This document shows, one piece after another, positions 1 through 64,000 of a stretch of 64,000 nt of DNA (position 1 is the first letter of the stretch; the number at the start of each line of letters is the position of its first letter). Below the pieces are notes generated by a model. That model did no database searches and was not told where the DNA came from. It saw only the letters and a list, made by a program, of their open reading frames with translations. The position numbers and the translations under genes were made by a program. The stretch comes from Vitrella brassicaformis CCMP3155 (lineage: Eukaryota; Protista; Chromerida): NCBI GenBank assembly GCA_001179505.1, contig CDMY01000341.1, positions 48,925-112,924 on the forward strand, written 5' to 3'.

Positions 1-1495
1 TGGACCAAGTAGTGATGGTGACGCGCCTTCGCCTGTCGTTGGCGGCAACGATGCCGCTGGCAGCCCGACTGACAATACATGTAGAGGAACCGCCGCTGTC
101 TTTGAGGTATGACGAGCATCTTCATCCATGAAAACACACGCAAACTGCACAGATGCCTCAAGCTTTGTTTCCTCACTTTCTTATCCATCGGATTCCTGCA
201 GGCCATTCGGATGCAAGGGTGGTCCGCCATTGCTTTGGTAAGCATCCATCGACAGACAAAGGCATCACTCGCCCTACACAGTGTCGTTTCCCTTCCGCCC
301 TGTGTGCAGCCTCGAGAGCTTCACGTTGGCGTCTTTGCGTTCGTCAATCCCGTGTGGTGCCTAAAGCCGCCCCTGCCCTCCCCACTCAGCGGGGCAGTCC
401 TTCAATACCACACCGAGCTTGTCATCGACTGCCGCAGCACACAAGAGAGAACCTTCTGGCAGCGGATGACGTCGCAGACGGCGTACGAGCTCGGCAAACA
501 GATGATCAACCTCAAGTGTCTCATCCATCGCTACCCACGAACACCTGATGGAGCGGAGGGCCTTCCTGCTGGCGGCAACTATTTCTCACCTCGATGGTGC
601 CGTGGGACCGTGATCGGGCTAGTGGAGGGGCATGTGCAGGGACGGCGAGCGGCGCGCGTGAAGGAGGGGCCGGGGACCACGATGGCAGAGGGATCGCTCA
701 AGTCGTTGACCTTCGAGTCCGTGGTGATTCCACACAGCGGACGACACGAGATGAACCAGCTGAACATCACCAACTCTGAGCCTTTTCAAGTTGCTGTCGC
801 CCCATCCCACCCCATCAACCTCCCGGCCCTCACTGAGGTCAACGGCGTCACCCACCCGGTGAGACTCATCGATGGGCGGGGATGGACAACACCGGCTGTC
901 GAGCGTGTCTCTGCACCTCATACGCCCGCTGAGGTTTTGGACATCCGGCCGTTCGTCGCCACGACGAGGTCCCTCGCCGAGCTGTGGTCGGCGTCTTCGA
1001 TGATGCCCTTTCATCTGGCTGAGCTGCTGGAGTCCGTCCCTGTGGGACAGCGGGGGCAGCCGGGGCCTCTCGTGAACCTTCGGGTGATACCTACCATCAA
1101 GCTCTACGGCATCGAGTCAACCGATGCCTGCAGGGACGGCCTCCAAGACCTGCAGGCAAGAACGGAAGATTGGGCACAGAAAGCGTGCGAAAGAAAGGCA
1201 TCGGCGTTGTCTCACCTCGATTGTGCTCTGGTTTCAGAAGTGTTTGGTGCATCGAGGCTGCTCGAAGGCCTTCGACTTTCTGCGCATAGAGGTGCATCGC
1301 AGCGACTGCCTTGACCTGCTGCTCAGCAACTTCGCGACATTCAAGGCCCTGGCCTCGCTCATCGACACGACCTGCTCGCCATCGGCCAAGGTCGACTGCA
1401 GCATCATCTCCCCTGACGGCGTGTTGCGAGACATCTCTCTCCCCCATCTGCTGGCCTACACACATTTCGACTTTACCAACCTGCCCAGCTGCAGC
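1..1495 (+). CDS. TLDc-family paralog copy 1, partial (5' end outside window, 3' part lost in assembly gap)
   Basis: Exons include ...AAVFE|gtatg (donor ~107), AIRMQGWSAIAL, and the conserved block HVGVFAFVNPVWCLKPPLPSPLSGAVLQYHTELVID...AYELGKQMINLKCLIHRYPR. Intron 1156-1237 is followed by KCLVHRGCSKAFD. Paralogous to copies 2-5. Confidence 0.7.
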
Positions 1496-1795
1496 NNNNN
1501 NNNNNNNNNNNNNNNNNNNNNNNNNNNNNNNNNNNNNNNNNNNNNNNNNNNNNNNNNNNNNNNNNNNNNNNNNNNNNNNNNNNNNNNNNNNNNNNNNNNN
1601 NNNNNNNNNNNNNNNNNNNNNNNNNNNNNNNNNNNNNNNNNNNNNNNNNNNNNNNNNNNNNNNNNNNNNNNNNNNNNNNNNNNNNNNNNNNNNNNNNNNN
1701 NNNNNNNNNNNNNNNNNNNNNNNNNNNNNNNNNNNNNNNNNNNNNNNNNNNNNNNNNNNNNNNNNNNNNNNNNNNNNNNNNNNNNNNNNNNNNNN
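1496..1795. other. Assembly gap (300 N)
   Basis: Run of N in the sequence. Confidence 1.
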
Positions 1796-4700
1796 GATAT
1801 CGATATCGCTGGTGGACCAAGTAGTGATGGTGACGCGCCTTCGCCTGTCGTTGGCGGCAACGATGCCGCTGGCAGCCCGACTGACAATACATGTAGAGGA
1901 ACCGCCGCTGTCTTTGAGGTATGACGAGCATCATCCATGAAAACACATGCAAACTGCACAGATGCCTCAAGCGTTGTTTCCTCACTTTCTTATCCATTGG
2001 ATTCCTGCAGGCCATTCGGATGCAGGGATGGTCCGGGATTGCCATGGTAAGCATCCATCGACAGACAAAGGCATGACTGACTCGACGACGGAGGGCGTTG
2101 CGTCCCTTGTTTGCCATCTGTGTGTGTGCAGCCTCGAGAGCTTCACGTCGGCGTCTTTGCGTTTGTCAATCCCGTGTGGTGTCTCAAGCCGCCCCTGCCC
2201 TCCCCACTCAGCGGTGCCGTCCTGCAGCACTACACCGAGCTCGTCATTGACTGCAGCGACACACGGCAGAGAACATTCTGGCAGCAAATGACCCTGCAGA
2301 CGGCATATGAACTCGGCAAACAGATGATCAACCTCAAGTGTCTCATCCATCGCTATCCACGGACACCTGCCGGGGCAGCTGGTAACTTCTATATTGCGTC
2401 TCGATGGTGCCGTGGGACCGTGATCGGGCTAGTGGAGGGTCATACGGCGGGACGACGGGCGGCGAGAGAGAAGGAGGGGCCGGGGACCACGATGGCCGAC
2501 GGATAGCTCAAGTCATTGACCTTCGAGTCCGTGGTGCTTCGGCGCAGCGGACGACACGAGATGGACCAGTTGGGCGCCATCAACTCTGCCCCTTCTGCTG
2601 CCGCCCCATCCCATGCCATCAACCTCCCAGTCCTCACTGATGTCAACGGCGTCACTTGTGGCCACTCTGTCATCGATGGGCGGGGATGGGCAACGCCAGC
2701 TGTCGAGCGTGTCTCTGTACCAAATACGGTGACCGAGATCGCGGACATCCGTCCGTTTGTCGCCACGACGAGATCCCTCGCCAAGCTGAGGGCGGCGCTG
2801 CGATGATGCCCTTTCATCTGGCTGAGCTGCTGGAGTCCGTCCCTGTGGGGCAGCGAGGGAGTCCAGGGCCCTTTGCGAAGCTTCGAGTGATTCCTGCCAT
2901 CAAGCTGTACGGCATCGAGTCGACCGATGCCTGTAGAGACGGCCTCCAGGATTTACAGGCAAGATCGGAAGATTGGGCACAGAAAGCAGGCGAGAAAGGC
3001 ATTGACATGTTCTCGTCTCGATTGTGCTCTGGTTCTCTGGTTTCAGAAGTGTTTGGTGCATAGAGGCTGTTCGAAGGCGTTCGACTCCCTGCGCATAGAG
3101 GTGCATCGCAGCGACTGCCTTGGCCTGCTACTCAGCAACTTCGCGACATTCAAGGCCCTCGCCTCGCTCATCGACACGACCTGCTCGCCATCAGCCAAGG
3201 TCGACTGCTGCATCATCTCCCCTGCCGGCGTGTGGCGAGACATCTCCCTCTCCCTCCTGCTGGCCTACACCCGGTTCGACTTCACCAAGCTGCCCACGTG
3301 CAGCCTCCCACTCGTCAATGCGCTCTTGACTGCGTACAACGTGCGCCTCGACAGCTCACACAGCCACATCGACTGCCCAAAATTCGGGACCAGTGGCCCA
3401 GGACTGAGAGGCGCATGCCACTACGTCTGGAGGGTCACGCAAGACCAGCTGGATGGAGCAACCAGCGACATCGGCAGGGAGAGGATGAATGAGCTCGTCT
3501 TCGAGTCCGGTTGGTACCGGGATGAGGGCTGCAGCATATCCATAGAGTGTGCGGAGGGTTTCGCCCCTGCCGCTGATGCCGTGCCACCTGAGCCTCCCGA
3601 GCTCAAAGCCCTCAACAGGACAAGAGTGGAGCGGGTGAAGACTCTGATCGTCAACCATCGCATCGGGCTGGGGTTGGCCAAGGCGATCCTGAGCAAGGGC
3701 CCGCATCTCACCGAGCTGCAGCTGACCGACATGGCGCCGACGGACGTGCCAGACCTGCTCTCACTCAGGGTGCCGAAGCAGCTCCTGCTCCACTCTTTGT
3801 GGGCAGAGGGTGATCGGCCGCTGGGTGTCGTGCCCTTTGACGTGCGATTCCAGCAGCTCAGGGGACTGACGGCCGGGGGTGGCGTCGCCCTGCAGCTTGC
3901 GGCCGCCCTGAGGCGCCACGTCCCATCGCTGGATGTGCTCGCCGTGGCCGGCAGCGAGATAGACGCGCTCCAGGTGCTCGTGGTAGGGGGCGTAGGGGCC
4001 GTCGCCCAGCTGTCTTTGGGATTCGTGCATGAGGGCCGCCACGAGTTCATCAGGGCTGCCGACGAGAGGGAGGGCATCACGCTCGGCGATCACAGGGACC
4101 AACTGCCCCACATCGACAGCCTTGTCATGTACCTAGACGGTAAGTGGCGAAGAGATGGGGATACATTCACTCGCTGTATCTTTGTATGATGTCTCATGGT
4201 TTTCAGTGCCTTCTGCTGATGTTGCCGACCCGGGCGCCTTCATTCTGTCGAGCGTCTGGTCGGTCCTCGAGATCGAGTCCATCTCACGGCTGAAAGTCGT
4301 CCTGCCCCAGCACTCCCATGTGGATGAGCTCAAGGCAGCAATTGTCCGGCGATTTGGGCCTGGGCGGATGGTGCACGGGCAGGTCCATCGAGAGTATGGG
4401 TACCTGGGTCTTTACCTCACAGCCAATGACATCGCAACTGTAAGGCCGGGGAGAGAAATGAGCTTAGAATTACACGGCGAATGCACCGCCTGTGTCGCTT
4501 TCCAATCTGTCCATTAGATGCGCAGAGCGGCGTTTGCCCACTCGTCGACGGCCGACCGGCTCGAGGCACTGATGCGCATAGAACGCCCGCATCAGAGGCT
4601 CGCGATGATCACCAATCTGGCGGACACCGTGAAGCGGCTGTCGCATTGCCTGCCCTCCCTCCCCCCCGATGTCTCAGCCGAGGCACTCGCCAGTGACTTC

Positions 4701-5516
4701 GCCGGCCGCGTGCGTGCTGCTGCGCCCATGACTGTGGTCGACCCCCCGTATGCGCCTCGGCGGCTGAAGGCGCCACTCATGGCGGCGATGGAGAGACACG
4801 GCCTGGCGATGGAGCCCATGATGCGGCTGCATGACGAGCATGGCGATGGGTCGTGCATCCCCAGTCCCTCTGTGATCGCATCCGCCGCTCAGCTGATGGC
4901 CGTACTGCAGAAGACGGACAAACAAATCACAGCCATCGAACTGCTCTACAAGTAAGAGAAAATGAATGCGAAGAAAACAGTATAGACTGAGTTGTCTCGA
5001 TGTCTCCTTATGTGGTTGCAGAGCGACTGAGCACGGCTTTGCATACACCGACATGCTTAGCCGTGTGGGCCGTGCGAGCCCCCTGCTGTTCCTTGCTCGC
5101 GCAAATGGAGACATGCACGGCTTTTTCATCGACACCAGCCTGCAGCCGGCCACAGCACTGCACATGGAGACCCCCAACGGCCCGCGGGCCTTAAATCATT
5201 ATGAGGCGGCCTGTCTCATCTTCAAGGCATCCACAGCCGCTCCGCCGACCTTCCAGTCGCCTCAGTGACGCTCCAGTGCGTCTCGGTCTCGCGAGCACAC
5301 AACCAGCCGTGTGGAGTCCGAGCTAAGGTGAGGCTGGGCCCCTTGGTCGGCCGTGAGTGGCTGGGGCTGTGGGCGCCTGCTCCTCTGGAATGGGTGCAGA
5401 GTGCGGCTGATGGGCGGTGCTGGGTGCGTGTGGGATGGTAGCAAACAGTGGTGATGGGATATGAGACGCACAAGCTCGTTGCTGACGAGATAGAGGTGTT
5501 CAGACTCATGCAGTGA
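1796..5516 (+). pseudogene. TLDc-family paralog copy 2, disrupted
   Basis: Same exon series as the other copies, ending in TLDc-like RATEHGFAYTDMLSRVGRASPLLFLARANGDMHGFF...DEIEVF. Lesions: TAG at 2504-2506 (TCG in copy 1), 1-nt frameshift near 2800, frameshift near 5260, in-frame TAG at 5439-5441. Confidence 0.8.
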
Positions 5517-5835
5517 GTGAGTTGGGTGAGGGGTGAGGGGGGGCGGGATGGAGAGAAGGTCGGGATGGATGAGGGAAAGGGGCGGTAATTATGCGTTGGT
5601 CGCTTCCGGATTTGTTGGAAGAGACCGATCTAGACGGGACAGACCGTTACATGGCCTTCAAACGTTTCAGTGCTCACGTGCGTGCACATGAATGTCTCCG
5701 AGGAATATTGTATCCATTTGTTGAGAGGCCAACTACGACACTAACGCGTAAGCCCCAAAAAGCAGCAGGTTCGAAAAAGTAGCCATGCAGCAGGCCATGG
5801 TCTCCTTGCAGATGAACGATCCATCCCACGCCAAA

Positions 5836-8800
5836 TCACCCGGCCGCCCCGCCTACGGCCCCCGGAAGTGAAAATCGCAGCACCTCTACTTCATCGGCAA
5901 CCATGAAGTCCAACGAAGTTGAGGTATCAGAGGACCATATGACGTCCACCCGGCATTGCCCTGCCGCTGCCGCTGCCGCTTCCGGGTCGACTGCCCACAG
6001 TCTTAGCCCCGTCGCCCCTTGCGAAAGTCTAGTCGCCAATGTCTGTGTCTGTCCTTGCGATAGGACAGACACCGACGAGCCCACGATCAGCTTTGCGATT
6101 TGGTCCACGCCATTGGGCTCAATGTCCCTTCGCAGCACAGAGACACACTGCGGCGTCGTTGAGGGTGACTGGAAGGTGGGCAGGGAGAAGCCAGCTATCT
6201 TGAAATTGAGGCCAGCCACCTCATAGTCGTTGGAGGCGCGCGCACTTGGTAGCTGAGGGGGCGGCAGGACGCTGGCGTCGACGAAGAAGCCGTGGATGTC
6301 TCCATCGGCCCGCACGAGGAAGAGCAGGCAGCTCGCATCGCCCACACGATTGAGCATGTCAGTGTACGCAAACCCGTGCACAGTGGCCCTGTAGTCAATG
6401 AAGCACGCCAAGGAGAGGAGAACAAGAGAAGAGCATCATGGGCTGAGGTAATCGATGGTGTATTTTGGCTCTCTTACTTGTAGAGCAGCTCAATGCCTGT
6501 CATCTGTGTGCCCGTCTTCTGCAGTACGGCCATCAGCTGACTGGCGGAGGCGATCACAGAGGGGCTGGGGATGCACTGCCCATCGCCATGCAGCCGCATC
6601 ATGGGCTCCATCGCCAGGCCGTGTCTCTCCATCGCCGCCATGAGTGGTGCCTTCAGCCGTCGGGGCGCATACGGGGGGTCGACCACAGTCATGGGCGCAG
6701 CAGCACGCAGGCGGCCGGCGAAGTCGATGGCGAGCGCATCGGCTGCGATGTTGGCATCGTGTGAGGGAAGATACTGTTTGAGCATTGACGAGAGGCGCTT
6801 CACGGTAACCGCAAGATCGGCGATTATTGCAAGCCTCCGGTGGGGGGCTCCTGCTGGCAGAAGTACCTCGAGCAGGTTAGCGGCCGACGAGTGGACAAAG
6901 ACCGCCATGCGCAACTGATCAGCAGAGACACAATGAAGGAATGCAGATAGATAGTACTTTCTAAATGAGCACCACGACAAACATCATTGCGGCCTTTCCC
7001 TTACTGCTGCGATGTGTTCGCTCGTCATGAAGAGATGCAGTACTCCGTCCACTGAATGCACATTCCCCTCTATCTCGGTGCGGCCTCTGAAGCGTCTCTC
7101 AATTGCTTTGTTGAGAGCATCCAGATGGGATCGATAAAGCAGGACCACCGTCAGCGTGGAGACCGACTCAATCTCGAGGACCGACCAGATGCTCGACAGA
7201 ATGAAGGCACCGGGATCGACAACATAGGCCGATGGCACTGAGGCAGGGAGACACGGAGACACGGAGCCGTAACCTGATCAGCGAGTGGACATTTTCTTCA
7301 TTCTTTCGCTACTTACCGTCTAGTTTCATGACCAGCTTCTTGATGTGGGGCATTTGGTCCTTGTGATCGCCCAGTGTGATGCCCTCTCTCTCGTCCTCGG
7401 CCTTGATGAACTCACGGCGAGTCTCAGACACATAGCCCAGATGCAGCTGGTCGATCGTCCCACCACCTCCATTGACGAGAGCCTGGCGCGCCCCTCCTTC
7501 GCTGCCGCAGATGCTGAAGTCACGGATGGCTGACATGTGGGGACGTGTGGCTGCCGCAAAAAGTGCAACAGCGTCTCCCTTGACGAGGAGCGTCTTCACC
7601 TTCTGGAGACTCTGTCGAATACGCAGTGGAATACTGATCTCGCACCCTTCCTCCTCTTGACGCAACTGCTCGACAGTGAGCCTTTCGGGCATCCTCCACA
7701 CACAGACGCACGCCAGGAGGCTCAATACGTCCGATGAAAACATGTCCATCACCCGCAAATTCTCGAGTTGTGCACCACTTCGCAAAAGCATCTTTGCCAC
7801 CCCCATGCCGATGCGGCTCTTGACGGTCAAACTTTTCACTCGCACGAGTAAGTCAGCTCTTAGGGCTTTGAACTCGGGAGGCTCTGGTGGGAGGGCGTCA
7901 GTTGGCGGGGTCCAGCCCTCCTCGCACTCGATGGACATGCTGAATCCACTTTTCGGAGCGCACCCTCCAAGCGACAGCGTGTTCACCAAGTTCTTGTCGA
8001 TAGGCCCGTTGGATGGTCGCGCCACTTGGTTCTGCGTGACGGTCCAGACGTAGCGGTATCCGGGCCGGACACCGCCTTGATCAATACTTGTGACAGAAGG
8101 ACAATCAGGGTCCTCCGGCTGTGGCTCAATTTCCACATTTTAGAGTTTCTGCAAGATGCTGAGCAGCTGCGGACCGCAGCCGGGGACTTTGTCGAACCGG
8201 GTGTAGGAAACTAGATTGTTTAGTGGAATGTCTCGCACCTCGTCAGCACAGCGCAGAAAACGGCAACAGACCTTGCCCGATGCCGCGCACGTCGTATTGA
8301 TGAATGTGGCCAGCGCCTTGAATGTCGCAGAATCGTTGAGGATCAGCGAATGGCAGTCGCTGCGCCGCATGCTTAGGTCTAGGTAAGTGATGCACTTCGA
8401 GCAGCCACGATCCACCAAACACTTCTACAGCCAAAGCACATTCGAGGAAAGAGCGTATTTGTGCGATGACCCCTTTCCCGAGCCCCTTTCCGTGCCGTTC
8501 TTTCCTTTCTGTGCCACCTGCAGGTCCCTGAAACCGTCTCTGATCATATCGGTGGATTCGATCTCGTAGACTTTGATGCGGAGAATCACTCGAAGGTTCG
8601 CGAGAGGCCCTGGACTCCCCTGCTGGCCCGCTGGGATGGACTGCAGCAACTCAGCCAGCTGCAAGGGCATCATTTCCATATTCTGAGGCATTTCTAGCTG
8701 GACTAGGGACTGTGTTGTGGCGATGAACGCCCTGATATGCGCCATGTCGGTGGATACTGAGAACACGCGCTGCAGAGCTGGCATGGCCCATCCCCGTCCA

Positions 8801-9850
8801 TCAATCGCCGAGAGACCTAAGTGAATGCCTTTGACATGAGTGAGGGCGGGGAGGCTGATAGCTTGGGAAGGGGTGGCAGTAGGAGGTGTAATGTTGATGT
8901 TGTTCAGCTGAGTCATCTCTGGCCGTCCCGAATTCGAAAGTACCACTGCTTCGAAGACAAAAGACTGTAGAGAGCCCTCGACCGATGTGGTCGTCGGCCA
9001 TTCCTTCTCTCTCGCCAACCGCCGTCCCGCCACATGACCCTCCACCAGTGCGACGAAGATGCCGTGGCACCATCCATATGCACCGACATAGTAGCCAGAC
9101 CTCACCCCTGGTGCCCCTTCAGGTGTTCGTGGATAGCGGCGTATGAGACATCTAAGGTTGATCATCTGTTTGCCGAGCTCGTATGCCGTCTGGGGCGTCA
9201 TCGTCTCCCAGAATGTCCTCTGCCGTGTGTTGCTGCAGTCGATGACGAGCTCGGTGTGGTGCTGCAGGACTGCACCGCTTAGTGGGGATGGCAGGGGCGG
9301 CTTGAGACACCACACGGGATTGACAAACGCGTAGACGCCAACGTGAAGCTCTCGAGGCTGCACACAGGGACGGAAGGGAACAGGTCTGGTCCTGGGCCCT
9401 TTGTTTGTCGGCGAATGCTCTTACCAGAGGAAGGCCGGACCATCCCTGCAGCCGAATGGCCTGCACGCGTGTTCAGCAATTCATTTGTCAACCGGGAGAG
9501 AGAGGCAAACACAAGTGGGGAGAGGCACACAAAGTTGAGGAAACGATGACCGACGTGTGCGCGTTTTCCCATGGGCAATTGCTCATGGTTTACCTTGAAG
9601 ACGGCAGCTATCGCTTCATCACTGGCCGCAGAAGCATCGTTGCCACACATTTCGTCATGTTGGCCGGTGGCGTCACCCGTGGACTGCGGCTTTCGTGTGG
9701 AGTTGGGGAAAAGAAAGCCGAGTTGGAGGCAGCCACTCCCGCGCTTCATCTGTACGACATCGACGCCCACCGCGTCGGTCACTTTGTTAGCACGACTACA
9801 CTGCGTGTCACCGAATTGCCATCCCTCACCGGGCTCACCTTGAGAATCCC
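5836..9850 (-). pseudogene. TLDc-family paralog copy 3, one in-frame stop; 5' end approximate
   Basis: ORFs 8425-9363, 8140-8418, 7309-8136, 6474-6980 and 5836-6411 form the same exon series. TLDc-like YRATVHGFAYTDMLNRVGDASCLLFLVRADGDIHGFF...ADEVEVLRF. In-frame TAA at 8140-8142 aligns to Tyr (TAC) in copies 2, 4 and 5. Confidence 0.75.
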
Positions 9851-10100
9851 CTGACGACGAGATTTTGCGTTGGGGCCGGCTGAGGATGGAACTCTTTGCT
9901 CTTCTTGGTTTGTGCTTGCGCGGCAGCCACCCCGTCTTGCGCCCCCCCTTTTCCCTTTCCTCGTCTAAGCTCGCAAGATCAGCCCCCTCGATCAGCCCTC
10001 CGATCAGCCAAACCGCTGCGGCCAGAGAGGATGAGGCCTTCTCTGCTGCAGTGCGTCAGTGTCAGCTGCTGAAGAATGAGCAGGATCTGCCTTAATCGCG

Positions 10101-12557
10101 ATGAAACTATCTCTTCCGTTCGTCGTCGTCTTGCTCCTGATGGTATACTCGGTGCTCGGCTTGGAGAGGAAGCTCGTCAGAAGTCATCCCTCGTTCATGT
10201 CGAACCCGCCAACTCGACGGCTGTCAGGCACCCGACACGGGCGCGTGCTGCACAGACTCCCCTGCGGCAGTGGGCGTGTTCGTTCCAGATCTGTCTACTC
10301 AAGGCTGCTCACAAGGCGGCCTTCTGTACTACCAGAGCAGCAGCAGACGGGCGGGAAGGTCGTCTTCAAGATCAAGAATGCCGTCAACAAGCTGCTGCGA
10401 TCCGCTGTGGGCAGGGCGATTCGGCGGCGGAGAGCTGTATACTCTATAGCTACAGAACAGGTGCGCACAAGGAAGGGAGGAACCCATCCGACCGATTGAA
10501 CATCATCTTGTCGCTGTGTGCAGGTCGCTGAAGCCGAGGATTTATCAGACAACGCCGTTGTGCTCTCAATGGAGGCGGGAGCGAGCATTCAGAAGAAGAA
10601 GCGACCAAACTTCGCCCTTCGAAAGAGACGGAGCAGGAGGAGGAGGCGGCGGCCGCCGTCTGCAGGCAAGAGGACCGGCAAGAGCAGGGTTGACAGCGGG
10701 ACAGCAAATGCGTCAAAGATGTCCTCAAGATCACGTTCAAATGCCAAGAGGATCGACGCGCCCATCGCCAGCTACCACAAGCTGCTTTCCAGCCTCAACA
10801 AGGCGTCTGACACGCCTGTCCATCTCGACTTCCGCCTGTACCTCTGCGCGCTCAACGTATACCCGCACGGCTTTCCCGACAGGCTCTCTCAGAAGAAGAT
10901 GCGTCCGATCTTCACTGTTGGCTCAAAGGTGTTCAAGCTCCTGGGGCACTTATTTACCTTCATGAGGTGCGGCGGGTCGCCCAGCAACGGGGAGCTGGGC
11001 GAGTCGGTGGAGGAATTCCACGAACGGGTCACAGCGTCGCTGGAGGGAAGGAAAGCCGACCACACCCTCCCGCCTTCCTGCAGCAAGAAGGAGGCAATCA
11101 GATTACTCGGGGCCATCTACTGGAGCAACCTTTGCTCGGAGAGCGGAAGAGATGGATACCTCCACTTGGACAAGGCGATGCGGGCGTCGCTGACGCTGCT
11201 GGATCACGTGATCCTGGCGCCATCTGGTCGCTCAGCGCGCAAGTCGTTGCCCCGGCTGCTGCCTCTCTTGACCAACGGCTCGGTGGCCCTATCGGATTGG
11301 GAGCATCCCGGTGATGGGCAGATGCCTAACGAGGAGGTGGAGAGGATGTGGGGGTATGAGTTCACTGACAAGAGGATACTCGAGAGGGCGCGCATCGCCA
11401 CCACCACTATGTCTGAGATTGCTCAGGGAAATCTGACCAACACGGTGGGTGGACAAGGGGCAGGCATGACACGCACGCGCGGATACGCACACAAATGCAT
11501 TGTGTCTTGTTTGCAGACGGAAATCATGGACAATGAGGCAATGGAGTTCCTCGGTGATGGCGTGTTGAGCCTTCTGTCTGTGCACCTCACTCGCGACAAC
11601 ACCAGCGACACCCGCCACAGCTTGGCCCACCTCAACTTCACTGAGACGGAGCAGCAAGTGACCAACGCCGTGCTGGCCGACAAGATGCAGCGGCGGCTGG
11701 AAAGGGCCAACAGGACGCTAGCCGAAGTCGTGAGAGTGGATCGGGATGATCTCACTGCCAAGAAGCGGTGGTCTGACCTCTATGAGGCGTTTATCGGCGC
11801 CATCTTTCTCGACTCGGATATGTCGCTGGAACGGGTTCTCGATGTCATCGCCGTCGACTTCCCGCTGGCACATCACCGCAAGAAAGCCGCCCCTCCTGTC
11901 CCATTATCCCCCTCCCCCGCTTCTATCCTCTCAATCGGTCTGCCTCAGAGCATCGCCACGCCCCGATTTCACGACACCGGTGTGCCATGGCGTCACCACG
12001 TCGACCAAGAGACAAAGCTCGGGCTGGACGAGAGGGGCAGCGTTGTCGTGGCCATCAGCTCGGACGACGGAGAGATGAGGCGGTTCACTTTGCCGCATGT
12101 GGGCTACGACCTGATCGATTTGGACCTTATCCTAAGGAGGAACAAGCGAGGGGGGAGAGGGAGGAAGAGGTACCACTACATCAGCACCGTGAGGCTCATC
12201 CTCGACCCGTCCAAGGTTCCGCCGATCCACCAGGAAGACTCCCTCAAACTGCGCATGCAGAAGCTCAGCAGGGCCCTGTTGTACCTCACTGCTTCGTCGG
12301 ACAAGCACCAGCACCAGCACCATCGTCGCTTCACGATCCGCCCGGTGACCGTGAGTGAGATCCGTGGCTTCGGCGCCGTGAAAGCCTTACAAGAAGACCA
12401 TGGCCGCTATCTGCCTGAAGACGTGTGGATGCGGCGGGATGGCGTGGAGGGAAATGAGGCCGATGCCTATTACAGCGCTACAGCAGGGGTGAGGACGCGG
12501 GCGGCTGACCGCAAGAGACAGAGAGTGCTCTCCCTCGCCGAACGGGCGTTTCGGTGA
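10101..12557 (+). CDS. RNase III-family endoribonuclease with N-terminal signal peptide (exons 10101-10460, 10524-12557; about 797 aa)
   Basis: RNase III motifs WGYEFTDKRILERA, DNEAMEFLGDGVL and WSDLYEAFIGAIFLDS, with all four acidic catalytic positions present. The 63-nt GT-AG intron 10461-10523 contains an in-frame TGA and joins the exons in phase 0. N-terminus is MKLSLPFVVVLLLMVYSVLG. Confidence 0.88.
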
Positions 12558-12585
12558 GGGGTGAGGGGAGGGGGATGTGGAAGGG

Positions 12586-12644
12586 CAGAGGGGCAACGCC
12601 CCTCTGGAGGGGCAACGCCCCTCTGGAGGGGCAACGCCCCTCTG
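12586..12644 (+). repeat. Three tandem 19-bp self-complementary units (GAGGGGCAACGCCCCTCTG)
   Basis: Units at 12588, 12607 and 12626, each GAGGGGC-AAC-GCCCCTC. Confidence 0.95.
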
Positions 12645-14793
12645 GTGTGTGTGTGTGTGTGCGTGTGCCTGCCTACTGGCAGCCAGCGATGCGACGTGTA
12701 AAGATGGATGGATGGATGGATGGGCTTTTTGGTAGTCAAGCTTGTAAGGGCGGAGGTAGACAGACCAGCAGTGTGTGAGTGAGGCGTGTGGTTGCATCCT
12801 GACCTTTTGACGAGAGCTTCGTGCTCGGGGCGGGAGCCCTACAATGACTTGCCTGTGTGTGGTGGTTGAAAAGTGACACTCGAGCAGTAGCAGATAGATA
12901 GATACACTGCATCCACAGTCCAATCAATCAATCACATCACCAGTCAGTCCACCGCCCACCCACACACACGTGCATGAGCATGAGCATCAGCATGACCACA
13001 CCCTCCCCGCCAACCTGCGCGCCCCGCCTGCTATTCCTCTCGCTCGTCGTGGAGGGAAAAAGGTCCTCCACACACCACCACACCCAACACCAACACAACC
13101 AACCAATATGATGAGATCATGTGGGATTTAAAGCAACCGATGGCCACGCAGACAGACGCACCCAAGTGGCTGACCGACACGCACATGCATGTGGGTGATC
13201 CCAGTGATTAGAAAACAGCGCTAGACCGACATTCATTGAGACGTATACGGGCACTCCTGCACCCCCGGGGCGGGTGCGACCGACGTGTGCTGGTCGATCG
13301 CCCCGTTCCTTTTTTGGCCCGTTCCTCCCTGCCATCAGCTTTGAAAGGCTGACGCCCCCAGCATAGCATCCACCCAGAGAGATATACTCTACAACACACC
13401 AAACCACACCGTTCCCACAGTCCCACCCCCCGCACACACACACACACACAGATGCGACCACAAAGACACACGCACACGCCCCCCATCGCCCGATGGATTC
13501 ATTCAATCGCTGACTGACTGACTGATGCTGTCACGTAAGTACGACGCTGCACTTTCTCTGAGATGTGGCGATCGACATGGGATGGGTAAAAGGGTAAGTG
13601 TTGTGTTAGATAGTATACACAGGGGTGACAGCCATGCATTCACTCAGCACAGTGGCCTGGCAGGGGGAAGCGCCGCAACCAACACACACACACACACACA
13701 GATCTCCTGCATGTGTGTGTGTGTGTGTGTGTGTGTATGCGTTGCGCGCCTGCCCCAGGCCTACACACACCTACACACAGACACTCAGGAGGTATAAAAC
13801 GGTTCATTCGTCGACGCACTCTGGACATATACAATCAATCGGCCAGCAGGTGAGTGGCCATCTGGCTGGCTGTGTGGCTGTCTGTCTGAAATGCCTTCAT
13901 CCATTCGAGCAGGAAGAACGGACGAAAAATGCTCGAGAGAGGTGCAGACGAGACGAGCGGGGGAGGGAAAAGACGATCGCTCGCTCGCTGGCCACTAGGA
14001 GAAATATGCGATGCGCATGCGGGACTAACCGGGGGGCCCAAACTCCCTGTCCCGTGTCTGTCTGTCTGTCTGTCTGCCCTCGTGTGTTGTGGTGCCGGCA
14101 ACGTGACGCCCTCGTGGCGCACTGTGACATCCCAGCCTTTCCTTCTACTGGAGGATCGCCGTGCGGTGACAACGTCACATCGCCAGCATCATCCAAAGTG
14201 AGGGCAAACGAGGCGAGGGAAGGCAGGCCAACCACAGTCACTCAATCCTCCAACTAGCAGGCTTGGTGCGCAGTCATAGTAGGTAGGATCACTCAACCAG
14301 CCAACCACCGAGCGCATCGAACAAGGAAGAGAGGGCGGGAAGAAAAGCTCAGCTCCCCTGCAATGCAATGAAGGCGAAAACGCACCATGAGGCCAGGCCT
14401 CATACACTCAGACACGCCACTGGACGGACTGACCAATTCGTGCTCTGCTCTGCTCGTGCTCTGCTCACAGGTGCATGGGATGCTATCAATCAGTCAATGA
14501 GAGAGGAAAGAAAACATTGGCAATCAGTCGGTCGGTCGATGGTATCTATCTTTCTATCTAGCAGACAGATATACAGACAGCGATGTACGCACATTAGTTA
14601 ATGCATATGGATGGCATGAGTGAATGAATGATTATGGTGAGTACTGATGTTTATATATATAGATCCACCCACCCACACCCACACCCACCCACCCCGTAGC
14701 CAGACCCACACTAAGCAAATTCTCCCTTGCTTGCCCCTCCGACCTCCTCCCCTCCCCGACAGGCAAGAGAGAAGCTCTAGGCGATCTAGCGAC

Positions 14794-17319
14794 CTAGAGT
14801 CCCTTGTAAGCCCAGTCCAGGTCTCCCTGCTCCATGCCCAGCCGCGAGTGCACCCCCAGACCCAGCGACTCGCCAGTGGCTATCAGACGCCCAGGTTGGG
14901 GCGTGCGGTAACGACGCGCTGACACCGAACGAAACAACTCCTGGACAAAGACACAGAGAGGAGGGAGGGGCAATGAAAATGGGGAATGCTTGATCCATAG
15001 GGTGGTGCACCGCCCCCGTGGCACTGACTGACCTGTTCGACCCAGACGGCGAGTAGTCTTGGGTGTGAGATGGGGAAGTGATGCGGGCCGTCGGGGAAGC
15101 CCCGCAGCTCGATGTTGGAGAAACGGTCCGCCACAGACCTATTCATTCATGTGCCGCACACGGGGAGTGTGGTGTGGTGTGGTTGTCTTGTGTTGCCTTG
15201 TGCGTCAGGTGTGTGTTCGTTGGTTCGTTCTTACTGGCTGAAGCTGTAGGGGACGATGAGGTCAGCGGTGCCGTGCATGTTGACGACCTTGACGCGCTTG
15301 CGCTTCAGCATCTTCAGGGTCGGCTCCATCGTCCTTGCCTGATCAACTGACGAGCAAAGAAGCGAACAGCGGAGAGCGTCATACAGACTGGGTGTGCAAG
15401 TGGGCGGGGGGCGGGTGGGGGATGGGTGTTGGCCGCTCAGTCACCTAGTGACTGCACGACGCCGAGGAAGGCGTCATGTTCGGTCTTGATGAAGTCAAAC
15501 AGACTCTCCTTGGGCACCTCACTCGTCGGCACAACCTGACCGACCGCAGAGGATACGATACACATACAATTCCTTCCGACCGACCGACGTGCGCGCTATG
15601 TGTGCTAATTAATGGGTGTGGCCGACACGGCTTACTTTACCTGCAAGATGAGCTTCTGCACCCACGGCACGGCCGACAGCTGGTTCACCGTCCGAATGAA
15701 CACACGAAACAATGATGGCGCATACAACGTCTGAAACACAGACACCATCCACACACACACAAGGATAAGGGTGGCAGCTCATCCCCCCTCCCCTCCCCCA
15801 CACACACCTGGTCGCAGGGGAATCCGAGTTTGGCAATGTGTTTCTCGGCCTCCTCTTGGTTGGGGAAGAAGGCGGGCGAGAAGAGGATGCAGCTCTTGAC
15901 GCTCCCGGGCTCGTAGGCCGCCAGCCGCAGACCTATCAACGCCCCGAACGAGTGACCCGCTATGTGGTACGTCTCCAGCTGATAACGCTCCACTATATCG
16001 CGCTGCAGATACCTGAACCACACACACACACACACACACACACAACACACACACGGCAATGAAATGGCTGCACGCACAGAGCCATGTGCCCTCGTTAAAT
16101 CAATCGTACTTGGCCTGCTCGTCGATGGAGTAGTTTTCGTCGGTGGGCAGGTCGGCCGACCGTCCGAAGCCCAGTAGGTCGGGGCAGTAGAAGGTGAATT
16201 GGTCGAAGCACTTGGGGTTCATGTAGCTGAGGATGCCCTCGCGCCACCAGTTGGAGGTCATGCCGATGCCGTGCAGCAGGATGACCGCGTCGGGGCCGCT
16301 CCCGCGGACGTACACATACAGCCCGCCCCCACTCTGCACACGGGCCAGCTGATACCGACGCCGCTCCGCCCAACGCAGATACTCCTCCGCCAACTGCACA
16401 ACACACACCGGGTGACACACACGGCACACAGGACTGTTAGACATGCACACGCGCCAAACGAGGGCTGTTCTCTGTCTGTCTGTCTGTCTGTCTGATGCTA
16501 TGGTATCTATGCTATGCTGACCAGGTCGACCTCATACTCGAGGGTGTTCTCCGGCGGCCCTCCTGGACTGAAGAGGAACGACGAGTTCCGCTTGACCTTA
16601 GGCATAGGCGACCCGGGCATCGACCCACCGCCCACAGAGGGAGGCTGCGTGCCCTCTGATGGGTCGGGCGTCATGCACGGGTGAGCCGCCTCCCTCCCCC
16701 TCTCCCTCTCTCTCTCTATTTCCCTCTCCCTCTCCCTCTCCCTCATGTGCCGCCCAACACTGCCAATCGCCAGGTGGAGGCTGGCCGCCTGCTGATGCTG
16801 ATGCTGATGGTGATAGTGGTGGTGGTGGTGGTGCCGTGGGTCTTCCTTGGTCGGTTGAAATGGGAAGGGGGATGCCGTGCTGGGGCTGTGGCTGTGGCTG
16901 TGGTGCTGTGGGTGGGACGTGGGTGAGCTATCATCTGCGTGTTGGGATGGCTGGGAGGGGTAGGGCGAGGCCTCCTCATGGCCGCTGGAGTCGTCCGCCG
17001 GGCCGAGCGATGGTGACGGTGTCCTCGTGGTGTCGTCAGAAGCGCACCTGCAGCCTCGCCCAGACCCCATCAGCGGCTCGTCCATCGACCTCGAACGGAA
17101 TGAGGGCGGCGTGCCGCGGTCGCCGGAGCATGAAGAGGGGACGGTGAGAGGGGAGGGGGAGGCAGAGGGGTGGCCCGTGGTCCGGTGGTCAGCGACACGC
17201 GACTCGGACAGCCTCGCGGTGGCCTTGAGGACGACATCGTCGTGTGCTGCTGATGCCGAGTCGCTGTCGACGAAGCCACGTGACGCCCCTTGGCCGAGCT
17301 GTCCTTCGCCGCCATCCAT
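14794..17319 (-). CDS. Alpha/beta-hydrolase fold protein, multi-exon, with low-complexity N-terminal extension
   Basis: VILLHGIG oxyanion motif, CPDLLGFGRS, nucleophile elbow IAGHSFGA, acid motif HGTADLIVP, His motif DGPHHFP. The last exon ends ...WAYKGL*. Confidence 0.85.
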
Positions 17320-17591
17320 AGACGGCCAAGAGCGTCGGGTCAGCTGAGAGTAGCCAGGCGAAGGGAAGATGAGCTGAGGCGAAGACAGGGTTCAGCTGAG
17401 CTATACGAAAATCAGCGAACACCCCTGTGGCTATGCCAGAGAGCCACACAGCGAAAAAGAAACCACGAGTGGCTTACCGAGCCCATGCGAGCTGCGAGCT
17501 GAGCAAAGACGTATGTGGAGTTTGAGCAGCTTCGTCGCTTCTGGATAGATATAGGGCTTCGGTAGGACCTGTTGGTGTGTTTCATATATTT

Positions 17592-20243
17592 ATGATGAGT
17601 GAGGAGATCGGCATCAGTGAGTCCAAGGGCACCACCACAACCGCCACTACAGGCAACACGCTGTACATCGGCGAGATCGAAGGATGGATGGAGGCCAAGT
17701 ACATCACCGAGCAGATGGCCAAGCATGGCGAGGCGCCCAGCCAGATCCGGCTGATGGCCGATAGGGGCTATGGCTTTGCCGAGTTCTCAACGCGAGATGC
17801 GGCCAAGAGGGTCTTGGAGGCCATGCAGGGCACACAGATGGAGGGATGCGACGCAAAGTCAGCCGAGCCGCCCTGCGCATGACGCCAACACTTTGCTTGC
17901 AATGGCCATCCATCTCCCTGTGTGTGTCTGGATGTGATGTGCCTGCGCATCCATCAAATCAGGTGTTGGAGTCTGAAGTGGGCCAAGAGGGCTGGGGCTG
18001 AGCCTCGGGAGACTTTCTACTCCATCTTCCTTGCCGACCTTGACGGCGAGGTGACGGAGGAGGAGGTCACGGCCCTCTTCCAGCCCAAATACCCGAGCTG
18101 TTCGCACTCGCGGATCGTCCAGGACCCGAGCAAGGGCATGCCCTTTGGCTTCGTGAGGTTCCGCGACGAGAGGGACGCGATGAGGGCCAAAGACGAGATG
18201 CAGGGCGTCTGGTGTGGCAAGAACCCTCTCAAGATCAGGTGAGCTGCGTGGGTGGTGCTTGGCAGAGCGGATGGGGCACTCACCGTGCATGTCTGTCTCT
18301 CCGTCCGTCCGATTTCGCTGGTCTATATGTATGTCAGCCTGTCGAGGGAGACGCGGGAGCTTCAGCAGGCCCGTCGAGAGAGCGATCGGCGTGACCGGCA
18401 GCCCATGGATGGCAGACCACCGCCATGGATGGACCACGGCCCACAGGTATCACACACTCCACCACAGCACAGGGACAATGGGCGTAAGTTAAGTGATCCC
18501 GACCGACCGTCTTTATGTCTGTCTGTCTGTGTGTCTGTCTCTCTGTCTGTCTGTCTGTGTGTGTGTGTTTGCCTTCAGATGGGTGCCCCACCGTTTCGGC
18601 CCCCTCCGATGGGTTACTACGACTACGACCACCCCGGCTACTTTGACTACCCACCCGACTACCCGCCGCCCTACGGCGCCCCCTTCCCTCCGCCACCACA
18701 CGACTTCTTCCCACTACACAGACCACGTACGGTGGCACGCACAAACTCGCCCTCACTCACACACTCACGAAGTAAGTATCCTCGTTGCCCTCCCTGTCAT
18801 GTCAGCGCCGTTTGGCTACGGCGGGCCACCGATGGAGCCCTACGATGACGCGCCGATGGACGGCAGGGGGCCTCCCCCTCCCATGCGCGGCGACCGACCC
18901 CTGATGAGGCGGCCACGGAGCATCTCGCGTGAGAGGGACCGAGACAGAGATCGGGAGAGGGACCGACGGCGGCCGTCATCACGCGAGCGAGATCGTGATA
19001 GAGATAATAGGTCGGACAGGCCGTCACGGAGGGGCGACAGGGAGAGAGAGTGGGAGAGGGAGAGGGAGAAGGAGAGGAGCCGCGACGAGCCGCGGCCCAA
19101 TGGTGCGGTGGCTGCCCATCGGCCGACCATCTTCATCGGTCGGCTGCAGGACGCACAAGACGTCGACGAGGCCAAACTACGTATGTTATGTGTCTGAGAA
19201 GGAAGGAGGACACACAAGCCAGGCCAGCGGCAAGGCAAGTGCGATGTGACTGGTCTAGACGATTGCTTGATGTGTGCTGACTGACTGACAGGTGAGATTT
19301 TCGAGTCGTTTGGTGAGATCAGGGAAGTCCGCCTGCTGCAAGGGAAGGTATGAATGAGTACAAACACGGACACACGGATCGCTGCCACAGAGAGCACGCC
19401 GTCATCAGGGCAAGTAAACTGATCTTCTCTTCTCTGTCAGGGCTGCGCCTTCGTGACCTACCGCGACATGTCAGCCGCCATGGATGCCGTCAAGGAACGA
19501 AACGGTCCGCACACACATACAGGAGTCTCTCTCCTCTCCGATTACAATGCAACACAACACGGGAATGCTCCCCTTTTCCACACTCAGATTATCGTGTCGG
19601 CGGCACCCGCATCAGAGTCGAGCTCAGCAAAGCCAGCGAGAAGGACCTCCACACATCATCCGCCAGCAAGCGCCCCCGGGACCGCGACCGCGACCGCGCC
19701 GCCAGCCGAGAGCCCCTGTCGCCTGCAGACAGGGGCGCTGGCAGAGGCAGCAAGAGGTCGCGAAATGGCGACGTCGACAGAGAGGGGTCGGTGAGGAGCG
19801 AGGAGCCGCCTGGAGATGACTCAGCATCAGCAGCAGCCAGGAGGCCCTCGCCCGGCGGTGTTGAGAAAGAGGTCATCACCCCGCGGAACAAGAAGAGCCC
19901 ACCGAGACAGCCGTCACCAGCAGCTGCAGCAGCAGCTGATGGCGCCGGTGCGTCCTCAGGGCCGCCGTCTCATCCGAGCTATGGAGAGGAGCTGGCCCGG
20001 CGGCTGGACAGCACGCTGTGCGGTCTGCGGATGTCGCGACGGCCCGACAGGCTGCCGGATGTGGATGCGCTGAATGGCGAGTATGTGTGTGGGCATATGC
20101 GGTCGGTGGTGCTGCCTCTGGTGCCGCTGATGCGGGAGGTGGGGGGGTGGGGGGCGGCCAGTGATAGGACGGGCAGCAGGAGGCAGGTGGTCAGTGACGC
20201 TAACTCGCGAGACTTCTTTACGCCGGCAATGATGTTCTTCTAA
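17592..20243 (+). CDS. Three-RRM RNA-binding protein; first two RRMs TRNAU1AP/NAM8-like, followed by an RD/RS-rich region; 3' end approximate
   Basis: RNP2/RNP1 pairs TLYIGEI/RGYGFAEF, SIFLADL/PFGFVRF and TIFIGRL/GCAFVTY, with a RERDRDRDRER tract between RRM2 and RRM3. Confidence 0.82.
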
Positions 20244-20423
20244 ACCATCGGGATGTGATGGGTCACATTTACACGGTCGCTCGTTGGCATTTTTGTTGTC
20301 CACCCACGTCATAAAAGAGACACTCACACGCACATCTATCTCTATCGCAGCACTTGGTGAGAGCACCAGTCAGGCATTCGCAACCACCCACCCACCACAT
20401 ACCAATCACTGTCCCTCCCTCGG

Positions 20424-22361
20424 CTATAGGCATCCGGCATTCTGTCTGTAGTTATACACAATCCGCTGCTTCTTGGTGGCCTCCTTGCCACCACTGGCCC
20501 CCTGCTGCATCATGTGTCTGCGGTTGCCGTGTTCGTCCTGGTCGAGCATGACGTAGCAGTTGTGGCACATGAAGGCCGGGTTGGTCTCCACTCGCCGCTC
20601 CTTGACCAGCATCAGCTCGCTCACATTCACGTTGCACACCTACAGACCAGGCCACACACACACCCCATGGACACACACATCGATTCACACACACACACAC
20701 ACACACACACACGCATCTGTTGCCCTGTGCGCCACGTGCCGTACCGTGCCCACCTGGCATTTCCTGAATCGTGTTTCTGCGAGGAATGTGTTGATGGGGT
20801 AGGCGTCATCGTAGGGGCAGTCGTGGGGCCCCCTCACCCGCACGTTGGTGACCACGATGCGGTGCTCGCACTCCCCCTGGTGCAGAAACATCCCCTGCGC
20901 CTGCACGCCGAATGACGCATCAGCCAGCCGCGTCTCGTGCATGGTCTTGGTCGGCCGCCCGGCCGCGTCGATCAGCCCCTGTTGCTCCCTGTCAAACAAG
21001 GTGTCATTGGCATCATCGCCTCCTTGATTGCTGTTGCTGTCTTCGCTGCCCCCGTCGTCCACTGCGCCCTTTCTGCCGCCCTTGTGGGCGGCCTGTTTGT
21101 CGATCCACGGCCGCAGCCACACCGAGTAGTCGACGGCCACCGGGTCGCGCGCGTCGGCGTAGAACTGCCCGTCGAAGTAGAAGAGCGCGCTCATGCTGAA
21201 CCGCGCGCCGTCGAAGTTGGTGTCCTCCTCACATTTGAGGGCGTCCCGCAGGTCGCCCAATGTCTGGCTGCCCAGCAGGTCGATCTCCTGCGCCAGAAAG
21301 CCTTCCCGGTGGTAAAAGGCGAACGACACGATCGTGTCCTCGGCTGGCGAGCGGTGCTGGGGTTGGTGGTGGCCGGCAGCGGCAGGCTCGGTGGGCTGGA
21401 TGAGGGGCGATATGGCCACGGGGTCGTATGTGAGCGTCTCGGGCAGACTGTTCTTGAAGGCCGACGCTGGAGGGCGCTTCTTTGAGTTGGGCGGCTTGGT
21501 GCGGGGCACACGCACAATCGCCTGATAGACATAAAATACGAAGACACGACAACACGAAATCGACACAGGCACACACACCAAGTGCATGAGGGATGCCCTG
21601 GTCTCACTTACCAATCCTTTCTTCTCCTTCTTGACTTCTACATCAGCAGCAGCAGCAGCATCAGCACCAGCAGGACAGTCGTCTTCACTCTTGCTGTCCA
21701 TGAGAGCACGCTGCGGCGACACAGACCGCCGCTGGCCATTAGCACGGAACCGATGGGTGGCCATCAGATGGGGGTAGGGGTAGTGTCGCAGGCTATTTGA
21801 CAAGACGTTAATGACCTTCTTCGAACCCCTGTGGGAAGCGGGATTTTCCACGACCAGCCGATAACTCTCCAGCTGCACACTCTCCTGCCGCTCATTCTGG
21901 AGCCGCTCGGGCAGCGTCGCCTCGCCCCCCTCACCCCCCACACCCACAGCCCCGCCCGCATCCGACAGCCGGAAGCACCGCTCCATACTCTTCCGCTTGG
22001 CCACGGCCTGCAGCGAGTCAGACGACAGCTCCGTCAGGTAGGCGTCATATGCCGTCCGACACCGCTCCGACTCGAAGGTCTCCCTCACGTCCGACTCCAC
22101 CTGCTCGAACAGGCTGGGCATGCGGGCACCGGCTGGATCGATGTCCACAGGGGCGCCGGCAGGGACGTGTTCGAGGGCGCGTTCGGCGAGGTCGAGCAGT
22201 CGTCGCCTCTTGCTGTCGACGGCGACATAGAGCTCAGACGGGAGGACGTACTCGGCGTTGAATTTGGCCCTGGTATAGTCAGGCTGCTCCACATCCACAG
22301 CGGGAGGAAGCGCCAGCTGCAAAGCCGCGGGATCAGCCGCGCCAGATGCATCACCCATCAT
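20424..22361 (-). CDS. SNAPC3: snRNA-activating protein complex subunit 3 (SNAP50), with C-terminal zinc finger
   Basis: LLGSQTLGDLRDALKC, LFYFDGQFYADAR, FLHQGECEHRIVVTNVR, YP..TF, then RKCQVC...AFMCHNCY across the last intron. These match the zf-SNAP50_C family. Confidence 0.88.
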
Positions 22362-22769
22362 AGGGCGACAGATTCGTCAGCAGTGGATAGTGAGCAGTGA
22401 GCAGCATCTGTAGCTCGTGTGTTCTTCCTCTTGCTGCCGCAGCGACCACGAAGACGAGGTGCAGGGCGTCGAAATCTGTCAGGCAGACGACGTGCAAGTA
22501 CGAGAGTGCACCTCTTCCTGCTCCGATGTCGGCTTCCCGTATCGAGCTCGCATGCGAGCTTGAATCCGAAGCTCAAGGAAAAAGATCTTCCAGCGGTTTG
22601 AGAGCCACGCGCCGTGCGCTGCTGACATCCCTTTGCCGTGATCTTGCAAAAGCAGCGGTAGAAAGACATCTCTGAGTGGCGCAGTTCAGTTGTCTAGGGT
22701 GCCTCCTTTTGCAGAAGAGACCTTGCTGGAGCGCCGCAGCAGTTATTATTCTATTCCGCAGAGCAGACT

Positions 22770-23393
22770 ATGTCTTATCGGCCGGTGGACGACGGCAGCT
22801 CGGCCCGGTCTCACCCGCAACACCACCCTGCAGCAGCTGCCCATCAGGACGGCTACATCGCGAATCTGGACGACTCGAGCATCCCCGGCAGCTGCCGCAG
22901 CCTGTACCTGACCATACTGGCCATCTCGCTGTTCCTCTGCCTGGGCCGCACCGACTTCAACATGCCCATCTACCTGATGGGCTACTTCATCTGGGCCACA
23001 GGGGAGAGCAGCAAGGCCGGCACGCTGTGGCGGTCCATCGTGCAGCTCAACTGGGTGCTGACCGGGCTGCTGGTGCTGGACGGCATCTGGGTGACGGTGG
23101 CGATGCTCTCGTGGTTTTGCGACGCGTGTGTGCTAGACCTGAAGTTGCGGTGGGAGGAGGGGCTGCACCACTTTGTGCTGTATGCGTCGTGCCTCAACTG
23201 GGTGGGCAAGGCGGTGGTCATGTTTCTGCAGAGCATGTGGGTGCAGATGAGGAGGGGCGTCGTCAGGCAGGTGGGAGTGGCAGGGGGGATGGGGATGGCG
23301 GCGGTGGCTGAGGGGGCCGCAGCAGGCCATATGAGGTACTCGACGGTTGACACGGCACTCACCGCGGACATGGCCAGTGCGAGGATGCATTGA
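22770..23393 (+). CDS. Intronless multi-pass membrane protein of unknown function (207 aa)
   Basis: Clean ATG-to-stop ORF with strong coding-like GC3 and several hydrophobic helices (LYLTILAISLFLCLG, LNWVLTGLLVLDGIWVTVAML, FVLYASCLNWVGKAVVMFL). Confidence 0.75.
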   Translation: MSYRPVDDGSSARSHPQHHPAAAAHQDGYIANLDDSSIPGSCRSLYLTILAISLFLCLGRTDFNMPIYLMGYFIWATGESSKAGTLWRSIVQLNWVLTGLLVLDGIWVTVAMLSWFCDACVLDLKLRWEEGLHHFVLYASCLNWVGKAVVMFLQSMWVQMRRGVVRQVGVAGGMGMAAVAEGAAAGHMRYSTVDTALTADMASARMH

Positions 23394-23857
23394 ATATTCA
23401 AGGGGATAGTGGAGAAAGTGCGTGCCTGTATGTGTGTCGGCTGACTCGGCTCTTTCTGACGATGGACAGAAAGGGCGACACGGCGCGGCATGTGTGTGGT
23501 CTGACTGCATAGTATTTGCAAGCGCAAGTTTATCTCGGTTCTTTGCGTGATGCGTGTCGGTGGATGGACGCTTTATGGACGACTCTCCTTCCTTCATGTG
23601 TCAACGCATTCCGCTTTTACAGAGTCTGTGTAGCCCTCACGACAAGCCTTCAAAAAGCTGTGTTTGTAAGCCCACACAAACAAAACAGGAGGGCGAGGGT
23701 GCCCCTCTCTGATGCGATCTCCTCCCTCCCTCCCTGATTCTTTCACATATCTATCTTCTATCTTTTATCAACAACATGCAGACCAGTCAGTAGCGCATTG
23801 ACCAAAAGGGCGCTCTCTTGGACAAACACAGCACATCGCAGCACCGCCCCTCTCCCT

Positions 23858-24635
23858 TTAGTCCTCGGCCTCAGCATCGACAGGCAGAATCGTCACATCC
23901 ACCTGAACAAAGCACATGGTCCACACACACAGGGGTCAACAATTGGAGCACACTCATCCCGATCAACGCAGACCCTTCTCACCTTGAAGATTGCGATGGC
24001 GCTGTCCATCGCCGGGCCCGCCTGCGCACCGGGGGCATGGGGAGGCCCGCGGCCGTGGGGAGGGGGCGGCACTGCAGCTGGCGCATTCTCGGCATGAGGT
24101 GGCGGGGGAGGGGGCGGGTGGCCTTCACCAGCAGCAGGGAGCGGTGGAGGTGGAGGGTGAGCGGCACCAGCAACGGGACGAGGGGGCGGGGGGCCCTGTC
24201 CGTCGGCGTGCGGCTTGGGTGGAGGCGTCTCAGTCGCATTGGGACGGGGCACATACTGATAGAGGGACAGACAGAAACAGCACCAACACACAAATGGGCG
24301 GACGGCACACACCTGATGATGACAGCCATCTTACGGCGAGTGTGATGATCCCATTGCCGGGGTTCATCGCGAGGAACGAGAGCGTCCACGAGCCGCTGCA
24401 GCTGTTGGACGTACCGTTCTGCACCAACACACAAGCATACAGACACACACAAGGTGAGAGAGAGCTCATCCACCCAATCGTCATTCATGGGTCAATCGTA
24501 CCTGTCCGCGGACCTGCAGACACCCGAAACTATTGGCCACATCGACGAGAGGCATATCGGGCGTCGCGTCGACCGCCCACCCGAAGCCAGCACGGTCCAT
24601 CGCACCTGGCAGAAACACACGCATACGCACACACA

Positions 24636-24674
<39 letters not shown>

Positions 24675-25378
24675 GATGGGAAGCTGACCAACGAGTCTAT
24701 CTCTTGCTATGCCGTCATCTTTCTCACCAGGCAGAACAATCTGCAGCAGGTCGCCCTGGTTGACCGTCACGTTGGTCTCCCCCGTCACGGGGCCACCCTC
24801 GGCGGCAGCAGCCGGCCCCTGCTGACTCATCTCAGGCACGACAGTGGTGGTGTTGGCCGTCTTGCCCCGCTGCAGTGCCCGGGCCGCCCTCAATGCCCTC
24901 CTAGGCGGCGGGCTGCGGCGGTCGATTTCCACTTTAGCACAGCAGAACTTGGCCTCCACCGACACATTTGGGAAGATCACTCGCTTCTCCGGCAGCTCGT
25001 ACTCGATGATCTGGCATGAGGGGTCGGTGTCCTGGAAGCGGTAGACGTATCTGCAGCCGCTGAAGGTGAGAGGAATGGAGGCAGGCACCTGCATAGACAG
25101 ACACACAAAGGGAAGCAGAAACGCCAAGAGTGTGAAAGACACACAGGATCTTTCACACAGGGGCCGGGCATCGAAAAGGTCCACATCGTGTGAAAGATGG
25201 GTGTCTGTCTTTCACAAAAGGCCCCTGTGTGAAAGATCCTCACCTCTTGGCCGTTGATGATGAGGGTGGTGTTGCGCTGGCTCGTCACGGTGATGTCCCG
25301 GCGGTTGTCGACGCCCACGACCTGCGCGGTGGTCGAAGCCGCCACGAGGGCAAGGCAGAGCAAGAAGAGATGCACCAT
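23858..25378 (-). CDS. Secreted hypothetical protein with proline-rich segments, multi-exon
   Basis: Signal peptide MVHLFLLCLALVAASTTA. Exons joined by GT-AG introns (e.g. 25089-25243). Cys-containing beta-rich middle exon (TFSGCRYVYRF...AKFCCAKVEI). The last exon is VDVTILPVDAEAED*. Confidence 0.65.
25145..25240. repeat. Intronic inverted repeat with about 20-bp arms
   Basis: AGGATCTTTCACACAGGGCC at 25145 pairs with GGCCCCTGTGTGAAAGATCCT ending at 25240. Extra TGTGAAAGA/TCTTTCACA copies lie inside and beside it. Confidence 0.85.
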
Positions 25379-26287
25379 CGTGGATCAGATGAGAAGGGAG
25401 CTTGCTGATGTGGTGGAGATGAATGGATGTGCTTGATGAGCGGCAGGACGACACGTGAGAGCAAGTCCGCCATCCTGCACAGACAGTCAGAGATCAGGAA
25501 AGCATTTTCAGCATCTCAAAGCCAGATCTCAGTGCGCTGTTTATTGTTTTACGACATGCCCGAAAGCCTCTGGGTGATTTAGCTGCTTGCGAAAGCAATT
25601 AACGTGCGCAGGAGAAGCGCCGACATGGCCTGGGCGGAATTGCGCGGCCAATGCCTCGACTTCATCCATCGCGAAGCCGAGCGAGATGCTCTACATACGT
25701 CTACATACCTTGAGTGACGTTGGCAGCCTCCAGCCTCTACACAGCGGCCCTCTTCCTCACACACGTCGACTTCCCCCCTGCCGGCCATCGTCACGCGGGA
25801 GCCATATCGCACCCAAAAGGTCGGAATGTGGACAGACAGACCGACAGTCAAGGAGCGAGGGACAAAGGGAGCGGGGTAGGAAGGCTAAACAGTGTGGTTG
25901 GTGTGCGGTTGGATTGCATGCAGGCGTTTGGCTGAGCCGAGCTGAGCCCCGTGTGGTGGCGTTGTGGAGGCTGGTGGGGCGGCACGTAGAGTTTGCCGGC
26001 GGGATGGGTTGCCTGTTCGCTCATTGAACTCAATGGATCTCGAGGACCGAGTGACGTCTGACGCTGCCCGGACGTGTCCTCACATTCGGAGACGACGCCG
26101 GTCCTTGCCTCACCTCATCGTTCGCGCAAACCCTGAACCCCAAACCCTTGCTCGAAGCTGGCCGGTGTTGGCCATGACGTGAATGTTCACCATGTAACCA
26201 ATAAGTAAGAAACAAAAGCAGTGTCTTTCACGTCCATACCAAAGAAACGCTGCGCATGCCCTCACATCACACAGTGTCGGTCACTGT

Positions 26288-28181
26288 TCATTCACCCCTG
26301 GTGCCATTCACTCCCTCCCCAGGCAGACCATTCGTCCGCATCGCATCAGTCGTCTCCCCATCCTGCCCCCTCTTGCTCGGCAGCTCAGCCGCGCCGCCCT
26401 CCGCCACGGCCGCACTGCTGTTGCCCGACCTGAAGCGATTTGACGCCCCGATGAAATCGATCAGCTGCGGGCACTCTGCTGGAGCGTCACTGCTGCTGTC
26501 ATTGACGTGCCGCGCAGGGGATGAGGGGGGCTGGGGGTTGGCAGATGGCGGGGCGGGGGATGGGCTGCGCCTGGTGGTCTTGTGTGGGTTGGCGGCGCTC
26601 GTCTGGTTGTTGGCGATGGTGATGACGGTCTGGTGGAGGCTCCTGAGCTCCTTGACGGCGTCCTTCAGAGTCACGCGCGCGCCCACCCTGACATACAAAC
26701 ACCCAACCACACGCAGCATGCAAACAGCGCCAAAGAGTGCACCATGATGCATCTGTGTTGCCACTTGGTAAGGTCCTCCGCCACTTGACTCAGCGCATCC
26801 ATGAGGTCCTGCATTCTGCTCGCCACACCGTACAGAGCCAGCGACTGGTCTTCGACCTTCCCTCTCTCAACAGGCGTCGCCGCCGCTGTCGACTGTGCAG
26901 CGTTTTGCACTGTGGGCTTCGACCGAGCGGCGGGCTGCTGCTGCTGCTGCTGTTGCTGCTGTTGTGACACTGCGTCGGTGAATGGCTTTGCGGGGGGAGA
27001 GGGGGCGAGAGGTGGAATGGGGAAAGGAGCGGGGGATGTCGACACGGGCGGCAAAGGGGATGACACGGGTGTGCCTGGGACAGCCGGTGCCGCCGTTGGG
27101 TTGGGCGCTGCTTCTGGCTTTGGTGTGGGCAGCTGCTGCTTGGTTGCCCGTGACTCCAAAGCGAGATGGACCAGGGGCTGGATGGACTGAAAAGGGACAC
27201 AGACAGACAGACAGACAGTCAGACGTGCAAATGTGTGTATGTGTGAAAGCTTTGGTGGAAGACCTACCTCGAGTGGCGGGAATCGCATCAGACGCTTCAG
27301 GCACCCATTCGTGTCCATCGACAACACTGCACACATGGACGGATCGGACCGACCGATGTGTGTCTACCACCGTGGCCCCATTGCCTTGCTGTCGTCGCTT
27401 ACAGTGCGTTCGGACGAACTTGAGCATTGCAATGGCGAAGAAGTCCACCTGAGCAGGTAGGCGTGTAGACGCACACAGATATGCCACCCAATGCCGCCCA
27501 CACACACAGGTTCAGCCAGGCTATCTTTCTCACCAGGGGCAGCGCATCAGACGACTCGCGGCTCAGCTGCTTGACGTCCTTCTTCTTGACAGCGTTGCCA
27601 AAAGGATTGTCGGCCTGTGGGGTCGATCCCTTGCTGCCGGTGGTGCTGCTCTTATGCCGCATCTGGTACGCATCGGCGAAGAACGCATCCCATATGTGGC
27701 ACGTGTCGTCCAGGTGGAACTCCCGGCTAAACAACAGCCGCACCCAACGCCTGCACAAGGACAACAGACAGACCATCATACATCAACAAGGGAACCGAAC
27801 CAAGGAATGATGAATCAGCATCTTATATACAGTAGGAACAGCTGCGGTTCAATGTCATTGGCGCAGAGGTGCTGGTACAGAGGGCCGTCGGCCGCCTTGA
27901 GCAGGCTGTGGAAGATCTGCTCGCACCGGACCACACCCGCCGATTGCTGCACACCACACACATGCACCGCACGACACGGATGTGCACGATGGATTGATGG
28001 ATGAACAGCCGCAATGGCTGGGTCGGTCGCTGCTTACGGGTTTTTTCGGCGGTGCAGGAGTGGGTCCTCCCATGCCACGCAGTGCTGGTGGCACTAGAGG
28101 AGGGGCCCTGGCGGCGGGGGGGTCAGGGGCGGGCGCATAGATCTCCCTGACGGACCCCCCACAGACATCGTGCTTTGAGTT

Positions 28182-28220
<39 letters not shown>

Positions 28221-29578
28221 CTGTGCGTGTTCGCACTTCATGCCAAGCTCCATTAGGGCGCTGAATATTGCGAATGCGTCGCTTTCGAGGGCCTCCTCGC
28301 TGCCGCAACACAGCTGACTGCACACACTGCACACACAAAGGGGCGCCCCAGTGGTGCGTGTCTGGGCTAGGCGTGTGTGTGGATGCCTACGTGTGAGCCT
28401 TTGAGGTGCCCTCGCTTTGCCTGTACTGGTCGCGGAAGCACACCACATAGATGACCCCCAGCAGCTCATTCATGCCCTGCACACCACACGCATCCAACCA
28501 TACGAGAAGGAGGGCATACAAACATGTAGGTGGGTGGCATCGACATGCCTCCCTCCTTCCATCCCTCCCTCCCTCCCTGTCGATCTACCAACCTGTCTGT
28601 AGGAGATGTCTTCGTGTTCTTTGCTCCAGTTGAAGAGAATGCGCTGGAGGGACTTGCGCACGCTGTCACTCTGAAACAACTCACGCTCAGCAAACCTGAC
28701 ACGGACACACACAGGGAGGAAGGTGTGAGAGAGGGAGAGAGAGAGAGAGAGAGAGGGGGGCAACAACGGCGTCACGCACTCGGCGAGCCGCGATTTGCCG
28801 GCATGTGTGTGCTTTGCTTACGTCCTCTCGATGTCCTTCCAGATCTCCGCCATCAGCTCCTCATTCTTGTGCCGAACAAGCCATGGATTCTGGTACACCA
28901 CATCCAACGCACACAACACACCCAGACAGGATGCACAAAGGCGGGCAAACTGTCTGTGTGTCCTTCCTTTGCGCGCACGTGTGCTGCGTTGGAGAGGGGG
29001 TGGAACACATTTGGGTCCAGCCCGGTGAGGGCGCCAGGCTTGAGGAGCTCCTGGTGAGTGGCATTCATCTGCACACAGGGAGGGAGGGAGGGAGGACACA
29101 CACACGGCTGCCCTCCCGGTACCACAACCGACCCTTCTTGTGTCCACTCATCACCTTTTTGTATTGCTGCCTCTGCTCTTTGAGTTGTTCCACCCACTGA
29201 TCCGGCGAAGAGCCACTCAGACTCCCAAGGAACACACCCCAATACAGACGCCTGACAGCCAAGCCAACCAGGCAGAGAGAGCACCTTGTGAGTAGCCGAG
29301 CCGGCCGGTCGATGTGTCTGTCTGTATGTGCGTGCCTCGGATGGCCTACCTGAACTTGTTAAGTGGCTGTATGCCGTCGACCACCTCTGCAGCCACACGC
29401 AGGGGGTCACACAGACGCACACGCGCACCCTCATAGTCCTGACACGGACAAGCACCACACATATGCCCGTCAGCCATTCAGTCCATCTCTTAAGACCGTC
29501 CTGTCATTCGTTGACCTGCGTTGTGACGCCGACATCGTGTTCGCCATGCAGCACGTTCTCCTTGGCCTCCTCACTCAT
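26288..29578 (-). CDS. TBC-domain Rab GTPase-activating protein (TBC1D5-like), multi-exon
   Basis: VRRLYWGVFLG, FHPLS, EIWKDIERT (arginine finger), LQRILFNWSKEHEDISYRQG-MNELLG (glutamine finger), ESDAFAIFSALM, RWVRLLFSREFHLDDTCHIWDAFFAD. Low-complexity C-terminal tail. Confidence 0.88.
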
Positions 29579-29734
29579 TGCTCCCGCAGGCCACTCGACT
29601 ACTGAGCAATGCCTTTCTACCGCTTCTTTCGCAAGATCCGGCAAGGCACGCCAGCTGTGCGAGATGCGTGTGGCTTCAGAGGCTTTCAAAGGCTTTCGGC
29701 CGTTCTGACTTTCCGTGAAACCGCTCACTTCCCA

Positions 29735-30372
29735 GAGAGGGCAAGTTGACTTACTTGGGGGCGCATCAATTGATGCGCCGATTGATTGCGATATGGGCAG
29801 GGAGGAGGGGAGAGGGAGAGAGGCATGTATTCGTGGTCCCCTGTGTGTGTGTGTGTGTGTGTGTGCGTGGCTCTATCTCTTCCAGACATATATACGAACT
29901 CACTAACTGACGTGCTATTAATTGTAGTTTGCATTCCGTGTGATTGACCTGCATACTCACTCTTGTGTGTGGTGCGTCAGTTGGGAGTGAGTCCTGTCTT
30001 TGTGTGTGTGTGTGCGTGTCCAGCTGGGGCGGGGAGCGGCTCTTTTCGCCCCGATGAGGCCGCGAGGACATCATGGGTGGGTGATGTCATGGCCGAGAGG
30101 GGCAAGGGGGCATGTGTGTCTGTGAGATAGACAGACGTGTACTCTTGCTCACTTTCTGCGTTGTTCTGCCATGTGTGCTGATGGTTGGATGGCTGGATGG
30201 ATGGCTTGTTCTGTGGGGTGTGTATCGCGGCAGAAGATGATAGAGACGCGACACACACAGGGACACTTGCTGACTTTCTTCTTGCGTGTGCGTGCTGCAT
30301 CGATGGATGGATGGATGGATGGATGACTTGGTCTGTGGGGGGTGTGTCGCGGCAGAAGATGATAGAGACGCG
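29735..30372 (+). repeat. Direct repeat copy A (about 640 bp)
   Basis: Collinear with 36353-37145: GAGAGGGCAAGTTGACTTACTT...CCAGCTGGGGCGGGGAGCGGCTCTTTTCGCCCCGATGAGGCCGCGAGGACATC...GGCAGAAGATGATAGAGACGCG. Confidence 0.92.
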
Positions 30373-30910
30373 CCTGTGTGACGGCCGAGACAGTACTGGC
30401 TGACAGACAGGCGGACTGATGGGACGGGTGGATGGAGGATGGATGGATGGATGGATCGACTGATGCGTGTGACCGGTCAGTCCATCCAGCCGCGAGTGAC
30501 GAGACACACATGGATGTAAGCCAGACAGACAGACAGATGTATGGAATGGATGCTGGCCCGAACGGCGAGAGGAAAGGACCGATAGATGAACCATTCATGT
30601 ACATACGTACATGTCTGTGTCCAAGGTTTCAACACACACACTGCAGTGACCGGACTGCACTGCACTGCACCGCACTTTATAATTATAGACACCCACAGCG
30701 GCCGTCATTCCACCCCACACACGGTAGGTACGGCCCCAGAAGACGGCATGCACACGAGTGGCACGGACGTCCCCGACCACGCACTGTATGTATATGTACA
30801 ACCAAGGCGACAATCAGCCCACCCAGTGAGTGCCACCCGTCGGCATGTGTGCTGTGCACCCACCCACCAAAACACATGCATCGCATCCCAGCATCCACCC
30901 ACCCTTCCAC

Positions 30911-32570
30911 TCATTCATCTTCCTCTTTCACCCGCACCAGCTCTGCACCCTCTGTCTTGACTGCAGCAGGAGCAGCAGCGCCAGCTCCACTTGCTGGCGG
31001 CCCATCGTCGTCTTTCAGCATTGCCGGCTGAGAGGTGCTGCCTTCCAGCTGGGGTGGCGTGGTGCCGCGGTGGATGAGAGGCTGCAGGGGGCAGGATCCT
31101 GAGGATTCCTTCTGCAGACGGCCATTCTTGGCGCACGAGACGCAGCACTGAACAGAACAAGGGAACCACCACACACACATACACTACACGCCTGTCTGTG
31201 CGGTGCGCGCGGAGGGAAATGCTCATTCACCTTGCCGTGTTCCACCAAGAGAAGGTGCAGCGAGTGCTTGATGTCGTCAGGCACCCTGGTTAACCGGGTC
31301 ACACACAAACATGAACACATGATCTTAGGCTCGCAGTGTCATACACACAACTGACTGACCTGCGATTGAGATGTTGGTACGCCTGTATGCGCGTTGCGGC
31401 CTGCGGCACCCAATGCAGCCGCTGCGCGATATGGAGCACGTGAGTGTCCACGGGAAACTCCGAACGACCTGGAAAAGGGAGATCAACCAGCAGCTATAGC
31501 TATGGGCCATGTGCATGGGCCTACCCAGTCCGAACATCATGACACACGCGACTGTCTTGGGACCTACGCCATTGTACCTGACCAATCAGCATACAAGCAC
31601 TTGTGTAGCTCCATTGCTGGCCGCTCATTCCGTTGCTGTATACCTCAGGAGCGCCGGCTTGACCTGTTCGTCGGCCACACCCCTCAAATGCTCCAGCGAC
31701 GGCTCGCCAGATACCTGAACAACACGCCAAGTTGGGAGATAGATGGCGGCTGCTGCTGCTGCTTGCCTCGCTCACCACATGTCCCTCATCGACTACAGAT
31801 TGCAGAATCGCCTGGATGCGCTTCACCTGGAAGGAATAGCAACAGCCATCCCCCTGTAAGTGTGCTGACGCCCTTGCTTCTCGCGTATCCACCTTGGTGT
31901 GGGCCAGGCCGCCCTTCTGTATGGTGGCCTCGACGTCTGCAGCGGGGGCATCGAGCACCGCCCGCCACGTGGGGAAGGCAGCCTGAATGACAGATAAGCC
32001 AGCTGGCGGTGAGATCAGCTGCAGATGGATGGATCGGTCACAGCAAGTGATGCTGACCTTCAAACTCTGGAATGTCTGCTTCGATAGCTTGTCGGTGGTG
32101 TTCTGCGAGAGCATCACACTCACCAGCATGTCCAGCACACTGCAGTCCTGAAACGCACTCACACACGCCACAAGACACACAGGCAGGTGTTTCCATTGGT
32201 GTGGTGTGGGGTGGCATCTCACCCTTCCCTTGACGCGGTCGCCGCCATGCAGATCCCGGAGCGCCCTCTCGACGGCGTAGCACTCGTCGGCAGAAGGCCG
32301 CCGAAGATTCGGATACGGCTCCGCAGCCACCATCTCGCCACTGCCCTCATCAGCACTGACCGCCACCATCTCATCCTGACCCGCTCCTTCCTCGACTTGA
32401 ACTAATGCTTTCTCGTCCTCACTCTTGACGGCCTTCTCGTGCTTGCGCACCCTTTTGTGGCCGTGAACGCCGCTGCTGTCATCATGTTCTCGTTTGACGC
32501 TGATCTTCTTGCTATCTTGCTCCTCGCTCTTTGCCTGGCGGGCGCCCCGCGCCGAGCGTCGCAGATCCAT
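30911..32570 (-). CDS. HhH-GPD superfamily DNA glycosylase (Nth/DML-like), multi-exon
   Basis: MLSQNTTD, GGLAHTK/VKRIQAIL, HhH motif LLRYNGVGPKTVACVMMFGLG, FPVDTHVLHIAQRL (catalytic Asp), LHLLLVEHGK, then C-x2-C...CPL. Basic and acidic N-terminal extension. Confidence 0.9.
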
Positions 32571-32708
32571 CAGTCACCTCATCGCCCCGTTTTCGCAGCT
32601 CGCATCGTGGGGGCTCGAGACTGTGGGCGTCTCAGACAGGAAGAGGTGAGAAAGAAAGTTGGTCAAAGCGGACATTTCGGCGAGCAGAGGAAGTGTCCTT
32701 TTTCGACC

Positions 32709-33877
32709 ATGGAGCGGCAGTCGACGCCGCATGATAGCGAAGGTCAGCCTGGCAGTGCATCGGCCGACGGAGCGGCCAGACAGGGGATGGATGTCATTGC
32801 GAGGCCGCGGCATCCCGTCATGGAATCGTTTGATGATGATATGGACGACGGCACAGACGAAGAGGAGGATGATGGTCCTTTGGAGGGCGGCTTCTTCACG
32901 TTGCCAGAGCCGGCCGTTCGTGCGGCCATTCCGCCCATGGAGATTGCCCTGCATGTCGATCTCGCCCCGGCAGTGGAGCTGCCCGAGGACGACCCCATGA
33001 TGCAGGCCACCATCGAGCAACACGACCACGTCGAAGAACCCCGAGCGACGGTATGTACGTTCACATCACTTGAACAAATAAGCTGGGGCCGATCAATTGA
33101 TACAGAGAGCCGGGCATGCATGCATCCATTCGCCTTGTATATTATTGTGTGCCTGGGTGCTCTTGTCTCACTCTGTCAGCTTGTATGGGTTAGTGCCCAA
33201 GGCAGATTTGCTCTGCCGCATCGAAGGCAGCGTGCGACCGCAGACGGCCGTCAGGTGCGTGCGCACACGTGCGCAAGAAACCATACAGACAGCAGCTGCG
33301 TCTCATTCAGTACTCAGTGCATCATTTAAACGTCTCTCTCTGTCTGTCTGGCTCTCTTTAGGCATTACAAGCGGCTGGGTCTGCCCCTCCCCCAGGACGA
33401 GCAGGAGCAACTCGACTTGTTCACCTGTGACCCTCACCAGGACATCTGGCAAGACTTCTCGCCTCAGCTGGATCGAATTCGATACATATTCGGTACGCAC
33501 GCAAGGTCAAGCCCACAAAACGCTACGGACAAGTCGTTTTCAATGGTCGCCTGGCTGCTCTTTCATTCCTCCATTTGATTCACTTGTGCAGACACGCTGG
33601 AGGTGGTTGAGGAGGTCACTGCCGAGGCCGTTGAAGATCGCTTCAAAGACCGAGTGGTGGTCCTGGAGATCCGCTTCTGGCCGGACTTCTTCACCAAGAC
33701 ATACGGCCACCAGCTCGAGGGCGTGCTGCAGGCGATGGAGAGGGGAGTGGAGAGGGGACGAGCACGGTGCAACCATGACATAGAGGTACACACACATCAT
33801 TTGATTGCACTTGCTTGACACACATCCACACAGGCACCCGTGTCTTTCCTCTCTCTCTCTGCCGTCTGTCTGTCTGT

Positions 33878-33909
<32 letters not shown>

Positions 33910-36272
33910 CTGTATGTGTGTGTCTGCAGGTGGGTTTGATTTGCTGCGCATCATATATATATATATATGCAAGGAGGACTTCATGAAGGTTGTGGGCTTC
34001 GCCGTCGCTCACAAGGAGCAGCTCGTGGGCGTGGAGATCCCCGCTTACAGCTCACTTCTCTCGCAGCCCCTCAAGGTGAGTGAGGCGAAGGAATGGAAGG
34101 AAGGGGGAGAACACACAATACATAACCATCAACACACACATGGTTGTCTGTCTGTCTGTCTGTCTGTGCAGGATTGTGTTGAGACCATCCACGAGGCTGG
34201 CCTGGGCATTACCATGCCCGTCTCTGACATTCCCAGCATCTCACCGCCCATCCCTGACGTGGCGGCCCTCGTTGAGCAGATCCGCCCCCGCCGCATCGCC
34301 GCCAATCTGGCAGCCGACCACCCGGCCGCCCTGCAGCTCATCAAAGCGGGCAACATCGGGGTGGAGCTCAAGGCGGAGAGCCTGCTGGACTTGTCGCGTG
34401 CGCGTCAGCTCAATGATGGTGATTATGACCTGTACATTTCCATCAACAGCGACCTGCCGGCCCTCTTCAACTCAAGGCTCCCTGAGCGGTACCAGGCCAT
34501 GCAAGACCTCCTCGAGGAGACAGCATTCACCAGGACTGAGCTCATATATATGAGCTGCCACGAAATCAGGACGTCGTTGCTGCCGGACGACGTCACGTGG
34601 GCTGTGCTGGAGAAGTTCTTCTTCGTGCTGGATGACGGCCAGGGGGGAGAGGGTGGCGACGAGGAGGGAGATCAAGGGGGAGGGGGAGGGGGTGGCAATG
34701 ATGTCGGCGGCAACGACGACGACGAGGCTCATGACGATGATGGTCATGGGGGCGGTTTTCCTGGGCCGCACCCCGATGAAGCGCGGCCGCTTAGCCCGCC
34801 GCGACGTTCCCCATCTCACGGCGGCCAAAAGAGGAGCCCACGTGGCAGCCGCAGCCCCTCGCCGCCCCGCAGCAATCGGCCGGCAGCAGGAGAGCCCACC
34901 GCGCGTCTGCCTGAGTCGCCCATCAATGACTTTGACGCTGACCTCGACATGGAGCTCGAGGACCAAACCCCATCGCCCCGCAAGCAGCCCCGGAGCCGCC
35001 TGGATGACGACGAGACGCGGCCGCCTGGGCAGGCGGTCAGTGGACGGCTGCGCGATGAGGGAGAGGGAGAGGGATGGGAGCAGGACGACCCCTTCAAGAC
35101 TCCGCCTCGTCGTGTGCCGTCCATCACGCCGCCCGAGCAGTCGCCGGCCGTCTCCGATGACGAGGAGGACGAGAGCGACGAGGAGGACGAGGGTGATGAG
35201 AGCGACGGGGGCGATGACAGCGAGGAGGGCGGGGTGAAGGTCATGCCGTGTGTGGCGGTAATGTATGGGTGTGTGGCTGCCGAGCTGCTGCGGGCCGCCC
35301 AGCGAGTGTTGTGCTGCTTGGCCACTGACATCATCCGCACTTCCAAGGCCATCGAGCGCGCCGTTATCGTCAAGGCGACTGAGGTGATGCTCCTTCGCCA
35401 CGCCCGTGAGTGGGTCAGACGGCAGTGTCTCGTGCGCTTGATGGCCTCGTCGGCGATGCTCTTGGCCGTCCAGGATGGCGTCAACACGTCGAAATCTGGC
35501 GGGGGGAGTGATGAAACCGGTGCAGCTGCCGGCGGCGAGGAGGAGTCGGTGGTGCAGCCGGACGCCCTCAGTGTGTCTCCGGGCCAGAGGGGCGAGAAGA
35601 GGGGAAGGGAGAGTACGGCGCCAAGTGTCTCGTTGCGGCCGGCCAAGCGAGTCCGCCACAGCCGCCACGGCACGAAGAGGAAGAGAGCGAGTGGGCAGAA
35701 GATCGCAGGGGAACCACAGGCGAAGAGACGCCGCCTGTCCGGTACGCACACAGACACAGACAGACACAGAGACACAGAGACACAGAGACAGCGGGGAGAC
35801 CTCATGGCTGACGGGTGTTTTGACGGACGATGGGGTCGTGTGTGTTTTGGTCGGTGCAGAGTTTTCGATCCCCGGGCCGTCGATGGGCCGGATGGCTGAG
35901 GGGGCCATCCAGGGGACGAAGAGGAAGAGGCAGACCGGTAACCAGCACCACCACCAGGAGCAGCACCAGGGGCAGCAGGAGCTCCACCAGCATCAAGACC
36001 AAGGAAACCAGCAGCCCCAACAACAGACCCTTACCACAGATACCACAGGCAAGAAGCGCAGACGCGGCACGCGGCTCAAGGCCGAGGCCGAGGCCGCTGC
36101 TCTCGCTGCCGAGGCCGAGGCATATATCGCCCGCCGCACCAACAAGCGACAGCAGCAGCAGCAGCAGGAGGAGGACGACGAGGAGGGAGGAGGGGAGGGG
36201 AAGGGCGAGAGCGGAGGGAACGGTGGGGCCGCCACCCGGGGATACAATTTCCGGAAGCGACGTCGCTGCTGA
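32709..36272 (+). CDS. Adenosine-deaminase-fold protein with degenerate active site and a long acidic/Pro/basic C-terminal tail; exon 1/2 junction ambiguous
   Basis: Successive exons give PKADLLCRIEGSVRPQT (cf. PKxELHxHLxGS), VEDRFKDRVVVLEIRFWP (cf. EvRfsP), LVGVEI, GLGITMPVS (cf. HAGE), RRIAAN (cf. RIGHG), NIGVELKAES (cf. vEvcPtSN) and SINSDLPALF (cf. sinTDDP). Confidence 0.72.
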
Positions 36273-36352
36273 GTGATCCACTCACTCACTCACTCACTCA
36301 CTTTTGACTCGGCTGACTTCGGATGGGCGACATTCGTTCGTTGCATGTGTTT

Positions 36353-37145
36353 GAGAGGGCAAGTTGACTTACTTCGGGGCGCATTGCATTGATGCGCCGA
36401 TTGCGATATGTATGGGCAGGGAGGAGGGGAGAGGGAGAGAGGTATGTATTCGTGGTCCCCTCTGTGTGTGTGTGTGTGTGTGCGTGGCTCTATCTCTTCC
36501 AGACATATATACGAACTCACTAAGTAACTGACGTGCTGTTTATTGTAGTTTGCATTCCGTGTGATTGACCTGCATACTCACTCTTGTGTGTCCCTCCTTG
36601 TGTGCGAATGTGTGTGGTGGGTGCGTCAGTTGGGAGTGAGTGCTGTCTTTGTGTGTGTGTGTGTGTGTGTCCAGCTGGGGCGGGGAGCGGCTCTTTTCGC
36701 CCCGATGAGGCCGCGAGGACATCGTGGGTGATGTCATGGCCGAGAGGGGCAAGGGGGCAGGGACACTTGCTGACTTTCTTCTTGCGTGTGCGTGCTGCAT
36801 CGATGGATGGATGGATGGCTGGATGGCTTCGTCTGTGGGGTGTGTGTCGCGGCAGAAGATGATAGAGACGCGACACACACAGGGACACTTGCTGACTTTC
36901 TTCTTGCGTGTGTGTGCTGCATCGATGGATGGATGGATGGCTGGATGGCTTGGTCTGTGGGGTGTGTGTCGCGGCAGAAGATGATAGAGACGCGACACAC
37001 ACAGGGACACTTGCTGACTTTCTTCTTGCGTGTGCGTGCTGCATCGATGGATGGATGGATGGCTGGATGGCTTGGTCTGTGGGGTGTGTGTCGCGGCAGA
37101 AGATGATAGAGACGCGACACACACAGGGACACTTGCTGACTTTCT
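36353..37145 (+). repeat. Direct repeat copy B (about 790 bp)
   Basis: Collinear with 29735-30372, with more copies of the internal 122-bp unit. Confidence 0.92.
36759..37145 (+). repeat. 122-bp tandem repeat, about 3.2 near-identical units
   Basis: AGGGACACTTGCTGACTTTC starts at 36759, 36881, 37003 and 37125. Confidence 0.95.
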
Positions 37146-37303
37146 GCCGCGTGTCTGGGACTGAAGTTTGCCGCGAGTGGAAGCCAAGGCCAAGATTGCC
37201 TAGGGTGCTTCCTGATCGCGAAACAACTGCTGCGCTGCTAAGCTCGCAGACACACAGGGGCATTCCTCGGCGTGTTATTTTATTTGGCCCTATCTATGAG
37301 TGG

Positions 37304-40300
37304 ATGAGTCAGCCGCCCTCGAAGAAACGCCGCAGCGGCGCCGGATCTACGAAGAGGGAAGGTGGTGCTATGAGTGGTATGAGTGCGGCTGCGATGAGTG
37401 ATCATGAGTCGGATGGCGGCCGGCCGGCTGTCCTCCCGCAGTATCTCAACCTGGGGGAGTTTGTGAGGGCCCGTTTCAGCGAGATGAAGACGTTCGCCAC
37501 CAACCTCGCTGAGTCGAGGTCCACCAAACGGGCCTTCCAGCTGCTGCCCAAAGACCAGAGGTATGTATGTATGTGCATACAACAAGCAGACGGAGGGAGG
37601 CAGCAAGGCAGACGATTCTTTGACTCATGCATTGGCTCACGGCTGGCTGCTTTGTCTTGCTTGTGCGGGTGGGTGTGCCTTTTCATGTAGGCGTCGTGCG
37701 ATGTCACACAATCCCTATCGCATTCCGAAGCGGCACCGCACCATCGTCCTGCGCGATATGGCACGCACTCCGCCAAAGGTGGAAAGAGATGGAGAAGTTC
37801 ACGTGAGAACTGCGAAGATTGGTGTTTGTTGGGTTTGGTGCCTGCTCACGGATGTGATGGCAGGAGAGTCGCCGTGTGCGCAAGGACAGGCGGCGGCCCA
37901 GGCACCTCCTCGAGATCTATGCGGCGAGGTCAGGCTTGGAGGGATGGATAGCTATGGTATATTATTCGACAATTGCCTGCCACCTTGGTTTGTCTGAGGG
38001 GTGTCTGTCTGTCAGGTCAGCCAAGAAGCGATGGCTCGAGACCCACATATGGCACGGTAGCTATATGCATGCGCGATGCTGGTTTGCGACTCCTGAAGAT
38101 GTGTCTGTCCATGCAATGCAGCCAAGCGTATGCACATGGAGGAGCGGTGGGGCTATGCGCTGGCCAGCCATCCGGTTGAGAGGTGCCAACGGGCCGTCTA
38201 CCGAGCCGCACACAGACGATGTGTCATTCATGACAGGTGTGGTGTGCATCCGAGAGAAAGACGGAGCCGCTGGCGCAATCCTGCCGGATCTGTGTCTGTC
38301 TTAATTAATGGTGCAGGTCATACATGCAGGTGGTTGAGGTGCGGGGGTCGCCTGAGAGGATCCGCCAGCTCTTCCAATGCTGCCAGGCCGACCTGCGCAT
38401 CATCTTCAACGCTCACTTCCTCCCCGGCCACCACCGAGGCACCATCCACCTCTACACACACGACACACGCACACTCATCGCACCGGTGTCATTCCTCTGG
38501 GAAGTCCAGCAGCATGACGATGATGCCGCTGCCGCCCGTCGTGTGTGGCTGTGGGTTCACCCGAGTGCGGCCAAGACGTTGATGGCGGCGCTTGAGGGGG
38601 CCGTGGGGGCGATGGACGGACAGGGGGAGAGTGGCGGCCTGAGTGTGGGGCTGGTTGATGGGATGGTGTGTTATGAGCTGACGGGCGCCCAGAGCATGCA
38701 GATACTGGCCAGGGCTATCACGCCAACGAAGAAATGTGAGCAGGGACGCAGGGAGGGGGACGGGGCAAGCGCTGGTGTTGATGTGTGTGTTCATGTCTGT
38801 CTGCGTGTCAGGGTTGACCAGCCCTTCTGGTGGCATTTGGAAGGAGCTGCTTCGATCCTGCCGACAACACGTAAGATGGCTGGACACTCACTGTGCTCAC
38901 GTTCCTGGGTGTGTGCTTAGGTGTTGCCGCCTAGTGGCGCTGTGTTAGGCTTGGAGATCCAGATACCGCCAGTGCTTGGTAGGTAAGCCAACACACCCAA
39001 CACGACACGACTGGTCAACGAACACCGGAACAGCACACGTTTGCCTCGTCGTGTTTTCAGGGCCGTTCCCACCGGGAAGGCGACTTCGAGACCTGCCAGT
39101 CGACAATGGTACGCGCCTGCAGCGGAGATTGACATCATGACATCATATCGATTGTTTGCGTTCATTTTCTATTGTCTGTCAGACCCGCCAAATGTCGTGA
39201 CGCCCCCCTGGCTGCTGCAGTGGCCCAAAGAGGTAGCACAAAGCCGCCTGTGGGACGCGGATGCGCGGGAGAGAAGCAGACTATCAAAACCAAAACGGTA
39301 AGACGGATCCAGGAGCAGCACATGTGCAGGAAGCCACATTGGTGTCGTCTTACCGTATTGCCGGTATTGTGTCAGGTTCACGACTCGTAGCCGCAAGCGT
39401 AAGACCAACATCAAAGCTCTCTTGGAGAGGATCGAAGCCAAACAAGGTCAGTCAGTGAACAGAGGGCAAGGGAGGGGAAAGATGGCGATTCACTCTGGCC
39501 ATTCTTTCCCCTCAGCTGCCCTCGCATCCCTCCTTGAGGAGCCGTCAGCACCATCCCAGCCAACTGCTGCTGCTGCTCCGTCACGACCGCCAAAGCCACC
39601 TGCCGGCCCACAGGCGTCTGCTCGTCCATCAGGTGTGACGGAGGATCACCCGATGGCCGAGGGGACCGACAAGGGCACGGTGTCAGCGGGCGTGCCTGCG
39701 CTGCTCGTCTGCCGCAGGTGGGGTGAGGTGACGTGAATGCAAACAGGGGGAGGGATTAATACGGTTGTGTGTGTTGGTGTATGTTGTGTCTTCAGCAAGG
39801 ATGACGGTGGTGGGTTCGGTGGCTATGACCTCATCTTGCCCACGGGATGCGGCGCACCCAGACTCTGGACGTACACAACACACACACACACACTCTCACA
39901 GAAAAGCGATGAACAGTGGGAGAGGAGCGGCTGTCCCTTGTGTTGTGCGTGTCAGGTTGATGGCTCGTGCCAAGGCGCGACCTATCGGTCACCGCGACCG
40001 CCACAAGCTGCACGACATCGGCGTGGCCGACTTCCCGTGGGACTTCCCTGAGACGGAGGCGGGCAAACTGCTGGAAGCTGAGCTGGCCAGGTGACACACA
40101 GCAGCACAGCTACCTGCATCCCGGACACAGGCTCACGTCGTCTGTATGTGCGCCATTCAGGGAGAGCATGGTGCGGTGGGGCCGGCGTCCGGCCTCTAAG
40201 CGCGTCAACTATCCCCTCATCGGCATCCCCTACCCGTTCTGCCCTCACTGGACAAACGCATGCACAAACGCCATGCAGCAGCAGCAGCCGCAGCAGCAGC

Positions 40301-41631
40301 AGCCGCAGCAGTCTAAAGGGGCAGTGGCGGAGAGGCAGAAAGATGAAAAGCGGGGCGGCTTCTCGGCCATCAGAACTCTCTCAGAGGTGAGGACAACGGA
40401 CGAAAGCCGTCTACTCTCGCCGTCTGCACCTGTGCTGAGTCCATTCAGATTCTTGCATTCTCGAAGGTAACGCGGAAGCGACTGGCAAATGACGCCGCAA
40501 CACCTCCCTCTGATGCCGACCTGCTCGAGTGGGGGAGCGTGCTGCTGCCCGTCAAGGTCATGGTGCACCGCAGAGGCATCGCCGACCGGCTCTCTCACCT
40601 CTTCCACATGACGCCAGACGACGTCAGGGCATTCATCAAAGGCGAGAGGATCGACGAATCGTCTCCCCTCTGCCCGCCAGCAGTCGCTTCCCACCTCTCG
40701 AGCTGGATCGACCTGCCCAAGCCGTCCAGACCGCCACGCCGGCCACCCCCCTCCCCCGCCCCCCTTGGTCATCCGATTGGCTCCTCTGTGCCCCGTGTGC
40801 CGCGGCATGAACCGCCGACTTTCTTGGAGGGAATGCATCCGGCATTCAGGCACCGGAAGAGCAAAATGAGGGACAAGCTTAAAAGGCGGGAGGAGGCCAA
40901 AAAGGGTGGTGCTGGCGACAACGAGGCTGATGTGAGCGGTGAAGGTGAGGAGGATGTGTGTGGTGGCTTTGAGTCGAGTGTGCCGTGTCGAAGTGTGATT
41001 GGCTTCGTCACCACTGGAGGTGGGCAACAAAGGGGGAAGATCGGATGGATGGATGGATGGATGGATGGAGGCAGGAGCAATGACCCTTCTCTTGCTGTGG
41101 ATGCATTGATTGATATATACAGGTCAGTCCCTCAAGCTGGGCATCGGCTGTGGCACAGGTGAGAACTAACTGTCACACATAGCTATGTGCGGGTCCGTCC
41201 ATCGTATTGATCTGAGTGTGTGTCCATCTCCCACCGTCTTAACACTGACAGGTTGTGTGTCGGCTGCCTTCTTCCTCCGGGCTGCATCGGAGCAGATGCA
41301 AGTCATACACCAAGGTGAGTGAGCACAGAGGAAGGAGGCGAGCACGGCGCTGGGCTGCTCTCGCAATCACTCACTCCTGGCTTGTCTGTCTGTGTGCATG
41401 GGCGGTGGGTGGTTCGGTTCAGAGTTGGGAGGCAGGAAGTCGCCCCGAGCAGAGTTGCGTTCGATATGTGTGTTGGTGTGGCTGCGACAGACGTCATCGA
41501 GATACTACAGACCCGGTCAGGCAGTGAGTGACAATTGGCGACACGATGTTATGTGTGCATCCTTCCTGTGTGTGTGTGTGTGTGTGTCTGCAGCATGGGT
41601 GACGCCGTCGGCCAATGTGATGCCGTTCTGA
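37304..41631 (+). CDS. POP1: RNase P/MRP protein subunit POP1, multi-exon; 3' end approximate
   Basis: FVRARFSEM, AFQLLPKDQ-RRRAMSHNPYRIP, RWLETHIWH, VWLWVHPSA, GYDLILPTG, DFPWDFPET, RRPASKRVNY, IGFVTTGG. These are the POP1/POPLD conserved boxes. Confidence 0.93.
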
Positions 41632-41784
41632 GGGTCTGAGATACTGTCGGTGTTGTTCGGTACTCAATTGTATGCTCTGTGTAGGTCTTCAGTCAGCTAC
41701 AGCCCGGCGTATTGCAGCGATGCATCGCGGGTGGCGTGCCGTCCTATGACATGAGTCAATTGATGGGTCAGCAAGGCTTTGCTG

Positions 41785-43536
41785 CTAGGCTAGCATGATC
41801 GAGCCGTCCCTGTAAGAAAAAGGACACACACCCCGACGACAGACGAGGGAGGAATGTGCTTTGCGTGAGGTGAGGGGTGGGTGTGACTGGCGCCGCGCCA
41901 CCCACCGTGCGTTGACTTGGATGAGCTTCAAGTGTCGCAGGACAAGCAGTTTTTCCTTGCCCGTCCTGCTCACCACATCCACACCCTCACGCTGCAAATC
42001 TGCCGGCAATATCGGCTTCAAACTGTTCCTGAACACACACACATACACAGACAGATACTTTCTTTCAGGAAGGTGGAGAGAAACAGGTGGTGTATTTGTG
42101 GCGGGCGCGGCGCACCCCCTCTTCTGTATGATCTTGCCGATGGTGAGGTAGGCCTTGTTGACCTCCTCCAGTGTCGCGTTGCCCTGCACACACCAAACAT
42201 TGACAAACAGGAATACCCATCCCACATAAACAAACGTGCAACCCCACCCCACCTTGGTCAGCTTGGGGACGGCAGCAAAGTCAGCAGATGTCACCTGCAC
42301 CACACACAGAAAGAGACTGATCATCGCTATGTATGTTCTCGCCCTTGCAAGGAGTGCACACCGCTACGAGTGTGTGTGCACTGGCCCCTCCCCCCTTCTT
42401 GGCCGCCATCCGCCCTGCCATCCCTTGCCGGCCGCCCTTGGCCACAGTGAGCATGGCCTCCTTCCGCTGCTGCCGCAACGGGGGCCGCAGACGCGCACCC
42501 TCGTCCGAGCCGCCATCAAACTCCCTGCCCTCATACTCTACCAAGGATGCACACAAATGGACATAACATGGGAGAACAGGGACGTGTAGGGTGCGCGAGA
42601 GCCCCTGTGTCGCCCGCACCTTGTGTCTCGTTCTGGGCATCGGCAATGGACACATCATTGAAACAAGGGACTAGCTGAAAACACACACACACACACACAC
42701 ACATCTCGCCAGCATCACTTCGGCAACGTGTGGACTCGTCCGTGTTCCGCCCACCTCTTCTACAGTCGGTGAGCCGTCGGTGGTGCTGTGCGGCGGGGGC
42801 CCATCATCGCGTGCCACAGCCGGGGGAGGCAGGTGGAACGGGGAAGACGGAGAGGGAAGAGGGCTACCGCCAGACGGCAGGCTGGAAGATAAAGCCTTCA
42901 TGTGGCGACTGACCGCAACAAACAGGTAAAGGAATGCCTATGCACCCGAGAAGATCATTCACTCTCTTTGCTGCTCACTTGTATGTGTCTTTGAACTGAC
43001 GGCCTAGTGTCGTGTCGACACCAGGAACGCTGCCGAGCTTCAAACCATCCTGCACATCGTACACACAGATGAGAAACTATGGCCTGCAGTGTGTCTGTTT
43101 AATCGATATCCGATTCGTCCCTTTTCCTTTGCCTACGACGAGGTCGTGTAGGTCCTGTTCATTCTTCAGCAGCACCTCGCCGAGCTTCTTGGTCAAACTA
43201 TAACGCTGCTCCAACACATCCTGATTGGTGGACAGGCAGACGCCGGATGGACGGATGGGCAGAGAGAAAGGAAAACAACACGTGGAGGCACCTTGTACTG
43301 GTCTTGGATGTTCTTGGTACGTTCCTGCACGGCATCGAGGCGCTGCAGCAGCTTGCTGGGACACAGATCCTTGCCATACAGGCCCTCCAGCTTCTGAACA
43401 AACCAGCAGAAAGGCGTCAAAAGGACGAAGACCTTTCAAGTCACGTGCGCACCTGTGTCAGCTGGTATTGCACGCAGCAGAGGTCTGTCCACGCCTCCTC
43501 CAGCTGCTCTTTCAGTTTCAATGCCGTCTTATCCAT
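41785..43536 (-). CDS. Ska-complex kinetochore protein: Ska2-like N-terminus and Ska1-like C-terminal winged-helix domain; single-gene model probable but middle exons uncertain
   Basis: Exons 43536-43453, 43393-43292 and 43220-43137 give MDKTALKLKEQLEEAWTDLCCVQYQLTQKLEGLYGKDLCPSKLLQRLDAVQER, resembling Ska2 (human, as recalled: [26 protein letters not shown]...NPVTLLKEL). The 3' exons give VTSADFAAVPKLTK-GNATLEEVNKAY...TGKEKLLVLRHLKLI, resembling the Ska1 microtubule-binding domain. Confidence 0.65.
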
Positions 43537-43619
43537 CGCAAACGAGATTAGGCCACGAGATCTCTCTGGCCAGCTGCCCAGGATCGCACAATTCCCGGCC
43601 AAAGGCAGGATCGAACCCC

Positions 43620-45235
43620 ATGCTGCCAGGGCTTTTGGAAGGCGTAGGAGCCGTGCTGTGGTCAGCAGAGGTGTACCATACATCAGACGCCGGCAACTCT
43701 ACCGGCAATGCAGGCAGCGACATCCATGACGCTCCAGCGGCATTGCCGGAGGATGAAGAAGGGCTCACAGCATGGTCCCTGGCCTTCTGGAGCACAGCAT
43801 GGACGTGCGTGCTGCTAATGCTGGTGGCTGTGGTGCTGCTGTCCCTCTTGGCCGCTGCAATCGCGGTCCTGCTAAGATGCCTGCAGGGACGCAGCTCTGT
43901 AATAGTAAGAAACACCCACCCTGCATCACATCACACGGCTTTGAGATCATGATCATGTGTGTGATGGCTGTGATGTGCAGGGCGTGCCGGCTTTCTTCCT
44001 CGGCCAGACATCTTTTGAGTGGCTGCTGATGGCCGCTCACCACCTGCTGTACTTCTCCCTTCTCGCCTTCGGCCCCGCCCACGCCACTCTGGCCACTGCC
44101 GACACCAGCAGCCGTGGAGAGGTCCTCACGGCCCTCGCCAAGGACCTCATCAGCCCTCTCGTCTGTCACGATGATGGTGGCCTGCGGCTGTGGTTCGTCA
44201 TCTGCATCCTGCTAAGGGCCGTGTGGGCGTCTATGGTGTGGCTGTTCCACCCCGACACAGCCATGGGGGTGGCCGTCGCCTTGGCACTCTACCACAGCGC
44301 TAGAGCCATCCAAGCCGTCATGGGCAGGCAATGGGGAGTGGGCGAGAAAAGACCGGCAGGCGGCATCGGTGCCTCGCACACGGAGGACAAGCCGTCAAAT
44401 GGCCGTGTCCACTTTCTCGCCAAGTGGTGGTGGCCTATCGCAGTGGGGGGCGTCCTCTGTGTGCCCGTAGCACACATGTGGGGCGGGAGCCTCCCAGCCT
44501 GGCTCACACCCAAGGCAGACGGCCCCACGTGGGCCGCTGACGGGATTGAATCTTTATCGCTGCCGAGGGTCGAGGGTAGCTGGTGGGCTGGGGTGGTGCC
44601 GGCGGCCGTCATTCTCTTCGCCGGAAGCGCAATGGTGGCTCTAAAGTGCCCTGTCAGGGTGAGAAGAAGACACCAAAGACGACACTTATTGGATTCATCC
44701 TTTGTGTGTGTGTTTGTGCGTCTGTATCAGCGTCACCATCAGAAGGTGGCGCCTGTCGAGGTCGAGGGTGATTGTCCCGTCCCAGCCGAGGAGGATAGCC
44801 CGGGTGAGTATGCTGACTGTGTGTCGCCCCCCATGACGCCCTACGGGACCCCCTTTAGCGGCTCGGAGGGACGTTCCGAGACCACCTCAGAACATATCGA
44901 CGTGAGCATCCATCTGGAAGAGACAACAGACGCAAGTAGATCCATCTGTGTTGTGATTGGCTGGCTCTTCAGTTGCCTTTGATTCCCCCGCTCCCCTTGC
45001 AGCGGCTGATGCCCCCACCGCCCCCGCCCGTCCACTGCCTGAAGCGCCTACCGCACCCCATGGTCAGCACCCACTCGCACAAGTCGACGATGCGGGCAGG
45101 TACCTGTGTCTCCACATCTGGTGTGATGTGTGTTGTGTGCAGGACTATAGGGAGCCTTCTGGTGTGTGCGACACGGCGTCCACTCAGCTGGACGAGTTGC
45201 TCTACTCTGACGGGCCGGATGGGGACGGGTACTGA
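43620..45235 (+). CDS. Multi-pass membrane protein of unknown function, multi-exon
   Basis: Several hydrophobic helices (WTCVLLMLVAVVLLSLLAAAIAVLL, LWFVICILLRAVWASMVWLF, WWAGVVPAAVILFAGSAMVAL), GT-AG introns and an acidic cytoplasmic-type tail. Confidence 0.6.
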
Positions 45236-45866
45236 CAAATGTATGTGGCCGCGTGCGTGTGTGCGTGTGTTGTGGTGCTGACTGGGTGGAAGGGGACGGA
45301 CACTTGTTTGTGCTGCGAGTTGTGGGCCGGTTAAATAATGGTTTACTTACTACCAACATACACATTAAGTTACCATCCAAGACACTTCCATGCACCCCAT
45401 TCACGGCCACACACGATCAGCCGACAACACGAAGGCACGCAGACACGCAGCAATGCCCCTCCTACTATATAGCGGGTGACACACAGCCGTCATATGCAGC
45501 TGATAGACTTCGTTGGCCCTTCCACCCACCCTCCGATCAGTCAGTCCATCATCCCATCCATCATCCGCAGCCTTACAGATGGAAAGTTTCCCCTATACAC
45601 TACGCACTCACACGTATCGTATCCACAGGACAAATCGCGACAAACACGACCTATGTCACACACACTTGCACATGGATGGCCATCTCGCTAGCTACTCGTA
45701 TGGGCGACTGACTATCTATGTGTGTACGACAGTCATGCAGACAGCAGGCAGGCAGCGTAACGTTTATCCACACGCACAGCACAAGGCATCAACACAGCAG
45801 AGAGGCTGCCGCCAACCAGCGGCAAACACACGTCACGAGGGACACTTACAGTCACCATGCGATAAA

Positions 45867-47268
45867 TCACACGAGCATGTTCTGGCATGACGTGAGGCTG
45901 TCGTATGGCACCCATCGTGGGTCGAAACAGCAGAAATGCAGCTCGCTCGGGAACACGGTGGTCGCATTGTACACCGTCCAGTCGAAGTTGTCTGCACAGA
46001 CAAACAAATCCGAGCAGCCAACATACCGATGTCACTCACGCCATGGATGTGATTTCCCCGGTGGTCCTCATTGCTCACATCCGACGAATGCGTAGTAGCT
46101 CCCCGCTGTGCCGACTCGATCGATGTGCATGTTGCCCTGCTGGAAGGCGCTCGATCTGAAGCCCATCTCGCAGCCCGCTCCCGAGCAGCTGTTGCTCATC
46201 CCCAGCTTGCTGATCCTTGGTGTGTGGTCGGCAAAGGGCAAGATATGGACGCCTGACGGCGTTCTCGACTCGAGAACCATCCTCGCCTGCGGCATCTTGT
46301 CGGGTACACTGAGCCGCACCCAGTAGTTGAAGTCGTCACCTTGGAAGGCCCCCTGCTGCCCGCTGCCGCACTCCGACGTGACGTGGCCCTTGGCCATCTT
46401 ACTGACGGTCAGTGTCAGGGTGAGTGTGCTGTTGCAGCCGAGGTGGGCCCACACTCTGGAATCACAATCTGCACGACACATGACACCATCATGACATGGC
46501 CATCGAGTGCTGTGTTCCTCACGTTCTGGCGGCCCCTCCTGTGGGTGGGCGATGCCACCGTAGAGGTCTTCGGGGTCTTCCGGGGCTTCGGGCACGGGCT
46601 CACTCGGTTGCTCATCTGGCAACATGTCCTCTACCAGGGGCTCCTCCGGTGGGCCCACCTGCTCTAGCTGAGCGCCGAGGTCTGGTTGATACGCTGCTTC
46701 TGGCTTCGGAATGGTGTGGTCTGGTTCATGCTCGTCGTAGGCGACAGCGTCGATGACAGCCGAGGCCGCGTCTGAAATGGGCAGAAAGAGGCGTCCAGAA
46801 GGGAGAGCCACTGCTGCACCCACCCACCCATCACTCACCGCTTTTCGGTTCGATTGCTTGTTTCTCCGCCTCCATGGGATGCTCTTGTGCAGCCGTTGTG
46901 CCGTCAGCCGCGTGGTCCGCGTCCTCGGTTGCGATGCCCAGGTAGTCTGCAGCCTCCCGAGCCCCCGTCATGAGGTCATCAATCGTGGGATCCTCTGGCT
47001 GATGGAAGGCCAGTTCCGTCACAGCTCCTGGGGCGTGCGCCCTGGCCTTCATATCCTCCACCTCCCTGGGCACGGCGTGCGCCTGCGGGTGCTCAGCCTC
47101 AATCCTCAGAAGGATCTCCTCTGCTGCCCTCCAGCTGGCCCCTGCAGAACATCAGACATCAGCCACTGCGTGAGCCCCATCAACTGTGCGTTGGCGGCCG
47201 TCCTTCTCACCGAGCGCTGGCAGTGTGGATGCGGCTGCAATGACGAGCAAGAGGAGGACCACCAACAT
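45867..47268 (-). CDS. Secreted hypothetical protein with an acidic Pro/Glu-rich linker and a Cys-containing C-terminal domain
   Basis: Signal peptide MLVVLLLLVIAAASTLPALG. Exons include CDSRVWAHLGCNSTLTLT...NSCSGAGCEMGF. The last exon reads YNFDWTVYNATTVFPSELHFCCFDPRW...CQNMLV*. Confidence 0.6.
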
Positions 47269-47411
47269 TAGGAGAGCCACACGCAGAAAGAAGCACACGC
47301 AGAAAGAAGCCACCAGACAGCGACTAACGGCCAACGGCGACGTAGAGATTTACAATTTGACCAGATCAAGGTACCCTCCGAGCAGCGCATCCTCCCTTCT
47401 CGGAAACCGAG

Positions 47412-50400
47412 ATGAAAGCAGTGTGGTTGGTGGCCGTGCTCATCGTGTCTGATTCTTCGGCAACGCCGCTCTGTCCAGCCATTCTGCCGAATGAAGGCCG
47501 TCAGCTTGCCTTCAAGGTCCTCAGTGCCGCTTTTGTTCAACGCTGCAATGCTGACTTGCCCATCAGCCAGCTGGAGGAAGATGTCGATGTGCAGCAACGG
47601 GACTACGGCTGCGAGGTCACTGCGAGATTTGTGAATGGCTTCTCGTCGACATTCAGGCTCAGTGACAATGGCCAGTCGGCAGCATCTCTCGAGTTCTTCG
47701 ATGTTCAGGGGGATCGCGCCGATGGTCCGCTGTGCTCCCGCGACAACGCCCAAGACGTGGCTGCTACCATTTGTCCTGCAGCCGTGGAAGCACTTGAGAA
47801 ACAGATGCAGACTATGCGCGAGGATTGCTCTATGTCCTTCTTCACGTCGATTCGCCTGCAAGGCTACAGGGTGAGGAGTGAAAGAGAGAGTGGGAACATT
47901 GTGTGCCTGTGCATATTTGCCTCTCCCTTCTCTAATTTCTCAGGTGATGGATGTTCGTTCTGAGACAATCCAAGACGCCCCACAGATCTCTTTCCGAGCT
48001 CTCGCAGCCCTCGGTGGGTGGTCCGATGAGCTGGTCATCCGACTATTTGCTGCTTCGTCGGCTCACGGCATCGATGCGTCGTGCGAAGAGCAGGCAGAAG
48101 ACCTCAGGTTGATCCGCACTCTGCCGCCTCTGTGCGAGATTGGCGCGGTTATTCCTGACCTTCCGATGCCTGAGGGCTTCCATGAGGTGAAGGAGGAAGA
48201 AGGAGTGGAGCTGGAGAGCGATGGAGAGGAGGGGACGACAGTGGCTTCAAATGTTACTATGACAAGCCGCCCGCCATTCAGCATCACGGCATCGCCCGTC
48301 CCTCAGATGCCTTCCGACAGCAGTCTAGACCCCTTCTTCACCTTCCAACAGAAGAACAAGAGCTACCACAGTCTGATCAGGAGCCATCGGGCACTCCCTC
48401 ACCCCCGGCACTTCTATGCGGATCTCAAGAATCTTCCCCACGGTCAATTTGACTCGTTTCTCGCGCAGTGGCCTGCATCACAAGCCTCTCGAACAAACCG
48501 TGACGCGGGCGACACGACCCATACGACAATCGTGCCCTACCTTGACTGGGGGAAGGTGCGCGACCTCAGTGAGGCGCTCGTGAGGGAGGTGCTGCAGTCG
48601 AGAGGAGGGAAGCCCTTGCCTGACGAGTGGGATTTTCGCAAGGAGGTTCCGCAGTGTGTGAGAAAGGTGAGGGCTCAACGCGAGTGCGGCAGTTGTTGGG
48701 CCTTTGCGGCCCTTGGCGCCTTAGAAAAGCAGATATGCAAGAGGTATGGACGATTGCCAGCTGTACAGTTAGTTGTATCTCTGTGTCTCTCATTGATGAG
48801 TGAATTCGTTGGTTGTAGGTCTGAGGGCCGCGCATCTCCCAACTTGAGCCGTGAAGAGCTTGTCCGCTGCAGTGCGAACAACTATGGCTGCGACTGCGGC
48901 AATGTTTACTGGGTGGGGGCGCAAAGACTGTAGAAGTCCTCGTACGTCTGTGTGCCCTGCTCCGCTTCAGGCGTACATGGACTTGATAGAGATGGAGGGA
49001 GTCGGCACCAAGGATTGCGTGGCATACAGAGCCGGGCATTCTGGGACACCAGCGACAGGTATTGCCCCCACTTTTAGTGCACATGTTCATCGCCATTTCC
49101 TTTCTAATCTGTTTGTGTTGAAGGCTCCCCGGTCGGCGATGACTTTTGTGTCGGCATCGACTCATCCTGTGGGCAGCGGTACACCAACCGCTACGCTCGC
49201 GATGACCCGGAGTGGGTACTGCTGATACGTCTGTACTTCCTGACGCACTATGGATATGAGCACGACAAGGACGAAATCGCTGACTACCTTGACACATTCA
49301 AGTGGGCATGGATGGATGGTGGACACAGACAGGGGGGAAACGGACGGGAGAACGGGAGAGTGTGTCTGTCTGCTGTCGTGTGCTGCAGGGAGGTATTTGC
49401 TACGGATGCTGTGTATTTCGTCCATGGGGAGGAAGCCATCAAGGCAGCCATATATGCGTAAGGATCAAGGCGCCAAGCCGCAACAGATTGCCACTGGCAT
49501 TCGGTTTCCCTCTATAGGTATGGTTCCGTGTTCGCCTCAATGGCGTCTGTTTACAAAGACTTCTTTGACTACACATCAGGGATCTATTCCCACACGTACG
49601 GCAGCGAATCGCTTGGTGGTCACGCCGTTCAACTCATAGGTACGCCGGAGAGAGCATCTCATGCCCAGTAAGCGTACTTTTCTCAGGTTGGGGTGTCGAT
49701 CCCACGGACACAAAATACTGGATCGCAGAGAACAGCTATGGGGATGCCTGGGGCGAAACACGGGATTTCAGACCATGTAGTAAGAAGGCAATGGACACAC
49801 ACACTGACAAACATGCACTCCTGATGACATGGACTCGTTCCTCAGAGACCCAGGCGTGTCAAGGTGACTTCTGCAAAAGAGCATTCATCCAGAGGCGGTG
49901 AGGCCATCGATCATTTCAAAACACCACCGTCGATAGCGTCGGTGGTGATGACATGGGCTGCGGGTACTGGCGGATCGTGAGAGGCGGGTCGGACGGCGTG
50001 GACATCGAGAGATTCGCCGCGTACACGATCGCGGACGTCTCCAAAATCAAAGTGAGGCAATCTTTGTTGCCTGCTCATACGTGTCTCACCCGCATTTGTT
50101 GGTCTGCTGTCGCAGGGCGAGTGTAGGCTTGACGAATGGACGGAGTGGTCATCTTGTTCAGCGAGATCTCCCTGCCAGCCGGGCAAACAGACACGCACAA
50201 GGCCCGTAAGAGAGCTGCCTTCAGGCGTGACGAGATCATCCCCGAAAGACGTGTTGGACAGTGTGTGCGGTGCGAATCGGACAGAGGAGAGGGAGTGCAG
50301 GGGTGCAGGCGTCTGTGAAGGGCTGGATGTGGAGGTGTATGGGTACTATGGCGCATCTGGCAAGGCGAGAGACATCCGCGAGGGAGGAGCCCACGTCAAG

Positions 50401-53400
50401 ACTTTCTGGTGCACCAGAAAGTCTTGACTCCACTCGTCCATTTGTATTGATATGCTCATGTTCTCAGGTCTCCGTCTGTGAGTGTGTCATGCGAGGAGCG
50501 CACGCGTCAGTCGTTGGGCGACTACCACGCACTTATCATGTCCGGCCATATTAGGGTGCCCCACGATGGCCTCTACGCACTGCGATACTCACTGCAAAAG
50601 GGATTTGGAGACATCGAAATCAACGGCAAGGAAGTCATCACCATGGAGGTGCGTGAGAGAGTGTGATGTACATAACAGATGAAAGGCTTTCTGTGCACGC
50701 AGGGCTATCGAACTCTTGCTGACATCGGTGTGGGGAGCGCGTACATGCGCGAGGGTCTCAACCCGACCACCATCACGCTTGTCAACGGTGGGATGGATCA
50801 GTGCGACACATATGACATTACAATAACACGGGGATGCCAACCTTGCACAGAGGTCTACAAAGAATTGACTCCATCCAGTACACAGCCTGTCTTATTTGTT
50901 TCTTCAGGGGTATTCCATCCACTCGTGGGACCTTGTCAAGGACGGCTTGAGCTGCAAAAGGGCATGCGGTTGCGACGAGGCGACCAAGACCTGTGACGTG
51001 TGCTGCCAAGTGGATGTCGATCAGCGAACCTGCCACACACACCAGATAAACAAATGTATCGAGGAAAGCAGACGGAGATGCGATGGTTTGTCTTAATCTC
51101 TGCCGAATCTGTTCCTTCAGGCTCTCACAGCGAAGGCTTCGATGTCGTCCAGACGGCCACCAAAACCAACGCATCGGGGAGGTCCCTCTCTCAATCTTCC
51201 AGTCCTTCGTACCTTCCGCTCTCGGCCGATCCAGCTATTATGGAGCACAACTCGGGAAGAGAGCCGCCTCTCATCGGCCACATGCAGCAACGCAGCTACC
51301 ATTCAGAGACACCGGCATATGGCAGCGGCAAGGTGTGAGACACACGCGCGCAGCGAGGTGAATTGCGGCCTGTATTATCGCCCTTTTCTTGTCTCAGGGC
51401 TGGTGCTCGTCTTCTCGCTTTCGCTTCAGCATCGACGGTGTGCGGGAGGGCGAAAAGGCCTCACTCTCAGAGTTGACCTTCTTCACCCGGTGGCAAGCAA
51501 AAGGCGACCATGCCTTCAGCTTCGACACATATTCAATACCAAAGCCAGCCAAGGTGGTCGCAATCGGGCAAGAGACGACGGTAGTGGCAACGCCAGACAA
51601 CCCAACAGGCAGCGTGTCTGGCCCTGATGTGCTGTTCGATCGCCGTGTGGACACGGATTGGGCGACGAGGGATTTCAGGGATGTTGTCATTGAGGTGACA
51701 TTTGATGGAGCGGTCAATGTGACGGGATATACACTCTGGACAGGTCAGCAGACGGCAACAAACGGACCAAAGGTGAATAGCATCGTTCATCTCAGGTGGA
51801 AGACAAACATCAAGCGATCCCAAGTCCTGGCGCATCGAATATGGTGGAGGTGCAGGCGGCATCGAATGGCGGACGTGTCACGAAGGGCAGCCGTATGCCG
51901 TCCCTCTTGACAGACGGCGATCGTACGGACTCTTCGTCCCTGGCGAAGGCGTGAGAGCGATTAGGTCTCTCGACGGAGAGGATGGTGGCTTTCCGCTCAC
52001 CTCTGTTGTCAAATTCTCAACAAGCGCGATCTCGCAAGTGAGCGGAGACGACAATGAAAATGTGTCATATATGTCTCAGTTGTCGATTACCCTCTTCGTA
52101 GTACACGGAAGAGCCATTGGATGACAAGAAAAACAGAGGCGGCATGTCATGGCAGAAGATCAATGGACTTTTCCCGTCAGAGGCATCTCTCTTTTCAAAG
52201 ACAAGCTCAACGACCGCAAGGGGCCATGCAGGATGGACCTTGCGGTAATCCATGAATGAGGGTCGTTTGGCACATTCGTCTTCGTTTGTCTTCTGCCTGT
52301 TGCAGGGGTCTTTCGCGGCACCTGCTGCAGGCAGCCATCAGCTGAGGGTCATCGTTGAGAACGGCGTGGAGACACAGCTGGCGATCGCCGGTAGGCATGA
52401 AGAGAGATGCAGTCAAGTTTGATGATGACGGTACGTCCTGACACTCAGGATGCGGCGCTGATGGTCTCTTTCGCGAGTCGAGCTGTGAGGATTCCTTGGG
52501 TGTCGAGAAGTGTGCCGAATACGGCGAGTGGAATCTTTGCACTCACGAGAAAGAGGACTACCGGGAGTTTATGCACAAATACTGCGCAAAGACATGCGGG
52601 GTACAGCCAGAGCTTGCGTTTCTGCTTCATCCACGTGGCTAGGTGTCCTTCAGGTGTGTTCGAATCGTGACTACGTATTGAGCCCAATCGTCAGCTTCAG
52701 CCACCAGGGGTTGGTTGACGTGGCCATTAAGACTTCAGCTCGATGCGACAGAGACACAGCGCCATTTGTCGAGCTAAGGCAAGAGGATCACGGCAGCCTG
52801 TCGTTTGCAAGACTTGCCTTGCTATTGGTCAGGATGGCTTCTCACTGGGATGCTGTTGTTGAGCTTTTCACCGTGATCGATGGATCCGGCAACCCCACCG
52901 CCGCAGCATCGCTTATCGACACCAAAACAGCCATCGTCCACGACTCTGTTGCCGACAGCTTGAACCAGCTCCACATGCAATTTGTACGCAGCACGACACA
53001 CGTCGGCCACCCTGACATGCATACATTCTCTCTGCAGGTGAGTGGCAACAGCTCCCTGGTGCGTGTAACTGTCCCCCCCGTGTCCTTCTCGGCCGTCAAC
53101 TTACCATCCTGGCACTTGTCGCCTCAAGACCCGCTCATCTTGGAGGCCATCCAACCAATCAATCGTTCGCAGCTCCTGCTGGGTGCCCCTCAAATCGACA
53201 GAGATTTTGTGGCTGAGGCATCGTTGCGGCTGGTCGTGAAGAGTGAGGCCGACCAGGGAGCATGCGTGGGTCTGGCAGCAGGTCCGTACACATAGTTGCA
53301 GCCATGTCTCTCCTGCACGTACACTTCGTGTCTCTTCGGTGTGTGTCGGTTCCTCAGGTTCTGTTACTTTGGAGATTTGCAATACGGCAGCCGACCAGCG

Positions 53401-53821
53401 GAGCCTGGTCTTCACTGACAACAAGGAGAGAATCAGCTGGTCCTACGTCGACTTGTTTGAGTACACGGAAGTGTCGCTATCACGTTTCGGCTCAACAATC
53501 CACGCCAAGTATCGGCCCAGGGGTGAAGGCAGGTGGGCCATACTGGGAGAGACACCCATTGGCGGATCGACCAGGCGTGTCGGTTCCTTCATCGCCCCTC
53601 TGGCTCCCTCGAGGGAGGACAGGGTACCAGTCGATGTGGGGATTACATTCAGCGCAGATAGAAGGCACAGGTGAATATGAAGAAGGGCATGCACGGTGGA
53701 TCTATGGATGCATATCTGTGCTGCTGGTGTTGCTGGGGTGCCGCTGGTGTCGTGTCGTGTGTGCAGGTCTGCAGCTGTGAGCAGCTGGAGTCTTCAAGCC
53801 ATCAATGGTGCTGATGCATGA
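47412..53821 (+). CDS. Secreted papain-family (C1A, cathepsin B-like) cysteine protease with C-terminal TSP1, PA14-like, discoidin-like and ShKT modules
   Basis: Signal peptide, LPDEWDFR, AQRECGSCWAF (catalytic Cys 48694), GGHAVQLIGWG (His 49621), YWIAENSYG (Asn 49731), GYWRIVRG. A phase-0 splice leads to WTEWSSCS...C..GKQTRTR (TSP1, from 50116), then SGHIRVPHDGLY...IEINGKEVI (PA14-like), LFDRRVDTDW...VTGYTL...PKSWRIE (discoidin-like), and CEDS...KCAEY...LCT...FMHKYCAKTCGVC (ShKT, 52484-52659). Some 3' exon joins are unverified. Confidence 0.78.
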
Positions 53822-54329
53822 AAGTGTGACTGACCGCTTGATGTCCACGTCAGATTCTGTCTTTCGCTTGAGGTTTCGCCACTTGTCTCCTCATTCCTCC
53901 AAGCGTCACGCGTCTGCACGCAAACAAGTCCTCTCTTGCATTTCGCGTATTCATCTTATCGCCCGTTCTGTGCATGACGATGTCGTTGATCGAGACAACC
54001 TCTATGTCATGAGTGCAACAGCGGATGACAAACACCTGGTGTCCTCATCCAGATCGCCATGTCACCCATTCATTCATGCGTCCATTCAACTTACCCCATT
54101 CAAATACATGCACATGATCCCTCGCTCGATCCGTCGCGATCTGGTCTTTGGACTTCTGGCGCCGACGCTTGCTGGCCACAACGGAGGTTTTTTCGCCTTC
54201 TCCATCGGTAACTGCGCCATTGGCCGGCGTACCTGCCTTGCCCTCTTCTAAGCCCTCTTCAACTTAAAGTTCAGAGACGGGAGCGTCTCATCACCGACGA
54301 GCCCCCAGTCTTGAAGGTCCCCCACGTTC

Positions 54330-57300
54330 ATGAACATGAAGAGCGGTTCTCTGCTGCCCAAAGCCCAGCAACGCGCCCCCGTTCCGTGGGCATCGTCATC
54401 TTCCAAGCGTGATGGCGGCAGTACGACTGAGAGCGAGGCCACCGCTGCCGTGCGCAAGGTGACCGATGAAGATTCAATTTGCTGATGTGCGTCTCTTTTC
54501 TGGTAAATGGCAGGCCATTCGGACGCAAGGGTGGTCGGGGATTGCCCTGGTAAGCCAACGGAGGCAGCCTCGCCGTACACAGCCTTGTTCCCCTTGTTTG
54601 CCATCTGTGTGTGTGCAGCCTCGAGAGCTTCACATTGGCGTGTACGAGTTTGTCAATCCCGTCTGGTGCCTGAAGCCGCCCCTTCCTTCCCCACTGAGTC
54701 GGGCCGTCGTTCAGCACCACAGCGAGCTCGTCATTGACTGCAGCATCACTCGACAGAGAACATTCTGGCAGCGGATGACACCGCAGACGGCATATGAGCT
54801 CGGCAAACAGATGATTAATCTCAAGTGTCTCATCCATCGCTACCCACGCACACCTGACGGAGCACCAGGGGTGACGGCCGGCTGCCATGTCAGTGCATTT
54901 GGATGGTGCCTCGGGATTGTCATCGGGTTCGTTGAAGGCCATGTGGTGGGGCGGCGATTGGCCCGTGAGAAGGAAGGGCCGGCGACCGCCCTGGCGGCCG
55001 GCTCACTCAGATCTCTGATCTTCGAGCCTGTGGCAATTCCGAATTTGGGACGACACGAGGCAGTGCAGCTCGGCACCATCAAGTCTGCCCCTCCTTCTGC
55101 CGCCCCATCCCACCCCATCAACCTCCCAGCCCTCACTGAGGTCAACGGCGTCACCCAGGCCCACTTCCTGATCGATGGACGAGGGTGGACGACACCAGAC
55201 CTCAAGCGATTGTTATCATCTGCCTCCATGATCGCGCCCATCAAGACATTCATCAAGACGACGAATTCTCTTACCGACCTGACTGTGCCCTCCATGCCGC
55301 CACCCGAGATGGCTGAACTACTGGATTATATCCCATTGGGGCAGCGGGGGAGTCCGGGACCTCTCGCGAACCTTCGAAAGATTTCTGGCATCAAACTTTA
55401 CGAGATCCTACCGACGGATGCTTGCAGAGACGGCCTTCAGGCACTGCATGCAAGAGACAGAGCAGGAAGGGGCACAAAAAGGCGGGCGACAGTGGATTGT
55501 GGATTCTGGTTTCAGAAGTGTTTGGTGGATCGCGGCTGCTTCAAGTCTCTCGATGACTTGTGTTTCATCGTGGATCGCAGTGACTGCCACTCGCTTCTCC
55601 TCAACGACTACGCGACGTTCAAGGCCCTCGCCTCGCTTATCGACACGACCTGCTCGCCGTCGGGCAAGGTTACCTTCTGGTTTCGCTCCTCTGGTCAGGA
55701 GGTCCGAGACATTCCGTTGACCCACATGGTGGCCCACACGAGGTTCGGAAAAGTGCCGAACTGCAGTTCGATAATCCTCAATGCCTTGCTCAAGTGCTAC
55801 AATTTGCGAACGAGGCGTCACGACGTCACTGGGGGACCTCTCGATTCTCCCCAATTCATCGAGGGAGCCCCCCCCGCCGCATACCACTACGTGTGGACGA
55901 TTGCGCAAGACCAGGTGGACCGGCCACAAAACGGGCCCATTGACCTTAGCATGGACGATAAGCTCTTGTTTGGAGGCTGCGGGCCCACACGTACGAGCTG
56001 CAGCATATCCATCGCCTGTGCGGGGGGATGGCGACCACCTACTGGCGCCATCCCACCGGAGCCTCCCGAACTTGAGGCATTCAGCTCAATTGGACTCGAC
56101 GCTGTGAAGACTCTGGTCGTCGAGCACCGATTGGGCCTGGGAGCAGCAAAAATGATGCTGAACAAGTGTTTGCGCCTGGAGAGCCTGGAGCTTATGGGAA
56201 TGAGCGCGTCGGACGCACTGGACCTTTTGTCGTGCGTGCATGAGGATAGAATACCCGAAAAGCTGACTCTGGAGTACTCACATCAGGAAGGTGGACAACA
56301 GCTGAGCGTGTTGACTGTTAAGCAGAGACTTAAGAAGGTCAAGACATTCCACATCAAGGGCGCCAGCGAGACAGAGATACGTCAGGTGCTCGTCAATGGA
56401 TGCCGCGGTGATGTCAACAGACTGATTCTGGGTTGAGAGCCGCTGCGAGTTCATCAAGGCCGAGGACGAGACGGAGGGCATCACACTGGGTGATTGGAGG
56501 GACCAGATGCCCCACATCAACAGCCTAGTCATGTACCTAGACGGTAAGTGACCAAGATGTCAAGACCAACAATCCACCACTTGATGTCTCCGTGTCTCCC
56601 TGCCTCCCTTGTTCAGTGCCATCTGCCGATCTTGTCGATCCGGGCGCCTTCATTCTGTCGAGCATCTGGTCGGTCCTCGAGATTGAGTCCATCTCACAGC
56701 TGACAGTCGTCCTGCCCCAACACTCCCATCTGGATGAGCTCAAGGCAGCTCTGAGTCCGCGGTTTGGGGCTGATCGACAGGAGAGGGGCCTCGTCACCAC
56801 AAACGGCCTGATCCTTTCATTTGAAGACATCAAGAAGGTGACAAGAGCATCTCATTAGCTCGGAAGACACCCAGCTGACAAGGCATGTTTTCTGTGACTT
56901 CAGCTGAACAAGGCGGCGTTTGCCCGCTCGTTGAGGGCCGACATCGGATTCCAGAGAGACACCCAGCAAAGCCTGACAATGATCACCAATCTGGCGGACA
57001 CCGTGAAGCGCCTCTCTTCAGTACTTCATGGGTACCTTCCCTCACACGATGCCAACATCGCAGCCGAGGCGCTCGCCAGCGACTTCGCCGGCCGCATGTG
57101 TGCCGCCTCGCCCATGAGTGTGGTCGACCCCCCGTATGCTCCTCGGCGGCTGAAGGCACCACTCATGGCGGCGATGGAGAGACACGGCCTGGTGATGGAG
57201 CCCATGATGCGGCTGCATGGCGATGGGCCGTGCATCCCCAGTCCCTCTGTGATCGCATCCGCCAGTCAGCTGATGGCCGTACTGCAGAAGACAGGCAAAG

Positions 57301-57893
57301 ACATCACACGGATCGAGCTGCTCTACAAGTAAGAGACACGAAATGCGCACCTATCAAGGTCTGCAGGTGAAATTGTTCTCGTGTGGTCTCTGTGTGTGGC
57401 TGAATGCAGAGCCACTGTGCACGGCTTCAAGTACACCGACATGCTCAATCGTGTGGGCGATGCGAGCTGCCTGCTCTTCCTCATGCGGGGGAGGGCCTCG
57501 ATTCATGGCTTCTTCATCGACTCCAGCCTGGTACTGCCTCCTCAGCTTGCACCCCAACCTCGCTCCAACCAGTACTCGGCGGCCGTGCTCGTCTTCAAGA
57601 TGTCCGGCCCCTCCCAGCCCACCTTCAAGTCACAGTCCCTTGTGTCGCAGTATGTGACTGTCTCACGAGCAGGCAGCGACTCAGTGGTCAAGCTGGTGGT
57701 CCACCCGACGCCAATGATTGTGAGCACCTACATGCGAGAGGGGCTGGGGCTGTGGGCGTCTGATTCAGCGGCGTCGGAGCGATGCCGTGTCTTACTCATG
57801 GGCGAAAGGGGGGTGGACGTGGTATCGATGCTTGTCGATGAGATAGAGGTGCTGCGCCTGCAGGCGGGCGTAGTGAACGGGGCGGCCGGCTGA
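54330..57893 (+). pseudogene. TLDc-family paralog copy 4, frameshifted; 5' end approximate
   Basis: Same exon series as the other copies. An 8-nt deletion relative to copy 5 at about 56434-56440 creates TGA at 56434-56436. The TLDc-like last exon RATVHGFKYTDMLNRVGDASCLLFLMR...VDEIEVLRL is intact. Confidence 0.78.
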
Positions 57894-58320
57894 TCTGGTC
57901 GTGATGCATATGCATCTGCCCATGCGAAGAAGGGGGCCGGCCGCTGGCCTGACCACTGTGATGTTGTTGCCTTGTATCTATCGGATTGTTTTTCGCGCGT
58001 GAATCAGGAGGGAAGTAGGCCACACATCCCCATTGTGAGTCAATGAATCAATCGAATCATCGAATCAAATTAATGGATAGACATGCACTCACGTTGCAAG
58101 ACATGAATGCGATCAGTCAGCCGCGCACACGCCCAGGCAGATGAGTCAGTCAGGAGGGGCCTCTCACATACTATCCACATCCACTCCATCCGCTCTGAAT
58201 TGAGTGGCGAGCGATGCCGATGAAATGGGACGCAGCGCGACACTCACACAGACAGACAGACAGACAGACAGACAGGCAGGCAGGTAGGCAGACACACCAG
58301 CGTAGATACACGTTCCAGCC

Positions 58321-59277
58321 TCTCTCCCCCTCTCCCCCCGCAAAGCCATTCACCGACGCAGTGTCACAACAGCAGCAGCAGCAGCAGCAGCCCGCCGCTC
58401 GGTCGAAGCCCACAGTGCAAAACGATGCACAGTCGACAGCGGCGGCGACGCCTGTTGAGAGAGGGAAGGTCGACGACCAGCCGCTGGCTCTGTACGGTGT
58501 GGCGAGCAGAATGCAGGACCTCATGGATGCGCTGAGTCAAGTGGCGGAGGACCCCACCAAGTGAGAACACACATGCATCCTGGTGCATTCTTCGGCGCTT
58601 TTGCATTCTGCGTGTGGTTGGGTGTTTGTATGTCAGGGTGGGCGCGCGCGTGACTCTGAAGGACGCAGTCAAGGAGCTCAGGAGCCTCCACCAGACTGTC
58701 ATCACCATCGCCAACAACCAGACGAGCGCCGCCAACCCACACAAGACCACCAGGCGCAGCCCATCCCCCGCCCCGCCATCTGCCAACCCCCAGCCCCCCT
58801 CATCCCCTGCACAGCACGTCAATGACAGCAGCAACTTGAATGACGCCCCAGCAGAGTGCCCGCGGCTGATCGATTTCATCGGGGCGTCAAATCGCTTCAG
58901 GTCGGGCAACAGCAGTGCGGCCGTGGCGGAAGGCGGCGCGGCTGAGCTGCCAAGCAAGAGGGGGCAGGATGGGGAGATGACTGATGCGATGCGGACGAAT
59001 GGTCTGTCTGGGGAGGGAGTGAATGGCACCAGGGGTGAATGAACAGTGACCGACACTGTGTGATGTGAGGGCATGCGCAGCGTTTCTTTGGTATGCACGT
59101 GAAAGACACTGCATTTTGTTTCTTACTTTTTTGCATGGCGAATTCACCTCATCATTTACGGCCAAGACAGACGCTCCTTAGAAAGGGTTTAGGATGCAGG
59201 GTTTGCGCGATGAGGGAAGATTCCGGAGACGTCACTCGCTCCTCCAGATCCTCTGAGAATAATGAGCGAACAGGCAC
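58321..59277 (+). repeat. Inverted duplicate of the 3' end of the TBC gene (last two coding exons plus 3' flank; matches about 26010-27012)
   Basis: Near-identical translation: PAKPFTDAVSQQQ...RMQDLMDALSQVAED and VGARVTLKDAVKELRSLHQ...VNGTRGE*. Homology continues through the flank to AATGAGCGAACAGGCA. Confidence 0.92.
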
Positions 59278-59378
59278 GCGGCTCGAAGCATCAGCACCTG
59301 ACGCAGCCAATGGCATCATGCGCATCATCCACTCTTCTTCCTCTGTGTGTGTGTTGATGCTGGTTGGTGGACCGTTTC

Positions 59379-59700
59379 AGATAGAACGCAGGTTCCTCGT
59401 GCAGCTTGTGGCCAATGATGGCGCTGTCCAGGACGTCGCCGACGAGTATTTGAGCTTCACGAGCGGCATCGACTCATCGGAGCTGAAAGAACTCATCCGT
59501 GCCGCGTGCGCACCGCTTTTGAATGATGTGGGGTTCATGGCGATGCGCATCCGCGACCATCCCGATTTCCTGGACCATGTGACTGCTGACAGCTTTCCAG
59601 GCCACGGACGGGAAGGGGAGGAGCCAATTGTCATCACAGTGGCAGCCACGGTCAGACACCATGAAGCAAGACGGTGGGCGACATTGCTGGTCATTGATGT
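59379..59700 (+). CDS. Possible exon of an unknown gene or gene remnant
   Basis: Open, coding-like stretch after a GTTTCAG acceptor (IERRFLVQLVANDG...PIVITVAATV). No family recognised, and no start or stop assigned. Confidence 0.3.
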
Positions 59701-61275
59701 GTGCGTTCTTGTCTTCCTCTTGATCGATGCCACTGACTGTTTGCCCTTCAGCGCGATGAGATTACCTGGTCCGACGTTCTCTCTGCTGTGCGTTCGGGGC
59801 TACACTCATTACGTCGGCGTTTCTCGCCGGTGCCGGACGGCATAGCTGGGCAGGCTACATCTTCACCGTTACGGTCATCTTCCTCGGCGAGCTCAACGAG
59901 CGATTCCTGCACTGTGTCGGGCGGCCATTTCGTCAGAGCGGCGAGGGGCCATGAGGGACGGCAAAAGAGGGAAGGCAGCGTGACGACGCCGCTTCTGTAC
60001 GATCACACGTGAGTGAGTCGCTGAGGGTGGTTGCAGCCGTGCGCATGGAGCTGCCTTCCTGCGCGTGTGGTGTGGTCCTGCGAGTGACGACAGGAGGGAC
60101 CGGTACGCATGGAGCGGAACCAACCAAGTGTGCACACATCTTCTTCAACCGCTGTATGTGTTTGTCTCGCTCAGGTGTGTCTGATGCAGTCGGTGGCCCG
60201 TGTGAGACGACTGCTGCTCTTCATCCTCCCCTGCACACCGCCAACGGCAACAAGAACGACGCCATGATGTCCTCTGCGGCAGCCCCAGTGCAGCAGGAGG
60301 AGTCGGGGGCGTGGTGTGTGCGTGTGATGTTTTTTTGCGCAGCGGCTTGGCGCTGCCCCTCTGTGTTGTGTCCGAGTACTGTTCGTGTCTATCATCCGTC
60401 GCGTTTGCCTTGCGCTGCGTTGGGTTGGTGTGCGTCTTCTGCAGTGCCGGTGGGGCCACTGCACGGGTCACGGTGGCACTCAGATGGATGACATTTCCCA
60501 ATCTAGCGGAAGGTAACGACAGGGACGCTCTCCAAAACAGTCCACTGGGTGTTTTTCACTAGTGTGCCTTCGTCAATGTGCCTTTGCCTGTTTGTGTGTC
60601 CGTTGGCTGTGGCGGCTGGCTGGCTGTCCCTGCATATAAAATGTAGGCAGCGATGCGCACGTGTCGTATGTATGCGTCACGTGCCCTATGCACCGCTGTC
60701 TATCCGTTATATGGCAGGGCGGCTGGCGCCCCAACAGACAGCACATCTGCCGCCGTTCATCTAATTTATGCATTGTACACTTAGATTGGGTGCCCATTGG
60801 GTGTGTATCTGTGAGGGGATTGCAGCTGTGTCGATCGAGTAGTGTGCGTGCGGGGAGCTGACACGTCACAGAAGGCACTTCATGCTGCTCCATCGACAGC
60901 CGCAGCCAAGGGGCATAGGCACACCGCCCTTTGTTTCGCTAATTGAGATGTACTCGCTCGTGTGCAGCCGCCTGTTATGTGAAAGGGGTGGTTTTCCTTA
61001 GTGTTTGTAGTAGGGACATTCATTGTCCGTGTGTGTGTGTGTGTGTGTTAACTGGATGTCTCTCGACACGGACGGGCTGGTTGTATTCATGTGTGAAGAC
61101 ATCCAGTTGAGCATTGAAAACGTTGGAATGCAATCATTCTTTGCCTCTCAACACTCTGCCGTCTAGAAGATCGGTCTCTTCAAACAGATCGGCGACAAAC
61201 GCAAAAGTGCCGTACGTCCCTTCCCTCATCCCGCCCCCTCCCCCCCACACCCGTCCATCTCACTACTCGCTCACC

Positions 61276-64000
61276 TCACTGCAGGAGTGTGAACACCTCC
61301 ACCTCGTCAGAGACGAACATGTGCATCTGATATCCCATCACCGGAAAGATGCCGAAAGGAGGTCGCCGCCCGCAGCATCGCCCCGCCGCCTGCACCGACC
61401 CAAAAGGGGGCGGCGTCCACAGCTCCAGCCACTGGTGCGTGCTCAGGCTGGAGAAACTCCCCAACTGGCCCACCATCAGCCCCCCCGCCGAGTCCCTTGG
61501 TCGATCGTCCGCTTGCGAGACATAGATGCACTGGGGCATCAGGGAGTGCGGCTGGAAGGTGGGCGGGGAGGCGCCAAATGCCTTGAAGATGAGGGCAGCC
61601 GCCTCATAGCGGTTGAAGGTGCGGTGGCCGGCGCGACTGCCTGGCGGTAGGCGCCGCTCAGGAGGTGGCTGCAGGCTGGTGTCGATGGAGAAGCCGTGGA
61701 TGTCTCCATTTGCGCGGATGAGGAACAGCAGGGGGCTCGCATCGCCCACACGATGGAGCATGTCGGTGTACTTGAAGCCGTGGACTGTCCCTCTGCAGCC
61801 ACACAAGGAGAGAAGAGCCAAGAAAATGATAGAGTGTGCAGCACATATTGAGTGTCTCCTCTTACTTGTAGAGTAGTTCGATGCGTGTGATCTTTTTGCC
61901 TGTCTTCTGCAGTACGGCCATCAGCTGACTGGCGGAGGCGATCACAGAGGGACTGGGGATGCACGGCCCATCGCCATGCAGCCGCATCGTGGGCTCCATC
62001 GCCGGGCCGTGTCTCTCCATCGCCGCCATGAGTGACGCCTTCAGCCGCCGAGGAGCATACGGGGGGTCGACCACACTTATGGGCGTGGCGGCACACATGC
62101 GGCCGGCGAAGTCGCTGGCGAGTGCCACAGCTGAGACATCGGGGGGGAGGGAGGGCAGGTAATGCGACAGCCGCTTTACGGTGTCCGCCAGATTGGTGAT
62201 CATTGCGAGCCTCTGATGTGGGCGTTCTATGCGCATCAGTGCCTCGAGGAGGTCAGCCGTCGACGAGTAGGCAGACGCCGCTCTGCGCAGCTGATCAAGA
62301 GAGTGAAAGGCCACACACAGACGGTGCATCCGCCGTCCACATCTTAACTCATTTCTCCCCCCAGGCCTTACCACTGCGATATCATTGGCTGTGAGTTGGA
62401 GACGCACGTGCCCATACTCCTGATGGGCCCGCTGTGTATAATGATGCTGACCTTCCGCGGGGGCGCGAATCGCCGAAGCACGGCTCCCTTGAGCTCATCC
62501 AGCTGGAAGCGGTGGTTCAGGACGACCGTCAGCTGTGAGATGGACTCAATCTCGAGAACCGACCAGATGCTCGACAGAATGAAGGCGCCTGAGTCGACAA
62601 CATCGGCCGATGGCACTGAAATCGGTGAGACACGACACACACAGATACATCAAGTGGTGGAATATTCTTCCCATCTGTTCGACACTTACCGTCTAGGTGC
62701 ATGACCAGCTTCTTGATGTGGGGCATTTGGTCCTTGTGATCGCCCAGTGTGATGCCCTCCCTCTCGTCCTCGGCCTTGATGAACTCGTACCGGCCCTCAG
62801 ACACATAGCCCAGATACAGCTCGTCGATCGCAGCACAGCCCCCGTTGACGAGCACCTGACGCATCTCTGTCTCTCCGCCGGACATGGCGAGGGTGTCCAG
62901 CGATGAATGCATATGCTGCGTCAGGGCGGTCGCGAACCGCAGGGCGACGTCTCCCTTGGCCGTGAGCATCTTGACCTTCTGCAGCCGCTGACTGAGGCCG
63001 GGCGGCACATGAGGGTGAGGGGCCCTTGGCTGCAAGGAATTGAGCACGAGATGCCGCGGCATCTTCCATACGGAAACGCGCACCAGAAGTCCCAGCACAT
63101 CCGTCGGCCCCATGCCGGTCAGCTGCAGCTCGGTGAGATGCGCTCCCTCGCTCAGGATCGTCTTGGCCACCCCCAGGCCGATGCGATGGTTGACGATCAG
63201 AGTCCTCACCCGCTCGACTCCGACCCTGTTGAGGGCTTTGAGCTCGGGAGGCTGGCTCTGGTGGGACGGCATCAGCGGCAGGGGCGAAACCCTCCGCACA
63301 GTCGATGGAAATACTGCCGGCCGCACCCCACCACCCGGACTCGAAGACGAGCGCGCACTCATCCTCTCCCTGCCGATGTCGCTGATTGCTCCCTGTAGCT
63401 GGTCTTGTGTCACCCTCCAGACGTAGTGGCATGGGCGACTCAGTCCTGGGCCACTGGTCTCGAATTTCGGGCAGTCGATGTGGCTGTGTGAGCTGTCGAG
63501 GCGCACCTTGTACGCACTCAACAAGGCATTGACGAGTGGGAGGCTGCAGCTGGGCAGGTTGGTAAAGTCGAAATGTGTGTAGGCCAGCAGATGGGGGAGA
63601 GAGATGTCTCGCAACACGCCGTCAGGGGAGATGATGCTGCAGTCGACCTTGGCCGATGGCGAGCAGGTCGTGTCGATGAGCGAGGCCAGGGCCTTGAATG
63701 TCGCGAAGTTGCTGAGCAGCAGGTCAAGGCAGTCGCTGCGATGCACCTCTATGCGCAGAAAGTCGAAGGCCTTCGAGCAGCCTCGATGCACCAAACACTT
63801 CTGAAACCAGAGCACAATCGAGGTGAGACAACGCCGATGCCTTTCTTTCGCACGCTTTCTGTGCCCAATCTTCCGTTCTTGCCTGCAGGTCTTGGAGGCC
63901 GTCCCTGCAGGCATCGGTTGACTCGATGCCGTAGAGCTTGATGGTAGGTATCACCCGAAGGTTCACGAGAGGCCCCGGCTGCCCCCGCTGTCCCACAGGG
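61276..64000 (-). pseudogene. TLDc-family paralog copy 5, 5' part beyond the window, frameshifted
   Basis: Same exon series as the other copies. +2 and +4 nt insertions near 63351 and 63252. Exon 62372-62615 is 244 nt versus 233, 233 and 221 nt in the paralogs, so it is out of phase. The TLDc-like last exon is intact. Confidence 0.78.

What the first reader, a model, noticed from the sequence alone, without database searches (positions are those of the whole stretch)
29735..37145. DNA glycosylase plus pseudo-deaminase pair enclosed by long direct repeats: a candidate inserted or excisable cassette
Seen: two genes (HhH-GPD glycosylase on -, ADA-fold protein on +) start only 138 bp apart. Both 3' ends run into copies of the same 640-790 bp direct repeat. 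Outside the repeats, the TBC gene (-) and POP1 (+) point away. Inference: removing the cassette and one repeat would leave TBC<-[repeat]->POP1, the head-to-head layout common in this window. That fits Campbell-type integration of a circle, or duplication-mediated insertion, of a two-gene module acting on modified or damaged bases. No transposase or integrase is encoded inside. Alternative: the repeat has minus-strand splice-like signals (GTGAGT at 29960, GTAAGT near 29753), so copy B may simply be a duplicated TBC 5' UTR/promoter.
Basis: partly seen in the sequence, partly recalled or inferred. Interest (0 to 1): 0.75.

Follow-up and report, generated by a model that had tools for sequence, protein, structure and literature searches.

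The report
Repeat-flanked gene pair from segmental duplication
In the alga Vitrella brassicaformis, a DNA-glycosylase gene and a deaminase-like gene really do sit between two copies of a ~0.65-0.8 kb repeat, but this looks like ordinary duplication within a small family of copied segments and not a mobile cassette.

Summary
Copy A of the repeat (29735-30372) and copy B (36353-37157) are direct repeats 6618 bp apart. Aligned bases are about 96-97% identical, with several indels. Each copy ends in a 122-bp minisatellite. Between them lie a 9-exon HhH-GPD glycosylase gene (minus strand) and a 6-exon adenosine-deaminase-fold gene (plus strand), head to head. TBC and POP1 point away on either side. 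No recombinase or transposase domain was found.

The mobile-cassette reading is only partly supported. The genome is Vitrella brassicaformis CCMP3155. The repeat has five copies at three loci, and four of them lie just downstream of deaminase-like genes or their remnants. The whole module (glycosylase, deaminase piece, repeat) has an older paralog on contig C489, with intron divergence about 0.13. That paralog starts 14 bp after the end of copy A and ends inside the repeat's minisatellite. So the window holds about 1.1 head-to-tail copies of a 6.6-kb module.

Other partial copies (C973, and an inverted duplication on C489) have different boundaries. Both genes keep their introns and resemble ordinary algal or apicomplexan nuclear genes. 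There is no target-site duplication.

The most likely origin is recombination-driven segmental duplication at a minisatellite-bearing low-copy repeat. Integration of a circular copy is not excluded (about 0.15). Synteny, long reads and read depth could not be tested.

The parts
27399..28775 (-). Exons of the left-flank TBC/RabGAP gene. Its 5' end points toward repeat copy A, and a candidate first coding exon reaches about 29575.
   Evidence: Weak exon-level Pfam RabGAP-TBC matches (E 4e-4 and 0.016). The first-exon candidate was read by eye from ORF 29504-29728 and is an inference.
29735..30372 (+). Repeat copy A (R_A): a unique core at 29735-30112, followed by 'unit 1' and 'unit 2' of the 122-bp minisatellite (about 30136-30372).
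   Evidence: Compared with all other copies it carries a private 28-bp deletion. It keeps the ancestral 'unit 1' that copy B has lost.
30386..30910 (-). 3' flank of the glycosylase gene. This is the left end of the module shared with contig C489, and it contains a (GGAT)n run at about 30430-30455.
   Evidence: Homology to C489 (L010 8214 downward) starts at 30386 +/- 3. K2P divergence is 0.21.
30911..32570 (-). HhH-GPD DNA glycosylase gene (gene G), 9 coding exons.
   Evidence: Exon map from transcript protein P0001. Pfam HhH-GPD 61.7 bits against a cutoff of 26.2. Best solved-structure matches are ROS1 and endonuclease III. Relatives are algal and plant HhH-GPD proteins.
32571..32819 (.). Head-to-head intergenic region, a putative bidirectional promoter. 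An alternative in-frame ATG for the deaminase-fold gene lies at 32709.
   Evidence: Scraps of 32506-32640 also sit next to deaminase-like paralogs on C489.
32820..36272 (+). Adenosine-deaminase-fold gene (gene A, public model P0002, 873 aa, 6 exons) with a long acidic/basic low-complexity tail.
   Evidence: The HxH zinc-ligand motif reads L-C-R when aligned to Plasmodium ADA.
36353..37157 (+). Repeat copy B (R_B): a unique core at 36353-36757, followed by 3.2 units of the 122-bp minisatellite (36758-37157).
   Evidence: 'Unit 1' (145 bp) is deleted and the array has expanded, compared with copy A and the C489 copies.
37371..41162 (+). Right-flank POP1 gene (RNase P/MRP subunit). The ATG at 37371 was read by eye.
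   Evidence: Pfam POP1_N, POPLD and POP1_C on exon ORFs. Sequence inspected.

Best explanation
The window holds about 1.1 head-to-tail copies of a 6.6-kb module made of the glycosylase gene G, the deaminase-fold gene A, and the repeat R. R is a low-copy sequence that normally lies just downstream of genes of an expanded, duplication-prone ADA-like family, and it ends in a 122-bp/(GGAT)n minisatellite. Copy B is R in its usual place, downstream of A. Copy A is an extra R placed at the other end of the module.

Most likely the extra copy arose by ordinary recombination-based segmental duplication. That means either unequal exchange or tandem duplication of the module followed by loss of most of the first copy, or an older flanking copy kept similar by gene conversion. 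Breakpoints cluster at the minisatellite. No dedicated mobility machinery is involved.

Shown:
- the repeat and its five copies
- the paralogous module on C489 and where its ends fall
- the relative divergences
- the intron-bearing, apparently functional state of both genes

Inferred:
- the recombination mechanism
- the role of the minisatellite as a break or recombination hotspot
- that the two ~97%-identical direct repeats could still delete the gene pair by homologous recombination, as any such repeats can
For: 1. R has 5 copies at 3 loci only: C341 twice, C489 twice, C299 once. In C341 copy B and in both C489 copies, and probably in C299, it follows a deaminase-like gene or fragment in the same orientation.

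2. C489:5966-8214 matches window 30391-32640, with all 9 glycosylase exons intact. Two pieces matching 34855-35365 and one R copy follow in the same order. K2P divergence is 0.13 for introns, 0.21 for the 3' flank, and 0.15-0.19 for R. For the glycosylase coding sequence dS is 0.25 and dN/dS is 0.31.

3. That paralog starts at window-equivalent 30386, which is 14 bp after the end of copy A at 30372. It ends within the R minisatellite.

4. Copies A and B differ by only about 2.5-4% in substitutions. Each has private indels, so they are two real copies and much younger than the C489 split, or else homogenised.

5. Other duplicates of parts of the region have unrelated boundaries. C973:81682-84131 covers only the deaminase-fold gene. 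C489 1-6096 is an inverted duplicate of 23474-28435 that breaks inside glycosylase exon 1. C489 also has an internal 0.9-kb tandem duplication.

6. The ADA-like exon family has at least 11 matches on five contigs.

7. There are no mobility domains, no Rfam family in R, and no target-site duplication.

8. The genes have ordinary nuclear relatives: algal and plant HhH-GPD proteins and Plasmodium-type ADA.
Against: - The near-coincidence of the end of copy A with the left boundary of the older C489 paralog (14 bp) is not predicted by a random local duplication. It needs either a breakage hotspot or a module with fixed ends, and a module with fixed ends is also what a circular or concatemeric intermediate would give.
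- I could not show that the minisatellite is a hotspot. Tests for unit-like motifs at the module ends were not significant once (GGAT)n was masked.
- Recent duplication and old copies homogenised by gene conversion cannot be told apart.
- No population, synteny, long-read or read-depth data were available.
- The assembly is short-read (Illumina, velvet k=75; PMC4501334), so minisatellite copy numbers may be wrong.
Confidence: 0.6

Rival explanations
1. The G-A-R module circularised, with the end of R joined to the start of the G flank. It then integrated by homologous (Campbell-type) recombination into a resident R between TBC and POP1, or entered as a >1-unit concatemer. It remains excisable through the flanking repeats.
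For: The junction between copy A and the G flank (30372/30386) joins what are the two ends of the single-copy module on C489. On the 6.6-kb circular map, both ends of the C489 copy fall within about 120 bp of each other. R also occurs alone at C299, so a resident solo R is conceivable. Removing the module and one R would leave TBC<-R->POP1.
Against: There is no integrase, recombinase or Rep domain in any ORF, and no target-site duplication or defined termini. The right edges of R fall at different phases of the 122-bp unit in copy A, copy B and C489. The only other module copy is 13-21% diverged whereas copies A and B differ by about 3%, so no plausible donor is in the assembly unless later gene conversion is invoked as well. 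Partial duplicates with other boundaries show that generic segmental duplication is active in this family.
Confidence: 0.15
2. A functional reading of the extra copy. Copy A was retained because it now supplies promoter or 5'-UTR sequence to TBC. This is the reader's alternative with the polarity reversed: copy A, not copy B, is the derived copy.
For: Copy A lies about 160 bp upstream of the candidate TBC start and has minus-strand GT donor-like sites inside blocks conserved in all five R copies (sequence inspection).
Against: No transcript evidence was available. The same conserved blocks also carry plus-strand acceptor-like and donor-like signals. They are conserved in copies that sit downstream of deaminase-like genes, which fits a 3'-flank or 3'-UTR origin. 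No Rfam family matches R.
Confidence: 0.1
3. Assembly artefact. The second repeat copy, or the linkage of flanks across the repeats, was created by short-read assembly or gap filling.
For: The genome was assembled from Illumina reads with velvet (k=75), then scaffolded and gap-filled (PMC4501334). The repeats are longer than the reads and contain a minisatellite.
Against: The two copies differ by private indels (28 bp and 145 bp, plus several of 1-4 bp) and by substitutions spaced every 100-200 bp. There are no N gaps in 29-38 kb. An independent older paralog has the same gene-repeat order.
Confidence: 0.05
4. A transposable element with terminal direct repeats (an LTR-type LARD/TRIM derivative) or a gene-capturing Helitron.
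For: Direct repeats of several hundred bp flank a roughly 6-kb interior. Solo copies of the repeat exist elsewhere.
Against: The interior genes keep 8 and 5 spliceosomal introns, which is incompatible with passage through RNA. There is no flanking duplication. The repeat starts with GAGAGG and ends with GACGCG rather than TG and CA. The repeat's right ends differ between copies. No RT, integrase, Rep or helicase domains were found. There are only 5 copies genome-wide.
Confidence: 0.03

Closest known systems
Low-copy repeats / segmental duplications that mediate non-allelic homologous recombination
   Same: Paralogous segments at a few loci with 75-97% identity. They carry whole intron-bearing genes, have mosaic boundaries, and include direct repeats flanking a gene-bearing interval that could be deleted or duplicated by unequal exchange.
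   Different: The scale is very small (0.64-0.8 kb repeats, a 6.6-kb period) and the organism is a chromerid alga. The breakpoints sit at a 122-bp minisatellite. No rearrangement polymorphism has been observed.
Campbell-type integration of a circular element (phage lambda, integrative elements, episomes)
   Same: The inserted DNA is bounded by two direct copies of a sequence also found at another site. The junction joins the two ends of a unit that is linear elsewhere.
   Different: There is no integrase or recombinase, and no short identical att-like core is defined. The cargo is two ordinary nuclear genes with introns. The empty site is unobserved.
Non-autonomous LTR elements (LARD/TRIM)
   Same: Direct terminal repeats of several hundred bp around a few-kb interior that lacks gag/pol.
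   Different: No TG..CA termini and no flanking duplication. The interior genes retain introns. PBS and PPT were not specifically searched.
Repeat-mediated extrachromosomal circular DNA and tandem amplification (for example yeast CUP1 or HXT6/7 loci; cited from my own knowledge)
   Same: Direct repeats flanking genes allow pop-out circles and copy-number change.
   Different: No circles or copy-number variation have been observed here. This is only a structural possibility.

Membership tests
Segmental duplication / low-copy repeat family | Paralogous copies of the segment elsewhere in the same genome at substantial identity over at least 1 kb | tested here: met
   C489:5966-8214 matches window 30391-32640 at 84% over 2351 aligned columns, and further pieces lie on C489 and C973.
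Segmental duplication / low-copy repeat family | Copies carry genomic (intron-containing) gene structure rather than processed copies | tested here: met
   All 9 glycosylase exons and the introns between them are present in both copies. Intron K2P is 0.13 and exon K2P is 0.07.
Segmental duplication / low-copy repeat family | Heterogeneous, mosaic boundaries among copies | tested here: met
   The C973 copy covers only 32762-36154. The C489 inverted duplication breaks in glycosylase exon 1. C489 also has an internal tandem duplication.
Campbell-type integrated circular element | Element-encoded or associated site-specific recombinase | tested here: not met
   No Pfam family other than HhH-GPD and A_deaminase in the ORFs of 29.7-37.3 kb that were scanned.
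Campbell-type integrated circular element | Empty site with a single repeat in related genomes or strains, or detectable circles | not testable with these tools
A metagenome scan gave only chance 20-mer matches.
Campbell-type integrated circular element | The junction joins the two ends of a unit that is found linear elsewhere | tested here: met
   The C489 copy begins at window-equivalent 30386, 14 bp after the end of copy A, and ends in the R minisatellite. This feature is shared with tandem duplication.
LTR-type element (LARD/TRIM) | Target-site duplication and TG..CA repeat termini | tested here: not met
   No flanking duplication beyond a non-positional 5-mer. The repeat starts GAGAGG and ends GACGCG.
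LTR-type element (LARD/TRIM) | Interior passed through an RNA intermediate (no spliceosomal introns in captured genes) | tested here: not met
   There are 8 introns in G and 5 in A.
HhH-GPD DNA glycosylase superfamily (gene G) | HhH-GPD domain above the Pfam gathering score, with the catalytic Lys in the hairpin and the Asp after it | tested here: met
   P0001 scores 61.7 bits against a cutoff of 26.2. The GVGPKT and VDTHV motifs are present in the window exons (read by eye against endonuclease III from my own knowledge).
Adenosine deaminase (PF00962; gene A) | A_deaminase domain above the gathering score | tested here: met
   64.7 bits against a cutoff of 27, but only profile positions 1-124 of 330 are covered.
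Adenosine deaminase (PF00962; gene A) | N-terminal HxH zinc ligands and the catalytic HAGE motif | tested here: not met
   Aligned to Plasmodium ADA, the ...ELHCHLD motif corresponds to ...DLLCRIE here. The HAGE-region alignment is weak and lacks His and Glu. The protein is probably non-catalytic.

The most novel reading that the evidence does not exclude
The 6.6-kb unit (glycosylase gene, deaminase-like gene, and a repeat ending in a minisatellite) is a gene-carrying cassette that propagates through a circular or concatemeric DNA intermediate. It would open and close at the minisatellite and re-enter the genome by homologous recombination with resident repeat copies. That would make it a recombinase-less, repeat-driven way of moving nuclear gene pairs in a chromerid.
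Probability: 0.1. Interest if true: 0.7.

Novelty: new member of a known kind. Interest (0 to 1): 0.25.

Why it matters
As it stands, this is a clean small-scale example of how a gene family and its neighbour expand in a compact, transposon-poor algal genome. Vitrella has only about 1.5 Mb of transposable elements (PMC4501334). Whole modules are copied, with breakpoints at a minisatellite-bearing repeat.

It matters for annotation. There are two intact glycosylase paralogs and many deaminase-like fragments, and the one available transcript is mosaic between the two glycosylase copies. It also flags a locus where repeat-mediated deletion or amplification could be polymorphic between strains.

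It would become notable only if circles, empty sites or new insertion sites of the unit were found.

Tried and rejected
1. A 'degenerate third 122-bp unit' at 30373-30520 that would extend copy A into the G flank. The similarity is carried only by the (GGAT)n run. With that run masked, the flanks score like shuffles.

2. Short unit-like motifs (ACTKGCTGAC, CTGACTTTC) at the module ends and left of both repeat copies. None is significant individually (p about 0.03-0.3).

3. An apparent old-divergence patch between copies A and B in the first minisatellite unit. It is an alignment of non-equivalent units. Copy B has simply lost the 145-bp 'unit 1' that copy A and C489 retain.

4. An ncRNA (for example a snoRNA cluster) in the repeat. 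No Rfam match lies inside R at E <= 1.

5. An LTR- or Helitron-type element. Rejected on the introns, the termini, the missing flanking duplication and the copy number.

6. Foreign (bacterial) origin of the pair. Rejected, because the relatives are algal/plant HhH-GPD proteins and Plasmodium-type ADA, and both genes have introns.

An exact 20-mer scan of metagenome contigs returned five chance hits with no extended homology. Literature searches found no description of this locus.

8. Neighbours of the C489 and C299 copies. Pfam gave nothing informative on C489. On C299 it gave unrelated genes (UCH, CLAMP, peptidase S9).

Exons were handled by reference and through the database proteins P0001 and P0002.
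Full report
**Identity of the sequence**

The window is G000:C341:48925-112924, in a genome of 72,700,666 bp in 1064 contigs. That is exactly the published Vitrella brassicaformis CCMP3155 assembly (PMC4501334). The public protein encoded here (P0002) is named as coming from that strain. The assembly is short-read (Illumina, velvet k=75, scaffolded and gap-filled). This matters for repeat copy numbers.

**Checking the observation**

The repeat finder, MAFFT and BLASTN all show a direct repeat.
- Copy A is 29735-30372. Copy B is 36353-36994 and continues to about 37157. The spacing is 6618 bp.
- Copy B ends in 3.2 units of a 122-bp tandem repeat with 98% matches. Copy A has two units.
- In a curated alignment of the unique core, 356 of 372 sites are identical, and about 7 of the 16 mismatches come from one small indel patch. 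The shared unit differs at 3-4 of 115 sites.
- Each copy has private indels. Copy A lacks 28 bp. Copy B lacks a 145-bp 'unit 1' and has an expanded array.
- There are no N gaps in 29-38 kb.

So these are two real, distinct copies.

**The genes**

Gene G, the glycosylase:
- The MMETSP transcript protein P0001 (368 aa) maps to nine minus-strand exons from 32570 to 30914, with the stop codon at 30911-30913.
- It matches Pfam HhH-GPD (61.7 bits).
- Its best solved relatives are ROS1 and endonuclease III.
- The hairpin Lys and the following Asp are present (read by eye).
- Its closest database relatives are algal and plant HhH-GPD proteins of the 'At3g47830' type.

Gene A, the deaminase-fold gene:
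- The public model P0002 (873 aa) maps to six plus-strand exons from 32820 to 36269.
- The Pfam A_deaminase match covers only the first 124 of 330 profile positions.
- Against Plasmodium ADA, the HxH zinc-ligand motif reads L-C-R. This agrees with an earlier scan note calling it a pseudoenzyme.
- The rest of the protein is an acidic/basic low-complexity tail.

Layout and flanks:
- The start codons are 138 bp apart if the in-frame ATG at 32709 is used, and 249 bp apart under the public model.
- POP1 on the plus strand is confirmed from about 37371 onward.
- TBC on the minus strand rests only on weak exon matches.
- No other ORF in the interval has a Pfam match, and no Rfam family lies in the repeat.

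I did not build a joined spliced model. Exons were handled by reference and through P0001 and P0002.

**What the rest of the genome shows**

The repeat is not unique and not high-copy. It has five copies at three loci: C341 twice, C489:2257-2765 (minus) and C489:25652-26102 (plus), and a core-only copy at C299:83199-83427.

The interior of the 'cassette' is also duplicated elsewhere:
- C489:5966-8214 matches window 30391-32640. This is the whole glycosylase gene with all nine exons intact.
- Two copies of a piece of gene A (34855-35365) follow it, and then the repeat. Order and orientation are the same as G-A-R(B) in the window.
- A second, degraded set on C489 is the other arm of a large inverted duplication, 1-6096 against 23474-28435.
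- C973:81682-84131 carries a paralog of gene A alone, with neither G nor the repeat.
- The most conserved deaminase-fold exon has at least 11 matches on five contigs, including a tandem cluster on C654.
- Scraps of the G start and shared promoter sit next to other deaminase-like paralogs on C489.

In four of its five copies the repeat follows a deaminase-like gene or remnant in the same orientation. Copy A is the exception.

**Timing**

| Comparison | Divergence |
|---|---|
| Window vs C489 module, introns | K2P 0.13 |
| Window vs C489 module, G 3' flank | K2P 0.21 |
| Window vs C489 module, gene A piece | K2P 0.10 |
| Window vs C489 module, repeat | K2P 0.15-0.19 |
| Two G copies, coding sequence | dS 0.25, dN/dS 0.31 |
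| Copy A vs copy B | about 2.5-4% |
| C299 repeat copy vs window and C489 copies | K2P about 0.3 |

The dN/dS of 0.31 suggests that both G copies have been under purifying selection. Copies A and B are several-fold younger than the inter-locus duplication, or else have been homogenised by gene conversion.

**The key structural point**

Homology between the window and the C489 module begins at window 30386, only 14 bp after copy A ends at 30372. It ends inside the repeat's minisatellite. The A-to-G junction therefore joins the two ends of a unit that occurs once, in linear form, on C489. In other words, the window contains about 1.1 head-to-tail copies of a 6.6-kb G-A-R module.

Three processes give this signature:
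- tandem duplication followed by loss of most of one copy
- integration of a circular or concatemeric copy
- release of the segment by breaks in two flanking minisatellite arrays

The sequence alone does not separate them.

I looked for finer clues and found none:
- a degenerate third unit in the G flank (not supported once (GGAT)n is masked)
- unit-like motifs at the module ends (not significant)
- flanking target-site duplications (none)

**Judgement**

The ordinary explanation fits most of the evidence. This is a duplication-prone family in which segments of different extent have been copied between and within contigs. A minisatellite-bearing low-copy repeat sits at the breakpoints. Both genes are normal intron-bearing nuclear genes of algal or apicomplexan type, and nothing encodes mobility.

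But it lacks a recombinase, a donor, defined termini or any observed empty site, so I give it about 0.15.

Copy B is in the family's usual context and copy A is the extra copy.
- An LTR-type or Helitron-type element is rejected on the retained introns, the termini and the copy number.
- An assembly artefact is unlikely given the private indels, but the minisatellite copy number should not be trusted.

**What could not be done**

- The whole-genome collection holds no other eukaryote.
- A metagenome scan with a conserved 20-mer gave only chance hits.
- Read depth, long reads and transcripts across the repeats were not available.
- The literature held here does not describe this locus.

Noticed in passing
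window 30911-32570 and L010 (C489) 6029-7707: The only transcript-derived protein for the glycosylase (MMETSP, P0001) is mosaic. Its first ~60 residues are identical to the C489 copy, while most later exons are closer or identical to the window copy. This could be a chimeric transcript assembly, a different strain, or gene conversion between the paralogs. No public gene-model protein for this gene appeared in the protein search, although one did for the neighbouring gene.
   Followed up: partly
C489 1-6096 vs 23474-28435 (L010, L011, L014): A large inverted duplication (87-100% identity) whose inner breakpoint lies inside glycosylase exon 1. There is also a 0.9-kb tandem duplication at C489 3129-4042 / 4344-5257 (97.5%). 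The copies lie at the very start of contig C489 and the window lies at the end of contig C341, so the assembly breaks near these repeats.
   Followed up: partly
C654:19219-25428 (L018), C489:27295-30667, C270:76380-76568: An expanded family of adenosine-deaminase-fold exons, at least 11 matches, including a tandem cluster of about five on C654. One match carries an in-frame TGA.
   Followed up: no
C489:29727-29798 (L014 1727-1798): A 72-bp scrap of the glycosylase start and 5' region is 96% identical to window 32519-32589 and sits beside a much more diverged deaminase-like paralog (exons about 55-67% identical at protein level). This suggests the shared head-to-head promoter piece is conserved or has been converted.
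   Followed up: no
window 29858-30003 and 36475-36652; C299:83199-83427: A core of about 170-230 bp of the repeat is well conserved in all five copies, including the oldest one (K about 0.3). It carries splice-acceptor-like and donor-like signals on the plus strand and donor-like signals on the minus strand. It could be a UTR exon. No Rfam match.
   Followed up: partly
window 32820-34400 (gene A): The deaminase-fold protein lacks the HxH zinc ligands (it reads L-C-R), and the public model matches only the first third of the Pfam domain strongly. It is probably a non-catalytic, nuclear (basic/acidic tail) protein. An earlier scan note says the same.
   Followed up: partly
window 1496-1795: The only run of N (a scaffold gap) in the window.
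   Followed up: no
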